64,000 nt of DNA from Phyllosticta citribraziliensis (lineage: Eukaryota), in the NCBI RefSeq assembly GCF_038025025.1, contig NW_027117345.1:682001-746000 (forward strand), read 5' to 3'. The position numbers and the translations under genes were made by a program. Positions within the stretch are counted from its first letter, which is position 1, and the number at the start of each line of letters is the position of its first letter. Positions 1-64,000 of the stretch are shown one piece after another. Under the pieces are notes generated by a model. That model made no database searches. It worked only from the letters and a program-made list of their open reading frames with translations, and was not told the origin of the DNA.

Positions 1-542
1 TAACGTTTACGACTTTTACGCTAATTGCTTCGTCCATCCTCTTCCGAGGCTTCAACACCACATCGGCGGTGAATACAATCTCGCTGATCTGTGGATTTCT
101 GGTGATCTTTAGCGGCGTGTACCTGCTCAACCTATCCCGTGGCGACCCCGAAGGCAACTCGCACCTCGCACACAAGTTTGACGATGCCGTCCCGACTGAC
201 GGCATAGCCAACTACCAGACTCGGCGCTCAATGCAGTCCCGCCGCTCCGGAGACAGCGCATTTTCAAGCAGACACAGCCTTGGTGACAGGGAAGGGTTGA
301 TGCGCGGCTTCCAGCAGAGGGACATTGATCTAGAGGGTGGCAGGGGCACCTTCGGACTCGGGGAGCTGGCCGACGACTCGGATGAAGTCGAAGATGACGG
401 GAGCGGGAGAAAACGGACAAGCTTCGACAACCCAACAACAAACACTGAACTCCTCGGTCGAGGGAGCGGGTCTGGAAGTTCGACTCCCTCGGGGCTCTCG
501 AAAGAAAAGCGGTCCATGACAAGTAAGAGCATGGAGACATGA
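1..542 (+). CDS. NIPA/DUF803 family magnesium transporter, C-terminal part (5' end outside window)
   Basis: Frame open from base 3: TFTTFTLIASSILFRGFNTTSAVNTISLICGFLVIFSGVYLLNLSR matches the last TM helices of fungal DUF803/NIPA proteins, followed by a low-complexity tail; stop TGA 540-542. Confidence 0.85.
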   Translation, partial: TFTTFTLIASSILFRGFNTTSAVNTISLICGFLVIFSGVYLLNLSRGDPEGNSHLAHKFDDAVPTDGIANYQTRRSMQSRRSGDSAFSSRHSLGDREGLMRGFQQRDIDLEGGRGTFGLGELADDSDEVEDDGSGRKRTSFDNPTTNTELLGRGSGSGSSTPSGLSKEKRSMTSKSMET

Positions 543-1826
543 TGTGAAAGAAGGACGTTTGTCGCCGGGTTTGGGGTCTCCTTGGTCCTCGTTCGCCAGG
601 TCAACGATTCGCTGGCGAGGCGGCAAGGAAGACACTTGAACTTTGCACTGGAGTAAAGGCGTTGGGCATGGAGGAGTTGGGTTATTCCCGCATCTTGTTG
701 TTTTATCTTGGCTCGGAAGGCCAAATTCTTCTCGAACGGAAACTTGCCTTGGACGGACGAAACCAGAGTCGGCAAGTATTGCATCAGCAAGCGTGAGTCG
801 CTCCTGGTGGCGGATTGGCCAAGTGCTTATCCTCAATCATCCATCTCGACTGTTGATACGCTCCTCTCTCGACTCTCTTCTGCTTCCTCCACGTCTTATC
901 ATTCTTCCTATTTCAACACTGGAAGCGCACCGCTCCACGATTGTGAGCACTTCTTAGCTTCTTCGAGGTCTCACACTTGCATACGCGGTGTGGGAGATGT
1001 CTATTGAATTCTGCAAGGAGGACCTGGACGCAAGGGACCTTCAGTCAGTCACTCGCGCCAGAAGGAGAGGGCGAGATGTCGCAATATCCCCATCCAGTGG
1101 TCTGACTGTATTGTGACCTTGCTCGTCCAATGTTAGTCTTATTTTTTTATTTATTTTCTTTGGGTTGTACAATACCGGGAAAAAAGGGTCAGGCACGGTA
1201 GGGGGTTTTCTCGGTTGTCGGTCGGTCAGTGGTTTGGGTTTTCTTCCGGCGAGCTTTTGGCGGGCATGGGCTGGGGATCTGGACGGGGGTTTCTGCTTCA
1301 AGTGCATGAGGTGGAGATGTAGGTGCTGTTTTGCAAGAGCGGTGTTGGTGGTCTTGGTGTTGGGGTGTGGATTTGCCCGCTGTTTGGACCGACCATTGCC
1401 ATCCGCCGCCGTCGCGATTGCCGTTACCGCCGGGGAGAGGAGAGGATAGATGAAGGAGATATCAGCTAGACGAGCGGTATTCGGAAGACAAATCTGAACT
1501 AAACTGATTATTTGTTGGAATCCTGAATCCTCTCTGCCTGCCTGGCCTTGTCCATGGACCCCAACTGGAATACAGACGGATTCCAAATGTATGTGGACAT
1601 TGCAAACAACATATAAAGTGGTGTGGGTAGTAGTCAGCCCCGATGGATCTCAGTCGAAGCTCAAGAGTCAAAATCCCTGTCGCATATGACGTCGTGCTAG
1701 ACATGGACCAGGGCCAAGCTTGATGAGCCCTCGTCGACGTCTCCAATCAGCCCACTACTGCCATGTCACGCTTATATCCAGAGCCATCGCGCGTCCCCGC
1801 GAGCACTGCATCAACATCGCCCCAAC

Positions 1827-3199
1827 ATGGCCACACTGAGAGTTCACGGAGGCGGGAGCCTCCTCAACTGGCACGCCACGACTCCGCGCGTTTACATCAC
1901 GGCCGAGAGCGACGATTTTGACGAATACACACTCGAAGCCTGGCGCGACGAGGGCTTCGACGTCATGTACGTCCCTTTTGGCGAAGGCGGGAAGCAGTAC
2001 GTCAAGACTCTCCATTCGCTGGGACAAAACCTGGGTGTTGGAGGGGCATATTCGATAGTTGGTAGCGCTCCTTGCTCTCGCGCCGGTTGAAGACGCAGAG
2101 GGACTGATCCTTTGCACCCACGCAGCCTTTGGCGATGCAGCCTCGGTATGTCTTGAGACATTTATACGCCAGGACCTGAAGCTCCGCTCTCTGGTCGCGT
2201 ACTATCCATCGTCGATTCCCGACCCCCACACGCACTACTCGCCCTCGACGCGCATCATGGTGCACCTGGCCGGGACGCAGATTGGAGTGAACAAGACGTC
2301 GGAAGTGTTGGGGATCCAGGGCAAGAGGAAGACGGTCAGGAGAAGGATCACGCAAGGAATTGGCACCGGCGGCACCCAGAAGCTGTCGTACCCCTGCTAC
2401 ACGTACCAGGGCGTGGAGCCAGGCTTCGCCGAGCACGACTTGGACGAGTACGACAAGGTGGCCGACGCCGTGGCGTGGACGCGCTCGCTCGACACGATCC
2501 GCAAGGGCTTCTCCGCCGAACTCGACATTGAGCGTCCGTGGGAAGAAAACGAAGAGCGTAAGTTTTCGCGCGCCCATGTCCCCTTCAACTGACCACCCGC
2601 GCACCATCACCACCAACCACCCTTGCCGATTGCCCGTCCAACTATTGCCCTTCGCAGACAAGTACCACACGCTCGACACGGCCAAGATTCTGGCCACCAT
2701 GACGGACGTGCCCAAGCCGTTTGTCACGTACACGCCGACCATGACGGGCGGGCTGGGCAAAGACGACCTCGCGCGCTTCTACGCCGAGTTCTTCCTGCCC
2801 GCCCTGTCGCCGCGCGCCAGCCCGCCCACAAACTTCCGCACCCGCCTCCTCTCGCGCACCATCGGCGTCGACCGCATCGTCGACGAGCTGCTCGTCTGCT
2901 TCAAGCACACCCAGCCCATGCCGTGGATCCTCCCCGGCATCCCGCCCTCCAACTGCCCCGTCGAAATCGTCATGGTCAGCGTCGTCGCCGTGCGCGCCGG
3001 CAAGATCTTTTCCGAGCACGTCTACTGGGACCAGGCTGCCGTCCTGGTCCAGGTCGGCCTGATTGACGTCGAGGAGAGCGTGCCGCAGGAGTGGCGCGAC
3101 AGGGGCGTCAAGGAGCTGCCGGCTGTCGGCGAAGAGGGCGCTAGGAAGGTTCTCGATGAGGAGAAGGAGCCGTTTAACGAGTTGATTGGTGAGTGGTGA
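1827..3199 (+). CDS. Dienelactone hydrolase/carboxymethylenebutenolidase-like protein with C-terminal SnoaL/NTF2-like domain; exons 1827-2061, 2126-2557, 2658-3199
   Basis: GT..CAG introns 2062-2125 and 2558-2657 join three ORFs in phase. Motifs YPCYTYQGVEPGFAEHD, AWTRSL, PTMTGGLG, SRTIGVDRIVDE, MPWILPGIPPS and SEHVYWDQAAVLVQVGL are typical of this fungal family. Confidence 0.85.
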
Positions 3200-3490
3200 G
3201 CGTGGATGCTGTCATGATGTCACGTTTTATGGTTCATGGTAGGTTCTGTAAGTACTTTTTTGCATGCATGCAATTTACGTTGTCAAATCCAACGACTTGC
3301 CTTTCCTGTCGGCGCTTTCCTCAAAGTCTTGAGGGAAAACCACTCTTCTTCAAGTCCCATGTACATTGATCAAATTGCAAATGGACTCGACACTCTGAGA
3401 CCCTTTCCAATCTAGCCAAAGCCCCCAAGTCAGATTACTTCAAGACTTTGCAATCACACCATTCCAAGCAGGATACGACAACCTACTCCT

Positions 3491-4364
3491 TCAAACATGC
3501 CAAAGACAAAGCTCCTTCAAACATGCGACGCAAAAAGTACCGTGGACATGCAGCGACTCGTCCCTGCCAGCACGAACGAAGACCGGTATCAGCTTCGTCA
3601 CGCCATCATCGCCGCGGACTTCAATACCGGGTGCCGCAGTCAAGTCTTTCCAGTCTCCAAGGTGCTCCAGGCTCACGTATGAAGAGCCGGCTTCGCTGAT
3701 GTCGCGGTTGGGCCGCGGACACAGCGGATACTGGCATACCACGCGCGGAGAACACTTGCTTGCCGTGTACATGACGAGCACGTTTTCTGGGGCAACAAAA
3801 GTCAGTGGGGATGAGATGGAATTTATGTGATGTGCTCGACGAACCAGAGTTGCTCTCGACGAGCGAGCAGAGGGTCTCCCCAGCCGCAGCACTGCTAGGC
3901 GACGTCGGACCTGGCACTGCGTTCTGCGACCTTTCGAGTGTCGTGACGGTTGCGTCGATTGCAGCGCGCTCCCGACTGCGCAGCCTGGCCGTCCGTTCTC
4001 GCAACTGCTGGTTGTGGCTCGCGGCGTTGTTGTTGGCAGCGGCCGCGACTCCGGCGGCCCACTCCTCCACTCCTTTGGGTTGATATCCCGGCTCGCCGGC
4101 TCGCTCGTCGATCAGACTGCGGTCCTTTTGTCCTTCTTGATAGCCGTTGCGGGGCTGTTGGCGCCTGGGGTGCAAATTGTAGCGCTTCTCCAGGTCGGGG
4201 TCGTTCAGAGACGGGTCCAGCGTCTGCGTGTAGCTGTATCTGCTGCCTTTAAGCCACACAAAGTCGGCAAAGTCGTCTGTATCGATGCACATTTGGTCCT
4301 TGTCGGAATCACTGGAGGCGTTCTCGCTGTCGTGCCGGTGTTGAGAAGCGGTGGTGTTGTCCAT
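3491..4364 (-). CDS. Hypothetical protein (~270 aa) with C-terminal Cys motifs (CQYPLC...FCVAC); exons 4364-3845, 3786-3491
   Basis: A 58-nt intron 3787-3844 (GTTCGT donor, CTGAC branch, CAG acceptor) joins the 247-aa and 133-aa minus ORFs in matching phase (SNS-E-NVLV). No family recognised. Confidence 0.55.
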
Positions 4365-5242
4365 GCCGTGGGACGTGGGCCTGGGTGAAGGTGTGGATTC
4401 AAAGCGAAAAGGCGAAAGGAATCAAAACAAAGTCGTTGAAAAGGATGCTTTTCTAGGGGCTTCTGGTCGGGTGGTCTTTACATCAAGCTTTGCTGATAGT
4501 TGCTTTCTCTCGCGGATTTGTTGTCGTTTGCTTGCTAGGCATTCACCTCCTGGTTGGATTCTGAACCCGGTGCCACATTGACTGCCTTCAACCCGGCAAT
4601 GGCTTTAATTACGATGGAATCCGATTGTGTTGCCATCATTCACTTGCTTAAATCTGGGCGCAGAGCGGGGCATCTTCAGAATTAGATCCCATGGCTTTGG
4701 GGGTTGTTATCAGTATGCGTGGTGTACCCTGGTTATTGTGCTGAAGCCTAGCTAAGACGATTTGCAGGCTAGTTGCAACGGCAAGCTGTCATTTTGACAG
4801 CACAAAGAGATGGCGAGACTGCAGCGTGTCGACTGAGTACAGAAGAACTGCGATGAAAGAAAAAGCTCACGTCACTTGGACAACGTATTGAATTGGACGT
4901 TAGAAATGAAACAAGGACGCCGCGTAGAAAATTCAAAGAGACAGTGATTTAGCTTGAGGACAGAATCTGGGGACACGAGGTGTTGAGCTTGAGCGTCGTG
5001 TCGTGAACGAGAGCCAGTGCAAGCAGGTGGCCCCTCTTCACCGCCTTTCAGTTCGGGGGAGTTCACCGTCCCGCACTCGCACTCGGTCGCGGCGAGTTCC
5101 TTCAACCACCCTCTCCCAGCTCCACTCCTCCACTCCTCAAAGAGCCCTGCGCACCGCGTTTCCTGCCTACTCCTGACGCCGACTCTCTTCCTGTCGACTC
5201 TCTCGTCTCCAAGTCCCGATCCTCGCCACCAAGCCTCGCGAA

Positions 5243-7210
5243 ATGTCGCGGCGCCCTGACCCCCGCGCAGAGCGCGCCGCTCAAAACCAGCAAACACTCA
5301 AGAGCTTGGTCAAGCTGGAGCCGAACAAGAGCTGTGCAGATTGCAAGAGGAACAAGCGTGAGTCAGGCCCTGTCGCTACATTGTCCGCCTCAGTCTTTGC
5401 TGACACTCCTCACAGACCCTCGTTGGGCCAGCTGGAACCTAGGCATCTTCATATGCATTCGGTAGGCAGCCCCTGATGAGACGCCTGCGCCGACCTACGA
5501 GACTGTATCCTGACCAATTCTCAGATGCTCAGGTATACACAGAGGCATGGGCACGCATATCAGCCGAGTCAAGTCTGTGGATCTCGACTCGTGGACGGAT
5601 GAGCAACTGCAGAGCATGCTGCGATGGGGAAATTCAAGAGCAAACAAGTCTGTCTCAAATAACAGCGCCTTGGATATGGATGCTGACGGCCGATAGGTAC
5701 TGGGAATCTAAGCTTGCGCCAGGCCACATTCCCTCTGAAGCGTAAGATCACCACCAACGCTGGTACCCACGGTGACCACTCAGCTGACGGCACTAGGAAA
5801 ATCGAAAACTTCATTCGCACAAAGTATGAATCGAAGCGGTGGGTTATGGACGGTCCTATGCCAGATCCCTCTGCATTGGATACCGAGGGGGACGATGACG
5901 TGGTACGTCCCCGCGGTGGAACTCGCCACGAATCACACTGACCATCTCAGCCACTCAATGTTGTGCAGGAAAAGGCCAAGCTGGAGCGCTCATCCTCGCA
6001 GCGAGCTGCAGCCGCAGCACCAGGCCGGTCTTCCGGTCCTCCTCCGGTGAGGAAGCAACCAACAATGGACATCTTTGGCGACGAGACCACCTCACCTCCC
6101 TCAAGACCTAGCACAGGACCCCCGCCTGTAACCAGACCACCACCCCCCAAGGCTGAAGCTGCTCCTCCCAAGCAAAGCAAGCCGGGAGATTCTCTCCTTG
6201 GACTCGACTTCTTCGGGGGCTCAGGCTCCTCGACGCCGACGCGTCCTGCGAGCACTACGGGATCCGCTCCCTCCAATGCTCCTCGTGCCGACTTGAAGCA
6301 ATCAATTCTCTCCCTGTATGCAGCGAAGCCTGCTGGACAACCTGCTGTCAAGCATCAACATACAGGATCCTCTGGTTCGTTCGGCGGTCTGCAGTCTCCC
6401 GGACTACAATCCCCCCAGTCCCAGTCAAGCCCAATGGGCGGCCTCAACGACGCCTTTAGCAGTCTCAGCATGAACATGGCTCCTCAGCAGGCTCCGAAGC
6501 CCTCGCCTTTCGCCGATCTCATGAACGCCACACCGAAGAGCTCCACACCCGCAAGCTCCCACCAGCCGTTGGGATCTGGCTCTGGATTTGGCAGCGGGGG
6601 CGGTTTTTTCGACTCTCTACCTGCGGCCAAGCCAGCCAATCCTCCTCAGCCGTCTCGGACATTCAGCTCCAACAGTGGATTCGGAGACTTTAGCTCGTCC
6701 ACCTCTCCAGCCGCTGTCAATCCGCCCAAGCCAGCGGCGGCCAGCAATACAGGTGACCTTTTTGACCTTTCATTCGATACTCCCGCTTCTGCTCCTGCCC
6801 CTGCCCCTGCTGCGGCACCAACTAAACCACCTGTCTCTCCAGGCGCCAATTCCGCCTTCAATCTTTCCTCGCCCGCCGCTCCTTTCCAACCGTCTCAGCC
6901 CCAATCCCAGGCGCCGGCCGTAAACTACGCTTCCGGAATGTCGAACTTGGATGCATGGGGATCCAGCGATGCGTGGTCTTCGGCGACCACGGCTACGAAC
7001 AACACGACGGCTACGGCTCCTTCGGCATCGACGCCCGCGTCCAATACCTCAGGCTGGGGAAGCGCGTCGACGCCCCAGGTGACCCACGACGATGACTTTG
7101 GCGGCTGGAACAGCGCGACGGGGTCAAGCACCGCAGCTGCTGGCAACGCCGCTCCCAAGCCGGTCAGCACACTGCCAGGAGATGACCTGTTTGCCAATGT
7201 TTGGGAATAA
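5243..7210 (+). CDS. ArfGAP-domain protein (Age2/SMAP-like); introns 5358-5415, 5462-5524, 5648-5696, 5742-5796, 5903-5950
   Basis: Spliced N-terminus gives the ArfGAP Zn finger [43 protein letters not shown] and ENFIRTKYE; long Pro/Ser-rich tail with KQSILSLY and a DDLFANVWE end. Confidence 0.92.
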
Positions 7211-7674
7211 GCGTGCACTCCGTATCGAGTTTCGGGTACGCATATGGTTGCATTCAAGGCATGGATAGGAGTAGCGGCGCATCTTGAAGATTCGAGCATG
7301 ATGATTAGGTATTGGAAGGAATGCAGAGACTAAAATGTGCCAAAGATAAATCATGGCTTCAACCGGACAAGGTACCGAGTGACATGTTCTACTCGGCACT
7401 CGTACTCCCCAACTTGGCTTTTCCCAAAAAGATGCAACTGTTTTGAACCCAAACCCAACGCCGTGCTTCCTGCCCTTGTTCCTGAATCAAACCAACCCAG
7501 TTGTCCGCAAAGTGCACGCGTGCTGTTGATTGCCCGCTTGAACGCAAAGTGATGCTACTGCACACACGTGGCCGCTGCCCGCGTCTTCCATTCCGCCCAC
7601 AACTCCCACTGAAAAGATGCCCGTCCACTCCGTTTTCGGCGTTTTACGACCCCAGATAGTCTTCACCTGTGCGC

Positions 7675-8312
7675 TCACCGGCCGAACAGCAAGCCCCAGA
7701 TCCAGTACAGCAGGATGACGACGCCGGAGATGATGGCGGCGAGCTTGAAAATGGCCACCTTGTTGCCCTGCTGCGCCATGCGCGTCATGCGCCCTGCGCT
7801 GCCCTTGATCGACGAGGCCATGGAGGAGAAGGTTTCGGACTGCGGTGCTCCGGCTGCGTTAGCTGCGGTCTTGACTCTTCAGGGTATTTGTGGGGATTCG
7901 GTCGCGAGGACAGTGCGAGGCTGGCAAGAGGTGGTGGGTGCTGCGTACAGAGGAGTCGATGACATGCTGGTCGCGCGCGTTGTCGTAAATGTCGATGGTG
8001 ACGCCGCGCAGGGCCGACACCTTGCCGGCGAGCTCGTCCAGCCGCGAGTTGTTCTGCCTGTAGATTACGGAGTGCGGTTAGCATCAGCTTCGCCTGGTGG
8101 TTGTTCGCGGGTGCCGTGGTGTGTCGAGATGATTGGGGTGTTGTTCTTTGACGAATGCCTTTCATAGGGTTGGGGATGGGCGAGTTGGCCGTGCTGAACG
8201 CGTTGGGAGGGGCATGTGGGCGCGTGCTTGTTCCGCGCATGGCTACGAGTGTGTGGAGGACTGGATGGGACCACAGTTGGACATACCGCTCGCGCTCGTA
8301 GGCTTCGGACAT
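7675..8312 (-). CDS. SFT1: Sft1/Bet1-like Golgi Qc-SNARE; exons 8312-8287, 8057-7949, 7839-7675
   Basis: Spliced product MSEAYERERQNNSRLDELSGKVSALRGVTIDIYDNARDQHVIDSSSETFSSMASSIKGSAGRMTRMAQQGNKVAIFKLAAIISGVVILLYWIWGLLFGR is a SNARE coiled coil plus C-terminal TM anchor; donors GTATGT and GTACGC. Not present as a single ORF in the track. Confidence 0.85.
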
Positions 8313-8692
8313 GGCGGGCTGGCTGCCTGGATGGTTCGGTTGAGGACGGCGACGGCGGCGGCAGGCGGCAGGCGGAGGAGAGAAGGGAGGTAGGGAGGAT
8401 GGGTATCGCAGCTGAGCTAGGAGTCGGACGGTGGGCGTGGAGGAGCACCAGGAGGTGGGCGTGTGCGAGTGTGGAGTGTGGAGAGAGAAAGGGGTCGCTG
8501 TGGTGCAGCTGCGCGCCGTGTCGGTTGGTTGGTTCAGTTGTCTCGTCCGTCGTCAGGTCCAGACAGTCCGGAATCGTGACGTGACGTATGCCTGCCTCGG
8601 TCCAGCCCGTCCGTCCACTTCCAAGACTTCCGTAGTCCACTTCTTTCATCCATGTCCACGTGCGGCAGCCACTTCTTCCATTAAAGCTCACA

Positions 8693-10392
8693 CTACGCTG
8701 GAATCGTCTCTTCTGATGCCTCGCCGTCCTTTTTCAAGTTCGCAAGGCACGGCGCAAAGAACAGCTTGCCGGACCAAGCTCCTCTGGCCGTCCTGGCCGC
8801 AACGAGACACCACAGCAAAATCACGGCTATACTGAAAATTTCGCCCAGCACTTTGAACGCCGCGCTCGGCATCTCGATGCCAATCTGGATCGTGCTCGCC
8901 GCAAAAACGCCCAGCGGGAACGTGAACCCCCACCACCCCATGTTGAAGGGGAACGGCCGCGCCTTGTAGATGCTTACCAGCGCGATGAAGAACCAGACGA
9001 GCCCAAATCCCCACATGATGAGAGCCAGAAAGAATCCCACGACGTACATTACAGACCCAGCGCTTGGGTCGAGTGTCGATGTCGCCGGGAAATTTGCCTT
9101 GGCGACTTTGCCCAGGTACATTATCCTAAGGTATTCAGCGTCAGTTCTGGGCTAACCGCAAGGTGAGATGGCCAGTACGTACGAGTATCCGCCAAAACCA
9201 AGCGGTCCAAGCGGAAGAAAGCAGCTCACAATGACTTCTCGCGGGGGCATCTTATGCAAAGCCAGCCTTTGGTAGTACATTACAAGCACCGCCATGGCAA
9301 GGGGAGTTCCCATGCCCCAAAGAACGTAGCATGTCATTATGGTGCCCAGGGCATGGTCTGGGTTTGGGAGCACTTCAGCCACCTCTGCACCAGTGCCAGC
9401 CGCAACGATCGTGGCGGCAATAGGGAGTAGTTGCGCGGCTGTGAAACGCTCAAGTGATTTGATCTCGTGGCTATGCATCATCCTGCCTTCAAGTCAGTTC
9501 TGCCGCGACATGGAGGAAATAAGGAGGACACGAACAGCAAAACCGACAGAGACAGCGTTACTCCAGCCGCCACAATGGTATCAATCATCCATAGCACCCA
9601 GGCAAACGTGGTCGCCCAGGGGCCCCAGACCGGCACGCAAATAAACACCCACATCTCGATGATGGTGGCAAATCCCATTGGAATGGTGCCGAGGAAGAGC
9701 GAGTTGTTTGGGTCGCGGATCATAACGCTCCATATTTCGGGATACAGCGTGTACCGGAGAAAGGAGATGACGAAAGCTGCTGTGAACAGGACAACGTTGA
9801 GGCAGAAAAAGATGATGGAGAGATAGTGTAGCCAGCGTCCGTTGTAGGGCATAAAATAGAAGAGAATTGACACGATTCCCGTTCCCATGGTCACGGAAAA
9901 CCAACTGCTTGTTGTAAGCCACAGCGTATCCAAGGTCTCAATAACTGAGCGGGCGAGGACGACATTAACAGATAAAAGGCTTTGCCCGAACCAGGCAACA
10001 TGGTTCGAAGCAGATATCTTGAAAGCTTCGAGACAAGAGAAGACTTACGAAGGGCTGAAATTCCTCACCACCCTCCTCCATCCGACCTCGTACTTGGACA
10101 ACTCTCTCATCTCCCCTCTTCCAGCTCCACCCAAAGCACGCCTCTGGTCCTCAGTCAAGCTCGCGGGCGGCACTCCCGCTGGACTAGCGTCCGCCGCTGC
10201 ATTCTCGATGGCTTCATCTCCTTGCTCTTTCACAAACAGCTGCTCCGGCTCCCGCTGCTGCTGCTGCTGCTGCTGCTGCACGCCGGCACGATGCCTGCTG
10301 CTCGTCGCGCTGCCAGATCTGGTGCTGCTCATGCCGCTGTTGCTGGTGGAGACGTGGTCGTCGTGCTGTTGGTGCTGTATGTGTGCGACCAT
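8693..10392 (-). CDS. TDT/SLAC1-family transporter (sulfite efflux pump SSU1 / malate permease-like); exons 10392-10049, 9904-9536, 9482-9183, 9125-8693
   Basis: Motifs WRRVVRNFSPSWFSVTMGTGIVS, SLFLGTIPMGFATII, LLPIAATIVAAGTG, FLPLGPLGFGG and FNMGWWGFTFPLG; three in-phase GT-AG introns. Confidence 0.9.
10255..10278 (-). repeat. (CAG)8 microsatellite encoding poly-Gln in the transporter N-terminus
   Basis: Eight CTG units on the + strand; translation VQQQQQQQQR. Confidence 0.95.
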
Positions 10393-10886
10393 CGTCTCAT
10401 CAAGCTCCGTCTTTTTGCCGTTTGCTTATCTTTTTCTTCGGAAAACCCCAAGATACTGAGAAAGGGAAAACGAGCGCTTTGTTAGGAGCGAAAGGAGGAA
10501 TTCATAACGAAATATATTGGCGGACGACCGAAGTTGTGACTGTAAGACGATCGATGCCGTGCCGGCGATAAGCTGCCGCTCCGGCATGGCGGTCGGTGCT
10601 GGCAGGGATGCCATTGCCTAGTTGGGTTAGTGGGATACGACGTGGTCAAACGGTGGACAAAGAACCACTTGCCTGACCATTCAGAGCAAGTCGATTACAG
10701 TGTTACAAGTTTTCCATTTAGAGATAGGACTCTATGCTACAACAAGCAGACGTCAAATGAGGACCCCCATTGACCAATGTCCGCTGCTCGGCTGAGCTCA
10801 ATCCAACTACCCCCCGGTCCAAAAACGATGACACCCCCAAGATCAAAGAATGACAGACTGCACCTCCTCCCAGACTCGCCAGCTCA

Positions 10887-12920
10887 TCAGCACGCGTACC
10901 CGTCTCCCTCCATTACTCCCCTTCCAGCTCCTGAGGCCTGGGCGCTCATCCTCTGGTACGCATCCTTTCCATCATCCGCCGCTCCCATTTGCTCTTCCCT
11001 TCGGGCCATTTTCTTGTCGCGACCGCGAGCGCGACGCCTGCGCCTGGGTTGGTAATAACCCAGTTGACTATCGCCCGGAGAGGTTCTACTAAAAGCGGAG
11101 TTAGTAAACTGTGTCAATAACTGCTGTCGGTACATCTGTTGGTAGTCAACTCCGGCATATGGCAGAAGAATGGGGCGGGGAAAGTAAGGGCGTTGGGTTG
11201 CGAGGATCTCGCCCACCAGCTGCCTGTTCCCCATCCATGCGTTGCTCATTGCCGGCTTAGGGCCGTGTTGCTGACTATCACCAAGCAGCTGGTAATCGTA
11301 GTAAGTAGGCTGCTGGCCGGGCGGGAATTGCGGTGGTTGTTGGCCTGGATACTGAAAATGGGGGGCATGGGGGTTGAAGCGCTGGTTTTCAGTCTGAACC
11401 AGGTGATTGTATTCCCCGTTTCCTCGACCACTTCCAACGCTCGTGGTAGGCCGAGCTTCCGTGATTGCCAGGGGAGGGCCAATGATACCGCGGCCTCGTC
11501 CGTTCCCGACATTTGGTTGAGCGCTTTCCGGGTTCCCGAAGCCTGTGGCAACATATGGAGGACAGTTGTTGCCGTTTGCTACCATTGCACGAACGTTTGA
11601 CGGAACAGGTCCAGACTGTCCGGGACTTGAGAGACCGCGGCCGCGTGGCGTGATGGGTACGAGAGGAACGACCGGAGTGATAGGGTTCCGAGTCCTTTCA
11701 ACGTTGGCTTGAGGACCTGGTGGGATAGTGCCGGAGCGAGGAGGGGTGATGGGTACGAGAGGAATGACCGGCCTGATAGGTCTCGGAGTCCTTTCGACAT
11801 TGATTTGAGGACCTTGCGCAGTAATCTCGCGTTCCCTAGATGGACGTTGACCAACGTCCGACACATTGGCTTGGTCATTCTCAGTCCTTTCGACGTTGGT
11901 TTGAGGGCCTGGTGGGATGGTGTCGGTGCGAGGAGGGGTGATGGGTACGAGAGGAATGACCGGCTTGATAGGTTTCCGAATCCTTACGATATTGTTTTCA
12001 GGACCTCGTGGGATAGTGTCGATGGGAGGAAGCTGACTACGGGGCATTTGCGTAGTCATCTCGTGTTCCCTAGATGGACGTTGACCAAATTCCGACACAT
12101 TGGATTGGTCATTCTCAGTCCCTTCGACCTTGATTTGACGGCCTGGTGGGGTATTGCCGGTGCGAGGAGGCTGCTCACGCGGCACTTGCGGCGTAATGAC
12201 GTGATGTCCAGATGGAGCTAGACAAATGTCCGGAACATGGTGTTTGTCCTTCTCAATCCACTCGACATTCATTTGAGGACCTGATGAGAATCCAAGACTG
12301 GGGCCGGGCCAAGCGGGCAGCCAAGGGGGCACTTGTGGAGGAAGCTCGTGTTCTCCAGGTGGACTTGGAGGAAGCTCGTGTCCCCTAGGTTGACTTGGAC
12401 CAACGTCCCAAGCATTGTCTTCGTCGTTCTCCCAGAGCTTCTGGATCGAGCGTCCACCGAAAGGGCCGGGGAGGATGGGACGGGGTTGCTCCTTTATTTC
12501 TCGGGCGAGTTCGGCTTTGCGTTGTTCTAATCGCTGGATATGCCGATGGTTGTGCCATGCGGGCTTGGCCTGTGATCCGACAAAGGGTTCCAGAAGTTGC
12601 GAGCCCTTGCAACATGGGAGCTCACACTTGTTGACTCGTTGTCCTCCTGCCTGGTTGCTGGAGAAGGGTTCGGCAGTGCTCTGGCTGAGCAGCAGTTCGA
12701 TGGAGCTGCAAGAGTGACGGCGCTTTCGGTCGAGGCCGACATGTTCACACCACCCGAAGGTCTCGCAGATAGGTTTGCGTATGTAGATGTTCGGTGCTCT
12801 TTGCAAGCTGGGCGGACAAGGAAGGATTCGGACGTCCTGCAGGCCAGGAAGGCTGTGAGGGTTCGGGTACATGGCTGGAACGATTGCTATACGGCGTGAC
12901 CTGTCTGGAAAGCTGCTCAA
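10887..12920 (-). CDS. Hypothetical Pro/Gln-rich protein with internal tandem repeats (start and possible introns uncertain)
   Basis: 677-codon open frame with repeated modules NVERTENDQ.NVS..GQRPSRE and PIxPVIPLVPITPPR..TIPPGPQ; no recognisable domain. The first codon of the track ORF is not ATG. Confidence 0.55.
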   Translation of the reverse strand: MSSFPDRSRRIAIVPAMYPNPHSLPGLQDVRILPCPPSLQRAPNIYIRKPICETFGWCEHVGLDRKRRHSCSSIELLLSQSTAEPFSSNQAGGQRVNKCELPCCKGSQLLEPFVGSQAKPAWHNHRHIQRLEQRKAELAREIKEQPRPILPGPFGGRSIQKLWENDEDNAWDVGPSQPRGHELPPSPPGEHELPPQVPPWLPAWPGPSLGFSSGPQMNVEWIEKDKHHVPDICLAPSGHHVITPQVPREQPPRTGNTPPGRQIKVEGTENDQSNVSEFGQRPSREHEMTTQMPRSQLPPIDTIPRGPENNIVRIRKPIKPVIPLVPITPPRTDTIPPGPQTNVERTENDQANVSDVGQRPSREREITAQGPQINVERTPRPIRPVIPLVPITPPRSGTIPPGPQANVERTRNPITPVVPLVPITPRGRGLSSPGQSGPVPSNVRAMVANGNNCPPYVATGFGNPESAQPNVGNGRGRGIIGPPLAITEARPTTSVGSGRGNGEYNHLVQTENQRFNPHAPHFQYPGQQPPQFPPGQQPTYYDYQLLGDSQQHGPKPAMSNAWMGNRQLVGEILATQRPYFPRPILLPYAGVDYQQMYRQQLLTQFTNSAFSRTSPGDSQLGYYQPRRRRRARGRDKKMARREEQMGAADDGKDAYQRMSAQASGAGRGVMEGDGYAC
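11640..12420 (-). repeat. Array of imperfect ~90-200 bp coding tandem repeats
   Basis: gaggaggggtgatgggtacgagaggaatgaccgg at ~11738 and ~11929 (partial copy ~11650); ttccctagatggacgttgacca...cattgg.ttggtcattctcagtcc at ~11832 and ~12066; degenerate copies at ~12210 and ~12380. Confidence 0.9.
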
Positions 12921-13924
12921 AAGCCACTACGGTGTTGGGAGCGGAGTGTCGTCTTTCGGAATAAGCTGATGGTGGGAGAGGGATGAAAGGCTTTGGCCGA
13001 CAAGTTCGTAAGAGATGGTGGCGATAAAGCTGCTGCCATGCGAGAGAAAGGGACAGCTAGGTTGTCGTCTTGTCGGATGCCGTGTGACGGGGAGTTTCTG
13101 CTGGGCATGTCCTCTTGGGTCGGCGCGGCGACCACATGGGAAGGAGTCGACGGCGTCCCTGTGTCCATAAGTTGGGTGCCAACTTTGCCCTTTAATCATG
13201 TCGAACTGGGAACAACTGCGCAGTACATGGGAAACATGTTCTTTTAGGTGCTTTCATGGACCAAGTATAGTATATGTAAAGGGGCCGTCTACTTCGTGAT
13301 AATGTGTGTTGTGAACGATAGGAGTCGACAAGGGTCGACAGGCTAGTTTCTTCATACACCGCAAAGTTAATAAAGTATTACTGACACAAGGCTTCTAAGC
13401 GTGGCCCTAGGAAGTAAGTACTCACCACTCTCAACCTTTCTAAATCCCTACTTTCTAGGAATTTTAGGCATATCGTCAATTACACTCCAATGCCACCTAG
13501 CTCTTTAATACCGGCGAGAAAGGAGATCATATTACTGATTTGTTGCTTTGTCTGACTTTTTTGAAAGACAGACACCTCTGCCGTGGAATCTTGCTCATTA
13601 TGCGCTTTTTATGCTGCTACACAAGGGCTGGAAAACAGTGCAGAATCAAGTCAGAACGCTGATGCTGTCGAGCTTCAACTCCAGAACACCAATGGTGTCC
13701 TCAACGCCAGAGTAGCCCAATGAAGTAGCCTAATGGAAAAACTTTTTATCCCAATGTCTTTGAATCTATATGCAGGTATCATGGGGAAAGGAGGGGTGAT
13801 CAAAGCCGGTCCGGTGTCTTGTGGTGCGCAAAATCTTTGGTGCGCAAATTTGTTGACTGTATCGTGTCTCGTGACAATCATTGGCGTTTAAGGTGTTGTG
13901 ATCACCAATCCTTTCGGTGGATGT

Positions 13925-15509
13925 TTAAACCTTGTAAAAGCAAAAGGCGTGGTAGAAGCCTGGGGACGCTGTCAGAAGGCGAATGGCCGTTTCTGGAAGG
14001 GTTGTACTCACTTGCTGCATCCATCTCTTCGGCGCTGATCAGCAAAGGGCCCCGATCCCGGCCTCGCACTCCCATGCGCTCACTAAGGGGACCCAGGACA
14101 GGATCGCCATTCTCCTCATCCCAAATCTCGTTGAAGGGCTTGCGGTACTGCAGCTCTAGGTTGTAGTCCTCTGCCAAGGCACGGAATGCCTCCCATGGCA
14201 CGACGTATTCCGGAACCTCCTCGACGGCCTCTTCCAGGAAATAGAAGTACTTCCAGCCAAACGGGGGCCTGAACACACCGTCCGGGGGTGTCTTGCCTGG
14301 AAACTTGACTCTGTAGATGCTGTTGCCCCACTCCACGCAGTCTTCTTCGATTTCCCCGTTTTCCTTCTCTTCCTTGTCTGCCTCTGCGGCTGTTTCCTCC
14401 TTCGGCGGGTCATCAAGACTTTTTTCTGGGTCCCAATCGTCGTCGTCATCTGCCGCCGCCGCAGCCGCCGCCGCCGCCTCTGCTGATGGTCCATTGGTAG
14501 TCTTTGACGCTCCTCCATGCTTCTTGTGCCATTCTTCAACCTTGGCAGAGAGTACATCCGAGTTTGGAATGACACCGATGAAGCGGCCGCCTTTCCTGAG
14601 AGCTCCGGCGACATTCCGAAGCATACCTCTTGCTTTGCGCTCGTTTTCAAAAGCGTAATGCATGCAGAACATCATCGAGACCACGTCAAACCCGCCTCCA
14701 CCCCAACGTTGGCTGATCCCGCCACCCTCAGGGCCGACGCTGGGGTCAATGCCAACATCTTGCACGATGGGAATATCACCAAGCCATTCTCCGAACCCAT
14801 CCTTGACGAAAAACTCGCCTTGAAACATGCGCTGTGGTCGGCCTCTGTTTGGACGTCTGGACATTTGGTTGTATCTGTCCCGGGCTTGATCGATCGAGAC
14901 ATCAGCGGGATCCACGCCGACGTAAAGGTCCACTCGCTTGGGTGCCGATTGCCATTTCTGCAAATCCCCACCCTTTCCGCAACCAACATCTAGGACGAGG
15001 AGATTCTGCCCATAGTTGTCTTCTCCCAAACTCGCATCTGGAGGCGAAAACTTCTGGATGATGCAGGACTTGACCCAGTTGTTGAAGCTTCTCAACCCTT
15101 TGATCTTGCTGTCGGTCTTGCGCCACTCGCGGCCACGCTCTGGCACGGCATTGTAATGTTGTCTGACGACGTCATGCACGCCTCTGGCAGCGGCGGCAGC
15201 CTGCTGTTGTTGCCTCAATTCGCGCTCGCGTTCTTCCTGGCGTCTTCGTGCGGCATCGCGTTCCGCTTGCGTGATTCGAGCGGCACCGCCCGGGCGTTTG
15301 AGCTGACGGGGAGGTGAGCGAGAGGGAGAACGCGGTTCTTCTTCTGGTTCAGGGTCCACTGGGTCTCTGGGCTCGGACGGAGGCGGCCTGCGATCTACTG
15401 GACGGCGAGTACGAGCTCCGGCTCCAGGTCGCTTGCGGGGCGGTGATCTTGACCGTGAGCGCGATCGGGCGCGTTTGCTGTTTGTTGCAGGGAACCTTTC
15501 TCTCGGCAT
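13925..15509 (-). CDS. ABD1: mRNA cap guanine-N7 methyltransferase; last intron 13960-14011
   Basis: IKGLRSFNNWVKS, VLDVGCGKGGDLQKW (SAM motif I), FDVVSMMFCMHYAFE and VPEYVVPW; the spliced end gives SFYHAFCFYKV*. Confidence 0.95.
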
Positions 15510-15780
15510 CTTGATGGTCTGATGAGTGGCGGGAATGAGCGACAGTAAGGTGTAGAAGAGGTCGGCGTTCCTTTGTCAAAACTCCAGAATGTAGCAGCCG
15601 AGAAGGCCTGTCTTGGTGGGTGACGAGCAGCGAAGTTTGTGGAGCGGCGGAAGTCGAGAGAGATTGGCGGAAGCAGTGGCGGATAGGGAGGTATATAAGG
15701 TAGGGTATTTTGTTTGAAAGAGGGTGACCTGGGGTCGGATGGTCCACCTACAAGTAATGTAAGGTAATGAAGGGTGACCA

Positions 15781-15786
15781 AGCTCC
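15781..15786 (-). promoter_or_regulatory. Possible Rpn4-type proteasome element (GGAGCT) in the divergent ABD1/RPN7 promoter
   Basis: agctcc ~220 bp upstream of the RPN7 ATG. GGAGCT is, from memory, the Neurospora-type Rpn4 site; a single 6-mer is weak evidence. Confidence 0.25.
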
Positions 15787-16002
15787 CGGATGGAGGTTGA
15801 GAAGTGAAAGGTGACGCCGGCCGGAGTAACGCCGCCACGGAGAGCTTGGACCCACGCCGACTCTCCGACCTACCTACGACCTAGCCCACGGCAGCTTCAG
15901 GTCATCGCCTCTTACAACACCAACACCTCATCCGCCCTCCTCTTCGCACTCACATCTTCCATCTGTCCATTTCACCTGGCCGACGCCTCCACTCCGGCCA
16001 CA

Positions 16003-17581
16003 ATGGGAGACGTTCAATACGCCAAGTACCCCAACCTGTCGCTCTCGCAGCACATCTTCCACATCACCAACCCGTCATCCTCCAAGACCACTCAAGAAGC
16101 ATCCCTCAAGACGCTCCAAGATGTAATCAAGGAGCACAAGATGGCGCCGCTCTACCGGCATTTGGCGCACCCGTCAGAGGGTATCCTCAATGCCCCCGGC
16201 GAAGGCACCGCACAGCAGCACGTTCGACCACGGCGAGCTTCCTCCAGCATAGGCACGCTGCTGGCCCCTACCAAGCAGCCGGCGCTTAATGTCACATTAC
16301 CATGGGATGAGAAGCTCTACGAAGAGCTGCGGTCGGACAACGAGAAGGAGTTGGAGGCGATTCAGAAGGAAGAGGATGAGGCCGTGGAGAAGGCCGGTGA
16401 GACGGAGATCCAAACGGCAAGAGGAAAGAGGGCCGAGTTCTGGACGCGTGTAGGAGACAAGGTCGGCATTCCTAAACTGTGGCTATGGTCTCGAAGCTAA
16501 TATGGACGCGTCTACAGGACAAGGCAATCGCGGCTTACGAAGACGTCTTTGAGAAGACTGGCATCCTCGGCACCAAGATCGACCTCGTGCTCGCCATTGT
16601 TCGCATAGGCCTCTTCTTTGGCGACAAGATCCTCGTGAAGAAGTCGGTGGAGCGCGCCACCGCTCTCGTCGAGAGCGGCGGTGACTGGGACCGCCGCAAC
16701 CGCCTCAAGGCATACTCTGGTCTCCACTTCCTAACCGTCCGCAACTACAATCAGGCTGCTCCGCTGCTGCTGGACAGCTTGTCGACGTTTACGAGCTATG
16801 AGCTCTGCAGCTACTCGGCGCTCGTCATTTACGCCGTCCTGGCTGGTTCGGTCTCGCTCAAGCGCGTCGACTTCAAGTCCAAGGTTGTGGATGCTCCGGA
16901 AATCAAGGCCATTCTCGGCGACGGAGAAGACAAACTCTCTGCGCTGACGGGCGCGCTTTCGTCGGGACCAGCTGCCGGCGACGAGGAAATGGGTGACGGA
17001 CAGGCAACATCGGCATCGGTCGCGGCGCCGGCACCAGTCAACCTCACGACGCTTGGGCAGACGGGACACGGCGCTGAGAGCGAGGCGCAGATCGACTTTG
17101 GTCCTTTGTCCAACCTGGTCAACAGTCTATACCAGGGCAACTACAGCAGCTTCTTTGTGGCTCTGGCGGCGGTTGAGGAGAAGTTTCTCAGCACCGACCG
17201 GTACCTGTACGAGCACCGGCGTTGGTACGTGCGGGAGATGCGTCTGCGGGGCTACCAGCAGCTCTTGCAGAGCTACAGGGTTGTGGGTCTGCAAAGCATG
17301 GCCAATGACTTTGGCGTGTCGGTCGACTTTCTCGATAGGTAAGCGCAACAGTCGAGTGGTATGAGGTGGTGCTAATCAGGCGCGACAGGGACCTGGCCAA
17401 GTTCATTGCGGCGGACAGAGTACCGTGCACGGTAGACCGAGTGCGCGGCATCATTGAGACCAACAGACCCGACGACAAGAACAAGCAGTACAATGACGTG
17501 GTCAAGCAGGGCGACCAGCTTATCACGAAGCTGCAAAAGTACGGACAGGCCGTCAGGCTGAGGGGCAGCGAACGGGGCTGA
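16003..17581 (+). CDS. RPN7: 26S proteasome lid subunit Rpn7; introns 16462-16517, 17339-17388
   Basis: GGDWDRRNRLKAY, LLLDSLSTFTSYE, YVREMRLRGYQQLLQSY and IIETNRPDDKNKQY; PCI-domain C-terminus. Confidence 0.96.
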
Positions 17582-17885
17582 GGGCGGCCGCGATCAAGAC
17601 GATCCAGGACGGAGAGGGTAGGAGCAGAAGAGCCAACAGCATGTAGAATAATGGCTATCGCATGCATGCATGCAAGCAAGCAAGTGAGCAATGGCATGGT
17701 GTTTTGTCCAATCTACTCTACCAACGGTGCGGGACCCGTTAGCGGAGCGGGACCGGAGGGAGCGCGGGGATGAGCGTGCGTGCCCCAGTCTCAGAAATAG
17801 TTGCGCGAGCCGCCGGCGGGCGACGCTTGGAATTGATTTTTTTTAACCCACGTCTCCCCTCCACCCTTCCCGTCGCCCTCTCAGC

Positions 17886-17940
17886 TCGTCGTCGTCGTCG
17901 TCCTCGTCGTCATCCTCGTCCTCGCCGTCGTCGTTGTCGT
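17886..17940 (+). repeat. Imperfect (GTC)n microsatellite upstream of the aminotransferase
   Basis: tcgtcgtcgtcgtcgtcctcgtcgtcatcctcgtcctcgccgtcgtcgttgtcgt. Confidence 0.85.
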
Positions 17941-18076
17941 CATTGTCTTTCGCTTCTTCTGTCTTCTTCCCAGGGTCCTCTGTTGCGAGATACGCGAGAG
18001 CCGTCCTATTCCGATCAGATCATTACCATCACACGTTACGGACGCGGCCGACATATAGACGTATTCGATTGCCACA

Positions 18077-19955
18077 ATGAGCGGAATTGGCGGATTGGGA
18101 GCGCGCCGCATGGCCTCAGCCTCGTCGGCGCAGCTGACGGCGGGCGCTCGTTTTTGCCTGTCACGCTCCGCAGTCACCACCACAGTCGGCAGTACGTCCC
18201 ACACCCGACCCCACGTACCACTCAGGTCGACAGGGGTCCTTGCCTTCGACCATGACATTCGCTCCTGCTCTGAGCCGCTGCTGAGCCCGAGTCGTGCTTC
18301 GTTCGTGCTTCGTGCTTCGTGCTTCTTTTTAACCACCTCCACAGCTGCCTCGCTTCTCTCCTCCCCGTCCTTCTCGCGCCGTACCATGTCCTCCACTCCG
18401 ACCATGAAGTCCCTCAACATCGACAACATCAACCCCCACATTCGCGCCGCAAAGTATGCCGTGCGCGGCGAGCTGGCTGTCAAGAGCGAGGAGTACAGAG
18501 CCCAGCTGGAGCGCGGCGAAAGGGGCAACCTGCCCTTTGACACCGTCATTGCCGCCAACATCGGCAACCCCCAGCAGCTCGACCAGGAGCCCATTACTTT
18601 CTTCAGGCAGGTCGCCAGTATCTTGGAGAACCCCAAGCTGCTCGAGCACAAGGACGTCCTCGTGAATGCCCTGGGATACAAGGAAGACGTCATCGCAAGG
18701 GCTGAGAAGCTGCTCAAGGCTGTTGGCAGTGTTGGTGCTTACAGTCAGAGCCAAGGTGCTCCGGCTATCCGGGACGAAGTGGCCAAGTTCATCGAGAGTA
18801 AGACTTCTCCTGGTACTTCCATGGCCCCCATCAAGTCCTAATCGAGTGCAGGGCGAGACGGCTACTCGGCGGATCCCAAGAACATCTTCCTTAGTAATGG
18901 TGCCTCCGCTGGTGTCAATGCTCTCCTGAACATCATTTGCGCAAGTCCCAACACCGGCGTCCTGATTCCCATCCCTCAGTACCCGCTCTACACCGCTACC
19001 CTCGCCGTTCTGAATGCCACCGCCGTGCCCTACTACCTCGATGAGGCTCAGGGCTGGGGCACCAGCTTCGCCGACATCAAGGCGTCGTACGAGAAAGCTA
19101 TCTCCAATGGCACAGACGTTCGCGCCATTGTTGTCATCAACCCCGGAAACCCTACCGGTGCCACTCTCTCCGCTGCCGACATTCGCAGTGTGATCGAGTT
19201 TGCCGCAGAGAAGAAGCTCATCATCATGGCCGACGAGGTGTACCAAACAAACGTTTTCACTGGTCAATTCATCTCGTTTAAGAAGGGTCTGCGTGATCTG
19301 CAAAAGGAGCAGCCCGGCAAGTTTGACCAAGTGGAGCTGGCGTCGTTGCACTCCGTCTCCAAGGGCATGGTCGGCGAGTGTGGACACCGCGGTGGCTACT
19401 ACGAGATGGTGGGCATCGACGAAAAGGTCCAGGCCGAGGTTTACAAATACGTGAGCATTCAGCTCTGCCCGCCCGTCATCGGTCAGTGCATCGTGGAAAT
19501 GATGGTCAACCCGCCCAAGGAGAGCGAGCCCAGTTACCCCTTGTACAAGCAAGAGTACGACGGCATCTTCAAGTCTCTGCACCAGCGTGCCACTGCGCTG
19601 TACCAGGCTTTTACCAAGATGGAGGGTGTAGAGTGTGGTGAGCCTGCGGTGAGTACTCCAAACCCTACATCAGTCTTGACTCACGCTAACGGCCAACCAG
19701 GGCTCCATGTACCTCTTCCCGACCATCAAGCTTCCCGCCAAGGCCATTGAGCAAGCCAAGAAGGAAGGTCGCCAGCCTGATGAGTTCTACGCCCTGCGCA
19801 TGCTCGACGCCACGGGTATCTGTACAGTCCCCGGCTCCGGCTTCGGTCAGAAGGAGGGCACGTACCACTTCCGCACCACCTTCCTGGCACCCGGCACCGA
19901 GTGGGTCGGCCGCATCGTCGACTTCCACAAGAAGTTCATGGACGAGTTCAGGTAG
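18077..19955 (+). CDS. ALT1: Alanine aminotransferase (class I PLP) with putative mitochondrial presequence; introns 18192-18344, 18798-18851, 19649-19700
   Basis: AKYAVRGE, ANIGNPQQL, VVINPGNPTG, MADEVYQ, SLHSVSKG (PLP lysine), GECGHRGGY and VPGSGFGQKEGTYHFRTT; all introns in phase. Confidence 0.93.
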
Positions 19956-20434
19956 GTCTTTGCCGATAGAACTCGAGCGAAAATGTTCCGGGCCACAGTG
20001 CAAATCTAAAGCCTATGAGAAGCGCGTCAGCATCTCAAAATAGACGAGGAAGAGTCAAGAGGAGGGAGAGAGAAGGACAAAAGGATTTCTGGAGTTCGGC
20101 ATGAGTTGTCCCGAGCATCCTGGAGCTTTCACATTTTTTCATTGGTTCGGAGAATACCCGCTCTTGGCCGCGGTCGACTTTGACTGCCCATGGCGAGAGC
20201 ACAAGGTTCTGACTTTACTGTTGATGGCCATCTGTTGACGACTCGTGGAGTTTGCTGTCATGCTTGCATTGAAAAGCACATTCAGATCTTGCCTTTGTAG
20301 CATCCTGTAGCATCCATGCCGGTTGGCCTTGTCCTACGCTTGTTCATACCAGGACAGCAGGAAGAAAACGCCTGTCATCGACATCTTCAAGAAACTCATC
20401 TCAGACTTACCAAAGACTATCCGTAGCTCATTCG

Positions 20435-20466
20435 GTGACCATTTCTTGAAGTGACCATTTCTTGAA
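20435..20466 (+). repeat. Perfect 16-bp tandem duplication (gtgaccatttcttgaa x2) in convergent intergenic region
   Basis: Read directly at 20435-20450 and 20451-20466. Confidence 0.9.
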
Positions 20467-20869
20467 GCATGACTGGTGAGACTTTCTCCTTGGGTTCTAA
20501 GGCATGCCCATCCTCAAATCGCAATTCACTTTGCACCAGCTCCCACGCACTTTGTGCACATTCTGAGACCATGTATTGCGCCTGGGCAGCTACATTTCTC
20601 TTCCTCTATAAAGTCTAGTATCAAACAAGAAGCCAACAGGTCAGTGGGACCATATCCTCCCCAATCCTGAGCGAATACCACATGTTGTGCACTATGATGC
20701 CCCCCAAGTCCGAATACCCAAAGTGGAGAAGAAGTCGCCCAAGTCGTCCTGTACTCGTCACGCTTCGCCGCCGGAGCTAAGCGGAGAGCATGGAGAGTTA
20801 CGAATCGCATGGTCGTCCGTATCTTACATCATAACAACACCTGACCAAAGAATGGTTCGAAGAAAAGAG

Positions 20870-23800
20870 CTAAGACGGCTGCTGTTGCTGCTGAACTTGC
20901 GGCTTGTTCAGATCACCCTCTCGACTCTGCCGCCCTCGCACAGATCCGCCGCCGCGACTTCTGCCTCCGCCACGCCGAGGGCCCTTGGGCGCGCTCATAG
21001 ACGGTGCCGTGGAAGTCTTCGAGGCCGGCTGGTCTGCTGATTTGGCCACTACGTCGGTGCCGCCACCGCTTTTGGTGGTCTTCGAGGTGCCACCAACCTT
21101 GGGCTGGCTGTCGACGTCAGTTGCCTTCTTGCTCTTCTCTTTTGGTTGCGGTCGTCGACTTTCCGCAATCGAGTCGCCTCTCTCATTCTTCTTTGCCGAG
21201 CGCCCTGCGCCTGCGGCAGAAGAAGACGCGTCGGTAGCGTCTTTTCTTTGGACGTTCCCTGCACCGACGTCGCCACCGCCACCTCTGCCCCCTTTGTTTT
21301 TCCCCTTGGAACCCTTCTTCTTTCCCTGGTCCCTCTCAACGGTCTTGTTCCTCGCTGCCTCGATCTCCATGACCCTCCTACTCTCCTTATCCCACCATTC
21401 CTGGAACTCTTGCTCTTGCTGAATCTCTTGAAGGCTGCGCTTCGCCGCCGCGTCTTTGATCATGGCCTTCTCGGCTGCCTGCATCGACAGAATCTCCTGC
21501 ATAGACAACTGCAGGGACGGTTCCGACTGCTGCACTTGTTGAATGTGGCGGATTGATTGCGGCGGCTGAGATACAAGGGCGGATTTGTTGATTGCAAACC
21601 CCTTCCCATTAGAAGAGGGAGCTGAAGTGAGCTTTGTATTATCGTTGGACACGTGGGAAGATGATTGGGGGCGTTGAGGAGTTGATGGCGTCGGACGTTG
21701 TGTTTGTGTCGGAGAAGTTTTGGCCTTTGCGGCTGGTCCGTCCTTCGCAATTGTTTGACGCATGGTCAGCTGAGGAGTATTCGGCTGGCTAGTCTTCTGC
21801 TGGCAAGGAGAAGATTGCGTGGGTGTTTCAATCGGAGGAATGGGAGACACAGCCTTGGTGGCCGGAGATTTCATCTGCCAAGGGGACGTGGGTTTGGTTC
21901 CTTCGAGTGCGCTTGCAAGATGCGATGCGGTGACATGTTGCTGTTGCTTCTTGCGCTCCTTTTGTGACAGCTTCGCAAAAGATGCCCCTGCGCCTCGATC
22001 CTCCCTCTTTTCCTGGGCTGAAAGGGCAAGTGAAATATTTGAGGGCTTATCAGAGCTCTCGGCAGACATGATGGCCTTCAAGTCCAGCTTGCTCGTCGAC
22101 AAGGAGGCTGTCCCCCAAGGCTTATCAGGTGCCCGGTGAGATGGGGTGCTGGCCGAAGGGAATCCATCGTCCGCCAACCACGAGCTGTTTGATTGTATGC
22201 TGGGTACTATCGCTGGAGTTGCTTCTTGATGCTTGCCCGATGGAGAGACAACTTCGTGGTCCAGCTCCAAAGTTTCTGAGGGCTGAAATTTCGACGCGAC
22301 ACTCCCACTTGGTTCACCGGCCAAGTCTACCTCGTCGTCCATGTCGAACATAAGGTCCGCGGTTGCGTTATTCCCTTCGGCCGACGGCCTAATTGACGGG
22401 CTATCTGGGATGATCTTCGTGTCTTTTCCTGACCGTCTGCGGTACTTTTGCTGGAGGGGAGAACTCGACAACTCGTCCAAGCTGCCAGGCCTGAAAGACA
22501 TTGGTCCTCGACCAACGTCCTCGGCATATTTGTTCTGGAGTAATATTGCGTCGACTTTGGCTCGTCTCCGACGGTCTATCTGTTCTGCCAGACCCGGGTA
22601 CTTTTCCAGTAGAAGAAACTCGGCCCTACCACTTCTTGCGAATGGCATGTACGCCAATTGATTTTCGCGGACAACTTCATCCAGCTCGACCAGAAGGTCG
22701 TCATCCAGTTCGTCGAGAACGCCGGTCTGAAGGACTGCTTCCAAGCTTAGGCAGGCGTATTCGAGTGCCGCGTCCTTGAACTCCGTCACAGCACACGGCG
22801 AGATGGCATTGAGCAGTTGGCAGACGTTGCGCACAGTAACTACAATCAATTAGCAAGAGCTAAAAGGTGACGGACTTGCACTCTTACCATGACGGCCAAT
22901 CACTTGTTGACAGACTTGAGACAGTCTATCCAACATGAGCTCGTTTGCGACTGACAAGACATCCATGATGTGGTCCAGGTACTCGTTTAGAGCAAGAGCC
23001 TCTCCGAGATTGTCTGAAACGAAGTCGTGGAAGATCTCATCGCCAGCATCTGCATATAAATAGTGCAGGACAAGCTCAAAGATTTGTTTGTCAATATGTT
23101 CCAGGTCAACCTTGATGGCTTGACCAGGTTCCGACCGCCTTCCTTCGAGCCATCGACCAGCGGCGCGGCCTTTGAAAAGGCCCTCGAAGAATGGACACCG
23201 CTGGACCATTAGCGCACTGTGGACCGGAATTTCTCCATCTGCAAGTTGCACGATGACGTCCGCATCCTCGAAGAACGCATCGTCTTGAATGGCGTGTTGC
23301 ATATCCTGGGTCAAGGATCGTCGAGGTTTGATCATTTGGCGTGCTGCCGGTTCCAACTGCTTCAGCTCCAGCTTCGCTGCCAATCTCATCAGCTCTGTCC
23401 GGACTTGACGGTAACGCAGCGCCATGTGTGGAGACTGTCTCGTATAGTGCCAAAAGTCGACCACATTGTCCGTGTAGGCATAGAGGACGAAATTGAACAT
23501 AGTCAGCGAGTCCGCGCCGTGCAGAGTCATTGCAACTCGGCCAGATTCTTCTATACTGAAAGACACCAAATCTCCAAATTGCGGATCCGAGAGCGTGTGA
23601 GAACCAGATTTCCGAAGCGCGGACAACGCTTGCCGCAGGACCTTGCTGCGACTTGCAATGATAAATTGATGGGCTGGGATCCGAGCATCGGCGAGTGATG
23701 ATGCAACTACCATGTCGTACTCCGAATCTTCTTCCGCCCACTTGATAGCATCTGCAAGGTCTTGGTCAAAGTCGTTCGAATCCAGGGCACGTCTGATGAG

Positions 23801-25999
23801 ATGGTGAAATCCAAGAGACTTCTCATGATTGGGAGAGTCCGAGCTGTTGGAATGCACATCGACTCCCTTAAACCAATCGTTGAAGGGCAGCAGGGGCTGG
23901 ATGTCTTCCCAAAGAGCTTGCTCATCAACCAATACTTGTTTTCTCGTGACGTCACAGTCCTTGCGGACAGCGGCATATGCACCAAATGCAGAGGCTCGGA
24001 CGGCGACGACTCTTGTAAGGCCAGGCACACGCTGAAACTTGTAGTCTTTCGGCTTGTAGTCACCAGTTCCAGAGGCCGTTGCATCCTTGATCTTGGTTCT
24101 TTTGACTCTGCGCCAAACGGTGCCGGCATCGGTGGTGAGAATAATAGATCCATCTTGGTCAACGTCGACATCGCGCGCGGCCATATGGCCCTTCTTCAAA
24201 GACCATATGCGGTAAGGCTGGGATAGAGCGCCCCGGATTTTGCTTGGGTTCGTCGTAGATGTATCTCTATCTTGAGCTGTTTCAGAGCGCTTGTTGACAG
24301 TGACGGTGTAAACTTCTCCGGCTGTAGACATGGCGCAAATAGAATCTCCTCCGGAGACAATCTTGCAGATTTGGTTGGGTTTACTGTCGTACTTTGTGGT
24401 AAGGAAGCTCGACTTGAGGAAGTGGTTTGAGAAGCCATCCAGAGGGAACGATATCTTCGCATAGCCGTAATTTGCAAAGACCCAAACTTCGTGGTTTTCT
24501 AAAAGGCAGGTCGTGGCCCTGTCGATGGCGCTAACTGACCTAATGGGCGAAGTGAATAACGAAGCAGCGACACGACGTGGAGTGACCTGGAATTGAAGTG
24601 ATCGTGCGTCGGAGTCGACAATCCCTAGTTGGCCTTCGTTTTTTCCGAACGTGTAGAGAGCAGACGAGGTATGCGTCACCGAGTGAAGTCTTGAGGCAGC
24701 GACACCTGTGACAATCTCCTTTTTCAGGGGACCAAATATCTGTCGCGGCAACGTTTGGATCGGCTCCTCATCTTTTACGGCGGTCCTTGGCAGACTGTAT
24801 CCTAATTGCCCGTACGCATTGTTACCCCAAGAAAAGATCTCCCCCTCGTCCGAAATGGCTAGCGTGTGGTTTTGGCCCAAAGCAACCGCGAGAACCCGCT
24901 TGTGTGCAAGTCCTCCTCCTTCGATACACACAAACTGGAATTGGGTTGTCTCAGTGCCTGTTCCGAGTCGACCACCGGGTCCATGGCCGCAGATGTACAG
25001 ATTCGCCACTGGATCTGAAGTAATCACAGCCGTGTGGAGCTTAGAAAGCTGGACGTCCTGGACGACCAATGGGGTGCTTCGAATGAAGGTTGGGAGATCA
25101 GAAACCATCAGGTCATGAGAATTTGGGAGCTGTCGTTCAGGATCTTCCATGTATTGTCTCTCCAGATGCTCTCGATAAAATCGCTTGAGAAGATGGTCCG
25201 GCCGCCGGAGAACTGGACGTTCGGGGTGTTGCCTATCGTCCTCATCGCCAAATCCCAGTGTGACGTTCCTGTTACTCCCGAACATGAATAATTCGTCCCC
25301 AGCAATATCCACCGATGGCGCAAGTTTCCGTCGAGCCGGTCGGTCGTCATCTCCAGAGTCTTCGTACATCCAGGTTTCCTCGTGGTCGCCCTCGTCCCCA
25401 CTGCCAGTCCATTCATGGAGTTGAGGGCGCAAAGTGCGGTCCTTGATGGTAGTGGCGAACAGGTCCAACGGTCCGTTGTTTTCGCGATCTTTGATTTTCA
25501 CAAGTCCGCCAGCATGAGCAACCACTCCGCCGGTACCATGACCAAGCGCATCTTTGACGTCGCGGTCAATGATTGCGCGCGCGATCGAAATATTGCCAAA
25601 GTAAAAAGCTCGATGCAATGATGTCCAACCGTTTTCGAAGTCTTGGGCGTAAAGGTCAATCTGAGGATGTTCCAAGAGCGCAGTGGCGAAATCGAAGGAG
25701 CTCTCACTGGTCGAAGTTGCAGCGTGGTGGAGGACGGTCAGACCGTTGCCATCCTTGGAATTGATATCTGCCCTGGTCAACGTGATGAATCCTCTGTATC
25801 TGGTCGCGAGGTCCGCCTTTGGCCGTGTCATCATCGTTGGGCTCGTTCCTAGACTGCTTGGGCTTTCTAGGCTGGTGGCGAGATTGGATGGGCCAGCGCT
25901 CCGTCTCGACGACGGTGGCGCGCGAAGATTGCCTTCCAGCAGGTGCCGGAAGTTCTCGAGGTCATCTTCGAAGTAGTATTTCCAAAGATGTCCACTCAT
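20870..25999 (-). CDS. btb1: Ankyrin-RCC1-BTB/POZ protein (S. pombe Btb1 / IBTK-like Cul3 adaptor); intron 22840-22887
   Basis: Ankyrin repeats (GLTVLHHAA, ENGWTSLHRAFYFGN), RCC1 repeats (GHGPGGRLG, FSWGNNAYGQLG), two BTB domains (IPAHQFIIASRS, VHSALMVQRCPFF) and C-terminal EQEFQEWWDKE; ATG at 25999. Confidence 0.9.
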
Positions 26000-27016
26000 G
26001 TGCAGCAACAGATGTTGGAGACGGGCTTCCGTGTGCTTCGGCGATGAGGCGACCTGGCTATGACTGCGCAGAGTCAAGGCGATTTAAAGGTGCCTGGATG
26101 CGAAGCGCAAGGAAGTCTCCAGGAGCGAAGAGGAGCGCAAGAAGACACTCAACAACGGGCCAGTGGCGGACGCGAACGGGTGCAGGTGGGGCAGCGAGCG
26201 GGACGCGATGACGAGGTCGAGAACGGTCGAGGGGCTTCGGGCGCGGTGCAGGCAGCGAAGACTGGAGGCGGTGGTCGCTTTGGTGAAGCTGGTTTGCAGT
26301 GAAATTGTACAGTCGGGGGCAGGCTTTGAGTCTGGCTGACGGGTGGGCGATTTGTGGTGGACGCGGCGGGCGGAACGGGAGTCGATGAGATAGGATGAAT
26401 AATGCCGCGGATGATGTTCGCGGGACAATCGAAACGCGACCAACAATCCAACAACAACAGTCTTACGTCTGTCACTTTTACGTCGACCACAGACGTTTCT
26501 CATCCGTCTGTCCGTCCATCTGTCCCTTATACCTGCCACCTCGACCCGGCCAACGTGACTGCGACATGCTCCAACACGAACGGCCCGCCAACATGCTTGG
26601 CCGATGAGGGAGAAGAGCTCCCACACGTGCGGCCGCCATTTGGCACAGACTCGTCGACATGACGTCCTCAGGCTTGGTCCTCTACGTTTCAATCAATCAA
26701 TCGATCCGCCTCCACCCTCCGGTCCGCAGCGTTCAGCCTCGGCCATGTATCTACAACAACCCCGCAACATCGCGTCTGGAGCGCGGAGACAAGGCTGCAA
26801 CATGCACTTCACAATGATCGATTGCGCGGAATTGCATGTCGAATGATATTTTGATTGGATTTGATACACTGCTTGTACAATTTCTGTCGCCGGGTGACCG
26901 GAATTATTTACGAAACAAGACCCCATATTACAGAGAAAAGGAATGACGTGGGGATAAGCGCGTCCGCCAACTCTTACGATCCCATTTGCGCCCTGGCTTC
27001 AAAGTCGGATTCCAGT

Positions 27017-27914
27017 TTACATGGCCATCAGCGTTGCGACAAAGGCCGCAAACATGGAGCCGATGGCGATCGTGGTCTTGCCGGAGCCGCTCGTGCTACC
27101 ACTCGCCGAGGCAGACGAGGAAGAGGTAGCCTGCGCAACCTTGATGCCGTAGCTGGTACCGGTCGACACAACCGGCGTAGCAACACCGGGCGAGTTACCA
27201 GCAAAAGTTGTGGTGTAGACCGAGGAAGCAGTCGTGGTAGCCGTGCAGGCAGACCAAGTAGTCCAAGGGGCGTTCGTGGACCAAGGTCCCGAAGTCCAGC
27301 CAGACCAGGAGCTAGGAGGGCATGCAGAGCCTCCCCACCAGTTAGTCCAAGGACCGTTGGTCCACGCGCCAGAGGAGCCAAAGGCACCCCATCCGTTCTT
27401 GCCGTTGCCAAAGGGACCGACACCATTTCCAGGAGCCCAGCCCGCAGCACCGACGCTGCCACCATTGGCGTTGGCCCAGGATGACCAAGCCGAAGGCCAA
27501 GCGCTGCCGCCAGACGTGACGGCGAAGGTGGCTTCAGGGGCAGCAGTGATGGTGACACCGTTGTTCACGCAGATTTGTGCGATAGCTTGGTAGGCGGCTG
27601 GTCCAGAATCATTAGCGTTCCTGCCGAGTCCAAGGGTACAAGCGCCTTACAGTTCTTGTCCGAGTCACTGCAGCTGGAGGAGCCGATGCAAGTGTTGAAT
27701 TCGTCGATGGCCGTGGTGTTCTTGCAGAGGCTGGAACCCTGGTTCCAGTCGTTCCACTTGTTGGCGCAGTTGTTCTGGCGGTGTGTGTTAGCAAAAAGGA
27801 CCCATTGTCAGACTTTTTGGGATGTCAAGGTCATACAGCGCAGTTCGCGGGCCATGCAAATGCTTGGCTGGCCATTGAGGCCACGGCAGCGACGAAGATG
27901 GTCTGAGACTTCAT
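27017..27914 (-). CDS. Secreted, probably GPI-anchored protein with degenerate 6-Cys CFEM-like domain and Trp/Gly-rich segment; exons 27914-27837, 27774-27651, 27597-27017
   Basis: Signal peptide MKSQTIFVAAVASMASQAFA, then WPANCANNCANKWNDWNQGSSLCKNTTAIDEFNTCIGSSSCSDSDKNSAYQAIAQICVNNG, an S/T-rich stalk and hydrophobic C-terminus IAIGSMFAAFVATLMAM; donors GTATGA and GTAAGG in phase. Confidence 0.8.
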
Positions 27915-29795
27915 TTTCAAGTGTGGGGTGATTGTTTCTGTTCTTGTTGTTCTTGGAGAGAGAGGCAGAGAGATGGTGATGGGGCAACAAGAACAGAAGA
28001 GCGGTGTAATTACTTATAGGAAAAGAGGCCCAACGGAGCCAACGTCATTAGACTGACAGGCGGTTGCAGGAAGAGACGTCGCTGACGCGCTTACCGGACG
28101 TCGGCTGCACTGTCAGCGAGGTGACAGAGAAGGGTCAGCCCTATGTCGGACATGGAGGAGCGGGGAGCCGCTAGACGCCAACAGTGAGATTGACGCGTGT
28201 TTCCTGGCCAAATTGTTTAGTTTGTGGCCACTGGTCCAGCCACCGACACTTGAGTAGCCAGTCGGCCGAGTCGTCGACGACACCAGCCACCCTCCAACGA
28301 CGACGTCAAGTCCCTGCGCCTCTTCCTGCTGACTCTCTGGCACCTTGACAACAAGACGAAATGCATCCTACTGGCCCCTGGGTCATCTCTTGCGCTGTTG
28401 GAGACTTGACGGTTGAGCTTGCAACACCACTCACGACATTCCTACGGCTCCCTCGGCCACTATTCGTCTTGTCGCCTCCTCTTCTTCTGCTGCACAAGGA
28501 AACTGAAGAGTTTCCGGCAACCCAGGTAGCGAGCGCGGAACTCGGATCGTGGCAAGCACCGCTTCAATGGCTCTGGATCCGGTCCGGATAGCCGTTGGTC
28601 CGCTTCTTGGATGGCGCCATGACGAAATCTCTGAGTGGTTTTTTCTTTTTCTCTCCATCTCCTCCGACGCGTTAGTTGGGCACTTTTTGGGGGAGGGTGG
28701 CTTCGAAGACACAGTGCTGAATTGCTTTTACGCGATAGTCTAGGCTGGGGGTCGGGCGTCGGTATTGGTGTCCCTGATGATTGATACCGCCTCTGGCTGA
28801 TGAGTGCGTTGCGCTCTGCAGCGTACGTTGCTTTTGATCAAGTGATTTGCTCTTCCTCGCCGCCTCATCATCCAAACCCTGGTCATCCGTCGCAGAAGTG
28901 CCGCGATGCATCCCAAAGAAGATATTGGATATCGACTTAATGACATTAGACATCAGACATTGAGATATTGTTTTTTTCATGACAAGCTGCGGATGAAATC
29001 CTGGAAGACCTTGAAGATTCCCGAGAACGCGAGCAATAGTCCACTGTGCTCCCATGGCGCTCATCATGCTTGTTACATCATGACACACTGATTTACGATG
29101 GAAATAGGCAGGCGATTTGGCCTGTGGCCATGTGGGCGCCATGGTGACGAATGCTCTCGCCATGGTGACGACTGCCAAAGCGGTGGGCAACCGGCTGATG
29201 TTTTGCCTAATCTCGGCGGTGATACAAAGATGCCGTGGGACTCGACTGTTGAGACGACAGCATGGACGGCTATGCTACAAAGGGAAGAAGAGGAGTGCAG
29301 TCAAGCATTGCCAGCGGGGATCTCACCTTGCATGCCCAGCTTCTAGCTCCCGCGACTCCATTTGGCACTGACGCGGCCGCTGCAGACTGTCGAGGGTCAG
29401 TTGACCGTATGCTGAGCACAGAAATGTCCATTGATTTCTGGGGTCTATGCGAGTGCTTACAACATAAAGCTCCGTCAAGCAGACACAGAACCGTCATGGT
29501 GGAAGCTTTGGTCCCTGCATGCCGGTCAAGCGGCACTAGCACCAGCCACGCGGGCGGATCCATTCCAGCATCCCTCCAGTCGATCCTTTCACCCTTGCAC
29601 GACCCGGCAGACCGTTGATGTGCAATTGATTCTACTTGCGTTGCTCTGAGCCTCATTTCCTGGGTATGCTGAAGTCATCTCTGAGACGCCGATGATCAAC
29701 GCCGAGCCAACCCTCGTGGCTCACACTTCTTTCCGAGTCCTGGCCTTGGCCACCCTTAAAAACGCCACCTCTATCATACATGTGTCCCATGCTTT

Positions 29796-32700
29796 TCACC
29801 CGTCGACATCTACGACTTCACATATCAAGTCGTGGAGAGCCTCCTTGAGCGACTGATTGTGTGCCATGACGAAGAACAACTCCTCCATGACCGGGGCGAA
29901 GGCCTTTCGCACCAAATTTTCTCCCTGCACGCTGACTGTTTTCTCGCCACCGCCGTCTCCGGCATCAACGTCAACGCCCGCCTCCGCACCCCGCCCCGCA
30001 GAAACCACGGCCAAGCGTCGAGCGAGGTTGCGCAGGACCATCACGGATCCCCCCGAAAGACCTTGCGCAACTGTCAGTCCATCGAAGGCCGTATTGAGCC
30101 ATTTCATTTCGCTGAGATGATCCATTCGGGTCCCGTTGAAACCGACATGTCGTCCGTTGGATGGTCCATAGGGCCCGTACGACGCTTGTTGGGGATGCTG
30201 GTCGGTCGTTCGTGCTGGCACAGCCGAAGCTGCGACAGACCGATTGTGTTGGTTCCGTTGCGGGGCCTTTTCTGAGCCGTCTGGCAAATGCGTTATCACG
30301 TGTCTTGCAACGTCGAGAACGGCCGCTCCTTCTCCGTTCCTCGAAAAACGCCGGCAGCCCCCCCAGAGACAGTCGTATTTCTTGTCAGGCGTCGCGCTCT
30401 CCTCTTTCACCCCGTTTGTTGGCGAGTCCTCCACATGCCATTTGCCGTTGGCATCTTTTGAGCATCCAAGATGCGTCGACAGGACGTGGTCCCACATCTG
30501 CTTGGCTTCTTTGACAAATTCGCCACATTCCTCGCCTCTTGCTTTGGATCCATCCGAAAAAGCCGAGTCCGAAAGCCACATGCATTTGATGAACGGTCTG
30601 TTCCGCAGATCCACCGGGATAGTCCTTGGGCGTATTCCCTTGATTGTGTATTTCGATGTGCCCCCGGAATTTACAACCTGTGCCGATGCTGTGGGAAATG
30701 TCGTCGAGACGTTGGTAATGAAATCTTTAGCGGCCATCAGGGGCTTTGGTGGTTTTCCCTGGTTTGCCGGGGGCGCATTGCTGCCTGGAGTTGAGGGAAG
30801 CGAAGATGCCTGATGCTGGGCTTGCGCTTTCTGGATTGGCCCGTTGAATGCTGCATTGTATGCTGTCCAGAGGGCGATCTGGGTTATTTCACCGCTCGGG
30901 TCCTCCTCAAAGCATGTTTTCAGCCTGTGAAGCTTGTCAGATCGTTTTCTGGGACATTTGGCAAAATTCACGTACCACTGTGAGCTGCGGTCAGGTTCAT
31001 CAACAGCAATCAGCTGGTCGATCACCGCACCTGCAAGCTTTGCTGCCGTCTCAGGAGCAGGAGGCGGCGCTCTCGCAGGCAATCGAGATGGAGCGGGCAT
31101 CCTCGTGCTTTGTGCGTTGTGGAGCAGCAGCCGTGTAAGCACTCTGACCAACCCCTCAATATCAACGCTCTCAGCCAGGGTTGCGACGTTCTCGGTTGTA
31201 GTCGTGTAGAGGTAGAGGAAGTCCAGACATGCCTCTCTAAGATGCTCGTCCTCTACAAGCATCCATTCGCATACTTGTTGGACAATCCGAGTAGGGATGC
31301 CTAGGAGCTCGTAGCTTGGGCTTGCACTCATGGCTATGCGCGAGAGAGCACGGAGAGAAGTTATGATGAGCGCTCTGTCGTTCGAGTCTAGTTGTGCAAG
31401 GAGCGTCTGGTAAAGAGGGTGATCGGAGTTGATGATCCAATACCTCGTCAGCTGTTCCGCAATCTCCAAAGCGTAGTGTTTCAATTCCACGACAGAAGCG
31501 CGGCGCGGGAGGTTGAGGGCGATTGTGATGAAGTCTCGGATCTGCGGGAGCTGGGAGACGTAGTAGGCGTTAGCGTCAAGCATGACAAGATTCCGGACGA
31601 CCAAACCGGCCTCGTGGATGCGACCAAGGGCTTCGCTGAAATCCTTTGTTTGGACTTCGTCGTCTGTCAAGGCCAAGAGCGCGTGTGAGTGGATCTTGTT
31701 CAAGATATCCGACGTTCCACTGATTCCATTCAGTGTGTCGTTGCGCTGCAGCAAGGAATCATCCTCGACATAACATATCTCCCATCGTACGCCATAGAAC
31801 AAGGTGCTAATTTCAAGCAACCTCTCTACGAGTGCTTCGGCCAGGCCAGGGAAGCCGTCAAAACGATACTTGTCGCCGCGCTCGTGGGATATTTTTACGA
31901 GATGATGAAGGGCATAAGCTTCCTCCTCGACGTTTCCCGACTTTAGGGCCAGAAGGGCACGAATGTATATATTAGGCCCAGCGAATCCAGCTAAGATGGC
32001 ATCCCATTAGTCACGACCTCAACTTTAAGGGTGAGATTACTTGGTCGACTTACTGCCTGGGAGCATCATCCCTTTATTCGGGTAGGACAGTCCAGACTTG
32101 CGGCTGGCAAGCTTATTCCGTAAATTACGAAAATAGTCGGGGTTGTTGCTAGGCGTTGTAACCGGCTTCACATTGGATGGGAGCACCGGCTTCGGTTCGT
32201 AATTGGCGATCAGACTCGTGATATTGCCACTGGTGCCATGGACACCATTCTGTTGTGAGTAGGAGTTGGTGGCTGGAGTTGGGGAATTATGATGGCCGCT
32301 CGATCGAGTCTGCCGGGTTGCGCTCGCCTCTGGCTGGAAAAGAACCCGCTGTGGAGGCGCATTTCGGAGAGCTGTATGTCGACAGTCAGTCGAATATCGG
32401 TGTGCAAAACTTGCGGTAGTGGACAAGAGAGCAAGTTGCACGGAAGATAGTCATCTGCCCAAGATGTGCAGGATGAGCACCACCACGAGCTTCTCTTACT
32501 CACCTCTAGTAACCCTTCCACCAGTGCTGCCGGGCTCATCAACGTCCATCTTGTCTTCCTTCGGGGTTTTCTGTTCGTCGTCTTCCGACTCGTCGCTGTC
32601 TTTTTCCTGGCCGTTTGCCAAATTTTCCGATCCGCGCTTTGTCGATCCAACAAAGTTCTCCTTGGTGCGCGTAAGCAGATCGCCTCCTCTGGCAGATACG

Positions 32701-33196
32701 TCTTCCAGAATCTCCTTGGGCGGAGGCTCCTTGCCGTGGAAGTTTGTTATCTCGTAGGCGCTGCGCTGTCGGTCAGCCTCGCGGGCACGGATGCGGTGGG
32801 GGATGCAAGGGCGTACGCACGCAAGGTTCTTGTAGTAAATAGTCTTGATCAGAAAGGCTTGTGTGGGGGGGTTGGCGTGCGAGGGGAGGAATTCAGCAGC
32901 AATCCTCCGCCATGCTAGCCTGTTGTTCTTGGTATCGGAAACGCGATCGTACCCGCCTTCTTCGCAGACGCGCTCGTAGAGGCGCAAGAGGTTGATTTGG
33001 CGTTGGCCAATCTTGGGGTCGCGCTCTAGGGTTGTGCTGCGACACGAGTGAGCGGTTGACCCAGATGGCGTCGTGCAGCAAAAGTAGAGACGTACCCTCT
33101 GGATGCGTGATAGTGCTCAAGCCTGGTGAGGAAATCGTCGTAGCTGGAGCTGGAAGATGTGTCTGTGGAGGGTTCGCGCGGTCTGGCCGGTGCCAT
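29796..33196 (-). CDS. RSC9: RSC chromatin-remodelling subunit Rsc9 (ARID + armadillo-like + RFX-like + C2H2-like); introns 33037-33095, 32761-32820, 32372-32503, 31991-32053, 30925-30975
   Basis: ARID domain (INLLRLYERVCEEGGYDRVS..W..IKTIYYKNL), MLPGTGFAGPNIYIRALLALKSG, WLKTCFEEDPSGEITQIALWTAY and KYTIKGIRPR. Confidence 0.92.
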
Positions 33197-33461
33197 GGTG
33201 ATGGGCGAAACGAGCAAAGAGGGCAGGTCTCATGCGCGGCGCGGTGACAGGCCCGACGCGCACGATCAACGGGACGTGCAGCACAACGGATCCGGAACGA
33301 GTTACGAGAGGTCCCAGTCTTGGTTCGGTCGCTTCCTTCCTTGCCTGCCCGCCCTCGTCAAGCATGCCCCTTTGGGACTAGCCCGGACTCTGCTCGACCT
33401 TGGGCTGTGACTTCAAGGAAATCAATCAATCCATCCTCACCTCACCTCACTCACCATCGTC

Positions 33462-34917
33462 ATGTCCTCCTCTGTGGCCACGCTCCCTCTCCTCAAGTAT
33501 TCTTCTACCGCTCAGCAGTCGGAGCCCTTCAACTGGGCCCACGTTTCCTCGCCCGATTTACTCGTCGCCTTCGATTCCCTGCAACCTGCTCAAGACCAAC
33601 ATGGCGACTTTGGTCCTGCTCGACTTCTCAAAGTAGTCCGAGGAGCTGAGCTGCTGGTACTTTTCAAGAGCTTGTTGCCATTGTTTGCGTGTGACCAGTC
33701 TAATTGTCTGCGCAGGAGGCGGTCGACATCGTGCGCAACGTTCAACAAGCAGATGCTGTGCTTGCAGACGCGCGGAACAGGAACCGCCATTTGCGCATTC
33801 ATGAACTTCCCATTTCGGCCATGATTCGTCCAGGCACGCCCATCGTGGCAATCAAGTACAGTTTGCCAGATGGAATGGTGTGCCTGGCCGTTTGCGCATC
33901 GCCATTTGCTTGCCTTGTACTAACTTCACACAGGCGAGAAGATTTCAACTGAGATTCTCATCTGAAGACGACTTTCGGATCGCTTACGACGTCATTTACA
34001 GAGCTGGGATACAGATCTCTGAAAGCCCTGCTCTGCCAAAACCAGCCAGCCGGGCTTCATCTTCCCACTCTGTTCCCAACTTCAGTTCATCGCTTCCCCC
34101 CTCTTCACCTCCAAAGGTAGATGTTTGGCACGCTCGGCAAGAAATTCGACGTCCAACGAGTTCGGCCCTCTCTGTATCTCAACTTCCGACCATCGTTGAA
34201 AGGCCACCTTTGCGGCCATCTACAGCGCCCACTGCTGATCTTGGACGTCCTGGCCAGATGCCTCCCAGGCGTGAATTGCCTTTTTCTCGCCCGCCCTCCA
34301 GTTCGACGCAATCTTTGCCTGGGTCAAGGACAGCCTCGAAAAGAAAGACGACACCAAACCAGACTCCAATTGATGACATCGACCAGCATCGGCGCACCAG
34401 TGCACTCGCTTCTTCGGCAAATCTGCCACCTTTGGTGCCACCGAGACTTGCACACCCTTCCCATGGAGACACTAACTCTTCAGCCACCACAGCACTCGGA
34501 GTGGGCGGTCCCGATCTTGAATCGCCCCGCCAAATCGAGCAGAGCCTCCAAGGCATGAGTGATTCATATTCGCTTCAGCAGCATCGCCCGCGCTCGTCCT
34601 CTACGGCTATTGCCTGGCAGGGGCGCCCAACGAACGTCAATGCGGTGTCGAGTGACCAAGTTGGATCTGAGCACACCGCCCCCCCTGATTCTGGATCAGT
34701 CCTCCCTCGGAGTATCGACGGTCAATCAGCAGCGAGACCCGGCTCCATGGCATCTGCATGGGGCGCTAACCTCACTGCATACTCGAGCCAATCTGTACAG
34801 GACCGAGAGCACCAACTAGACGACATGTTTTCGCACTGCATTCATGATGACAATTTTTTGCTTCTTTGTCAAGATGTTGCTTCTCGTTGGCACCGACTTT
34901 ATCTGGGATTGATCTAG
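33462..34917 (+). CDS. REC114: Rec114/Rec7-like meiotic double-strand-break protein; introns 33657-33715, 33878-33933
   Basis: N-terminal PH-like region (LPLLKYS...WAH...LLKVVRG..LLEAVDI...AIKY...RRFQLRFSS..DF), long disordered linker, and C-terminal IHDDNFLLLCQDVASRW resembling the Rec114 C-terminal motif. Family is fast-evolving; the call is from motif recall. Confidence 0.72.
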
Positions 34918-35649
34918 GCCAATTCCCTTACTTCATATTCGAGGCTCATGGTTGTCTACATACTCTAGGTGAGAGGAAATTAGTTTTAAAAGACACTATA
35001 TTAACTTATTATATTCTCTAGAAGCTACTATTATAGCACCTTTTAGAGTAAATTAATACTAACTACTAAGAATTAATAATTAATAGATAAGGAGTTTTAA
35101 TTTTTACTTTATTTTATTTATATAGTTTAATAACTATTATAGTATATAGTAGAGTAAGTCTTATATTTATTTATTTATTTATCTAGTTTAATATCCCTCT
35201 TAAGTATAAGACTATAAGAGATAAGGATAGATATCCTAGTAGTTCTATATAGCTTATATATTATATATCCTATTAGGTTATAACTATATTAGGAGTATAT
35301 ATATATATATATATATTACTATTCTTTCCTAGGTATTTTTTTAGTAGTTAAAATTAGATATTTAGATATTCTAGGCCTAGCCCTTATAGGAGAATTACTA
35401 AACTAGTAAAGTAAGTAGAAATAAGTAAAACCTAAAGGAGTATAAGTTTATAAAGGAAATAGTTAGATTTTATAAATAGGGGAGTAAAATATATAAAGAT
35501 ATAGATATATTAATATATATCTCTATAACTCCTTTAAGAATTAGTTTATATACTAAATAAATTAACCCCTAAATTTCTTACTAAGACTAGTACTATCTAA
35601 AAGAGTATAGTTAATATACCTAAGGCTCTAACTTTTAGCTCCTATACTA

Positions 35650-38600
35650 TATATACTATTATATAGCAAGGGGTAGAAGGTTATAAGAAAAGGGTTATAA
35701 CTTTATACCCCCTATACTGCTATAAAACCTTATCTAATTAGTATTACAGCGCCTAGTAGAGTGAATCAATATAGACTACTAATAATTAATAGGTAAGGAG
35801 TAAGAGTAGTTATTATATAGTCTATATAGAATGACTATCTACTCTCTAGCTAGCTAGAAATAGCTAGTATATATATAAGTAGTAAATACTAAGTGCTAAA
35901 TACTATAAAATATAAAGGGATACAATCTTAATCTATACTCCTACCCTCCTAATTATTTACTATCTACCCTCTTAAACTAAATCTACCCTCCTATAAATTA
36001 TATAAGCAAGGGGGCCTATAAGTAGTAAAATTTTTACTATTCTCTCGCGTTATAATCTACTACCTAGTATTTTATAAAATCTTATTAACCTTATTAATAC
36101 TAGTAGTAGTAGTAGCGGTTTTAGTAGTAATTATAAGAGAACTAGAAAATAATAAATGACTTACCTAATTAAGACTAGATATAGGGAGGGTGTATTTAGT
36201 TTAAGAGGGTAGATAGTAAGTAGGGTAGTATAATATCGTATAGATTAAGAATTTAACCTAAATATAAACTATATATATTATAGTATATAATACTCTACTC
36301 CCTCCCCCCCCATCCCTCCTAGTAAGTAATATCCTTAGTACTTAGTTAGTCTAACTAGTTAGTAGGTATAGATTTAGGTATTATTTATAATAGTATAAGA
36401 CAATATTATATATATTATTAAACTTACTATTATCTATATTATAGAATACCTAATCTAGTAGGTAGTTAGTCTAGTTTACCCTAAACTAGAGCCTCCTATT
36501 AGCTAATATTTAGTAGCCTATAATCTCCTCTACTTCCTAATTAGTATTCTTATTCTTATTATTATTATCTTATAAGGCTAGGCTACTAGCTAGCTATTAG
36601 CTAGGTAATAGGTTATTACTAGTAATAATAAGGTATAAGATATTAAATTTATTATAGGTATATAAACTAGTAGGTAGTTATAGTATAGCCTAGTTACTAT
36701 ATATATTAGTAACTTAATATAGACTATTATTATAGAAATTAAGTATAGTAGGATAGCTATAAAGTATATATATATAATCTATATAGATATATATATATTT
36801 ACCTAGTTTAATAATATAATCCTAATACTAGTAGTTAGTTTAGATAGCTATTTACTATTATATAACTATAAGACTATACTTAGTCTTATCCTATACTTAT
36901 TATATAGTATAGGTAATGGCCTATATAGTCCTTAGTTATATAGAATAAGTATCTATAATTAGTCTATAGATACTATAAATAGTAGCTTTAGTATTAAAAT
37001 TAAATTATAGCTTATAGCTATAATAAATATAAAAAGGGAAGTAGCTATTAAGGCTCTTATATAGTATACTATTAGCTATAAACTAGGTAATAGATAGTAG
37101 TAGTTACTAATTATCTTAATAGAACCTAATAAATTATCTTAAGTAGTTCTTAAGGTCCTAATTAGCTTATTTAGTCTAGCTATTAGTCTAAGGATAATAG
37201 CTAGTAGATAGCTTTAGGCTAATACTAATAATATAAGTAAGGCCCTCCTATAGGTAAGAGATAAACTAGTTATTATAGTCTAAGATAATAGAGAGAGGGA
37301 AACTATATATAGTAAAGATATAGTCTATAAGTATATAAGCTATAGCTTTAGTAGTAGTTCTATTATTTATAGTATTTATAGTAATAAAGTAGTATACTTT
37401 ACTAAAATAATTATAAATAACTAAGATAGTACTATACCTTTACTATATAGTAATAGGCTAATAAAGTCTATAGTAATATACTACTATAGCTATAATAGAA
37501 TTAGTAGTAGCTAAAGATAGCCTAAAATAGCTAGGTAAGTCTTATAAATATAAATATAGTTAGAGGAGTTATCTATAACTTAGAATATAAGTAAGATAAG
37601 GTATAGAAACTAAAATTATAGAGCTAGTAGATTATATAGCTAGGTTTAGCTAAGATAGCTAGTAAGTAGCTACTTATAGATATAATAGATAAGGAGTAGC
37701 TAGAGTATAGTAGGTATAATAAGGTATTTATCTATAAAGATATTATACTATCTATTAATAGTAAATAGTAAGTCTAGCTTACTAGTATAATACCTCTAGT
37801 TATTTATCTTAGTATTATCTATAGTATTAGCTATAAGTAATTACTAGAGTATAAATATATTATTATTATTATTATTATTACTATTTATAGGGGCTAACTC
37901 CTAGTCCTTATATATACTAGCTAAAAGCTTACTAGCTAGGAGTAGGGTTTAGTATTATATTTACTACTAGGGGTTATTAGTAGTAGGGGTATCCTAAGGA
38001 TAATAAGTAAGTATATTAGCCTTAATATTAATATAGCCTAGGTAGTATATAATCTTAAAGTTATATTCTAAGAGTAGTTTAGCCTAGTAGGCTTAATAAT
38101 AAGTTAGCTACTTAGTTATAGTAAAGTAGTATAATATCTAGTAATCTATAAATACTATAAATAGTATCTAGTAGGCCTTAAGATTAGGCTCCTATAACTC
38201 TAAGGTATAAATAATAGCTAGGAGCTCTTTATTATAGATAGTATAGTTAAGCTTAGCTAGTACTATAGTTTATAAGTAGTATATAATAGGGTAAAGCTAT
38301 TACTTATTATTTTACTAGGAGAGAAGGCTATTATTAGTCTAATTAAATAAGTCTATTTCTATAACTATCTTATAAGCTAGGTTAAAGTAGGTAAGGACTA
38401 GTACTATTATAAGAGTATACTTAAAACTATTAAATAACTATTATTTAGTATTAGTCTATTATTAATTAGTACCCTTATATATTAGCTATATTAATAGCCT
38501 AGTAGTCTTATTATAGTCCTTAATAAATTACTAGTAGAAATTAGTAGTACTAAGAAAGGACTAGACCTATTTTACTATTATAGGTTATTCTTAAGATATA

Positions 38601-39640
38601 ATTATATTAATCTTAGAGGGGTCTATATAAATACTATTAGTAGAGATAATAATACCTAAAAATTAGGTTTCCTAGATATAGAACTTATACTTATTAATAT
38701 TAACTTATAAACTATACTCCTATAGCTAAGAGAGAACCTCCCTAATATATTATTAGTAATCTATAAGTATCTAGCTATAAATAAGGATATTATTAAGATA
38801 TATAGTAGTATACTTACTAAGATAGTAGAATAGGTACTTATTAATTAACTATTACTAGGTACTAGGGCTATTAGCTATACTAAAGGGTATAACTAAGTAC
38901 TTATAGGTACTATAATAGGTCTAGAATATAAGTAGGTCCTTAGTCTACTAGTCTATAATATAGATTTAGTAGAAAGCCTACTTAATATTAAGCTTAGTAA
39001 TATACTTAGTACCTCTTATCTAGCTAATTATCTTATCTAGTAATAAGAGGGGATAGTAGTCCTTCTTTATAAGTTTATTAAGTTTATAATAATTAATATA
39101 GAAATAAATATTACTATTAGGCTTAGCTATAAGTAAAATAGGTAAGGCTATACCTACCTTACTAGGCTCTAATATACTAAGATTAATACCCTTCTATATA
39201 TACTACTTAATCTTAGCTAACTAGATATTATTAGTATATTAGAGTAGTATATAGCTAAGGTCTTTAGGTTTAGTACTATCCTTTAGTTCTATATAGAAAT
39301 TAGTCTATAGATAGGCTTAAGGGAGTAGGTTAGTATTATAAAATATATCTAAAAGGTTATAATACTTATAAGGGATAATATAATAGAGGTAAGGTTTATT
39401 ACTACTAATACTAAAGGCTTATAAGATAGGCTCTAATAAATAAAGTTTAGTATACTCTAAATTATTAATAGGAGTAAAGGTATAGATAGAGTAAGCTTTA
39501 GTACTAAGCTATTATTAGAGTAGGACTATATTAAAAGCTATAATTAGTATAATATTAGCTAATAAGCTTACCTAGGAATAACTCTATTTATTAAGCTAAC
39601 TTATAGTCTCCTTAATAATAGAGATATCCTTAGGTACTTA
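35650..39640 (-). mobile_element. Element F: RIP-degraded chromoviral Ty3/Gypsy, 3' part (end of protease-RT-RNaseH-integrase-chromodomain-PPT-3' LTR); left LTR end uncertain
   Basis: De-RIPed motifs: YLDDILIYS ~38790, PVAYYS..ELNY..YDKELLAII ~38230-38290, PWQHIAMDFVGPLP ~37480, chromodomain WEVEEI..LQFRANW ~36470-36540; purine tract at 36293-36320 then a TG-like LTR start at ~36292. Confidence 0.85.
35926..36250. repeat. ~70-bp imperfect inverted repeat pair (35926-35994 / 36181-36250)
   Basis: ttactatctaccctcttaaactaaat (26 nt) and tcttaatctatac (13 nt) each occur as reverse complements in the two arms. Confidence 0.8.
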
Positions 39641-41520
39641 GTAGCGGCGTTATAACTAAGAGAGCTCTCTTAGTAGGCCCGCCTTATAATATATTAACTA
39701 GTATAGCTAGTTAAATTAATAAAAAATAGCTTCTACTACCTATTTAGTAAGTATTATCTCTAATACTAACTTACTAGCTACTAGCTAGCTATTTAGTAGC
39801 TAAGAGCCTACTAACTAGAGGCTAGACCTCCCCCTAGTTAGTAAAGATACTTATAATAAAGGTTAGAACCTAAATAAGGGTATAAGCTACTACTTAGCTA
39901 TACTAATACTAAACCTATATATAGTAACTATTAATAAGAAGATTATAGTACTATTAATAATACTTAACTTAATAGATATTAAAGAGCTTATTAAAGTATA
40001 CTAGTAAATCTAGAAGCTCTAAGAGATTAAAAGAAGCCTCTTAGAGCTACCTAATCTAGGCCTAATAAGAGGCTACTTATAGCCTAAGCTATAAGCCTCC
40101 TATTATAACCCTCTTAACTCCTTTATTAAAGCCCCTATACCTAAGCTTATAAATATAGAGGTAAAAGATATTAACTCCTAGTTCTAGGCCCTAAATAATA
40201 TATTTAAAATATATAGTACTTTTAAAGACTTAGGGTACTAGTTATAATAGGCTACCTAGAGGCTAGCTATTAATAAGGTAAACCTATATAATAAGGTATT
40301 TAATACCCTTAACTTAAAAATAAGTCCCTTAGTATACTTTAAAGAATTTTATATATTTATTATAGATTAAATCTAGGACCCTAATATATAGAGGTTTAAA
40401 ATATATATAAAGTTCTTTAATATAACCTAAGAAAAGGGGTAGGAGTTTAAAAGCCTATAGTCTATACTAGAAGTAGAAGAATACTATCTAAAGTTTAAGA
40501 TTATAGATAAAGAATACTATATTATATATTAGTTCTTATAGGTATACCCTATACTCTATATTAAGCTAATAGAGATAAGTACTAAGAGCTAGATAAAAAC
40601 TAAATATAAAGTATTTATTAAAGTTAAAAAGGTTAAGGAGCTACTTAAATAGTCCTCTAAAAAGGATAACCCTAAGGGGGTACCTAAATAGGGCTAGTTT
40701 AAACCTAGCTTAGTACCCCCTTAAGGGCTAAGACTAGAGAAAAAGTACTAAGGACTAATATCTAAGAGTAGGACTAATAAACTAGTATACTTAGGGAATA
40801 GCTAAAAGGGGTATTAGAATAGTAACTAAAGCTATTTAGGTAGTACCCCCTAGCTAAAGAGAGACTAACTACTAGCTAATAAGAAGTTAGAAAAAGGTAT
40901 ATTCTAGTTATATATTTAAGAGCTTCTTAGTAACTAGGGTAGGAGAACTAATAAAGAAGCTATTAAGTAATAGATAATTTACTAGTAGTATAAGTTATAT
41001 ATAATATAGCTACTAGGACCTACTCTCTAATAGCCCTTATTAATAATAGTATAACCCTAAATATAATCTAGAGGTCTATAGTATTAGATAAGGGATTAGT
41101 CCCTATTTAAGTACTATCTAGTTACTACCTAATTATTACCTTAGTAGATAGGTCTCCTCTTACCCTAGGCTTAGCCTATAAGTTTTTAACTATAATCTAG
41201 GATAATTATAGTTATAGTAGAACTATAGGCCCCTAGCTATTCTAAGAAAGTTAGAAGGTAGTATTTAATCTTATCCTTAGCCTAGAGTAAATAGGTAAGG
41301 CTAAGTACTACTTTAAGTACTTCTAAGAATATAGAATATTATTCTCCTAGGCTAACCTAAGTTATAAGCTAGTAATTAAGTATATCTTATTAGGTAAACT
41401 AGAAGATAAGATTAACCCTAAAGGATATATCTACTATACCTAGACTATAGGTACTATAGTATAGTAACCCTAATAGGTTAGCTACTTAGGTCCTATAGGG
41501 ACCTTATAGGATATATAATT
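39640..41520 (+). mobile_element. Element C: RIP-degraded Gypsy 5' internal part (gag-protease), no clear LTR; possibly the 5' half of element D
   Basis: CTA ATA GCC CTT ATT AAT AAT AGT ATA ACC at ~41027 restores to an aspartic protease LxALIDxGAT motif; sequence stops at the LTR start of element A. Confidence 0.65.
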
Positions 41521-44500
41521 TATTATAGGTTAGCTAAAAACCTATAATTATATTAAATACTACTTAGTATTAAGTACTAGGTATACCTATACTATAACTA
41601 CTAGCTATAACTATAAGCTATATATACTAAAGTTACCTAACTCCTTAAAAACTATAGCTACTTAGATAACTTAACCCTAGTACCTATATATATATTATTA
41701 ATATAATAATAGAAATAAGAGTAGAACCTCCTATACCTATAATAGAGACTTAGCTAAGTAGTTAGTTTTAAGAAGTATATTACTATTAATAAGCTAATAA
41801 ACTACTATATAATTTAGGATTAAGATAAGATCTCTTCTCTTATAATACCTACCTTCTTTCTATTATAATTCCTAAGGTAAGTTAGGTAATAGAATATAAA
41901 AGAACCTTATTATATAAATATTATAGATAGCTATCTTTATTTTCTTATAATTAATACTTCTAAGTAGACTCCCTATTAATTTAACTTATACCTTATTATA
42001 TACCCTTCTTATTTAGCTTTATCTCCTATACTTATATACCTTAGTATTAGATAGATAGTTACTTAGAACTAGCCTACTAATTAGGTAACCTATTAGCTTA
42101 TAATAGAAAAATAAAGATTATTAAATTACTATATCTTTCCTTATACTAACTCTCCTAATATCTAGGAAGGTCTAAAATATCCCCTACTAAAAATACTAGA
42201 TATATATTCTAGAAATAATACCTATATTAATTAGCTAAGCCCTATTTTAAGTCTTATAATATAAGTACTAGTAGATACCCCTATAAGTTTAAAGGACCTC
42301 TAGGTATATAGCTAGAGCTACTTTATATAAAAAGTAGAGATTAGTATATAAAGAGAATATAGGTAGTCTCCTACTCTAAAACCCCTATAAATAATAAGGT
42401 TATATTATATAGATTAAATTAAATTAAGAACTAGTTAATTATAGCTAATCTAGAATCTAGTTAAAAGGGTAGAGTAATAAGGTTAATTTCTATAGCTTCT
42501 CTAATCTCTTCTATATAAATAGAAGGAAACCCTAATAACCCTTCTTTAAAATTAAAGGAGAACCCTATCCCCCTATAAATTTATAAAGTTAGTTTATTTA
42601 ACCTAAAGCTACTTAAGATAGTAATAGAATAGGGGCCCTATATAGAGGTTATTCCTAAACTCTTTAATAAACTCTTAGAACCTAATAAGGCTAGTAAGAG
42701 CTAGTATAATAAGACTTATAAGATAGAGGTAGTAAAATTACTCCTTAATAAGAAGTATTAAGTAGCTACTATAGAAAGAGTAATCTTCTATTATAGATAG
42801 TTTATAGACTACTATAGGAATACTTATCCTATAAAGAAACTATATTCTCTTATAATTTAGCTTATACTACTATTAGCTAGCCTATTTAGAAGTACTATAT
42901 TAAAATCCTAGACCTACCTCTTCTTATAGATAGAAAAGTACCTAAGTACTAGATCTAGCTCTACTAAGTTAAAAATAAAATTTAGACTAACTATAATTAA
43001 TTTATCTTAGATAACCCTATAGATACTAAGGTAGTAATTATAATATATATTATATCTAGAATAAGTAATAAAGTAGCTAATTACCTTCTTCTATTTCTTA
43101 ATACTAAAGAAAAAGAAGAATTACTTATTACTAATATTAATTTATATACCTTTTTAGGGGATAAGTTTAATAATCCCTTTAAAAGAAAGGAAGTTAAGGA
43201 TAGCCTCTAGTACCTCTACTTTTATATTAATAATAATTTTTAATTATATATTACTAAGTTTATAGCTCTAGCCCTTAATATAGACCTATCTTAGTCCTAA
43301 TAGAAGAAAGAGTTTTATACCTCTTTAAATCTTTAATTAAAAATATATATAATACTCTATAAGGATAATAACTATATTAAGTTCTAAGACTATATTAATA
43401 AGGTATCTACTATTATATATAACTTAAAGGACTATTAAGCTTTATATATATAAGTAAGTAAATCTAAAGCTAAATAATAATAGGAGGAATATTCTAGAAA
43501 GAAAGCTAGTATTAACTCTACTATTTTTAAGAAATCTAATTATATTAGTACTTTTTTATATACTACTAAATCTAAGGAACTTAAGAAGTCTATTAATAAT
43601 AGTAGAAAGGATATCTACTATAATTATAAAAAAGAGAGATACTAGGTATAAGACTATATAGTTTCTATTAAGGAAATAGATATATAGCCTAAAGAAGATA
43701 AGCTAGTACTTAAATTAGAAGAATTCTTTAAGAGTAGTAACTTAGAAAACTCCTTTCTCTAAACTCTAGGCCTATTCTAGAGATAATAATTAGGACCTTT
43801 TAATTTAAAGGTATAGATATTAGAATTAATAATTTTATAGGAGGATAAGCCTTTATTATACCTACTAAGATCTATAAGAATAAAAAAGTTCTTTATATTA
43901 AAGTACTAATTAATACTAGTACTCTTAGGACCTACTTTATCTATTTATAATTTATATAATACCTTAATACCCTTAGTATATAAAAATATAAAATTACTAG
44001 GGGTATACTTAAGGCCTTAGGATTTAATAGATAAGTAGCTACTAAATTAAAGTATACCTATTTCCTTACTATTACCCTTAACTAAAAAATATATAAAATA
44101 TAGGCCTTTATTATAATAATTAGCTATAATAATTTTATATTTAGGAAATATTTCTTTTCTTAAAATAACCTTTTACTAAATTATAAAAAATATAAGCTTT
44201 TTAGCTAAGATAATAAAGCTTTACCTATATATAAAAAAATACTTTTCCTAGTTTACTTAGTAGTATACTAATAAGGAAAAATCTTAGAAATATACTAAAA
44301 AGACCTAGAAAGAAGAGAAAAAGCCTAAAAAGATATAGAAAAGAAAGTAGATAATTTAGAGATTAACTCTTTATTTATTCCTTTAAACTCTCTTTTTATA
44401 TAAAATAAAATTTTAGAAGTCTAAGTTATTACTTTTTAAGAAGTTAATATAAGAATTTAAGAACTTACTTTATTTAAAGAAGATAAAGAAATTATATAAT

Positions 44501-45196
44501 TCCTTAATAAATACCTCCTATTATAGTATAAGGAATACTAAGATATCTTTTCTAAATAATAATTAGATACCTTACCCTTATACTAGCTAGGTATTAATTA
44601 TAAAATTATTATTAATAGAAATAAACCCTTTTCCCTCCCTCTAAGCCCCTTATATAGAATAATAATAGAATAACTATAAGCTATAAAGAAGTATATCCTT
44701 AAAAATCTTAAAAAAGGCTTTATAGTTAAAAGTACTATACTATATATATTACTAATTCTTATAGTCTAGAAGGGTAGTAGTAATTAGAGATTCTATATAA
44801 ATTACTAATATCTAAATACCTATATTAAGAAAGACCTATACCCTCTACCTCTTATCTAAGAAATTCTCTAAAGAATTACTAAGGGTAAAGTATATACTAA
44901 GCTAGATATTTAATAAGTATTTTACTAAATTCTTATAGATCTAGAATCCTAGGACCTAATAACCTTCTATATATAGTATAGATATTTTAAGTATATTATA
45001 CTCCTTTTTAAGCTCTATAATAGTCCTACCTTATTCTAGTACTTTATTAATAAAGAACTTATACTATACCTAGATAATTTTATTATTACTTTTATAGATA
45101 ACCTACTTATTATTTTAGAGAACCCTTAGGAGTATAAGTAGTAGGTTAAGAAGGTACTTAAATAACTATAATATACTAACTTATAGGTAGATATTA
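41521..45196 (+). mobile_element. Element A: Gypsy 5' LTR-gag-protease-RT, truncated inside RT
   Basis: Starts tattataggttag (TG>TA LTR end); zinc knuckle restoring to CYNCKKEGHWARDC ~43616, ALIDTGA ~43905, YPLPLI ~44840, FVDDLLI ~45090; reverse-complement match to 60040-~56298. Confidence 0.92.
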
Positions 45197-48100
45197 GAGG
45201 AGGAAGGTCTTATTCTAAAATAGAAAGAGGGATAATAGTCTCTAGTAGGATAAGATATATCTCTTATATAGCCTTTACTTTTTCTTTCTAAGTCTTTAAA
45301 TCTTCTTATTTTTAAGTAAGGTAATTAGTAATAATATTTTCCTTTCCTAGATAATAGGAGAATTATATATAGAATTCTATAAAAAACTTAGACTATTTAG
45401 CTTATTATTAATTAAGTTATTATTTAGTAGAGTAGTACTCTAATACCTAGTAGTCTATAATTATAAGGAAGGGTTTTTTAAGGCTAATAAGTATTAGTCT
45501 CTATTCTTTAAGTCTATTTTTAATAGCTAGTAGTTCTTTATCTAAGATACTATAATAAAGTTCTATATTAGCTATTACTTTAGAATAGAATACTACTAGT
45601 TTCTATTTATATAAAGGTTATTAGAGCTTTATTAAAATACTAGTAGTAACTCTATTACTTATATTAGTCTCTATATAAGTATTAAGAGTAGGATTATAAT
45701 TAGCTAAGAGTATATTACTATATATTAGCTTCTTAAGTTATTAAATTACCTCTTCTTCTAGGGGTCCTAGTAGTTACTATTTTACCTTAAAGTATAATTT
45801 CTCTAATAGCTAGCTAATTTATCTATAATTAGGGAGAAATTATTAATAGAAATTATAGAAACCTAGGAAAGATTAAAGAGCTTTAAGAGTTTTAGGTATT
45901 AGCTAGTTTTATATAGGTTCTATCTTATCTAGGTCTATTTAAATACCTTTAGTAGATATAATATATCTAAGAAACTTTATATAAGTAACTAAAAACTTAC
46001 TCTTCTTTAGATCTATTTATAGTCCTACTTTTTATAGTCTTACTAGTACTTTTTTTACTTATTCTTTATATTCTATAGGGTCTTTAGAGATAATAAGTAT
46101 ATTATCTATAAAAGCTATAATAAAATTATCTAAATACTTAAAGAGAACCTAGTTAATAAAATATTAAAAGGCTATAGGTCTATTACTTAAGCTAAAGGGT
46201 AGGATATAGTATTTAAATAAACTATATCTTATATAGAAAGTAGTTTTATCTTTAGAATCCTTAATAAGATAAATATAGTAGAAAGCTTATTAAATATCTA
46301 GTTTAGTATAAATCTTACCCTTTCTAATATACTAAAGTAACTCTATAATAAGAGGAAGAGGGTATAAATCCTTAATAGTTTATTTATTAAGCTATTAGTA
46401 GTTTATATAAAATCTCTATCCCCTATTAGGCTTTTTTACTACTAGAATAGGAGAAGTAAAGGTAGTAAAGCTTTAAGTAATAAATCCCTTCTAAATATTC
46501 TTAATAATATACTCTTTTATAGCCTTAAGCTACTCTAGAGATATTCTATAAAGAGGACTAGGAGGAAGCTCTAATAGACCCTTATATATAAGAGATATCT
46601 TATAATTAACTCCTATATAATAGGGTAGTAGCTTATTAGACTCTATTTTAGAAAATATATCTTAAAAATCCTTATAAGTAGTAGGTAGCTTAGAAGCTAG
46701 TAATTCCTTAATTTCTTTATCTTTAATAGCTTATTAAACTTATATAAGGTTAATAGTATAGATCTCTATTAGTATAACTTATATTTTATAAATAGAAAGC
46801 TTAAAAATATCTTAAGTTTAAAATTTAATTCCCTTAATAACCTATACTAAGGGAAGAAGGTACTTATTAAAGTTTTTATCTCTATAGTCTATATCTACTT
46901 AGTATTCTTTCTATAGTATATTACTTTATATAGAGACTTTTAGTAGGTATAAAAGATATTAAAAGGATTAGTTAACTAGTAGCTATCTCTAGACTAGTTT
47001 ATATTATTTATAGTCTAGAAGAATATTATACTAGTTAAAAAACTATTATCTAAGAATTATATTATTCTAGCTAATATTATAAATAAAAGTATAAGTAGAA
47101 ACTATTTAATCTTAGAAGTAGAGTTAAAGATAAAAGTAAAAATTAACTTTCTTATTTATATATTAGTTAAACCTAGTAATATTAAGCCTATTACCTATTA
47201 TTCTCTTTTTTAAAGTACCTATAGACTAGAGAGTTAGTAGTAGCTTAGGATAAATAAAACTTATACTACTAGTACTAATATTAGCTAGGGTATAAATTTC
47301 TAAGGTATAGCTATTAGATATAATTAAGGTTTATATAATAAAGGGTATACCTCTAATAAAGTAATTAAGGTTTATATAAGAACCCTTAATATATATTACT
47401 CTAAGTTTAGACCTAAGGTAGGAGACTTTACCTAGGTCTTATTATTTTCTAATAAGGACTAATCTTCTATATTTATATAAATATTCTTAGTACTCTCTTC
47501 TTCTATTAACTCTATTATCTTTATCTCTAGTTATAGGTATTATCTCTATAAATAGCTAAATTAGCTAGAGTAATTATATAGTCTAATTTCTATATAGAGT
47601 TCTACTTTACTTTTATATATTATATTATATAAGGAAGCCCTTAAGATAGATTATATATAAATATAACTAGAAGATAAAGTACTTATACTACTTAAGAAAA
47701 TTATTTTTACTCTCTCCTATTATCTCTTCTTAGCTTATTCCTTATATAAGGTAAGTATTAGTTTTCTATAGTTAGATTAGTAGTTACTAAGACTTTAAGT
47801 AATAGAATAGGCTCTTTAAAGGTACTTATAAAAATTAATATCCTTATCTTACTCTATAGTAACTATATAGGTTTAAAGGAGTAAGTCTATTATATTATAA
47901 AAATCCTCTTTCTATTATTCTTAGAGAAGATCTATATCTAAAGCTAATTATATAAAGTTAAATTAAAACTTCTAAAGGTCTATAGGAATATAGTATATAA
48001 ATAAGTATAATTACTTCTTTATATCCTTATACTTATATAGACTCTAAAGGAGGTTATCTAGGAATTTAAAGATATCCTTATCTAGAGTAACTTTATTAGC

Positions 48101-49586
48101 CTTTATATAAGAAGTAAGAAAAGGAATTAAGTATTATAAGATTTCTCTATTAATATAAAAGATAATATATCTTATAATATTCTATTTAGTCTCCTCTACT
48201 ATACCTTTAATAAAGTAATTATAGTTTTATTTAATTTTATTTTATATAAGAAGAGTCTAGTATTTATATAAGGGGTCTTCTCTATTAATAAAAAGAGAAG
48301 GATTAAGAACCTTCCTACTCTTATATTTCTTATTAGAAGAAGAAGTAGAGGTTTTAATAGTAATTTCCCTTATATAGATAATTAAAGGTCTAAAAGTCCT
48401 TATTATCCTACTAGTAAAAGGATCTTATAAGAGGGTAATAGGTCTTAAGTTCTAACTAAATAAAGAGGGCTTAATATATCCTTCCTTTAAAGCTTCCCTT
48501 AGACTATTAGTATAGTTTAAGAGTATTTATTTAAGAGCCTAGTTTTACCTTTATATATAATTTAATTACTACTATACTTAAAGCTTATTTAAGGATATAA
48601 TCTTAGATTTAAATTAATTAATATCTAAATATAGTACCTTTATAAATACCTCTATAACTAGAGCTTATATTATATAAGTTAGTTCTAGATTTTAAGTATA
48701 TTCCTTTATCTCTACTACTATAACTATATAGAAATTATAAAGAAGAATAGGAGGAGCTCTCCTTTTATTATTATTTAATAAGGGTCTAAAATTATATAAA
48801 TCTTTAGTTCCTTTATATAAGTCTTATTAGGTAGATAGACTAGTACTAATACCTTTAGTAGTATTAGATATATTAGCTTTATTCTTAACTATACTATCTT
48901 TATAGTCTTCTACTTAGAATATCCCTTAAGTAGGTTATAAATAGGATACCTTCTAGATATTTATATACTACCTTATAGCCTTAATTAAAGACTTCTATAA
49001 TTAATATATACTTAATACTCCTTAGTCCTTAGATAATACTAATATACCTAATAAAGATAACTTAGGTTTACTAGGGAAAAGTAATAAGTAGTATTATATA
49101 AGACTATAGCTATATATAATATTATTTAGGTTAAATATTATAATACCTTTATAGGTAAAGAAGTAGGATAGAGCTAAAACTTAGAATAATCTTTTATATC
49201 TATTATAACTTATAGATTTCTTATTATATAGATAAGGACTAAAGGTAAACTACTAGAGAATATATATATATCTTAATTAAATCTAATAAGTTAAAAGAAT
49301 AAAATATAAAAGATACTTATTATCTATATATTCTCTAGCCTTCTCTTTATCTATTCTACCTCTTATCCTTTATATAAGGGTCCTTAGTTATTATTAGGTA
49401 AGTTATAAAGGTAAGGTATTAATAGGCTATTATACTATATCTATCTAGGGCTATAGTGGCTAGTACTAGGCTATAGTAGCTAGTTACTACCTAAGGTAAG
49501 GCTTATACTTCTTATAACTATATAATGCTAGGTTTATCTATACTGGCCTTAGTACTCGCGTAGGCGCGTGTATACCTATTATAATA
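45197..49586 (-). mobile_element. Element B: Gypsy 5' LTR-gag-protease-RT-RNaseH, truncated before integrase
   Basis: LTR start at ~49586 (minus tattataatagg); knuckle ~47540-47580; LPFGLSNGP and FVDDVLII ~46090-46200; TDH and RNaseH motifs ~45450-45680. Related to, but distinct from, family A. Confidence 0.88.
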
Positions 49587-52500
49587 TATATAGGAATTCT
49601 CCTATAGCCTATAGTTAGAAATAATAGGGCTATATACTAGTACCTAATTACCTACTACTTATATAAGTTTATTACTACTAAAGTATAGTATAATACCTAT
49701 AATAAAGAGTTATATACTATTATAGAATACTTTAAAATATAGTAATACTATCTAGTATATATACCTACTACTATATAAGTCCTTATAGATTATAATAACC
49801 TCTACTACTTTATAGAAACTAAGTACCTAACTACTTAGCAGGCCTAGTATATAGAGTTACTTATAGAGTTTAATTTTAAGATTAGCTATAAACCTAGCTT
49901 AACTAACCTTATTAATAGCCTATCCTATTACCCTAGCTATACTAGGGGCTTTAAAGAGATAGATAAATAGCTAGTATTAGATATTCTACTATCTATACTA
50001 TAGTAAAAGCTCTAAGTAAAGAATCCTAAGGAGTTCCTAGGTACTATTAACCCCCTATATACTAGCTAGATAGATATATTATAGTACCTACTTAGAGCTA
50101 ATAACTTAGTAATACTACCCTTAATTTAAGTCCTTTCCTATAATAGGAACCCCTTTATAGTAGCCCTAATTATTAGTATTAGCTTAGTACTAAACTTAAT
50201 ACCTTACTAGGAGGTAGTAGTAGCTACTACTAGTAAAATAGCCTATATTAACCCCCTTAAGTCTCTCCTCTAGCTACTTCTAGATAGCTAGAGAGTAGAC
50301 CCTCTATATAATAAGGTCTATATAGATAGTATAATAGGGATAGATAGTACTAGAGAGAAGTACTCTATAGACCCCTAAGGTTTTATCTACTAAGATAGTA
50401 AGGTATAGGTACCTAATAGTACCCTATTATATAGTAAGATCTTCCTATAGAACTATAATAACCTAGTTAGTAGGTACTTTAGTATTAAATATACTATTAA
50501 AGTTATTAGCTATAAATACTAGTAGCTAATACTATTAGCTAATATTACTATATATATAGGAGACTATAATACCTACTAGTAAAATAAATTATAGTAGTAC
50601 TAGCTATATAGGCTCTTTAAGCTAGTTTAAAAACTAACTATACCCTAGTAATACTTTATAATAGATTTTATTATAGACCTTCTAGCCTCTTAGGACCTAT
50701 TAGGATATAAATATAATATAATTCTAGTCCTAGTAGATAGGTTTATAAAGTTTATATAGTACTTCCCTATATAAATAACTATTAGTATAGATAGGCTTAC
50801 TATACTTATCTAATATAAGGTTATTATAGCTACTAAATACCTAGTTAATATTATTTTAGACTAGAGTAGCCTCTTTATAAGTAACTACTAGAGTACCTTT
50901 TACTACTACTTAGGAGTTATCTATAAGTTAAGTATAGTATTCTATCTATAAACTAATAAGTAGATAGAGTACTAAAACTAGAAACTAGAGGTATACCTAT
51001 ATATATATATATTAACTATAAATAATCTAACTAGGCCTCTAGGCTTAGAGAGGCTACCTTTACCTATAATAATAAGATATACTCTATAATAAAATTTACT
51101 CTAATCTATCTAGTCTTTAACTAGGTACTAAATATCTCTAATAGTATACTAGATACTATACTCTAAATAGGGAAGGGAATTAATAAGGATACTATAAAGT
51201 ATCTAGTTAAAGATAAAGGGGCTACTATAGGCCCTAATATTTCTATATTATCTAATTTAGAGTAAGTCTAGTAAGTAAAGAGCTACCTCTACTAGCTAGT
51301 ATATATTTATAATAAGGCTAGAAGGTATATTAAGTATATTAGGATACTCTAGGCTAAGTATACTAATTACTACTAATTAGATAAATAGTTTAATATAGGG
51401 GATAAGGTACTTCTCTTATTAAAAAATATCTATATTAAGTAGCTAATAAAGAAGCTAGATACCTAATATCTAGGCCCCTTTCCTATTATCTAGTAGTATA
51501 GTAGGATAGTATATAAATTAGAACTCCTACTAAGTATAGTAAGAATCTACCTAATATTTTATATCTCCCTACTAGAGCCCTATTAGGGCCTAGTAGATAC
51601 TAAACTACTTCTTATTAAAATTAATAATAAGGGTAATAAGTACTAAGAAGTAGAAATAATTATAGACTATAAACTTATTCCTAAGGGGGTATAATACTAT
51701 ATTAAGTAGATAGGCTACTTAAATAAATTTAATAAATAGATATATAGGGATAGCCTAGAAAATTACTAAGAAATACTAGATATATATAAGTCTTCCTATA
51801 ATATTTTAAGAAACCTAACTAAATATAAGTAAATAGTACTTAAGAGGATAGTAAGTAGGCTAGTAATAGTAGCCTTAGTAAAGTATAGTTAAAGGTAACC
51901 CCTAGGGTTAAGAAATAGGTTAAAAGGGCTAGTAGCTATAATTAGGGACCCCTTTAGAACCCTTTAAAAAGCTAATAATAGGCTAGGGGATAGAGAAGAC
52001 TACTTAAATAGTAACTTAAATAATAATATAGAACTATTAAGCTAGGAGGAGTATAATAATAGGTTATAAGGAGCTAGGAATAGGATAATAAGTAAAAATA
52101 GAAGAGAAGTAAGTATATCTTAAGAACTATCCTATAACTAGCTACTATAACCTAATATAAAAGTAGAGCCTTCCTCTACTAACTATACCTATAAAAGAAA
52201 CTATAATTATTATAGGGGTATTAAAAAGGATTTAAAAACTCTATTAACTAAGGCTTATTAAGACCTAGATTAAGGAAAACCTAGGTAAAGATAGAAGAAA
52301 GACCCTATCCTCTAATTTAAATACTATAGTAGAGAGTATTATAGTAAGTAGAAGTAATATATATATATAATAGCTAGAGCTACTTAAACTATATATTTAC
52401 TATAATATTAGTAGGATTATTAGGGCTAAAGAAACTACCTACTCCCTATAAAGGTTAGTTAGAGGATAGTAAAGTTAAATAAAGCCTAAAGAGTAGTAAC

Positions 52501-54425
52501 TTACCTACTAATACTTCTAAGTAGTATAATAACTTATATAGTAATAATAACTATACTTTATAACTATTATTCCCTCTACCTTTATATAACTACCTAGGGT
52601 CTTAGTAAAGTTCTATATTATCTAGTCTAGGGTATTAAGGTAGTTAAACTAAGATATTAGTAGATAGATAAATAGGTTATTATTAGCTAAGATAGCTATA
52701 TTATAGATATTATTCTTTAGAAGCTTACTAGTATATAATAACTTAGTATTAAAGTATATTAGAGGAATATATATAGCTACTATACTAGTAGCTAGTAGGG
52801 GGCTAGTTAATAATAAAATAGTACCCTATATCTAAGCCTAGGTCTAATAATAAGGTAGTACTATCTAAGAAGTAATAGTATAGATTATACTCTAGATTAG
52901 GTACTTATACTCCTCTAAAGTAATATTTACTATATAGTAGAAATAGTTATTAATCTAAGGATAAAGTAAATAGGTAAACCCTAATAGTACCTAAATAGTA
53001 TATCTAATTATATTAATTAGCTACTAAGGTATAGTATATATACTTATTACTACCTCTAATAGCTATATTATAGCTAATAAATAATATAGTAATCTAAGCC
53101 TAGATAATTATAAGATCCCTATATAAGGTTAGCTATATAAAACTATTAGATAATAGGTAAAGGTAAATCTACTAAAGGTAAGCCTAAGGCTTATAGCTAC
53201 TAGAGCTAGTAGGACTACTATCTTTATTAGATAAAGTACTAGGTACCTTATACTTATAAGGTAAGGTCTATAATTTTAGAATAGGTATTAAAGGGTTACC
53301 TAGTAGTACCTAATCCTAATACTAGATATAGTAAGAATAGCCCTAATATATTAAGGGTAGCTAAGGTTAAAAGTATACTAGGAGGCTATCTATAGTAGTA
53401 TATATAAGATAAATAGGAGCTATAATCTATATAAGGGGAAGAAGTAGAAGGGTAAAGATTAAGTATAGAGAAAGATTTAAGGCTAAGGGGTATAATACCT
53501 ATTTATACTCTAATAAGTACTAACTCTATACCTATAATTAAACTACTAGACTAGTTATACCTAGGTAGGTATATAAATAACCCTAATAGATACTAGAGGT
53601 ATATAGTAAGGAGGCTATAAGGGCCCTAGCTATAGGCTATAATATAGCCTAGTAACCTTTACTATACTCTAAGAAAGAAGCCCCCTAGTATTAAAGTAAA
53701 ATAATACTATATAATAACTATAGATTAAGACCCTTACTAGCTAGCCTAGAAGATACCTAAAGGCCCTTAATATAAAGATAGCTAGCTAATAAGGTAAGCC
53801 TAAGAAATAAAGAGTAAATAGCCTATCCTTAGTAGCCTATAATAGGATAAAGAACCTTAACCCTAAAACTAGATTATAGGATATATAATATAGATACTAC
53901 TACTATAAAGTTATAAATAACCTAGTAGTTAAAAAAATAGACTTCCCCTAATAGGGAAAGGGGTCTAGCTACTACTACTTATAATAGTTAGACCTAATTA
54001 AGGGGCTAAAGGGACCCTAAGGAGTTATAATATAGATAGTAGTCTAATCCTATTATAAAAACTACTAGAGAGGTAGGAATACCCTTTAAAAGGCTAGCCT
54101 ATTATAATAGCTAGGTAGCCTTTTATAATACTATTAGTAACCCTTAAAAAAGGGTATACTAGAAGTAGGGGAACTAAAGGACTAGGGATAGTCCTTTTTA
54201 AGGGGGGGGATAATATAATACTAGCCCTTACCCTTACTAAGGAGGAACCTATATAAGGGCTATATAATAGCTACTTAGGCCCTAAGAGGGCTATAAGGCT
54301 AAGTAAGGAATATATAAAACCCCTAGCTAGGCTAAACCCTTAGAAACTAAGGTTTTATCTATTATCTAGGATACTAAATATGTTATTCTTACTTAATTTA
54401 ACCCCCTATAGTGCTAAATCTTATA
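49587..54425 (+). mobile_element. Element D: chromoviral Gypsy 3' part (RNaseH-integrase-chromodomain-AT-hook-extra ~2.3 kb-PPT-3' LTR ~54214-54425)
   Basis: De-RIPed PIAYYSRK..YDTHDKEL ~49650-49715, HDDP.GGHFG/CDTCQ ~50455-50580, MDFITDLP ~50660, SDRG ~50856, HPQTDGQTER ~50945, chromodomain WEVE..Y.IKWTGY ~51641-51790; PPT agggggggga 54201-54210. Confidence 0.9.
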
Positions 54426-57400
54426 CTTATATAGAGATATATACCTTATTACCTTCCTTAAAGTCTAGTTTATACTAGAATTAGTTTATAGCTTATACTA
54501 TTTACTCCTAGGTAAGACCTAGCTATTATTTAGCCTACTATATACTTTCTTATATATATTTAGTAAATCTTTCTATAGTAATATAAGATAGTTTCTCTAT
54601 AGGTTCTAGATATATAGTATATTTCTCCTAATTAAATAGGAAACTAGGCTAGTAGCTAAAGATTAACTTATAGGGGGATATACCTATAGATTTATATAGG
54701 AGTATAACTTATATAAAGTCTAGTACTAGAAGCCTTTCTACCTAGTTATCCTAGAAATAGTTAATATATAGTTATAGATATAGGTTAATAACCTAGTTTA
54801 TAATTTTAGTAGTACTATTTATCTAGAAGTAGTAGGCTAAGGTAAGCTTCTATTTAACTCCTATAATTATATATAGCTTATTCTAAAAATCTAAAATAAA
54901 CTAGGGTCCTTAGTTAGAAACTACTAATTTAGGTATACTATATATTCTCTAGATATACTAGTAGTATAGTTAGGTAATACCCTTAGTATTAATTACCTTA
55001 TAGTAGGGAAGGCTAAAGGTTTACTTATTTAACTAGTCTATAAATACTAAGATAGTATTATATTTAGATTTATCCTTAGGTATCTCCTTAAAGTCTATAG
55101 TAATATACTACTATACCTAGTCTAGGATTAAGAGGGGTTAGAGTAGTCCTAGTTTCTTATTATAGAAGTTTATATTCCTTTAGTATATATAGTAGGCTTT
55201 TATAATATTATTAATTTACTAGAAAATACTTAGCTAGTAGTAGTATCTTCTTACTATTTCCTAAGTTTTATTTTATCTAGTATATATAAGTAGGGATAAT
55301 AAGTAAATTTTATTTACTAGCTCTATATATAGTATATCTTACTTAGGAACTATAAGTTACTCCTTAAAGAAGAGGTAGTTATTATAGAAGGTTTAATCCT
55401 TCTTATTAGGTTTATAGGCTTATATATACTATCCTTCTAATAAGGTAGACTTTTTATTTACTTTTAATACTCTATCTAGGATTAGAAATAAGCTACTAAA
55501 AATAATATTAAGGGTATTTAGATTAAGGATCTAGTCTTTAGCTACTAGTTATATTATATACCTAGTAATACTCTTATTCTTCTAGGTTTATAGCTCTTCT
55601 TATTTTTAAGTAAGGGTATTAGTAATAATATTATCTTTACCTAGTCTATATATAAATTATATATAGTATTTAGTAAGTTTTTCTAACTATTAGGCTTATT
55701 AAGTATTAAGTTAGTATTTAGTAGAGAAGTATTTAAGTACCTAGTAATTAATAATAGCTATAAATAGCTAATATAGGCCTAGGAGTATACTTCTCTATTC
55801 TTTAAATCTATATATAATAGTAAGGAACTCTTTATTATAAATTTTATACTAGAGTTCTATATCTAATATTAACTTAGAGTAGAAAGCTATAGGCCTCTAT
55901 TCTCTAGTTTCTTAATACTATAATAAGACTCTAGCTACTACCCTATTACTTATATCTATTTCTATATATATAAGTAGCTTAGAATTATAGTATACTATTA
56001 TTAAGAAGCTAGTTATTATCTTCTTTAGTTATTAGAATATCTAGACCTTAAAATTATTAAGGGTATAGAATTTTTATTTAGAGTAGAGTTTCTCTAGAGG
56101 TCTAATTATTCTATTATATTTAGGGATAAAGTTTTAATAGAAATTATAAAACCCTAGAAAGGCTTAAAGTCCTTTAAGGATTATTAGTAAGTTCTATTTA
56201 TATATAATAGATATCTTATTTAGATCTATAGAAATTCTATTAATAGAGATAATATATCCTAAAAACTTTATATAGATAATAGAGAATTTAGATTTCTTAA
56301 TATCTACCTATAAGTTAGTATATTATAGTTATTTAAGTACCTTCTTAATCTACTACTTATACTCCTAAGGGTTCTCTAAGATAATAAATAGGTTATCTAT
56401 AAAAGTAATAATAAAATTATCTAGGTATAGTATAAGTTCTTTATTAATAAAGTACTAAAATAAGGTAGGACTATTATAGAGTCTAAAGAGGAGTATAGTA
56501 TACTTAAAATATCTATATTATATATAAAAGGTTATTAGGTTCTAGGATTCTAGGTTTATAAGAATTTAATAAAAGGCTTACTAAATATCTAGCTTAATAT
56601 ATACTTTACCCTTAATAATTCTTTAGAGAATTTCTTAGATAAGAGGTAAAGGGTATAGGTCTTTCTTAATATAGGTATTTAGATATTAGTAATCTATATA
56701 GAATCTTTAATTACTACTACCCTTCTAGACTATAAGAATTAGTAATATATATAGTATAGTACTTTTAACTATAAAGCCTTTTTTAAGGTTTTTAAGGATA
56801 TACTTCTTTATAACTTATAATTATTCTATTATTATTCTATATAAGGGGCTTAGAGGGAGAGAAAAGGGTTTATTTCTATTAATAGTAATCTTATAATTAA
56901 TACCTAGCTAGTATAGGGGTAGGGTATTAGACTATTATTTAAAAAAGATATCTTAGTATTCCTTATACTATAGTAGGAGGTATTTATTAAAGAGTTATAT
57001 AGTTTCTTTATCTTTTTTAAGTAAAGTAAGTTCTTAAATTCTTATATTAACTTTTTAAAGAGTAATAACTTAGACTTCTAAGGTTTTATCTTATATAAAA
57101 AGAGAGTTTAAAGGAATAAATAAGGAGTTAATTCTAAGGTTATCTACTTTCTCTTTTATATCTTTTTAGGCTTTTTCTCTTCTTTCTAGGTCTTTTTAGT
57201 ATATTTCTAAGATTTTTCCTTATTAGTATACTACTAAGTAAACTAAGGGAAGTATTTTTTTATATATAAATAAAGCTTTATTATCTTAGCTAAGAAGCTT
57301 ATATTTTTTATAATCTAGTAAAAGGTTATTCTAAGAAAAGAAATATTTTCTAAGTATAAGATTATTATAATTAATTATTATAATAAAGGCCTATATTTTA

Positions 57401-60040
57401 TATATTTTTTAGTTAAGGGTAATAATAAGAAAATAGGTATACTTTAATTTAGTAGCTACTTATCTATTAAATCCTAAGGCCTTAAGTATACCCCTAGTAA
57501 TTTTATATTTATATATACTAAGGGTATTAAGATATTATATAAGTTATAGATAGATAAAGTAGGTCTTAAAAGTACTAATATTAATTAGTACCTTAGTATA
57601 GAGAGCTTTCCTATTCTTATAGATTTTAGTAGATATAGTAAAGGCTTATCCTCCTATAAAATTATTAATTCTAATATCTATACCTTTAAATTAAAGGGTT
57701 CTAATTATTATCTTTAGAGTAGGCCTAGAATTTAAAGAAGGGAATTTTCTAAGTTACTACTTTTAAAGGATTCTTCTAGTTTAAGTACTAGCTTATCTTC
57801 TTTAGGCTATATATCTATTTCTTTAATAAAAATTATATAGTCTTATATCTAGTATCCCTCTTTTTTATAATTATAATAGGTATCCTTTCTACTATTATTA
57901 GTAGACTTCTTAGGTTCCTTAGATTTAGTAGTATATAAGGAAGTACTAATATAACTAGGTTTCTTAGAAGTAGTTAAGCTAATACTAGCTTTCTTTCTAG
58001 AATATTCCTCTTATTATTATTTAGCTTTAGATTTACTTACTTATATATATAAAGCTTAATAGTCCTTTAGGTTATATATAATAGTAGATACCTTATTAAT
58101 ATAGTCCTAGAATTTAATATAGTTATTATCCTTATAGAGTATTATATATATTTTTAATTAAGGGTTTAAAGAGGTATAAAACTCTTCCTTCTATTAAGAC
58201 TAGGGTAGGTCTATATTAAGGGCTAGAGCTATAAATTTAGTAATATATAATTAAAAATTATTATTAATATAGAAGTAGAGATACTAGAGGCTATCCTTAG
58301 TTTCTTTTCTTTTAAAGGGATTATTAAACTTATCCCCTAGAAAGGTATATAAATTAGTATTAGTAATAAGTAATTCTTCTTTTTCTTTAGTATTAAGAAA
58401 TAGAAGAAGGTAATTAGCTACTTTATTACTTATCCTAGATATAATATATACTATAATTACTACCTTAGTATCTATAGGGTTATCTAAGATAAATTAGTTA
58501 TAGTTAGTCTAAATTTTATTCTTAATTTAGTAGAGCTAGACCTAGTACTTAGGAGCTTTTCTATTTATAAGGAGAGGTAGGTCTAGAATCTTAATATAAT
58601 ATTTCTAAATAGGCTAGTTAGTAGTAGTATAAACTAAATTATAGGAGAATATAGTTCCTTTATAAGATAAGTATTCTTAGTTAGTCTATTTTTTAATAAT
58701 TTTATCTATTATATAGACTAGTAGGATTACTAAAATTTTATTCCTATAGTAGTTTATAAACTATCTATAGTAGGAGATTACTCCTTCTATAGTATCTACT
58801 TAGTACTTCTTATTAAGGAGTAATTTTATAATCTCTATTTTATAAGTCTTATTATACTAACTCTTACTAGCCTTATTAGGTCTTAAGAGTTTATTAAAGA
58901 GTTTAGGAATAACTTCTATATAGGGCCCCTATTCTATTACTACCTTAAGTAGCTTTAGGTTATTTAAACTAACTTTATAAACCTCTAAGGGGATAGGGTT
59001 CTCTTCTAGTTCTAGAGAAAGATTATTAGGGTTTCCTTTTATTTATATAGAAGGAATTAGAGAAGCTATAAAAGTTAATCTTATTACTCTATCTTCTTAA
59101 TTAAATTCTAGATTAGCTATAGTTAACTAGTTCTTAATTTAGTTTAATCTATATAGTATAACCTTATTATTTATAAAGATTTTAAAATAGGAGACTACCT
59201 ATATTCTCTTTATATATTAATCTCTACTTCTTATATAAAGTAGCTCTAGCTATATACCTAGGGGTCCTCTAGGCTTATAGGGGTATCTACTAGTATTTAT
59301 ATTATAAGACTTAGAGTAGGGCTTAGCTAATTAGTATAGGTATTATTTTTAGAATATATACCTAATATTCTTAGTAGGGGATATTTTAGACCTTCCTAGA
59401 TATTAGGAGAGTTAATATAAGGAAAGATATAATAATTTAATAATCTTTATTTTTCTATTATAAGCTAATAGGTTACCTAATTAGTAGGCTAGTTCTAAGT
59501 AACTATTTATCTAATACTAAGGTATATAAGTATAGGAGATAAAGCTAAGTAAGAAGGGTATATAATAAGATATAAGTTAAATTAGTAGGGAGTCTACTTA
59601 GGAGTATTAATTATAAGAAAATAAAGATAGCTATCTATAATATTTATATAATAAGGTCCTTTTATATTCTATTACCTAACTTACCTTAGGAGTTATAATA
59701 GAAAGAAGGTAGGTACTATAAAAGGAGAGATCTTATTTTAATCCTAAATTATATAGTAATTTACTAGCTTATTAGTAGTAATATACTTCTTAAAACTAAC
59801 TACTTAGCTAAGTCCCTATTATAGATATAGGAGGTTCTATTCTTATTTCTATTATTATATTAGTAATATATATATAGGTACTAGGGTTAAATTATCTAAG
59901 TAGCTATAGCTCTTAGAGAGTTAGGTAACTTTAGTATATATAGCTTATAGTTATAGCTAGTAGTTATAGTATAGGTATACCTAGTACTTAATACTAAGTG
60001 GTATTTAATATAATTATAGGTTTTTAGCTAACCTATAATA
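54426..60040 (-). mobile_element. Element A': second copy of family A, 5' LTR through integrase, interrupted by element D
   Basis: 60001-60040 is the exact reverse complement of 41521-41560; FVDDL ~56400, ETDASNGVVAGVLSQ ~55920-55965, VDRLSK ~55035; ends at F.EGDKVYVS ~54430-54470. Confidence 0.92.
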
Positions 60041-63000
60041 AAGGGGAGCTAAAATCTTATAAGCTATAGTTAATTAAATAGCTATTAATAAATAAGTTAG
60101 GAATATAGCTAAGTATGTAGTAACTAATAAGACTAGGAATATATCTAATAAGGATATCTTAGGTATAACCCTACTAGTAAATATACCTTAATAGCTAAGA
60201 TAACTAGCTATTACTAGTCTACTAGGTAGTAATATTAAAGAACCTACTATCTCTAGTAAAGAGCCTATATAAGAGCCTAATATAGATAAACCTTAGAGGG
60301 TAACTATAGAGGATATTAATAAGGATATATCTAATATTAAAGAAATCCTATAAAATAAGCTAAGTATTATACTTAAGGGATTAGAGAGTAATAAGCTAGA
60401 GCTACTTAGTAAAGGGGCCCCCCCTAAGTAGTACTAGGTTAAAACCATTATATTTAGAGACCTATTCTATTATAAGTAGTATAAACTAGGTCTAAATAGC
60501 TAGAGATATAGAGATATCTTTAATAAGGAGACTATTAGGTATATAAAAGGAATCCTTAGCCTATATAATAATATATAGAAGCTATTTTACACTCCTATTA
60601 ATACTAAGATTATAGAAGAGGTCTAAGAAATACTTTATAATAACCTATAGGTATTAAATAAATACCTATATATAATAGATAATCTATAGAAGCTAATATA
60701 TACTATATATATAAAACTAGTTAATAATATTAAAGGGTACTAGTTTAACTCCTCTAGTAAGCCTATAGAATTTAACTTCTCCTAGTATTACCTATTTAAG
60801 TAAGAAGATTATTTCCTAGATAGGATCTTTATATATTTAAATATACTAATTAATATATTAGTTACTAAGGGTAAAACTATCTCTAGAGTTTTTAACTATA
60901 TATATATAAGCCTAGTATATACTATAAAGTATATACCTACTTAGAGCTTTATTTTATATAGGCCTAATAGTAAGCCCCTTTAGGATAGTAAGCCTATAGA
61001 CCTATTAATATATAAGATATACTTTAGTATTAAATTACTAGAGGGTTAGGAGGATTCTATAACTACTAGAGGAGACTATAAGCTAAAGCTAATAACCTAT
61101 AAGGAGGTTATAATACTAGCTAAGTAATAGGGCCTTTTTATCTACTATATCCTATTACCCTTTATCCTAGTATCCTTTAGTAGCTATATAGTATAAGTAC
61201 TAGTAGATACTAGAGTAAATATAAATAGTATTTCTAAGGCCCTTATAGCTAAACTTAGTATCCTAGTATAGGATATACTACCTAATAGTTTTAATATAAC
61301 TATAGGATTTATAAATAGTTTAAAGTATAAAATTAAATATTAGATCCTAAGTTTAGCTATTTTAATAGAAGATTAGTCTTAGAGTACTTATTTCTTAGTA
61401 TATAACTAAACTACTATTCCTATTATATTAGGAATACCCTAGATTATCTTAGTAGGTAGTAAATTTAAAACTATACCTACTAGAGTAGTTAAGCTAAGGT
61501 TTACCTACCCTATTAACCCTTACTACTATATAGAAATTATTACCTACTAGGTATTCCTATTTATTAAAGGTATTAAAGATACTATATACTATATTAGTCC
61601 TATTAAAATCTAAAGTAGTAATAGTTTATAAGTAGTAGGGCTAGGAAACTAGCTAGTATAATAATTTAGGGGCTAATTAGTATATAATTACTATACTAAC
61701 TAGTAGGAGGCCTATATAATTAAAAAAAATAAAATACTAAAAATATTAATTTAGTATTAGATAATATATTTTTAACTATATATATAATAGGAGAATAGAG
61801 TATTATTTATTATAGGGTATCTTAGTATAGTATATTTCCTAATTATCTTAATACTACTAGATAATAAAACCTATATTAGTATATAGTATATAAATAAAAA
61901 GGTATAAAAATAGAGCCTATAGATAACTTAATACTATAGGAGAAGTTATTAAATATAATTAAGGGATAGAAAACTAAAGAAACTATAATTATTAAGTAGA
62001 CTACTATACTAGTAAGGGATCTCTAGGGCTAGGGATAATTTACCTACTTATTTTATTTAAGGATTACTATCTTTTAACTAGGTATATACCTTATATAGGA
62101 AAGGCTAGCTAGCCTTATTACTAGAGATAACCTCTAGTTAAGAGAGTAGGAACTAATACTAGAAATATTATATAGTAGAGAGGGTACTATCTTATTTAAT
62201 CTTTTAGAAATAGGATAAGTTAAGCTAATAGTAATATATAGGTTCCCTATTAGGATAATACTATATAAGGCCTAGAGAGTTAGAGTATTATATATTTTAT
62301 AAGCTAAAATATAGTATATATTTAACTTACTTACTACTTAGTAAGATATAGGGATTATTAAGTACTACTCTAGTTAATATTATAATCCCTAGATAGTCTT
62401 ACCTAAGAAGAATAGTATATATAGGTAGATTAATAATTTATAAATACTAAATAATATTACTATTTAAGATGCTAGTATACTAGGACTAATAGATAATTAT
62501 ATAGAATACTAGAGAGGGCTTATAATATATACCCTTATAGACCTATACTCTAGTTTTAATTAGTTTATAGTTACTAAAAAGTACTAGGATCTTACTAGAT
62601 TTATTACTCCCTAAGGATACTAGTATAACTATATACTTTCCTAAGGTATAACTAATTCTCTAGGATAGGTAGTTTATAGCCTAAGATATATACTAGATAA
62701 CTAATAGGATAAGGCTAACCTTTTTATAGATAATATTATAGGAGGCTAATAAAGGAGCTAATATAATAATATAGAAAGTATAATTATAGGAGTTAGATAA
62801 TTTATACTTAAGTATATCTATAATATTAATAATATACTATAGAACCTAGAACTAGCTAGACTTATAATCTTAGGAGAGAAGTCCTTCTTTAGTATACTAG
62901 AAGTAGAAGTTATTAGGTTTAGATATAAAGAGTTTAGATACCTACTTATTAAGTCTAAAGTAGATAAGATTAATAATTAGGATACTTCCTAAGACCTTAA

Positions 63001-64000
63001 ATTATTAAGAGGCTTTCTAAGAATAACTACCTATTTTTACTACTAGGTTAAGAAGTACTTATATAAGGTAGCACTACTATATACTCTAATAAGGAAGAAT
63101 ATACTATTTACTTAGGAAAATAAGTATAATAAGGCTATAGCTAAAATTAAGGAAGCTATTATAATAGTACCTACCTTAGTATCTATTATATATAGAGAGG
63201 AATTTACTAGAGATATTATTATAGCTATAGATAGTAGTAGTATAGGATAGGGAGTAGTTTTAATATAAGAGAAGGATAGTACTAGGTATCTAGTAAGGTA
63301 TAAGAGTAGTATTTAGTCTAAGATAGAATTATTTTATAACTCTAGGAAGCTAGAATACTAAGTACTAGTATATATAATTACTAAATTTAAACTATAGCTA
63401 TTTAGATAGTACTTCCTTATTAAAATAGACTATTATATCCTATAAGATTACCTAAATAGTAGGACTAAATCTATAATAGGTAGAGTCCTTAAGTAGTAGC
63501 TTAGCTAGCTATCTATATAGGATTTTAAGATACTATATATTACTAGGATAAAGAATAGGGTAGTAGATATACTATTAAAAAGGCTAAATTTTAAGGAGTT
63601 AAGTAAAGAAGATCTATAGAAATAGGTAGAGAAGATAGAAAATAAAATTATTAAGTTATTATTATTCCTATAGCTAAGTATATATATAGTTAGTTCTATA
63701 GACCTCCTACTAACTATCTACTAGGCTAGAGGAGAGTTAATATTAGCTAATTAAATACTAGTACTAGGCCCCTCTAGCCTACTAGGAGAGGTTATTCTAT
63801 ATAGAGTACTATATAAGGAGTACTCCTAAGAATCTAAGGACCTAGCTAAATTTATTACCTATAGCCTACTCCCTCCTAAAGTTATATAATTAGAGGCCTA
63901 GAAATGGTAATAGAAGGCCTATAGGTACTAGGTCTATAACTAGTACCTATTTTAGTAATTATTAAAGAATATACTACTAAAATAAGTAGTAGATAATCCT
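60041..64000 (+). mobile_element. Element E: Gypsy of a different (Ylt1-like) lineage, gag-protease-RT-RNaseH, running off the window; 5' end cut by A'
   Basis: ALVDTGA ~61200, L(P/S)QGATNS ~62640, FIDDI ~62722, AVDGS..GWGAVL ~63225 and RYESGIW ~63295; these RT/RNaseH motif variants differ from the LPFGL/YLDD chromovirus type. Confidence 0.82.

Follow-up and report, generated by a model that had tools for sequence, protein, structure and literature searches.

Chromoviruses, such as MAGGY of Magnaporthe and the Tcn1-like elements, are Ty3/Gypsy LTR retrotransposons that carry a chromodomain at their integrase's C-terminus. For MAGGY, this chromodomain targets H3K9me regions, as quoted in 10.1101/2021.11.30.470311 (citing Gao et al. 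2008). The element analyzed here (element D) and its relatives present the chromoviral domain order –in D, as relics– and the aromatic cage positions of the chromodomain are also present in the aligned relatives. They depart from described chromoviruses at two points: the hook-bearing Pol continues past the chromodomain with a linker and a canonical AT-hook, and the D copy is truncated, was killed by RIP, and has no identifiable LTRs.

Two cellular proteins combine a chromatin reader with AT-hooks. In CBX2, a Polycomb chromobox protein, a methyl-lysine-reading chromodomain is followed by an AT-hook, as in the hook-bearing Pol, and the available text of the AT-hook review PMC11354804 reports that the two cooperate. 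CBX2 is, however, a cellular repressor subunit and not an integrase, and the two modules are alike in their architecture only. A/T-rich satellite DNA is directly recognized by the PRC1 AT-hook, as outlined in 10.1101/2024.10.11.617947. LEDGF/p75 bears a histone-mark reader (PWWP) together with AT-hook-like motifs, and tethers HIV-1 integrase on chromatin, according to the same portion of PMC11354804. LEDGF is a separate host protein that is attached via an integrase-binding domain and steers integration toward active chromatin, whereas the chromoviral integrase carries both reader and hook in its own chain, and silent chromatin would be their target.

The motif itself resembles the AT-hooks of HMGA proteins (consensus TPKRPRGRPKK), which have a GRP core with R/K and P flanks, as do the relatives of D. 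The second hook of HMGA1 (...RGRPKGSK..., in the available text of PMC11354804) is matched by the ...RGRPKGSKNK of the relatives P0154 and P0194. In contrast to the three hooks of HMGA, nearly all relatives have one hook per Pol (P0158 has three), their Pfam scores lie below the cut-off, and their DNA binding is predicted.

Our literature search, which covered a library of papers, found none joining an AT-hook to a chromoviral or LTR-retrotransposon integrase, and no description of a chromodomain-then-AT-hook Pol for chromoviruses. The string 'transpos' has 0 occurrences in the text of PMC11354804 that was available.

A chromovirus relic in RIP-mutated DNA

Within the window –the whole stretch of 64,000 nucleotides that was analyzed– positions 49587-51967 of the plus strand are a dead, 5'-truncated Ty3/Gypsy chromovirus relic, killed by saturating RIP. 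RIP is recognized by a TpA/ApT index above 0.89 and a (CpA+TpG)/(ApC+GpT) index below 1.03. D lies with other Gypsy fragments in an AT-rich block (35200..64000, GC 0.25) that dinucleotide counts show to be saturated with RIP: positions 35201-64000 hold 11 CA, 17 TG and 12 CG vs. 6683 TA. The two indices were 1.79 and 0.011 for this block, 1.99 and 0.004 for D, and 0.54 and 1.25 for the gene-rich part. Both the block and D thus display the CpA/TpG depletion and TpA excess of a RIP-mutated repeat. Between the duplicated copies a and b, 225 of 235 differences were transitions.

The 5' limit of detectable homology is the RNase H region (49587..50024, plus strand), where the tblastn alignments of P0155, P0154, P0156, and others begin at about residues 552-629 of those proteins; Pfam RT_RNaseH gave a weak match (E 3e-4, around 49638-49871). 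The plus strand upstream of 49587 yielded neither RT nor protease nor gag, so D is 5'-truncated and this truncation accounts for the absent RT. The integrase zinc-binding and catalytic core region follows at 50157..51011 (plus strand; tblastn of P0027 residues 357-645), and a frameshift near 51000 leaves the core and the downstream part in different reading frames. The SH3-like integrase C-terminal domain (SH3_Tf2-1, Pfam PF24626) is located at 51398..51583 of the same strand, with E 1.6e-7 and 31.8 bits on the stop-masked translation (cut-off 30). RNase H, integrase, and SH3_Tf2-1 are therefore collinear across 49587-51583 (+), in the domain order of a chromoviral Pol.

The chromodomain relic (51641..51800, plus strand) contains five in-frame TAA/TAG stops and was delimited by phmmer, MAFFT alignment and chromodomain-only tblastn. 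A phmmer search of D against 1.84 billion representatives retrieved 1292 matches at E<=1e-3, and most alignments cross query residues 192-245, which correspond to 51641-51800. Chromodomain-only tblastn matched 51617-51796 (15 queries; best E 2.4e-5), and alignments to proteins in which Pfam detects Chromo (E 1e-11 to 1e-18) span 51617-51800. Neither Pfam Chromo nor AT_hook matched the stop-masked translation of D. In the MAFFT alignment, two of the five stops (TAG from TGG) take the place of invariant W, a third stands where two of four relatives have Q, and another falls in a column of the aromatic cage (F, F, Y, and W in the relatives). No second chromodomain, such as that of element F with which the first-pass annotation contrasted D, was detectable by chromodomain-only tblastn in the AT-rich block 35200-64000.

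Translation and MAFFT alignment place an unconserved linker of 27 codons after the chromodomain (51801..51880, plus strand). It contains one in-frame TAA (51830-51832), within reach of RIP. The AT-hook relic occupies 51881..51919 (plus strand), in frame with the chromodomain start at 51641 as the first-pass annotation claimed, and its letters are those given there: AAG TAT AGT TAA AGG TAA CCC CTA GGG TTA AGA AAT AGG. It translates as K Y S stop R stop P L G L R N R, which MAFFT aligns under QKRGRGRPRGSRNR of P0027. A short tail (51920..51967, plus strand) leads to the first in-frame stop, TAA 51965-51967, which is the probable end of D pol; the Pol of the relatives ends 0-20 residues past the hook. 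Two adjoining details of the first-pass annotation did not hold: the 'acidic run' after the hook lies beyond this stop and is matched by nothing in the hook-bearing relatives, and the 'KRKR-like stretch' before the hook amounts to no more than L-K-R...S-R.

We are highly confident that the ancestral D Pol had an SH3-like domain, a chromodomain, a linker of ~27 residues, a canonical AT-hook, a short tail and a stop. Its hook is a GRP core inside an R/K-rich 13-mer, and many intact relatives share the architecture of the whole Pol end. With one copy of D at hand, its ancestral sequence was deduced from RIP compatibility rather than by comparing copies.

Repeat finding, blastn, and a purine/pyrimidine-collapsed self-comparison detected no flanking direct repeat of D and no LTRs, which, with PBS and PPT, would bound a whole element; this fits a truncated fragment. 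Two 1.45-kb repeats (45278-46724 and 55573-57015) were considered as its LTRs and rejected: they are minus-strand RT-RNase H coding sequence of other elements. By tblastn, these neighbors, which are not part of D, are a Gypsy RT-RNase H fragment (45198..46721, minus strand) and a Gypsy RT-RNase H-integrase fragment (54553..56967, minus strand). D had been proposed to sit inside another Gypsy element, A'. However, both flanking minus-strand pieces (46721-45198 and 56967-54553) cover the RT region and overlap in Pol coordinates; thus, they cannot be the two sides of a single element that D interrupts, and the nesting is not supported. Location amid other transposons in a RIP block does not tell targeted insertion and accumulation apart.

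The AT-hook among relatives of D

The search for un-RIPed relatives succeeded, and they bear the same motif at the same place, which confirms that a chromoviral integrase can carry an in-frame AT-hook after its chromodomain. Their Pfam domain order is RNase H, integrase H2C2, rve, SH3_Tf2-1, and Chromo, and the chromodomain-linker-hook module spans ~90-125 residues in the relatives examined. The hook was present after the chromodomain, near the C-terminus, in four of the 150 best phmmer matches of D (top match P0001 included), in 13 of 42 relatives of P0027 (the six closest included), in nine of 111 further relatives of P0001, and in 29 of the 165 judged proteins of the tree set. As an observation on taxonomy, the commonest taxon of the top relative cluster in the atlas search was Ascomycota.

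Hook-like motifs are concentrated in the post-chromodomain tails, with 17 in 5008 tail residues vs. five in 65,771 pre-chromodomain residues (~45-fold enrichment), and the RGRPKGSKNK form is found in several relatives. Their linkers vary from ~24 to 60 residues without sequence conservation, and this lack of conservation in the linker suggests constraint on the hook itself.

At the level of profile scores, the G-R-P core flanked by K/R is present outright in the relatives, and in D solely through RIP-compatible ancestry. Pfam AT_hook (PF02178) scored 10.4, 8.0, and 12.9 bits on three of five relatives' tails and did not match the other two, so that none reached the gathering threshold of 17.4 bits; P0100 gave an E of 0.45. 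AT_hook was the only model at the motif in three of the five tails, and the sole listed family in two of those. With its 13 positions, the model may not be long enough for a single copy to reach the cut-off. When the tail of P0156 was searched against proteins, nothing but the query itself came back.

To place D, we kept 194 of 302 proteins in the tree set, leaving out 108 that did not cover reference residues 25-225. D grouped with P0006, P0197, P0200, and P0154. P0006 is I/Y/K-rich and resembles a RIPed version of P0197, and it shares with D a flagged deviation in letter make-up. Without P0006, no supported clade contains D and its placement is unstable; we therefore used RIP-aware identity over the integrase-to-chromodomain region (hook excluded) instead of the tree. 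The four relatives closest to D by this measure are all hook-bearing, and the hook is present in 10 of the 25 top-ranked relatives vs. 29 of 194 overall.

The hook has a patchy distribution across the tree, with at least 20-21 state changes among the 165 judged proteins. Between the close relatives L002 and L003, in-frame indels remove the GRP core in L002 while the basic tail stays. Judging from these comparisons, the hook is evolutionarily labile, and elements can either do without it or have plain basic residues in its stead. Of the metagenome loci, three carry a hook (L003, L004, and L012). The terminal repeats of L003 and L012 resemble collapsed multi-copy assemblies, and these two loci thus yield no usable insertion flanks; L004 has no repeats.

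Candidate roles of the AT-hook

The most likely role, by analogy with CBX2 and LEDGF/p75, would be that of an additional tether that binds DNA, next to the chromodomain that reads H3K9me. The chromodomain of active relatives would anchor the integrase to nucleosomes methylated at H3K9, as has been reported for MAGGY, and the terminal hook would supply a second, low-affinity contact with AT-rich DNA nearby, in its minor groove. Such a bivalent tether may lengthen the dwell time on AT-rich heterochromatin and bring new copies into silent, gene-poor DNA. In RIP-competent fungi, where AT-rich heterochromatin would be largely RIP-made, the insertion preference would reinforce itself.

We hold the parts of this reading with different confidence. 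From the sequence comparisons, the hook is probably a selected DNA- or chromatin-binding element. For the bivalent chromodomain and AT-hook tether of active relatives as the whole explanation, we see the chances as evenly balanced. Specific homing of hook-bearing elements to AT-rich or RIP-made DNA is a tentative and rather doubtful proposal. Slightly more doubtful still is its broadest form, a widespread fungal chromovirus lineage in which a chromodomain that reads H3K9me and an HMGA-type AT-hook that reads AT-rich DNA, fused into one homing device, would steer insertions into AT-rich, RIP-made heterochromatin.

The main rival to the tether is nuclear import. The R/K-rich C-terminal tail would mainly serve as a nuclear localization signal for the integrase or the pre-integration complex in fungi with closed mitosis, and the GRP core would be incidental. 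C-terminal nuclear localization signals are known in Ty1 and Ty3 integrases, and the second AT-hook of HMGA2 works as one. Hookless sisters keep short, strongly basic C-terminal tails (...KKAREKSK, ...KRARRDR, ...RKRKRS, ...KKRSRNATKTP), and L002, after losing its core, kept one too. A labile hook with a retained basic tail fits import, or a general basic-tail role, as well, and argues against a strict requirement for the hook. Nevertheless, a plain signal needs no full G-R-P core, and this core with its flanking R/K, often as ...RGRPKGSKNK, recurs in many divergent relatives. As the main job of the tail, we consider import possible but unlikely; it and a DNA-binding role of the hook are not mutually exclusive.

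Less probable again is a generic patch of basic residues, indifferent to base composition and acting in non-specific DNA/RNA binding for target capture or intasome assembly, or as a nucleosome arginine anchor. Tails with and without GRP occur in one subclade, and single AT-hooks bind DNA weakly, with much of the binding given by flanking residues (PMC11354804, in the text available). Such a patch leaves unexplained both the enrichment of GRP cores in the tails over the rest of Pol and their resemblance to high-affinity HMGA hooks.

Where a retrotransposon lands shapes genome architecture, and many filamentous fungi have their genes and transposons divided between GC-balanced and AT-rich compartments, the latter often with fast-evolving genes. 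If the tether reading is true, an integrase that reads DNA composition together with a histone mark would be a self-contained counterpart of the host tethers LEDGF/p75 and CBX2. It would also explain, in a simple and testable way, how AT isochores draw in more insertions. In the broadest form of the homing proposal, the elements would both profit from the AT isochores of 'two-speed' fungal genomes, rich in transposons, and extend them, and the DNA signal that they read would come from RIP. The module is short and present in many intact relatives, which opens it to domain swaps; transfer of a chromodomain to Tf1 has reportedly been achieved in fission yeast.

The hook site of D against chance

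Chance was our initial reading of the hook in D: free choice of C>T/G>A reversals in AT-rich DNA could produce such a motif from a hookless ancestral Pol. The RGRP core that the first-pass annotation obtained by RIP reversal is, taken alone, at chance level. RIP-compatible RGRP cores occur at 440 sites in the 58,000 positions of 35001-64000 (~1 per 130 codons), not above the Markov-shuffle mean of 484; moreover, there is one D copy in the window and its tree position is unstable. Reversal alone is no evidence, and it can recover a real motif if checked against un-RIPed relatives.

The extended, relative-derived 13-mer is what stands above chance. That of P0027 (KRGRGRPRGSRNR) fits 12 of 13 codons at 51881-51919 –six identical without any reversal and six RIP-compatible– a score reached at this one position out of 57,918. 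The 13-mer of P0156 fits 11 of 13 codons there, again a score that none of the other 57,918 positions equals. Each of the seven codon reversals agrees with the RIP spectrum of this genome; CA, TG, and CG are nearly absent from 35201-64000. Furthermore, the site is in frame and 27 codons past the chromodomain, where the hooks of relatives sit. With the hooks of the relatives, the 13-mer fit and the codons of L012, we dropped the chance reading, which is close to refuted and which we regard as very improbable. In L012, an un-RIPed metagenomic relative, the hook is encoded by AGA CGT GGA CGA GGG CGA CCA CGC; the CGT/CGA arginine codons that the first-pass annotation had to postulate are thus used in nature, together with the GGG that the RIP path requires.

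AT-hooks past the chromodomain of chromoviral integrases

We searched 1.84 billion representative proteins with the stop-masked translation of 51068-52099, from element D, a RIP-mutated Ty3/Gypsy chromovirus relic (+ strand, 49587-51967). The search gave 1292 matches at E <= 1e-3, and most alignments stopped at the chromodomain end. A canonical AT-hook was present in four of the best 150 of these 1292 matches: P0001 (the top match), P0021, P0027, and P0100. In all four, it lay shortly past the chromodomain and 10-14 residues before the C-terminus, and Pfam detected Integrase_H2C2, rve, SH3_Tf2-1, and Chromo. When aligned with MAFFT, the hook relic of D (V-K-Y-S-stop-R-stop-P-L-G-L-R-N-R) sat under QKRGRGRPRGSRNR (P0027), RRGRGRPPGKNK (P0021), and RRGRGRPRGSKNK (P0001).

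The hook was also found in 13 of 42 relatives of P0027, including the six closest, and, among 111 additional relatives of P0001, in nine. For the phylogeny, 194 of 302 proteins spanned the region from the integrase C-terminus through the chromodomain and were retained; 108 were left out for partial coverage. Of the 194, 29 carried the hook, 136 lacked it, and 29 had a tail too short to judge. The distribution of the hook was patchy, with FastTree trees requiring at least 20-21 changes. Hook-like motifs numbered 17 in 5008 post-chromodomain residues (one of them from a SUV39H2 methyltransferase, not a transposon) vs. 5 in 65,771 pre-chromodomain residues. That protein, P0190 (SUV39H2 of Elysia marginata per its source), is a cellular histone methyltransferase matched via its chromodomain; its RGRP motif at residue 219, about 40 residues past the chromodomain motif, again places a hook-like motif behind a chromodomain.

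The GRP core was constant, whereas the linker varied in both length and sequence. Two close metagenomic relatives, L002 (about 6240-6290) and L003 (6446-6487), differ by three in-frame indels (9, 6, and 3 bases; 18 in total), which delete the GRP core and spare a basic tail that ends at the same stop. Pfam AT_hook matched three of five tails at the motif, with 8-13 bits, below the 17.4 cut-off. A tail can hold more than one hook: P0158 (1525 aa) has three past its chromodomain (residues 1393, 1497, and 1518).

A hook relic in a RIP-saturated block

The first 35,000 or so positions are gene-like, with about 55% GC, and the composition changes abruptly near 35.0 kb to an AT-rich block of about 25% GC (35,200-64,000). 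The 28.8 kb of 35201-64000 contain 11 CpA, 17 TpG, and 12 CpG vs. 6683 TpA, with a TpA/ApT of 1.79 and a (CpA+TpG)/(ApC+GpT) of 0.011. Both CpA/TpG and CpG are saturated by RIP, and the remaining cytosines are in CpT and CpC only; the sweep is unusually complete. The block is the product of saturating RIP; thus, an ancestral CA, TG, or CG anywhere within it now reads TA.

Homology of the relatives to D begins at 49587 on the + strand, and none was found earlier. Their alignment delimits RNase H (49587-50024), the integrase (50157-51011, with a shift of reading frame near 51000), and the chromodomain (about 51617-51800), all on the + strand, as is SH3_Tf2-1 (51398-51583, Pfam E 1.6e-7). Since no RT, protease, or gag of its own lies upstream of 49587 and no LTR pair was found around it, D is a 5'-truncated fragment, and this copy is a dead relic. 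The first in-frame stop after the hook, TAA 51965-51967, is the probable end of pol but could itself be RIP-made.

The first-pass annotation had proposed an AT-hook at 51881-51919, with an RGRP core restored by reversing C>T and G>A changes. Re-reading the sequence confirmed these bases and that the hook shares the chromodomain frame, and each of the seven codon reversals required falls in a context used by RIP in this block. Taken alone, the reversal is weak and no better than chance, because an RGRP core was restorable at 440 of 58,000 block positions (about one per 130 codons) vs. a mean of 484 in shuffled sequence, when any T could be an ancestral C and any A an ancestral G. What stands is the site itself, which is backed by the real motifs of relatives. 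For the P0027 13-mer, 12 of 13 codons were RIP-compatible with 51881-51919, six of them identical without reversal, and among 57,918 block positions only the hook site reached this score. The P0156 motif scored 11/13 there, likewise unique in the block. The weaker hooks of more distant relatives do not discriminate (P0100 scored 5/13, matched at 6350 positions). The un-RIPed metagenomic relative L012 (GC 0.53) encodes its hook as AGA CGT GGA CGA GGG CGA CCA CGC, and applying CG>TA and TG>TA turns five successive codons into the TAT AG- TAA AGG TAA of D. The acidic run also proposed to follow the hook was not confirmed: it lies beyond TAA 51965-51967 and has no counterpart in any relative, where Pol stops 0-20 residues past the hook.

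On the tree, D grouped with P0006 and then with the hook-bearing P0197, but the long branch of D and its RIP-skewed composition make this placement unreliable. P0006 (302 aa), its nearest neighbour, is I/Y/K-rich and resembles a RIPed P0197. The tree run flagged the composition of both P0006 and D as deviant, and this common composition may pull them together; without P0006, D had no supported position. We therefore used a RIP-aware identity instead, over 224-246 aligned columns with the hook left out. The four proteins most identical to D (P0154, P0197, P0194, and P0001) were all hook-bearing, and the hook was present in 10 of the top 25 vs. 29 of 194 overall.

Novelty and possible function

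A search of full-text literature turned up no paper on AT-hooks in the integrases of chromoviruses or other LTR retrotransposons. A 2024 AT-hook review (PMC11354804) makes no mention of transposons, and a survey of transposon-chromatin domain fusions (10.1101/2021.11.30.470311) makes none of AT-hooks. Among the literature matches listed, the term "AT-hook" occurs in a Sleeping Beauty review.

The chromodomain followed by an AT-hook is the anatomy of D and its hook-bearing relatives, and we infer its function from other systems. The AT-hook review describes short single hooks as weak DNA binders, hooks as acting together with histone readers such as the CBX2 chromodomain, and HIV integrase as held on chromatin by LEDGF/p75 via PWWP and AT-hook-like motifs (PMC11354804). 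Two other papers report recognition of A/T-rich satellite DNA by the AT-hook of PRC1 (10.1101/2024.10.11.617947) and targeting of H3K9me regions by the chromodomain of MAGGY (10.1101/2021.11.30.470311, with reference to Gao et al. 2008). On the strength of these papers, the best-supported reading is that chromodomain and hook would act as a bivalent tether built into the integrase. Such a tether might home to RIP-made DNA in particular, a more speculative step; of the metagenomic loci, three bear a hook, and none of these has flanks fit for comparison. The chief alternative to tethering is a signal for nuclear import, given that sister elements lacking the hook retain basic tails. Tethering and nuclear import could coexist.

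Other Gypsy copies around D

A 3.7 kb Gypsy gag-to-RT segment is duplicated in inverted orientation (41519-45196 and the reverse complement of 56298-60042). The duplicates share 91.7% identity, or 99.6-99.7% after purine/pyrimidine collapse, and of the 235 differences between them, 225 are transitions, which fall exclusively at surviving CpT and CpC sites; thus, RIP hit both copies after the duplication. Direct repeats of 1.45 kb on the minus strand (45278-46724 and 55573-57015) represent RT-RNase H coding of other Gypsy copies. As both include RT, they are not the two parts of a single element interrupted by D. The stretch of about 2.9 kb that separates D from the minus-strand RT fragment (46725-49586) gave no tblastn match to the Gypsy proteins used.

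Besides that of D, no chromodomain was detectable in the AT-rich block. In the GC-rich gene-like part, tblastn gave weak chromodomain-like matches at 25166-25312 (minus strand, E 6e-4) and 30795-30893 (minus strand, E 5e-3), which may reflect host genes with a chromodomain or have arisen by chance.
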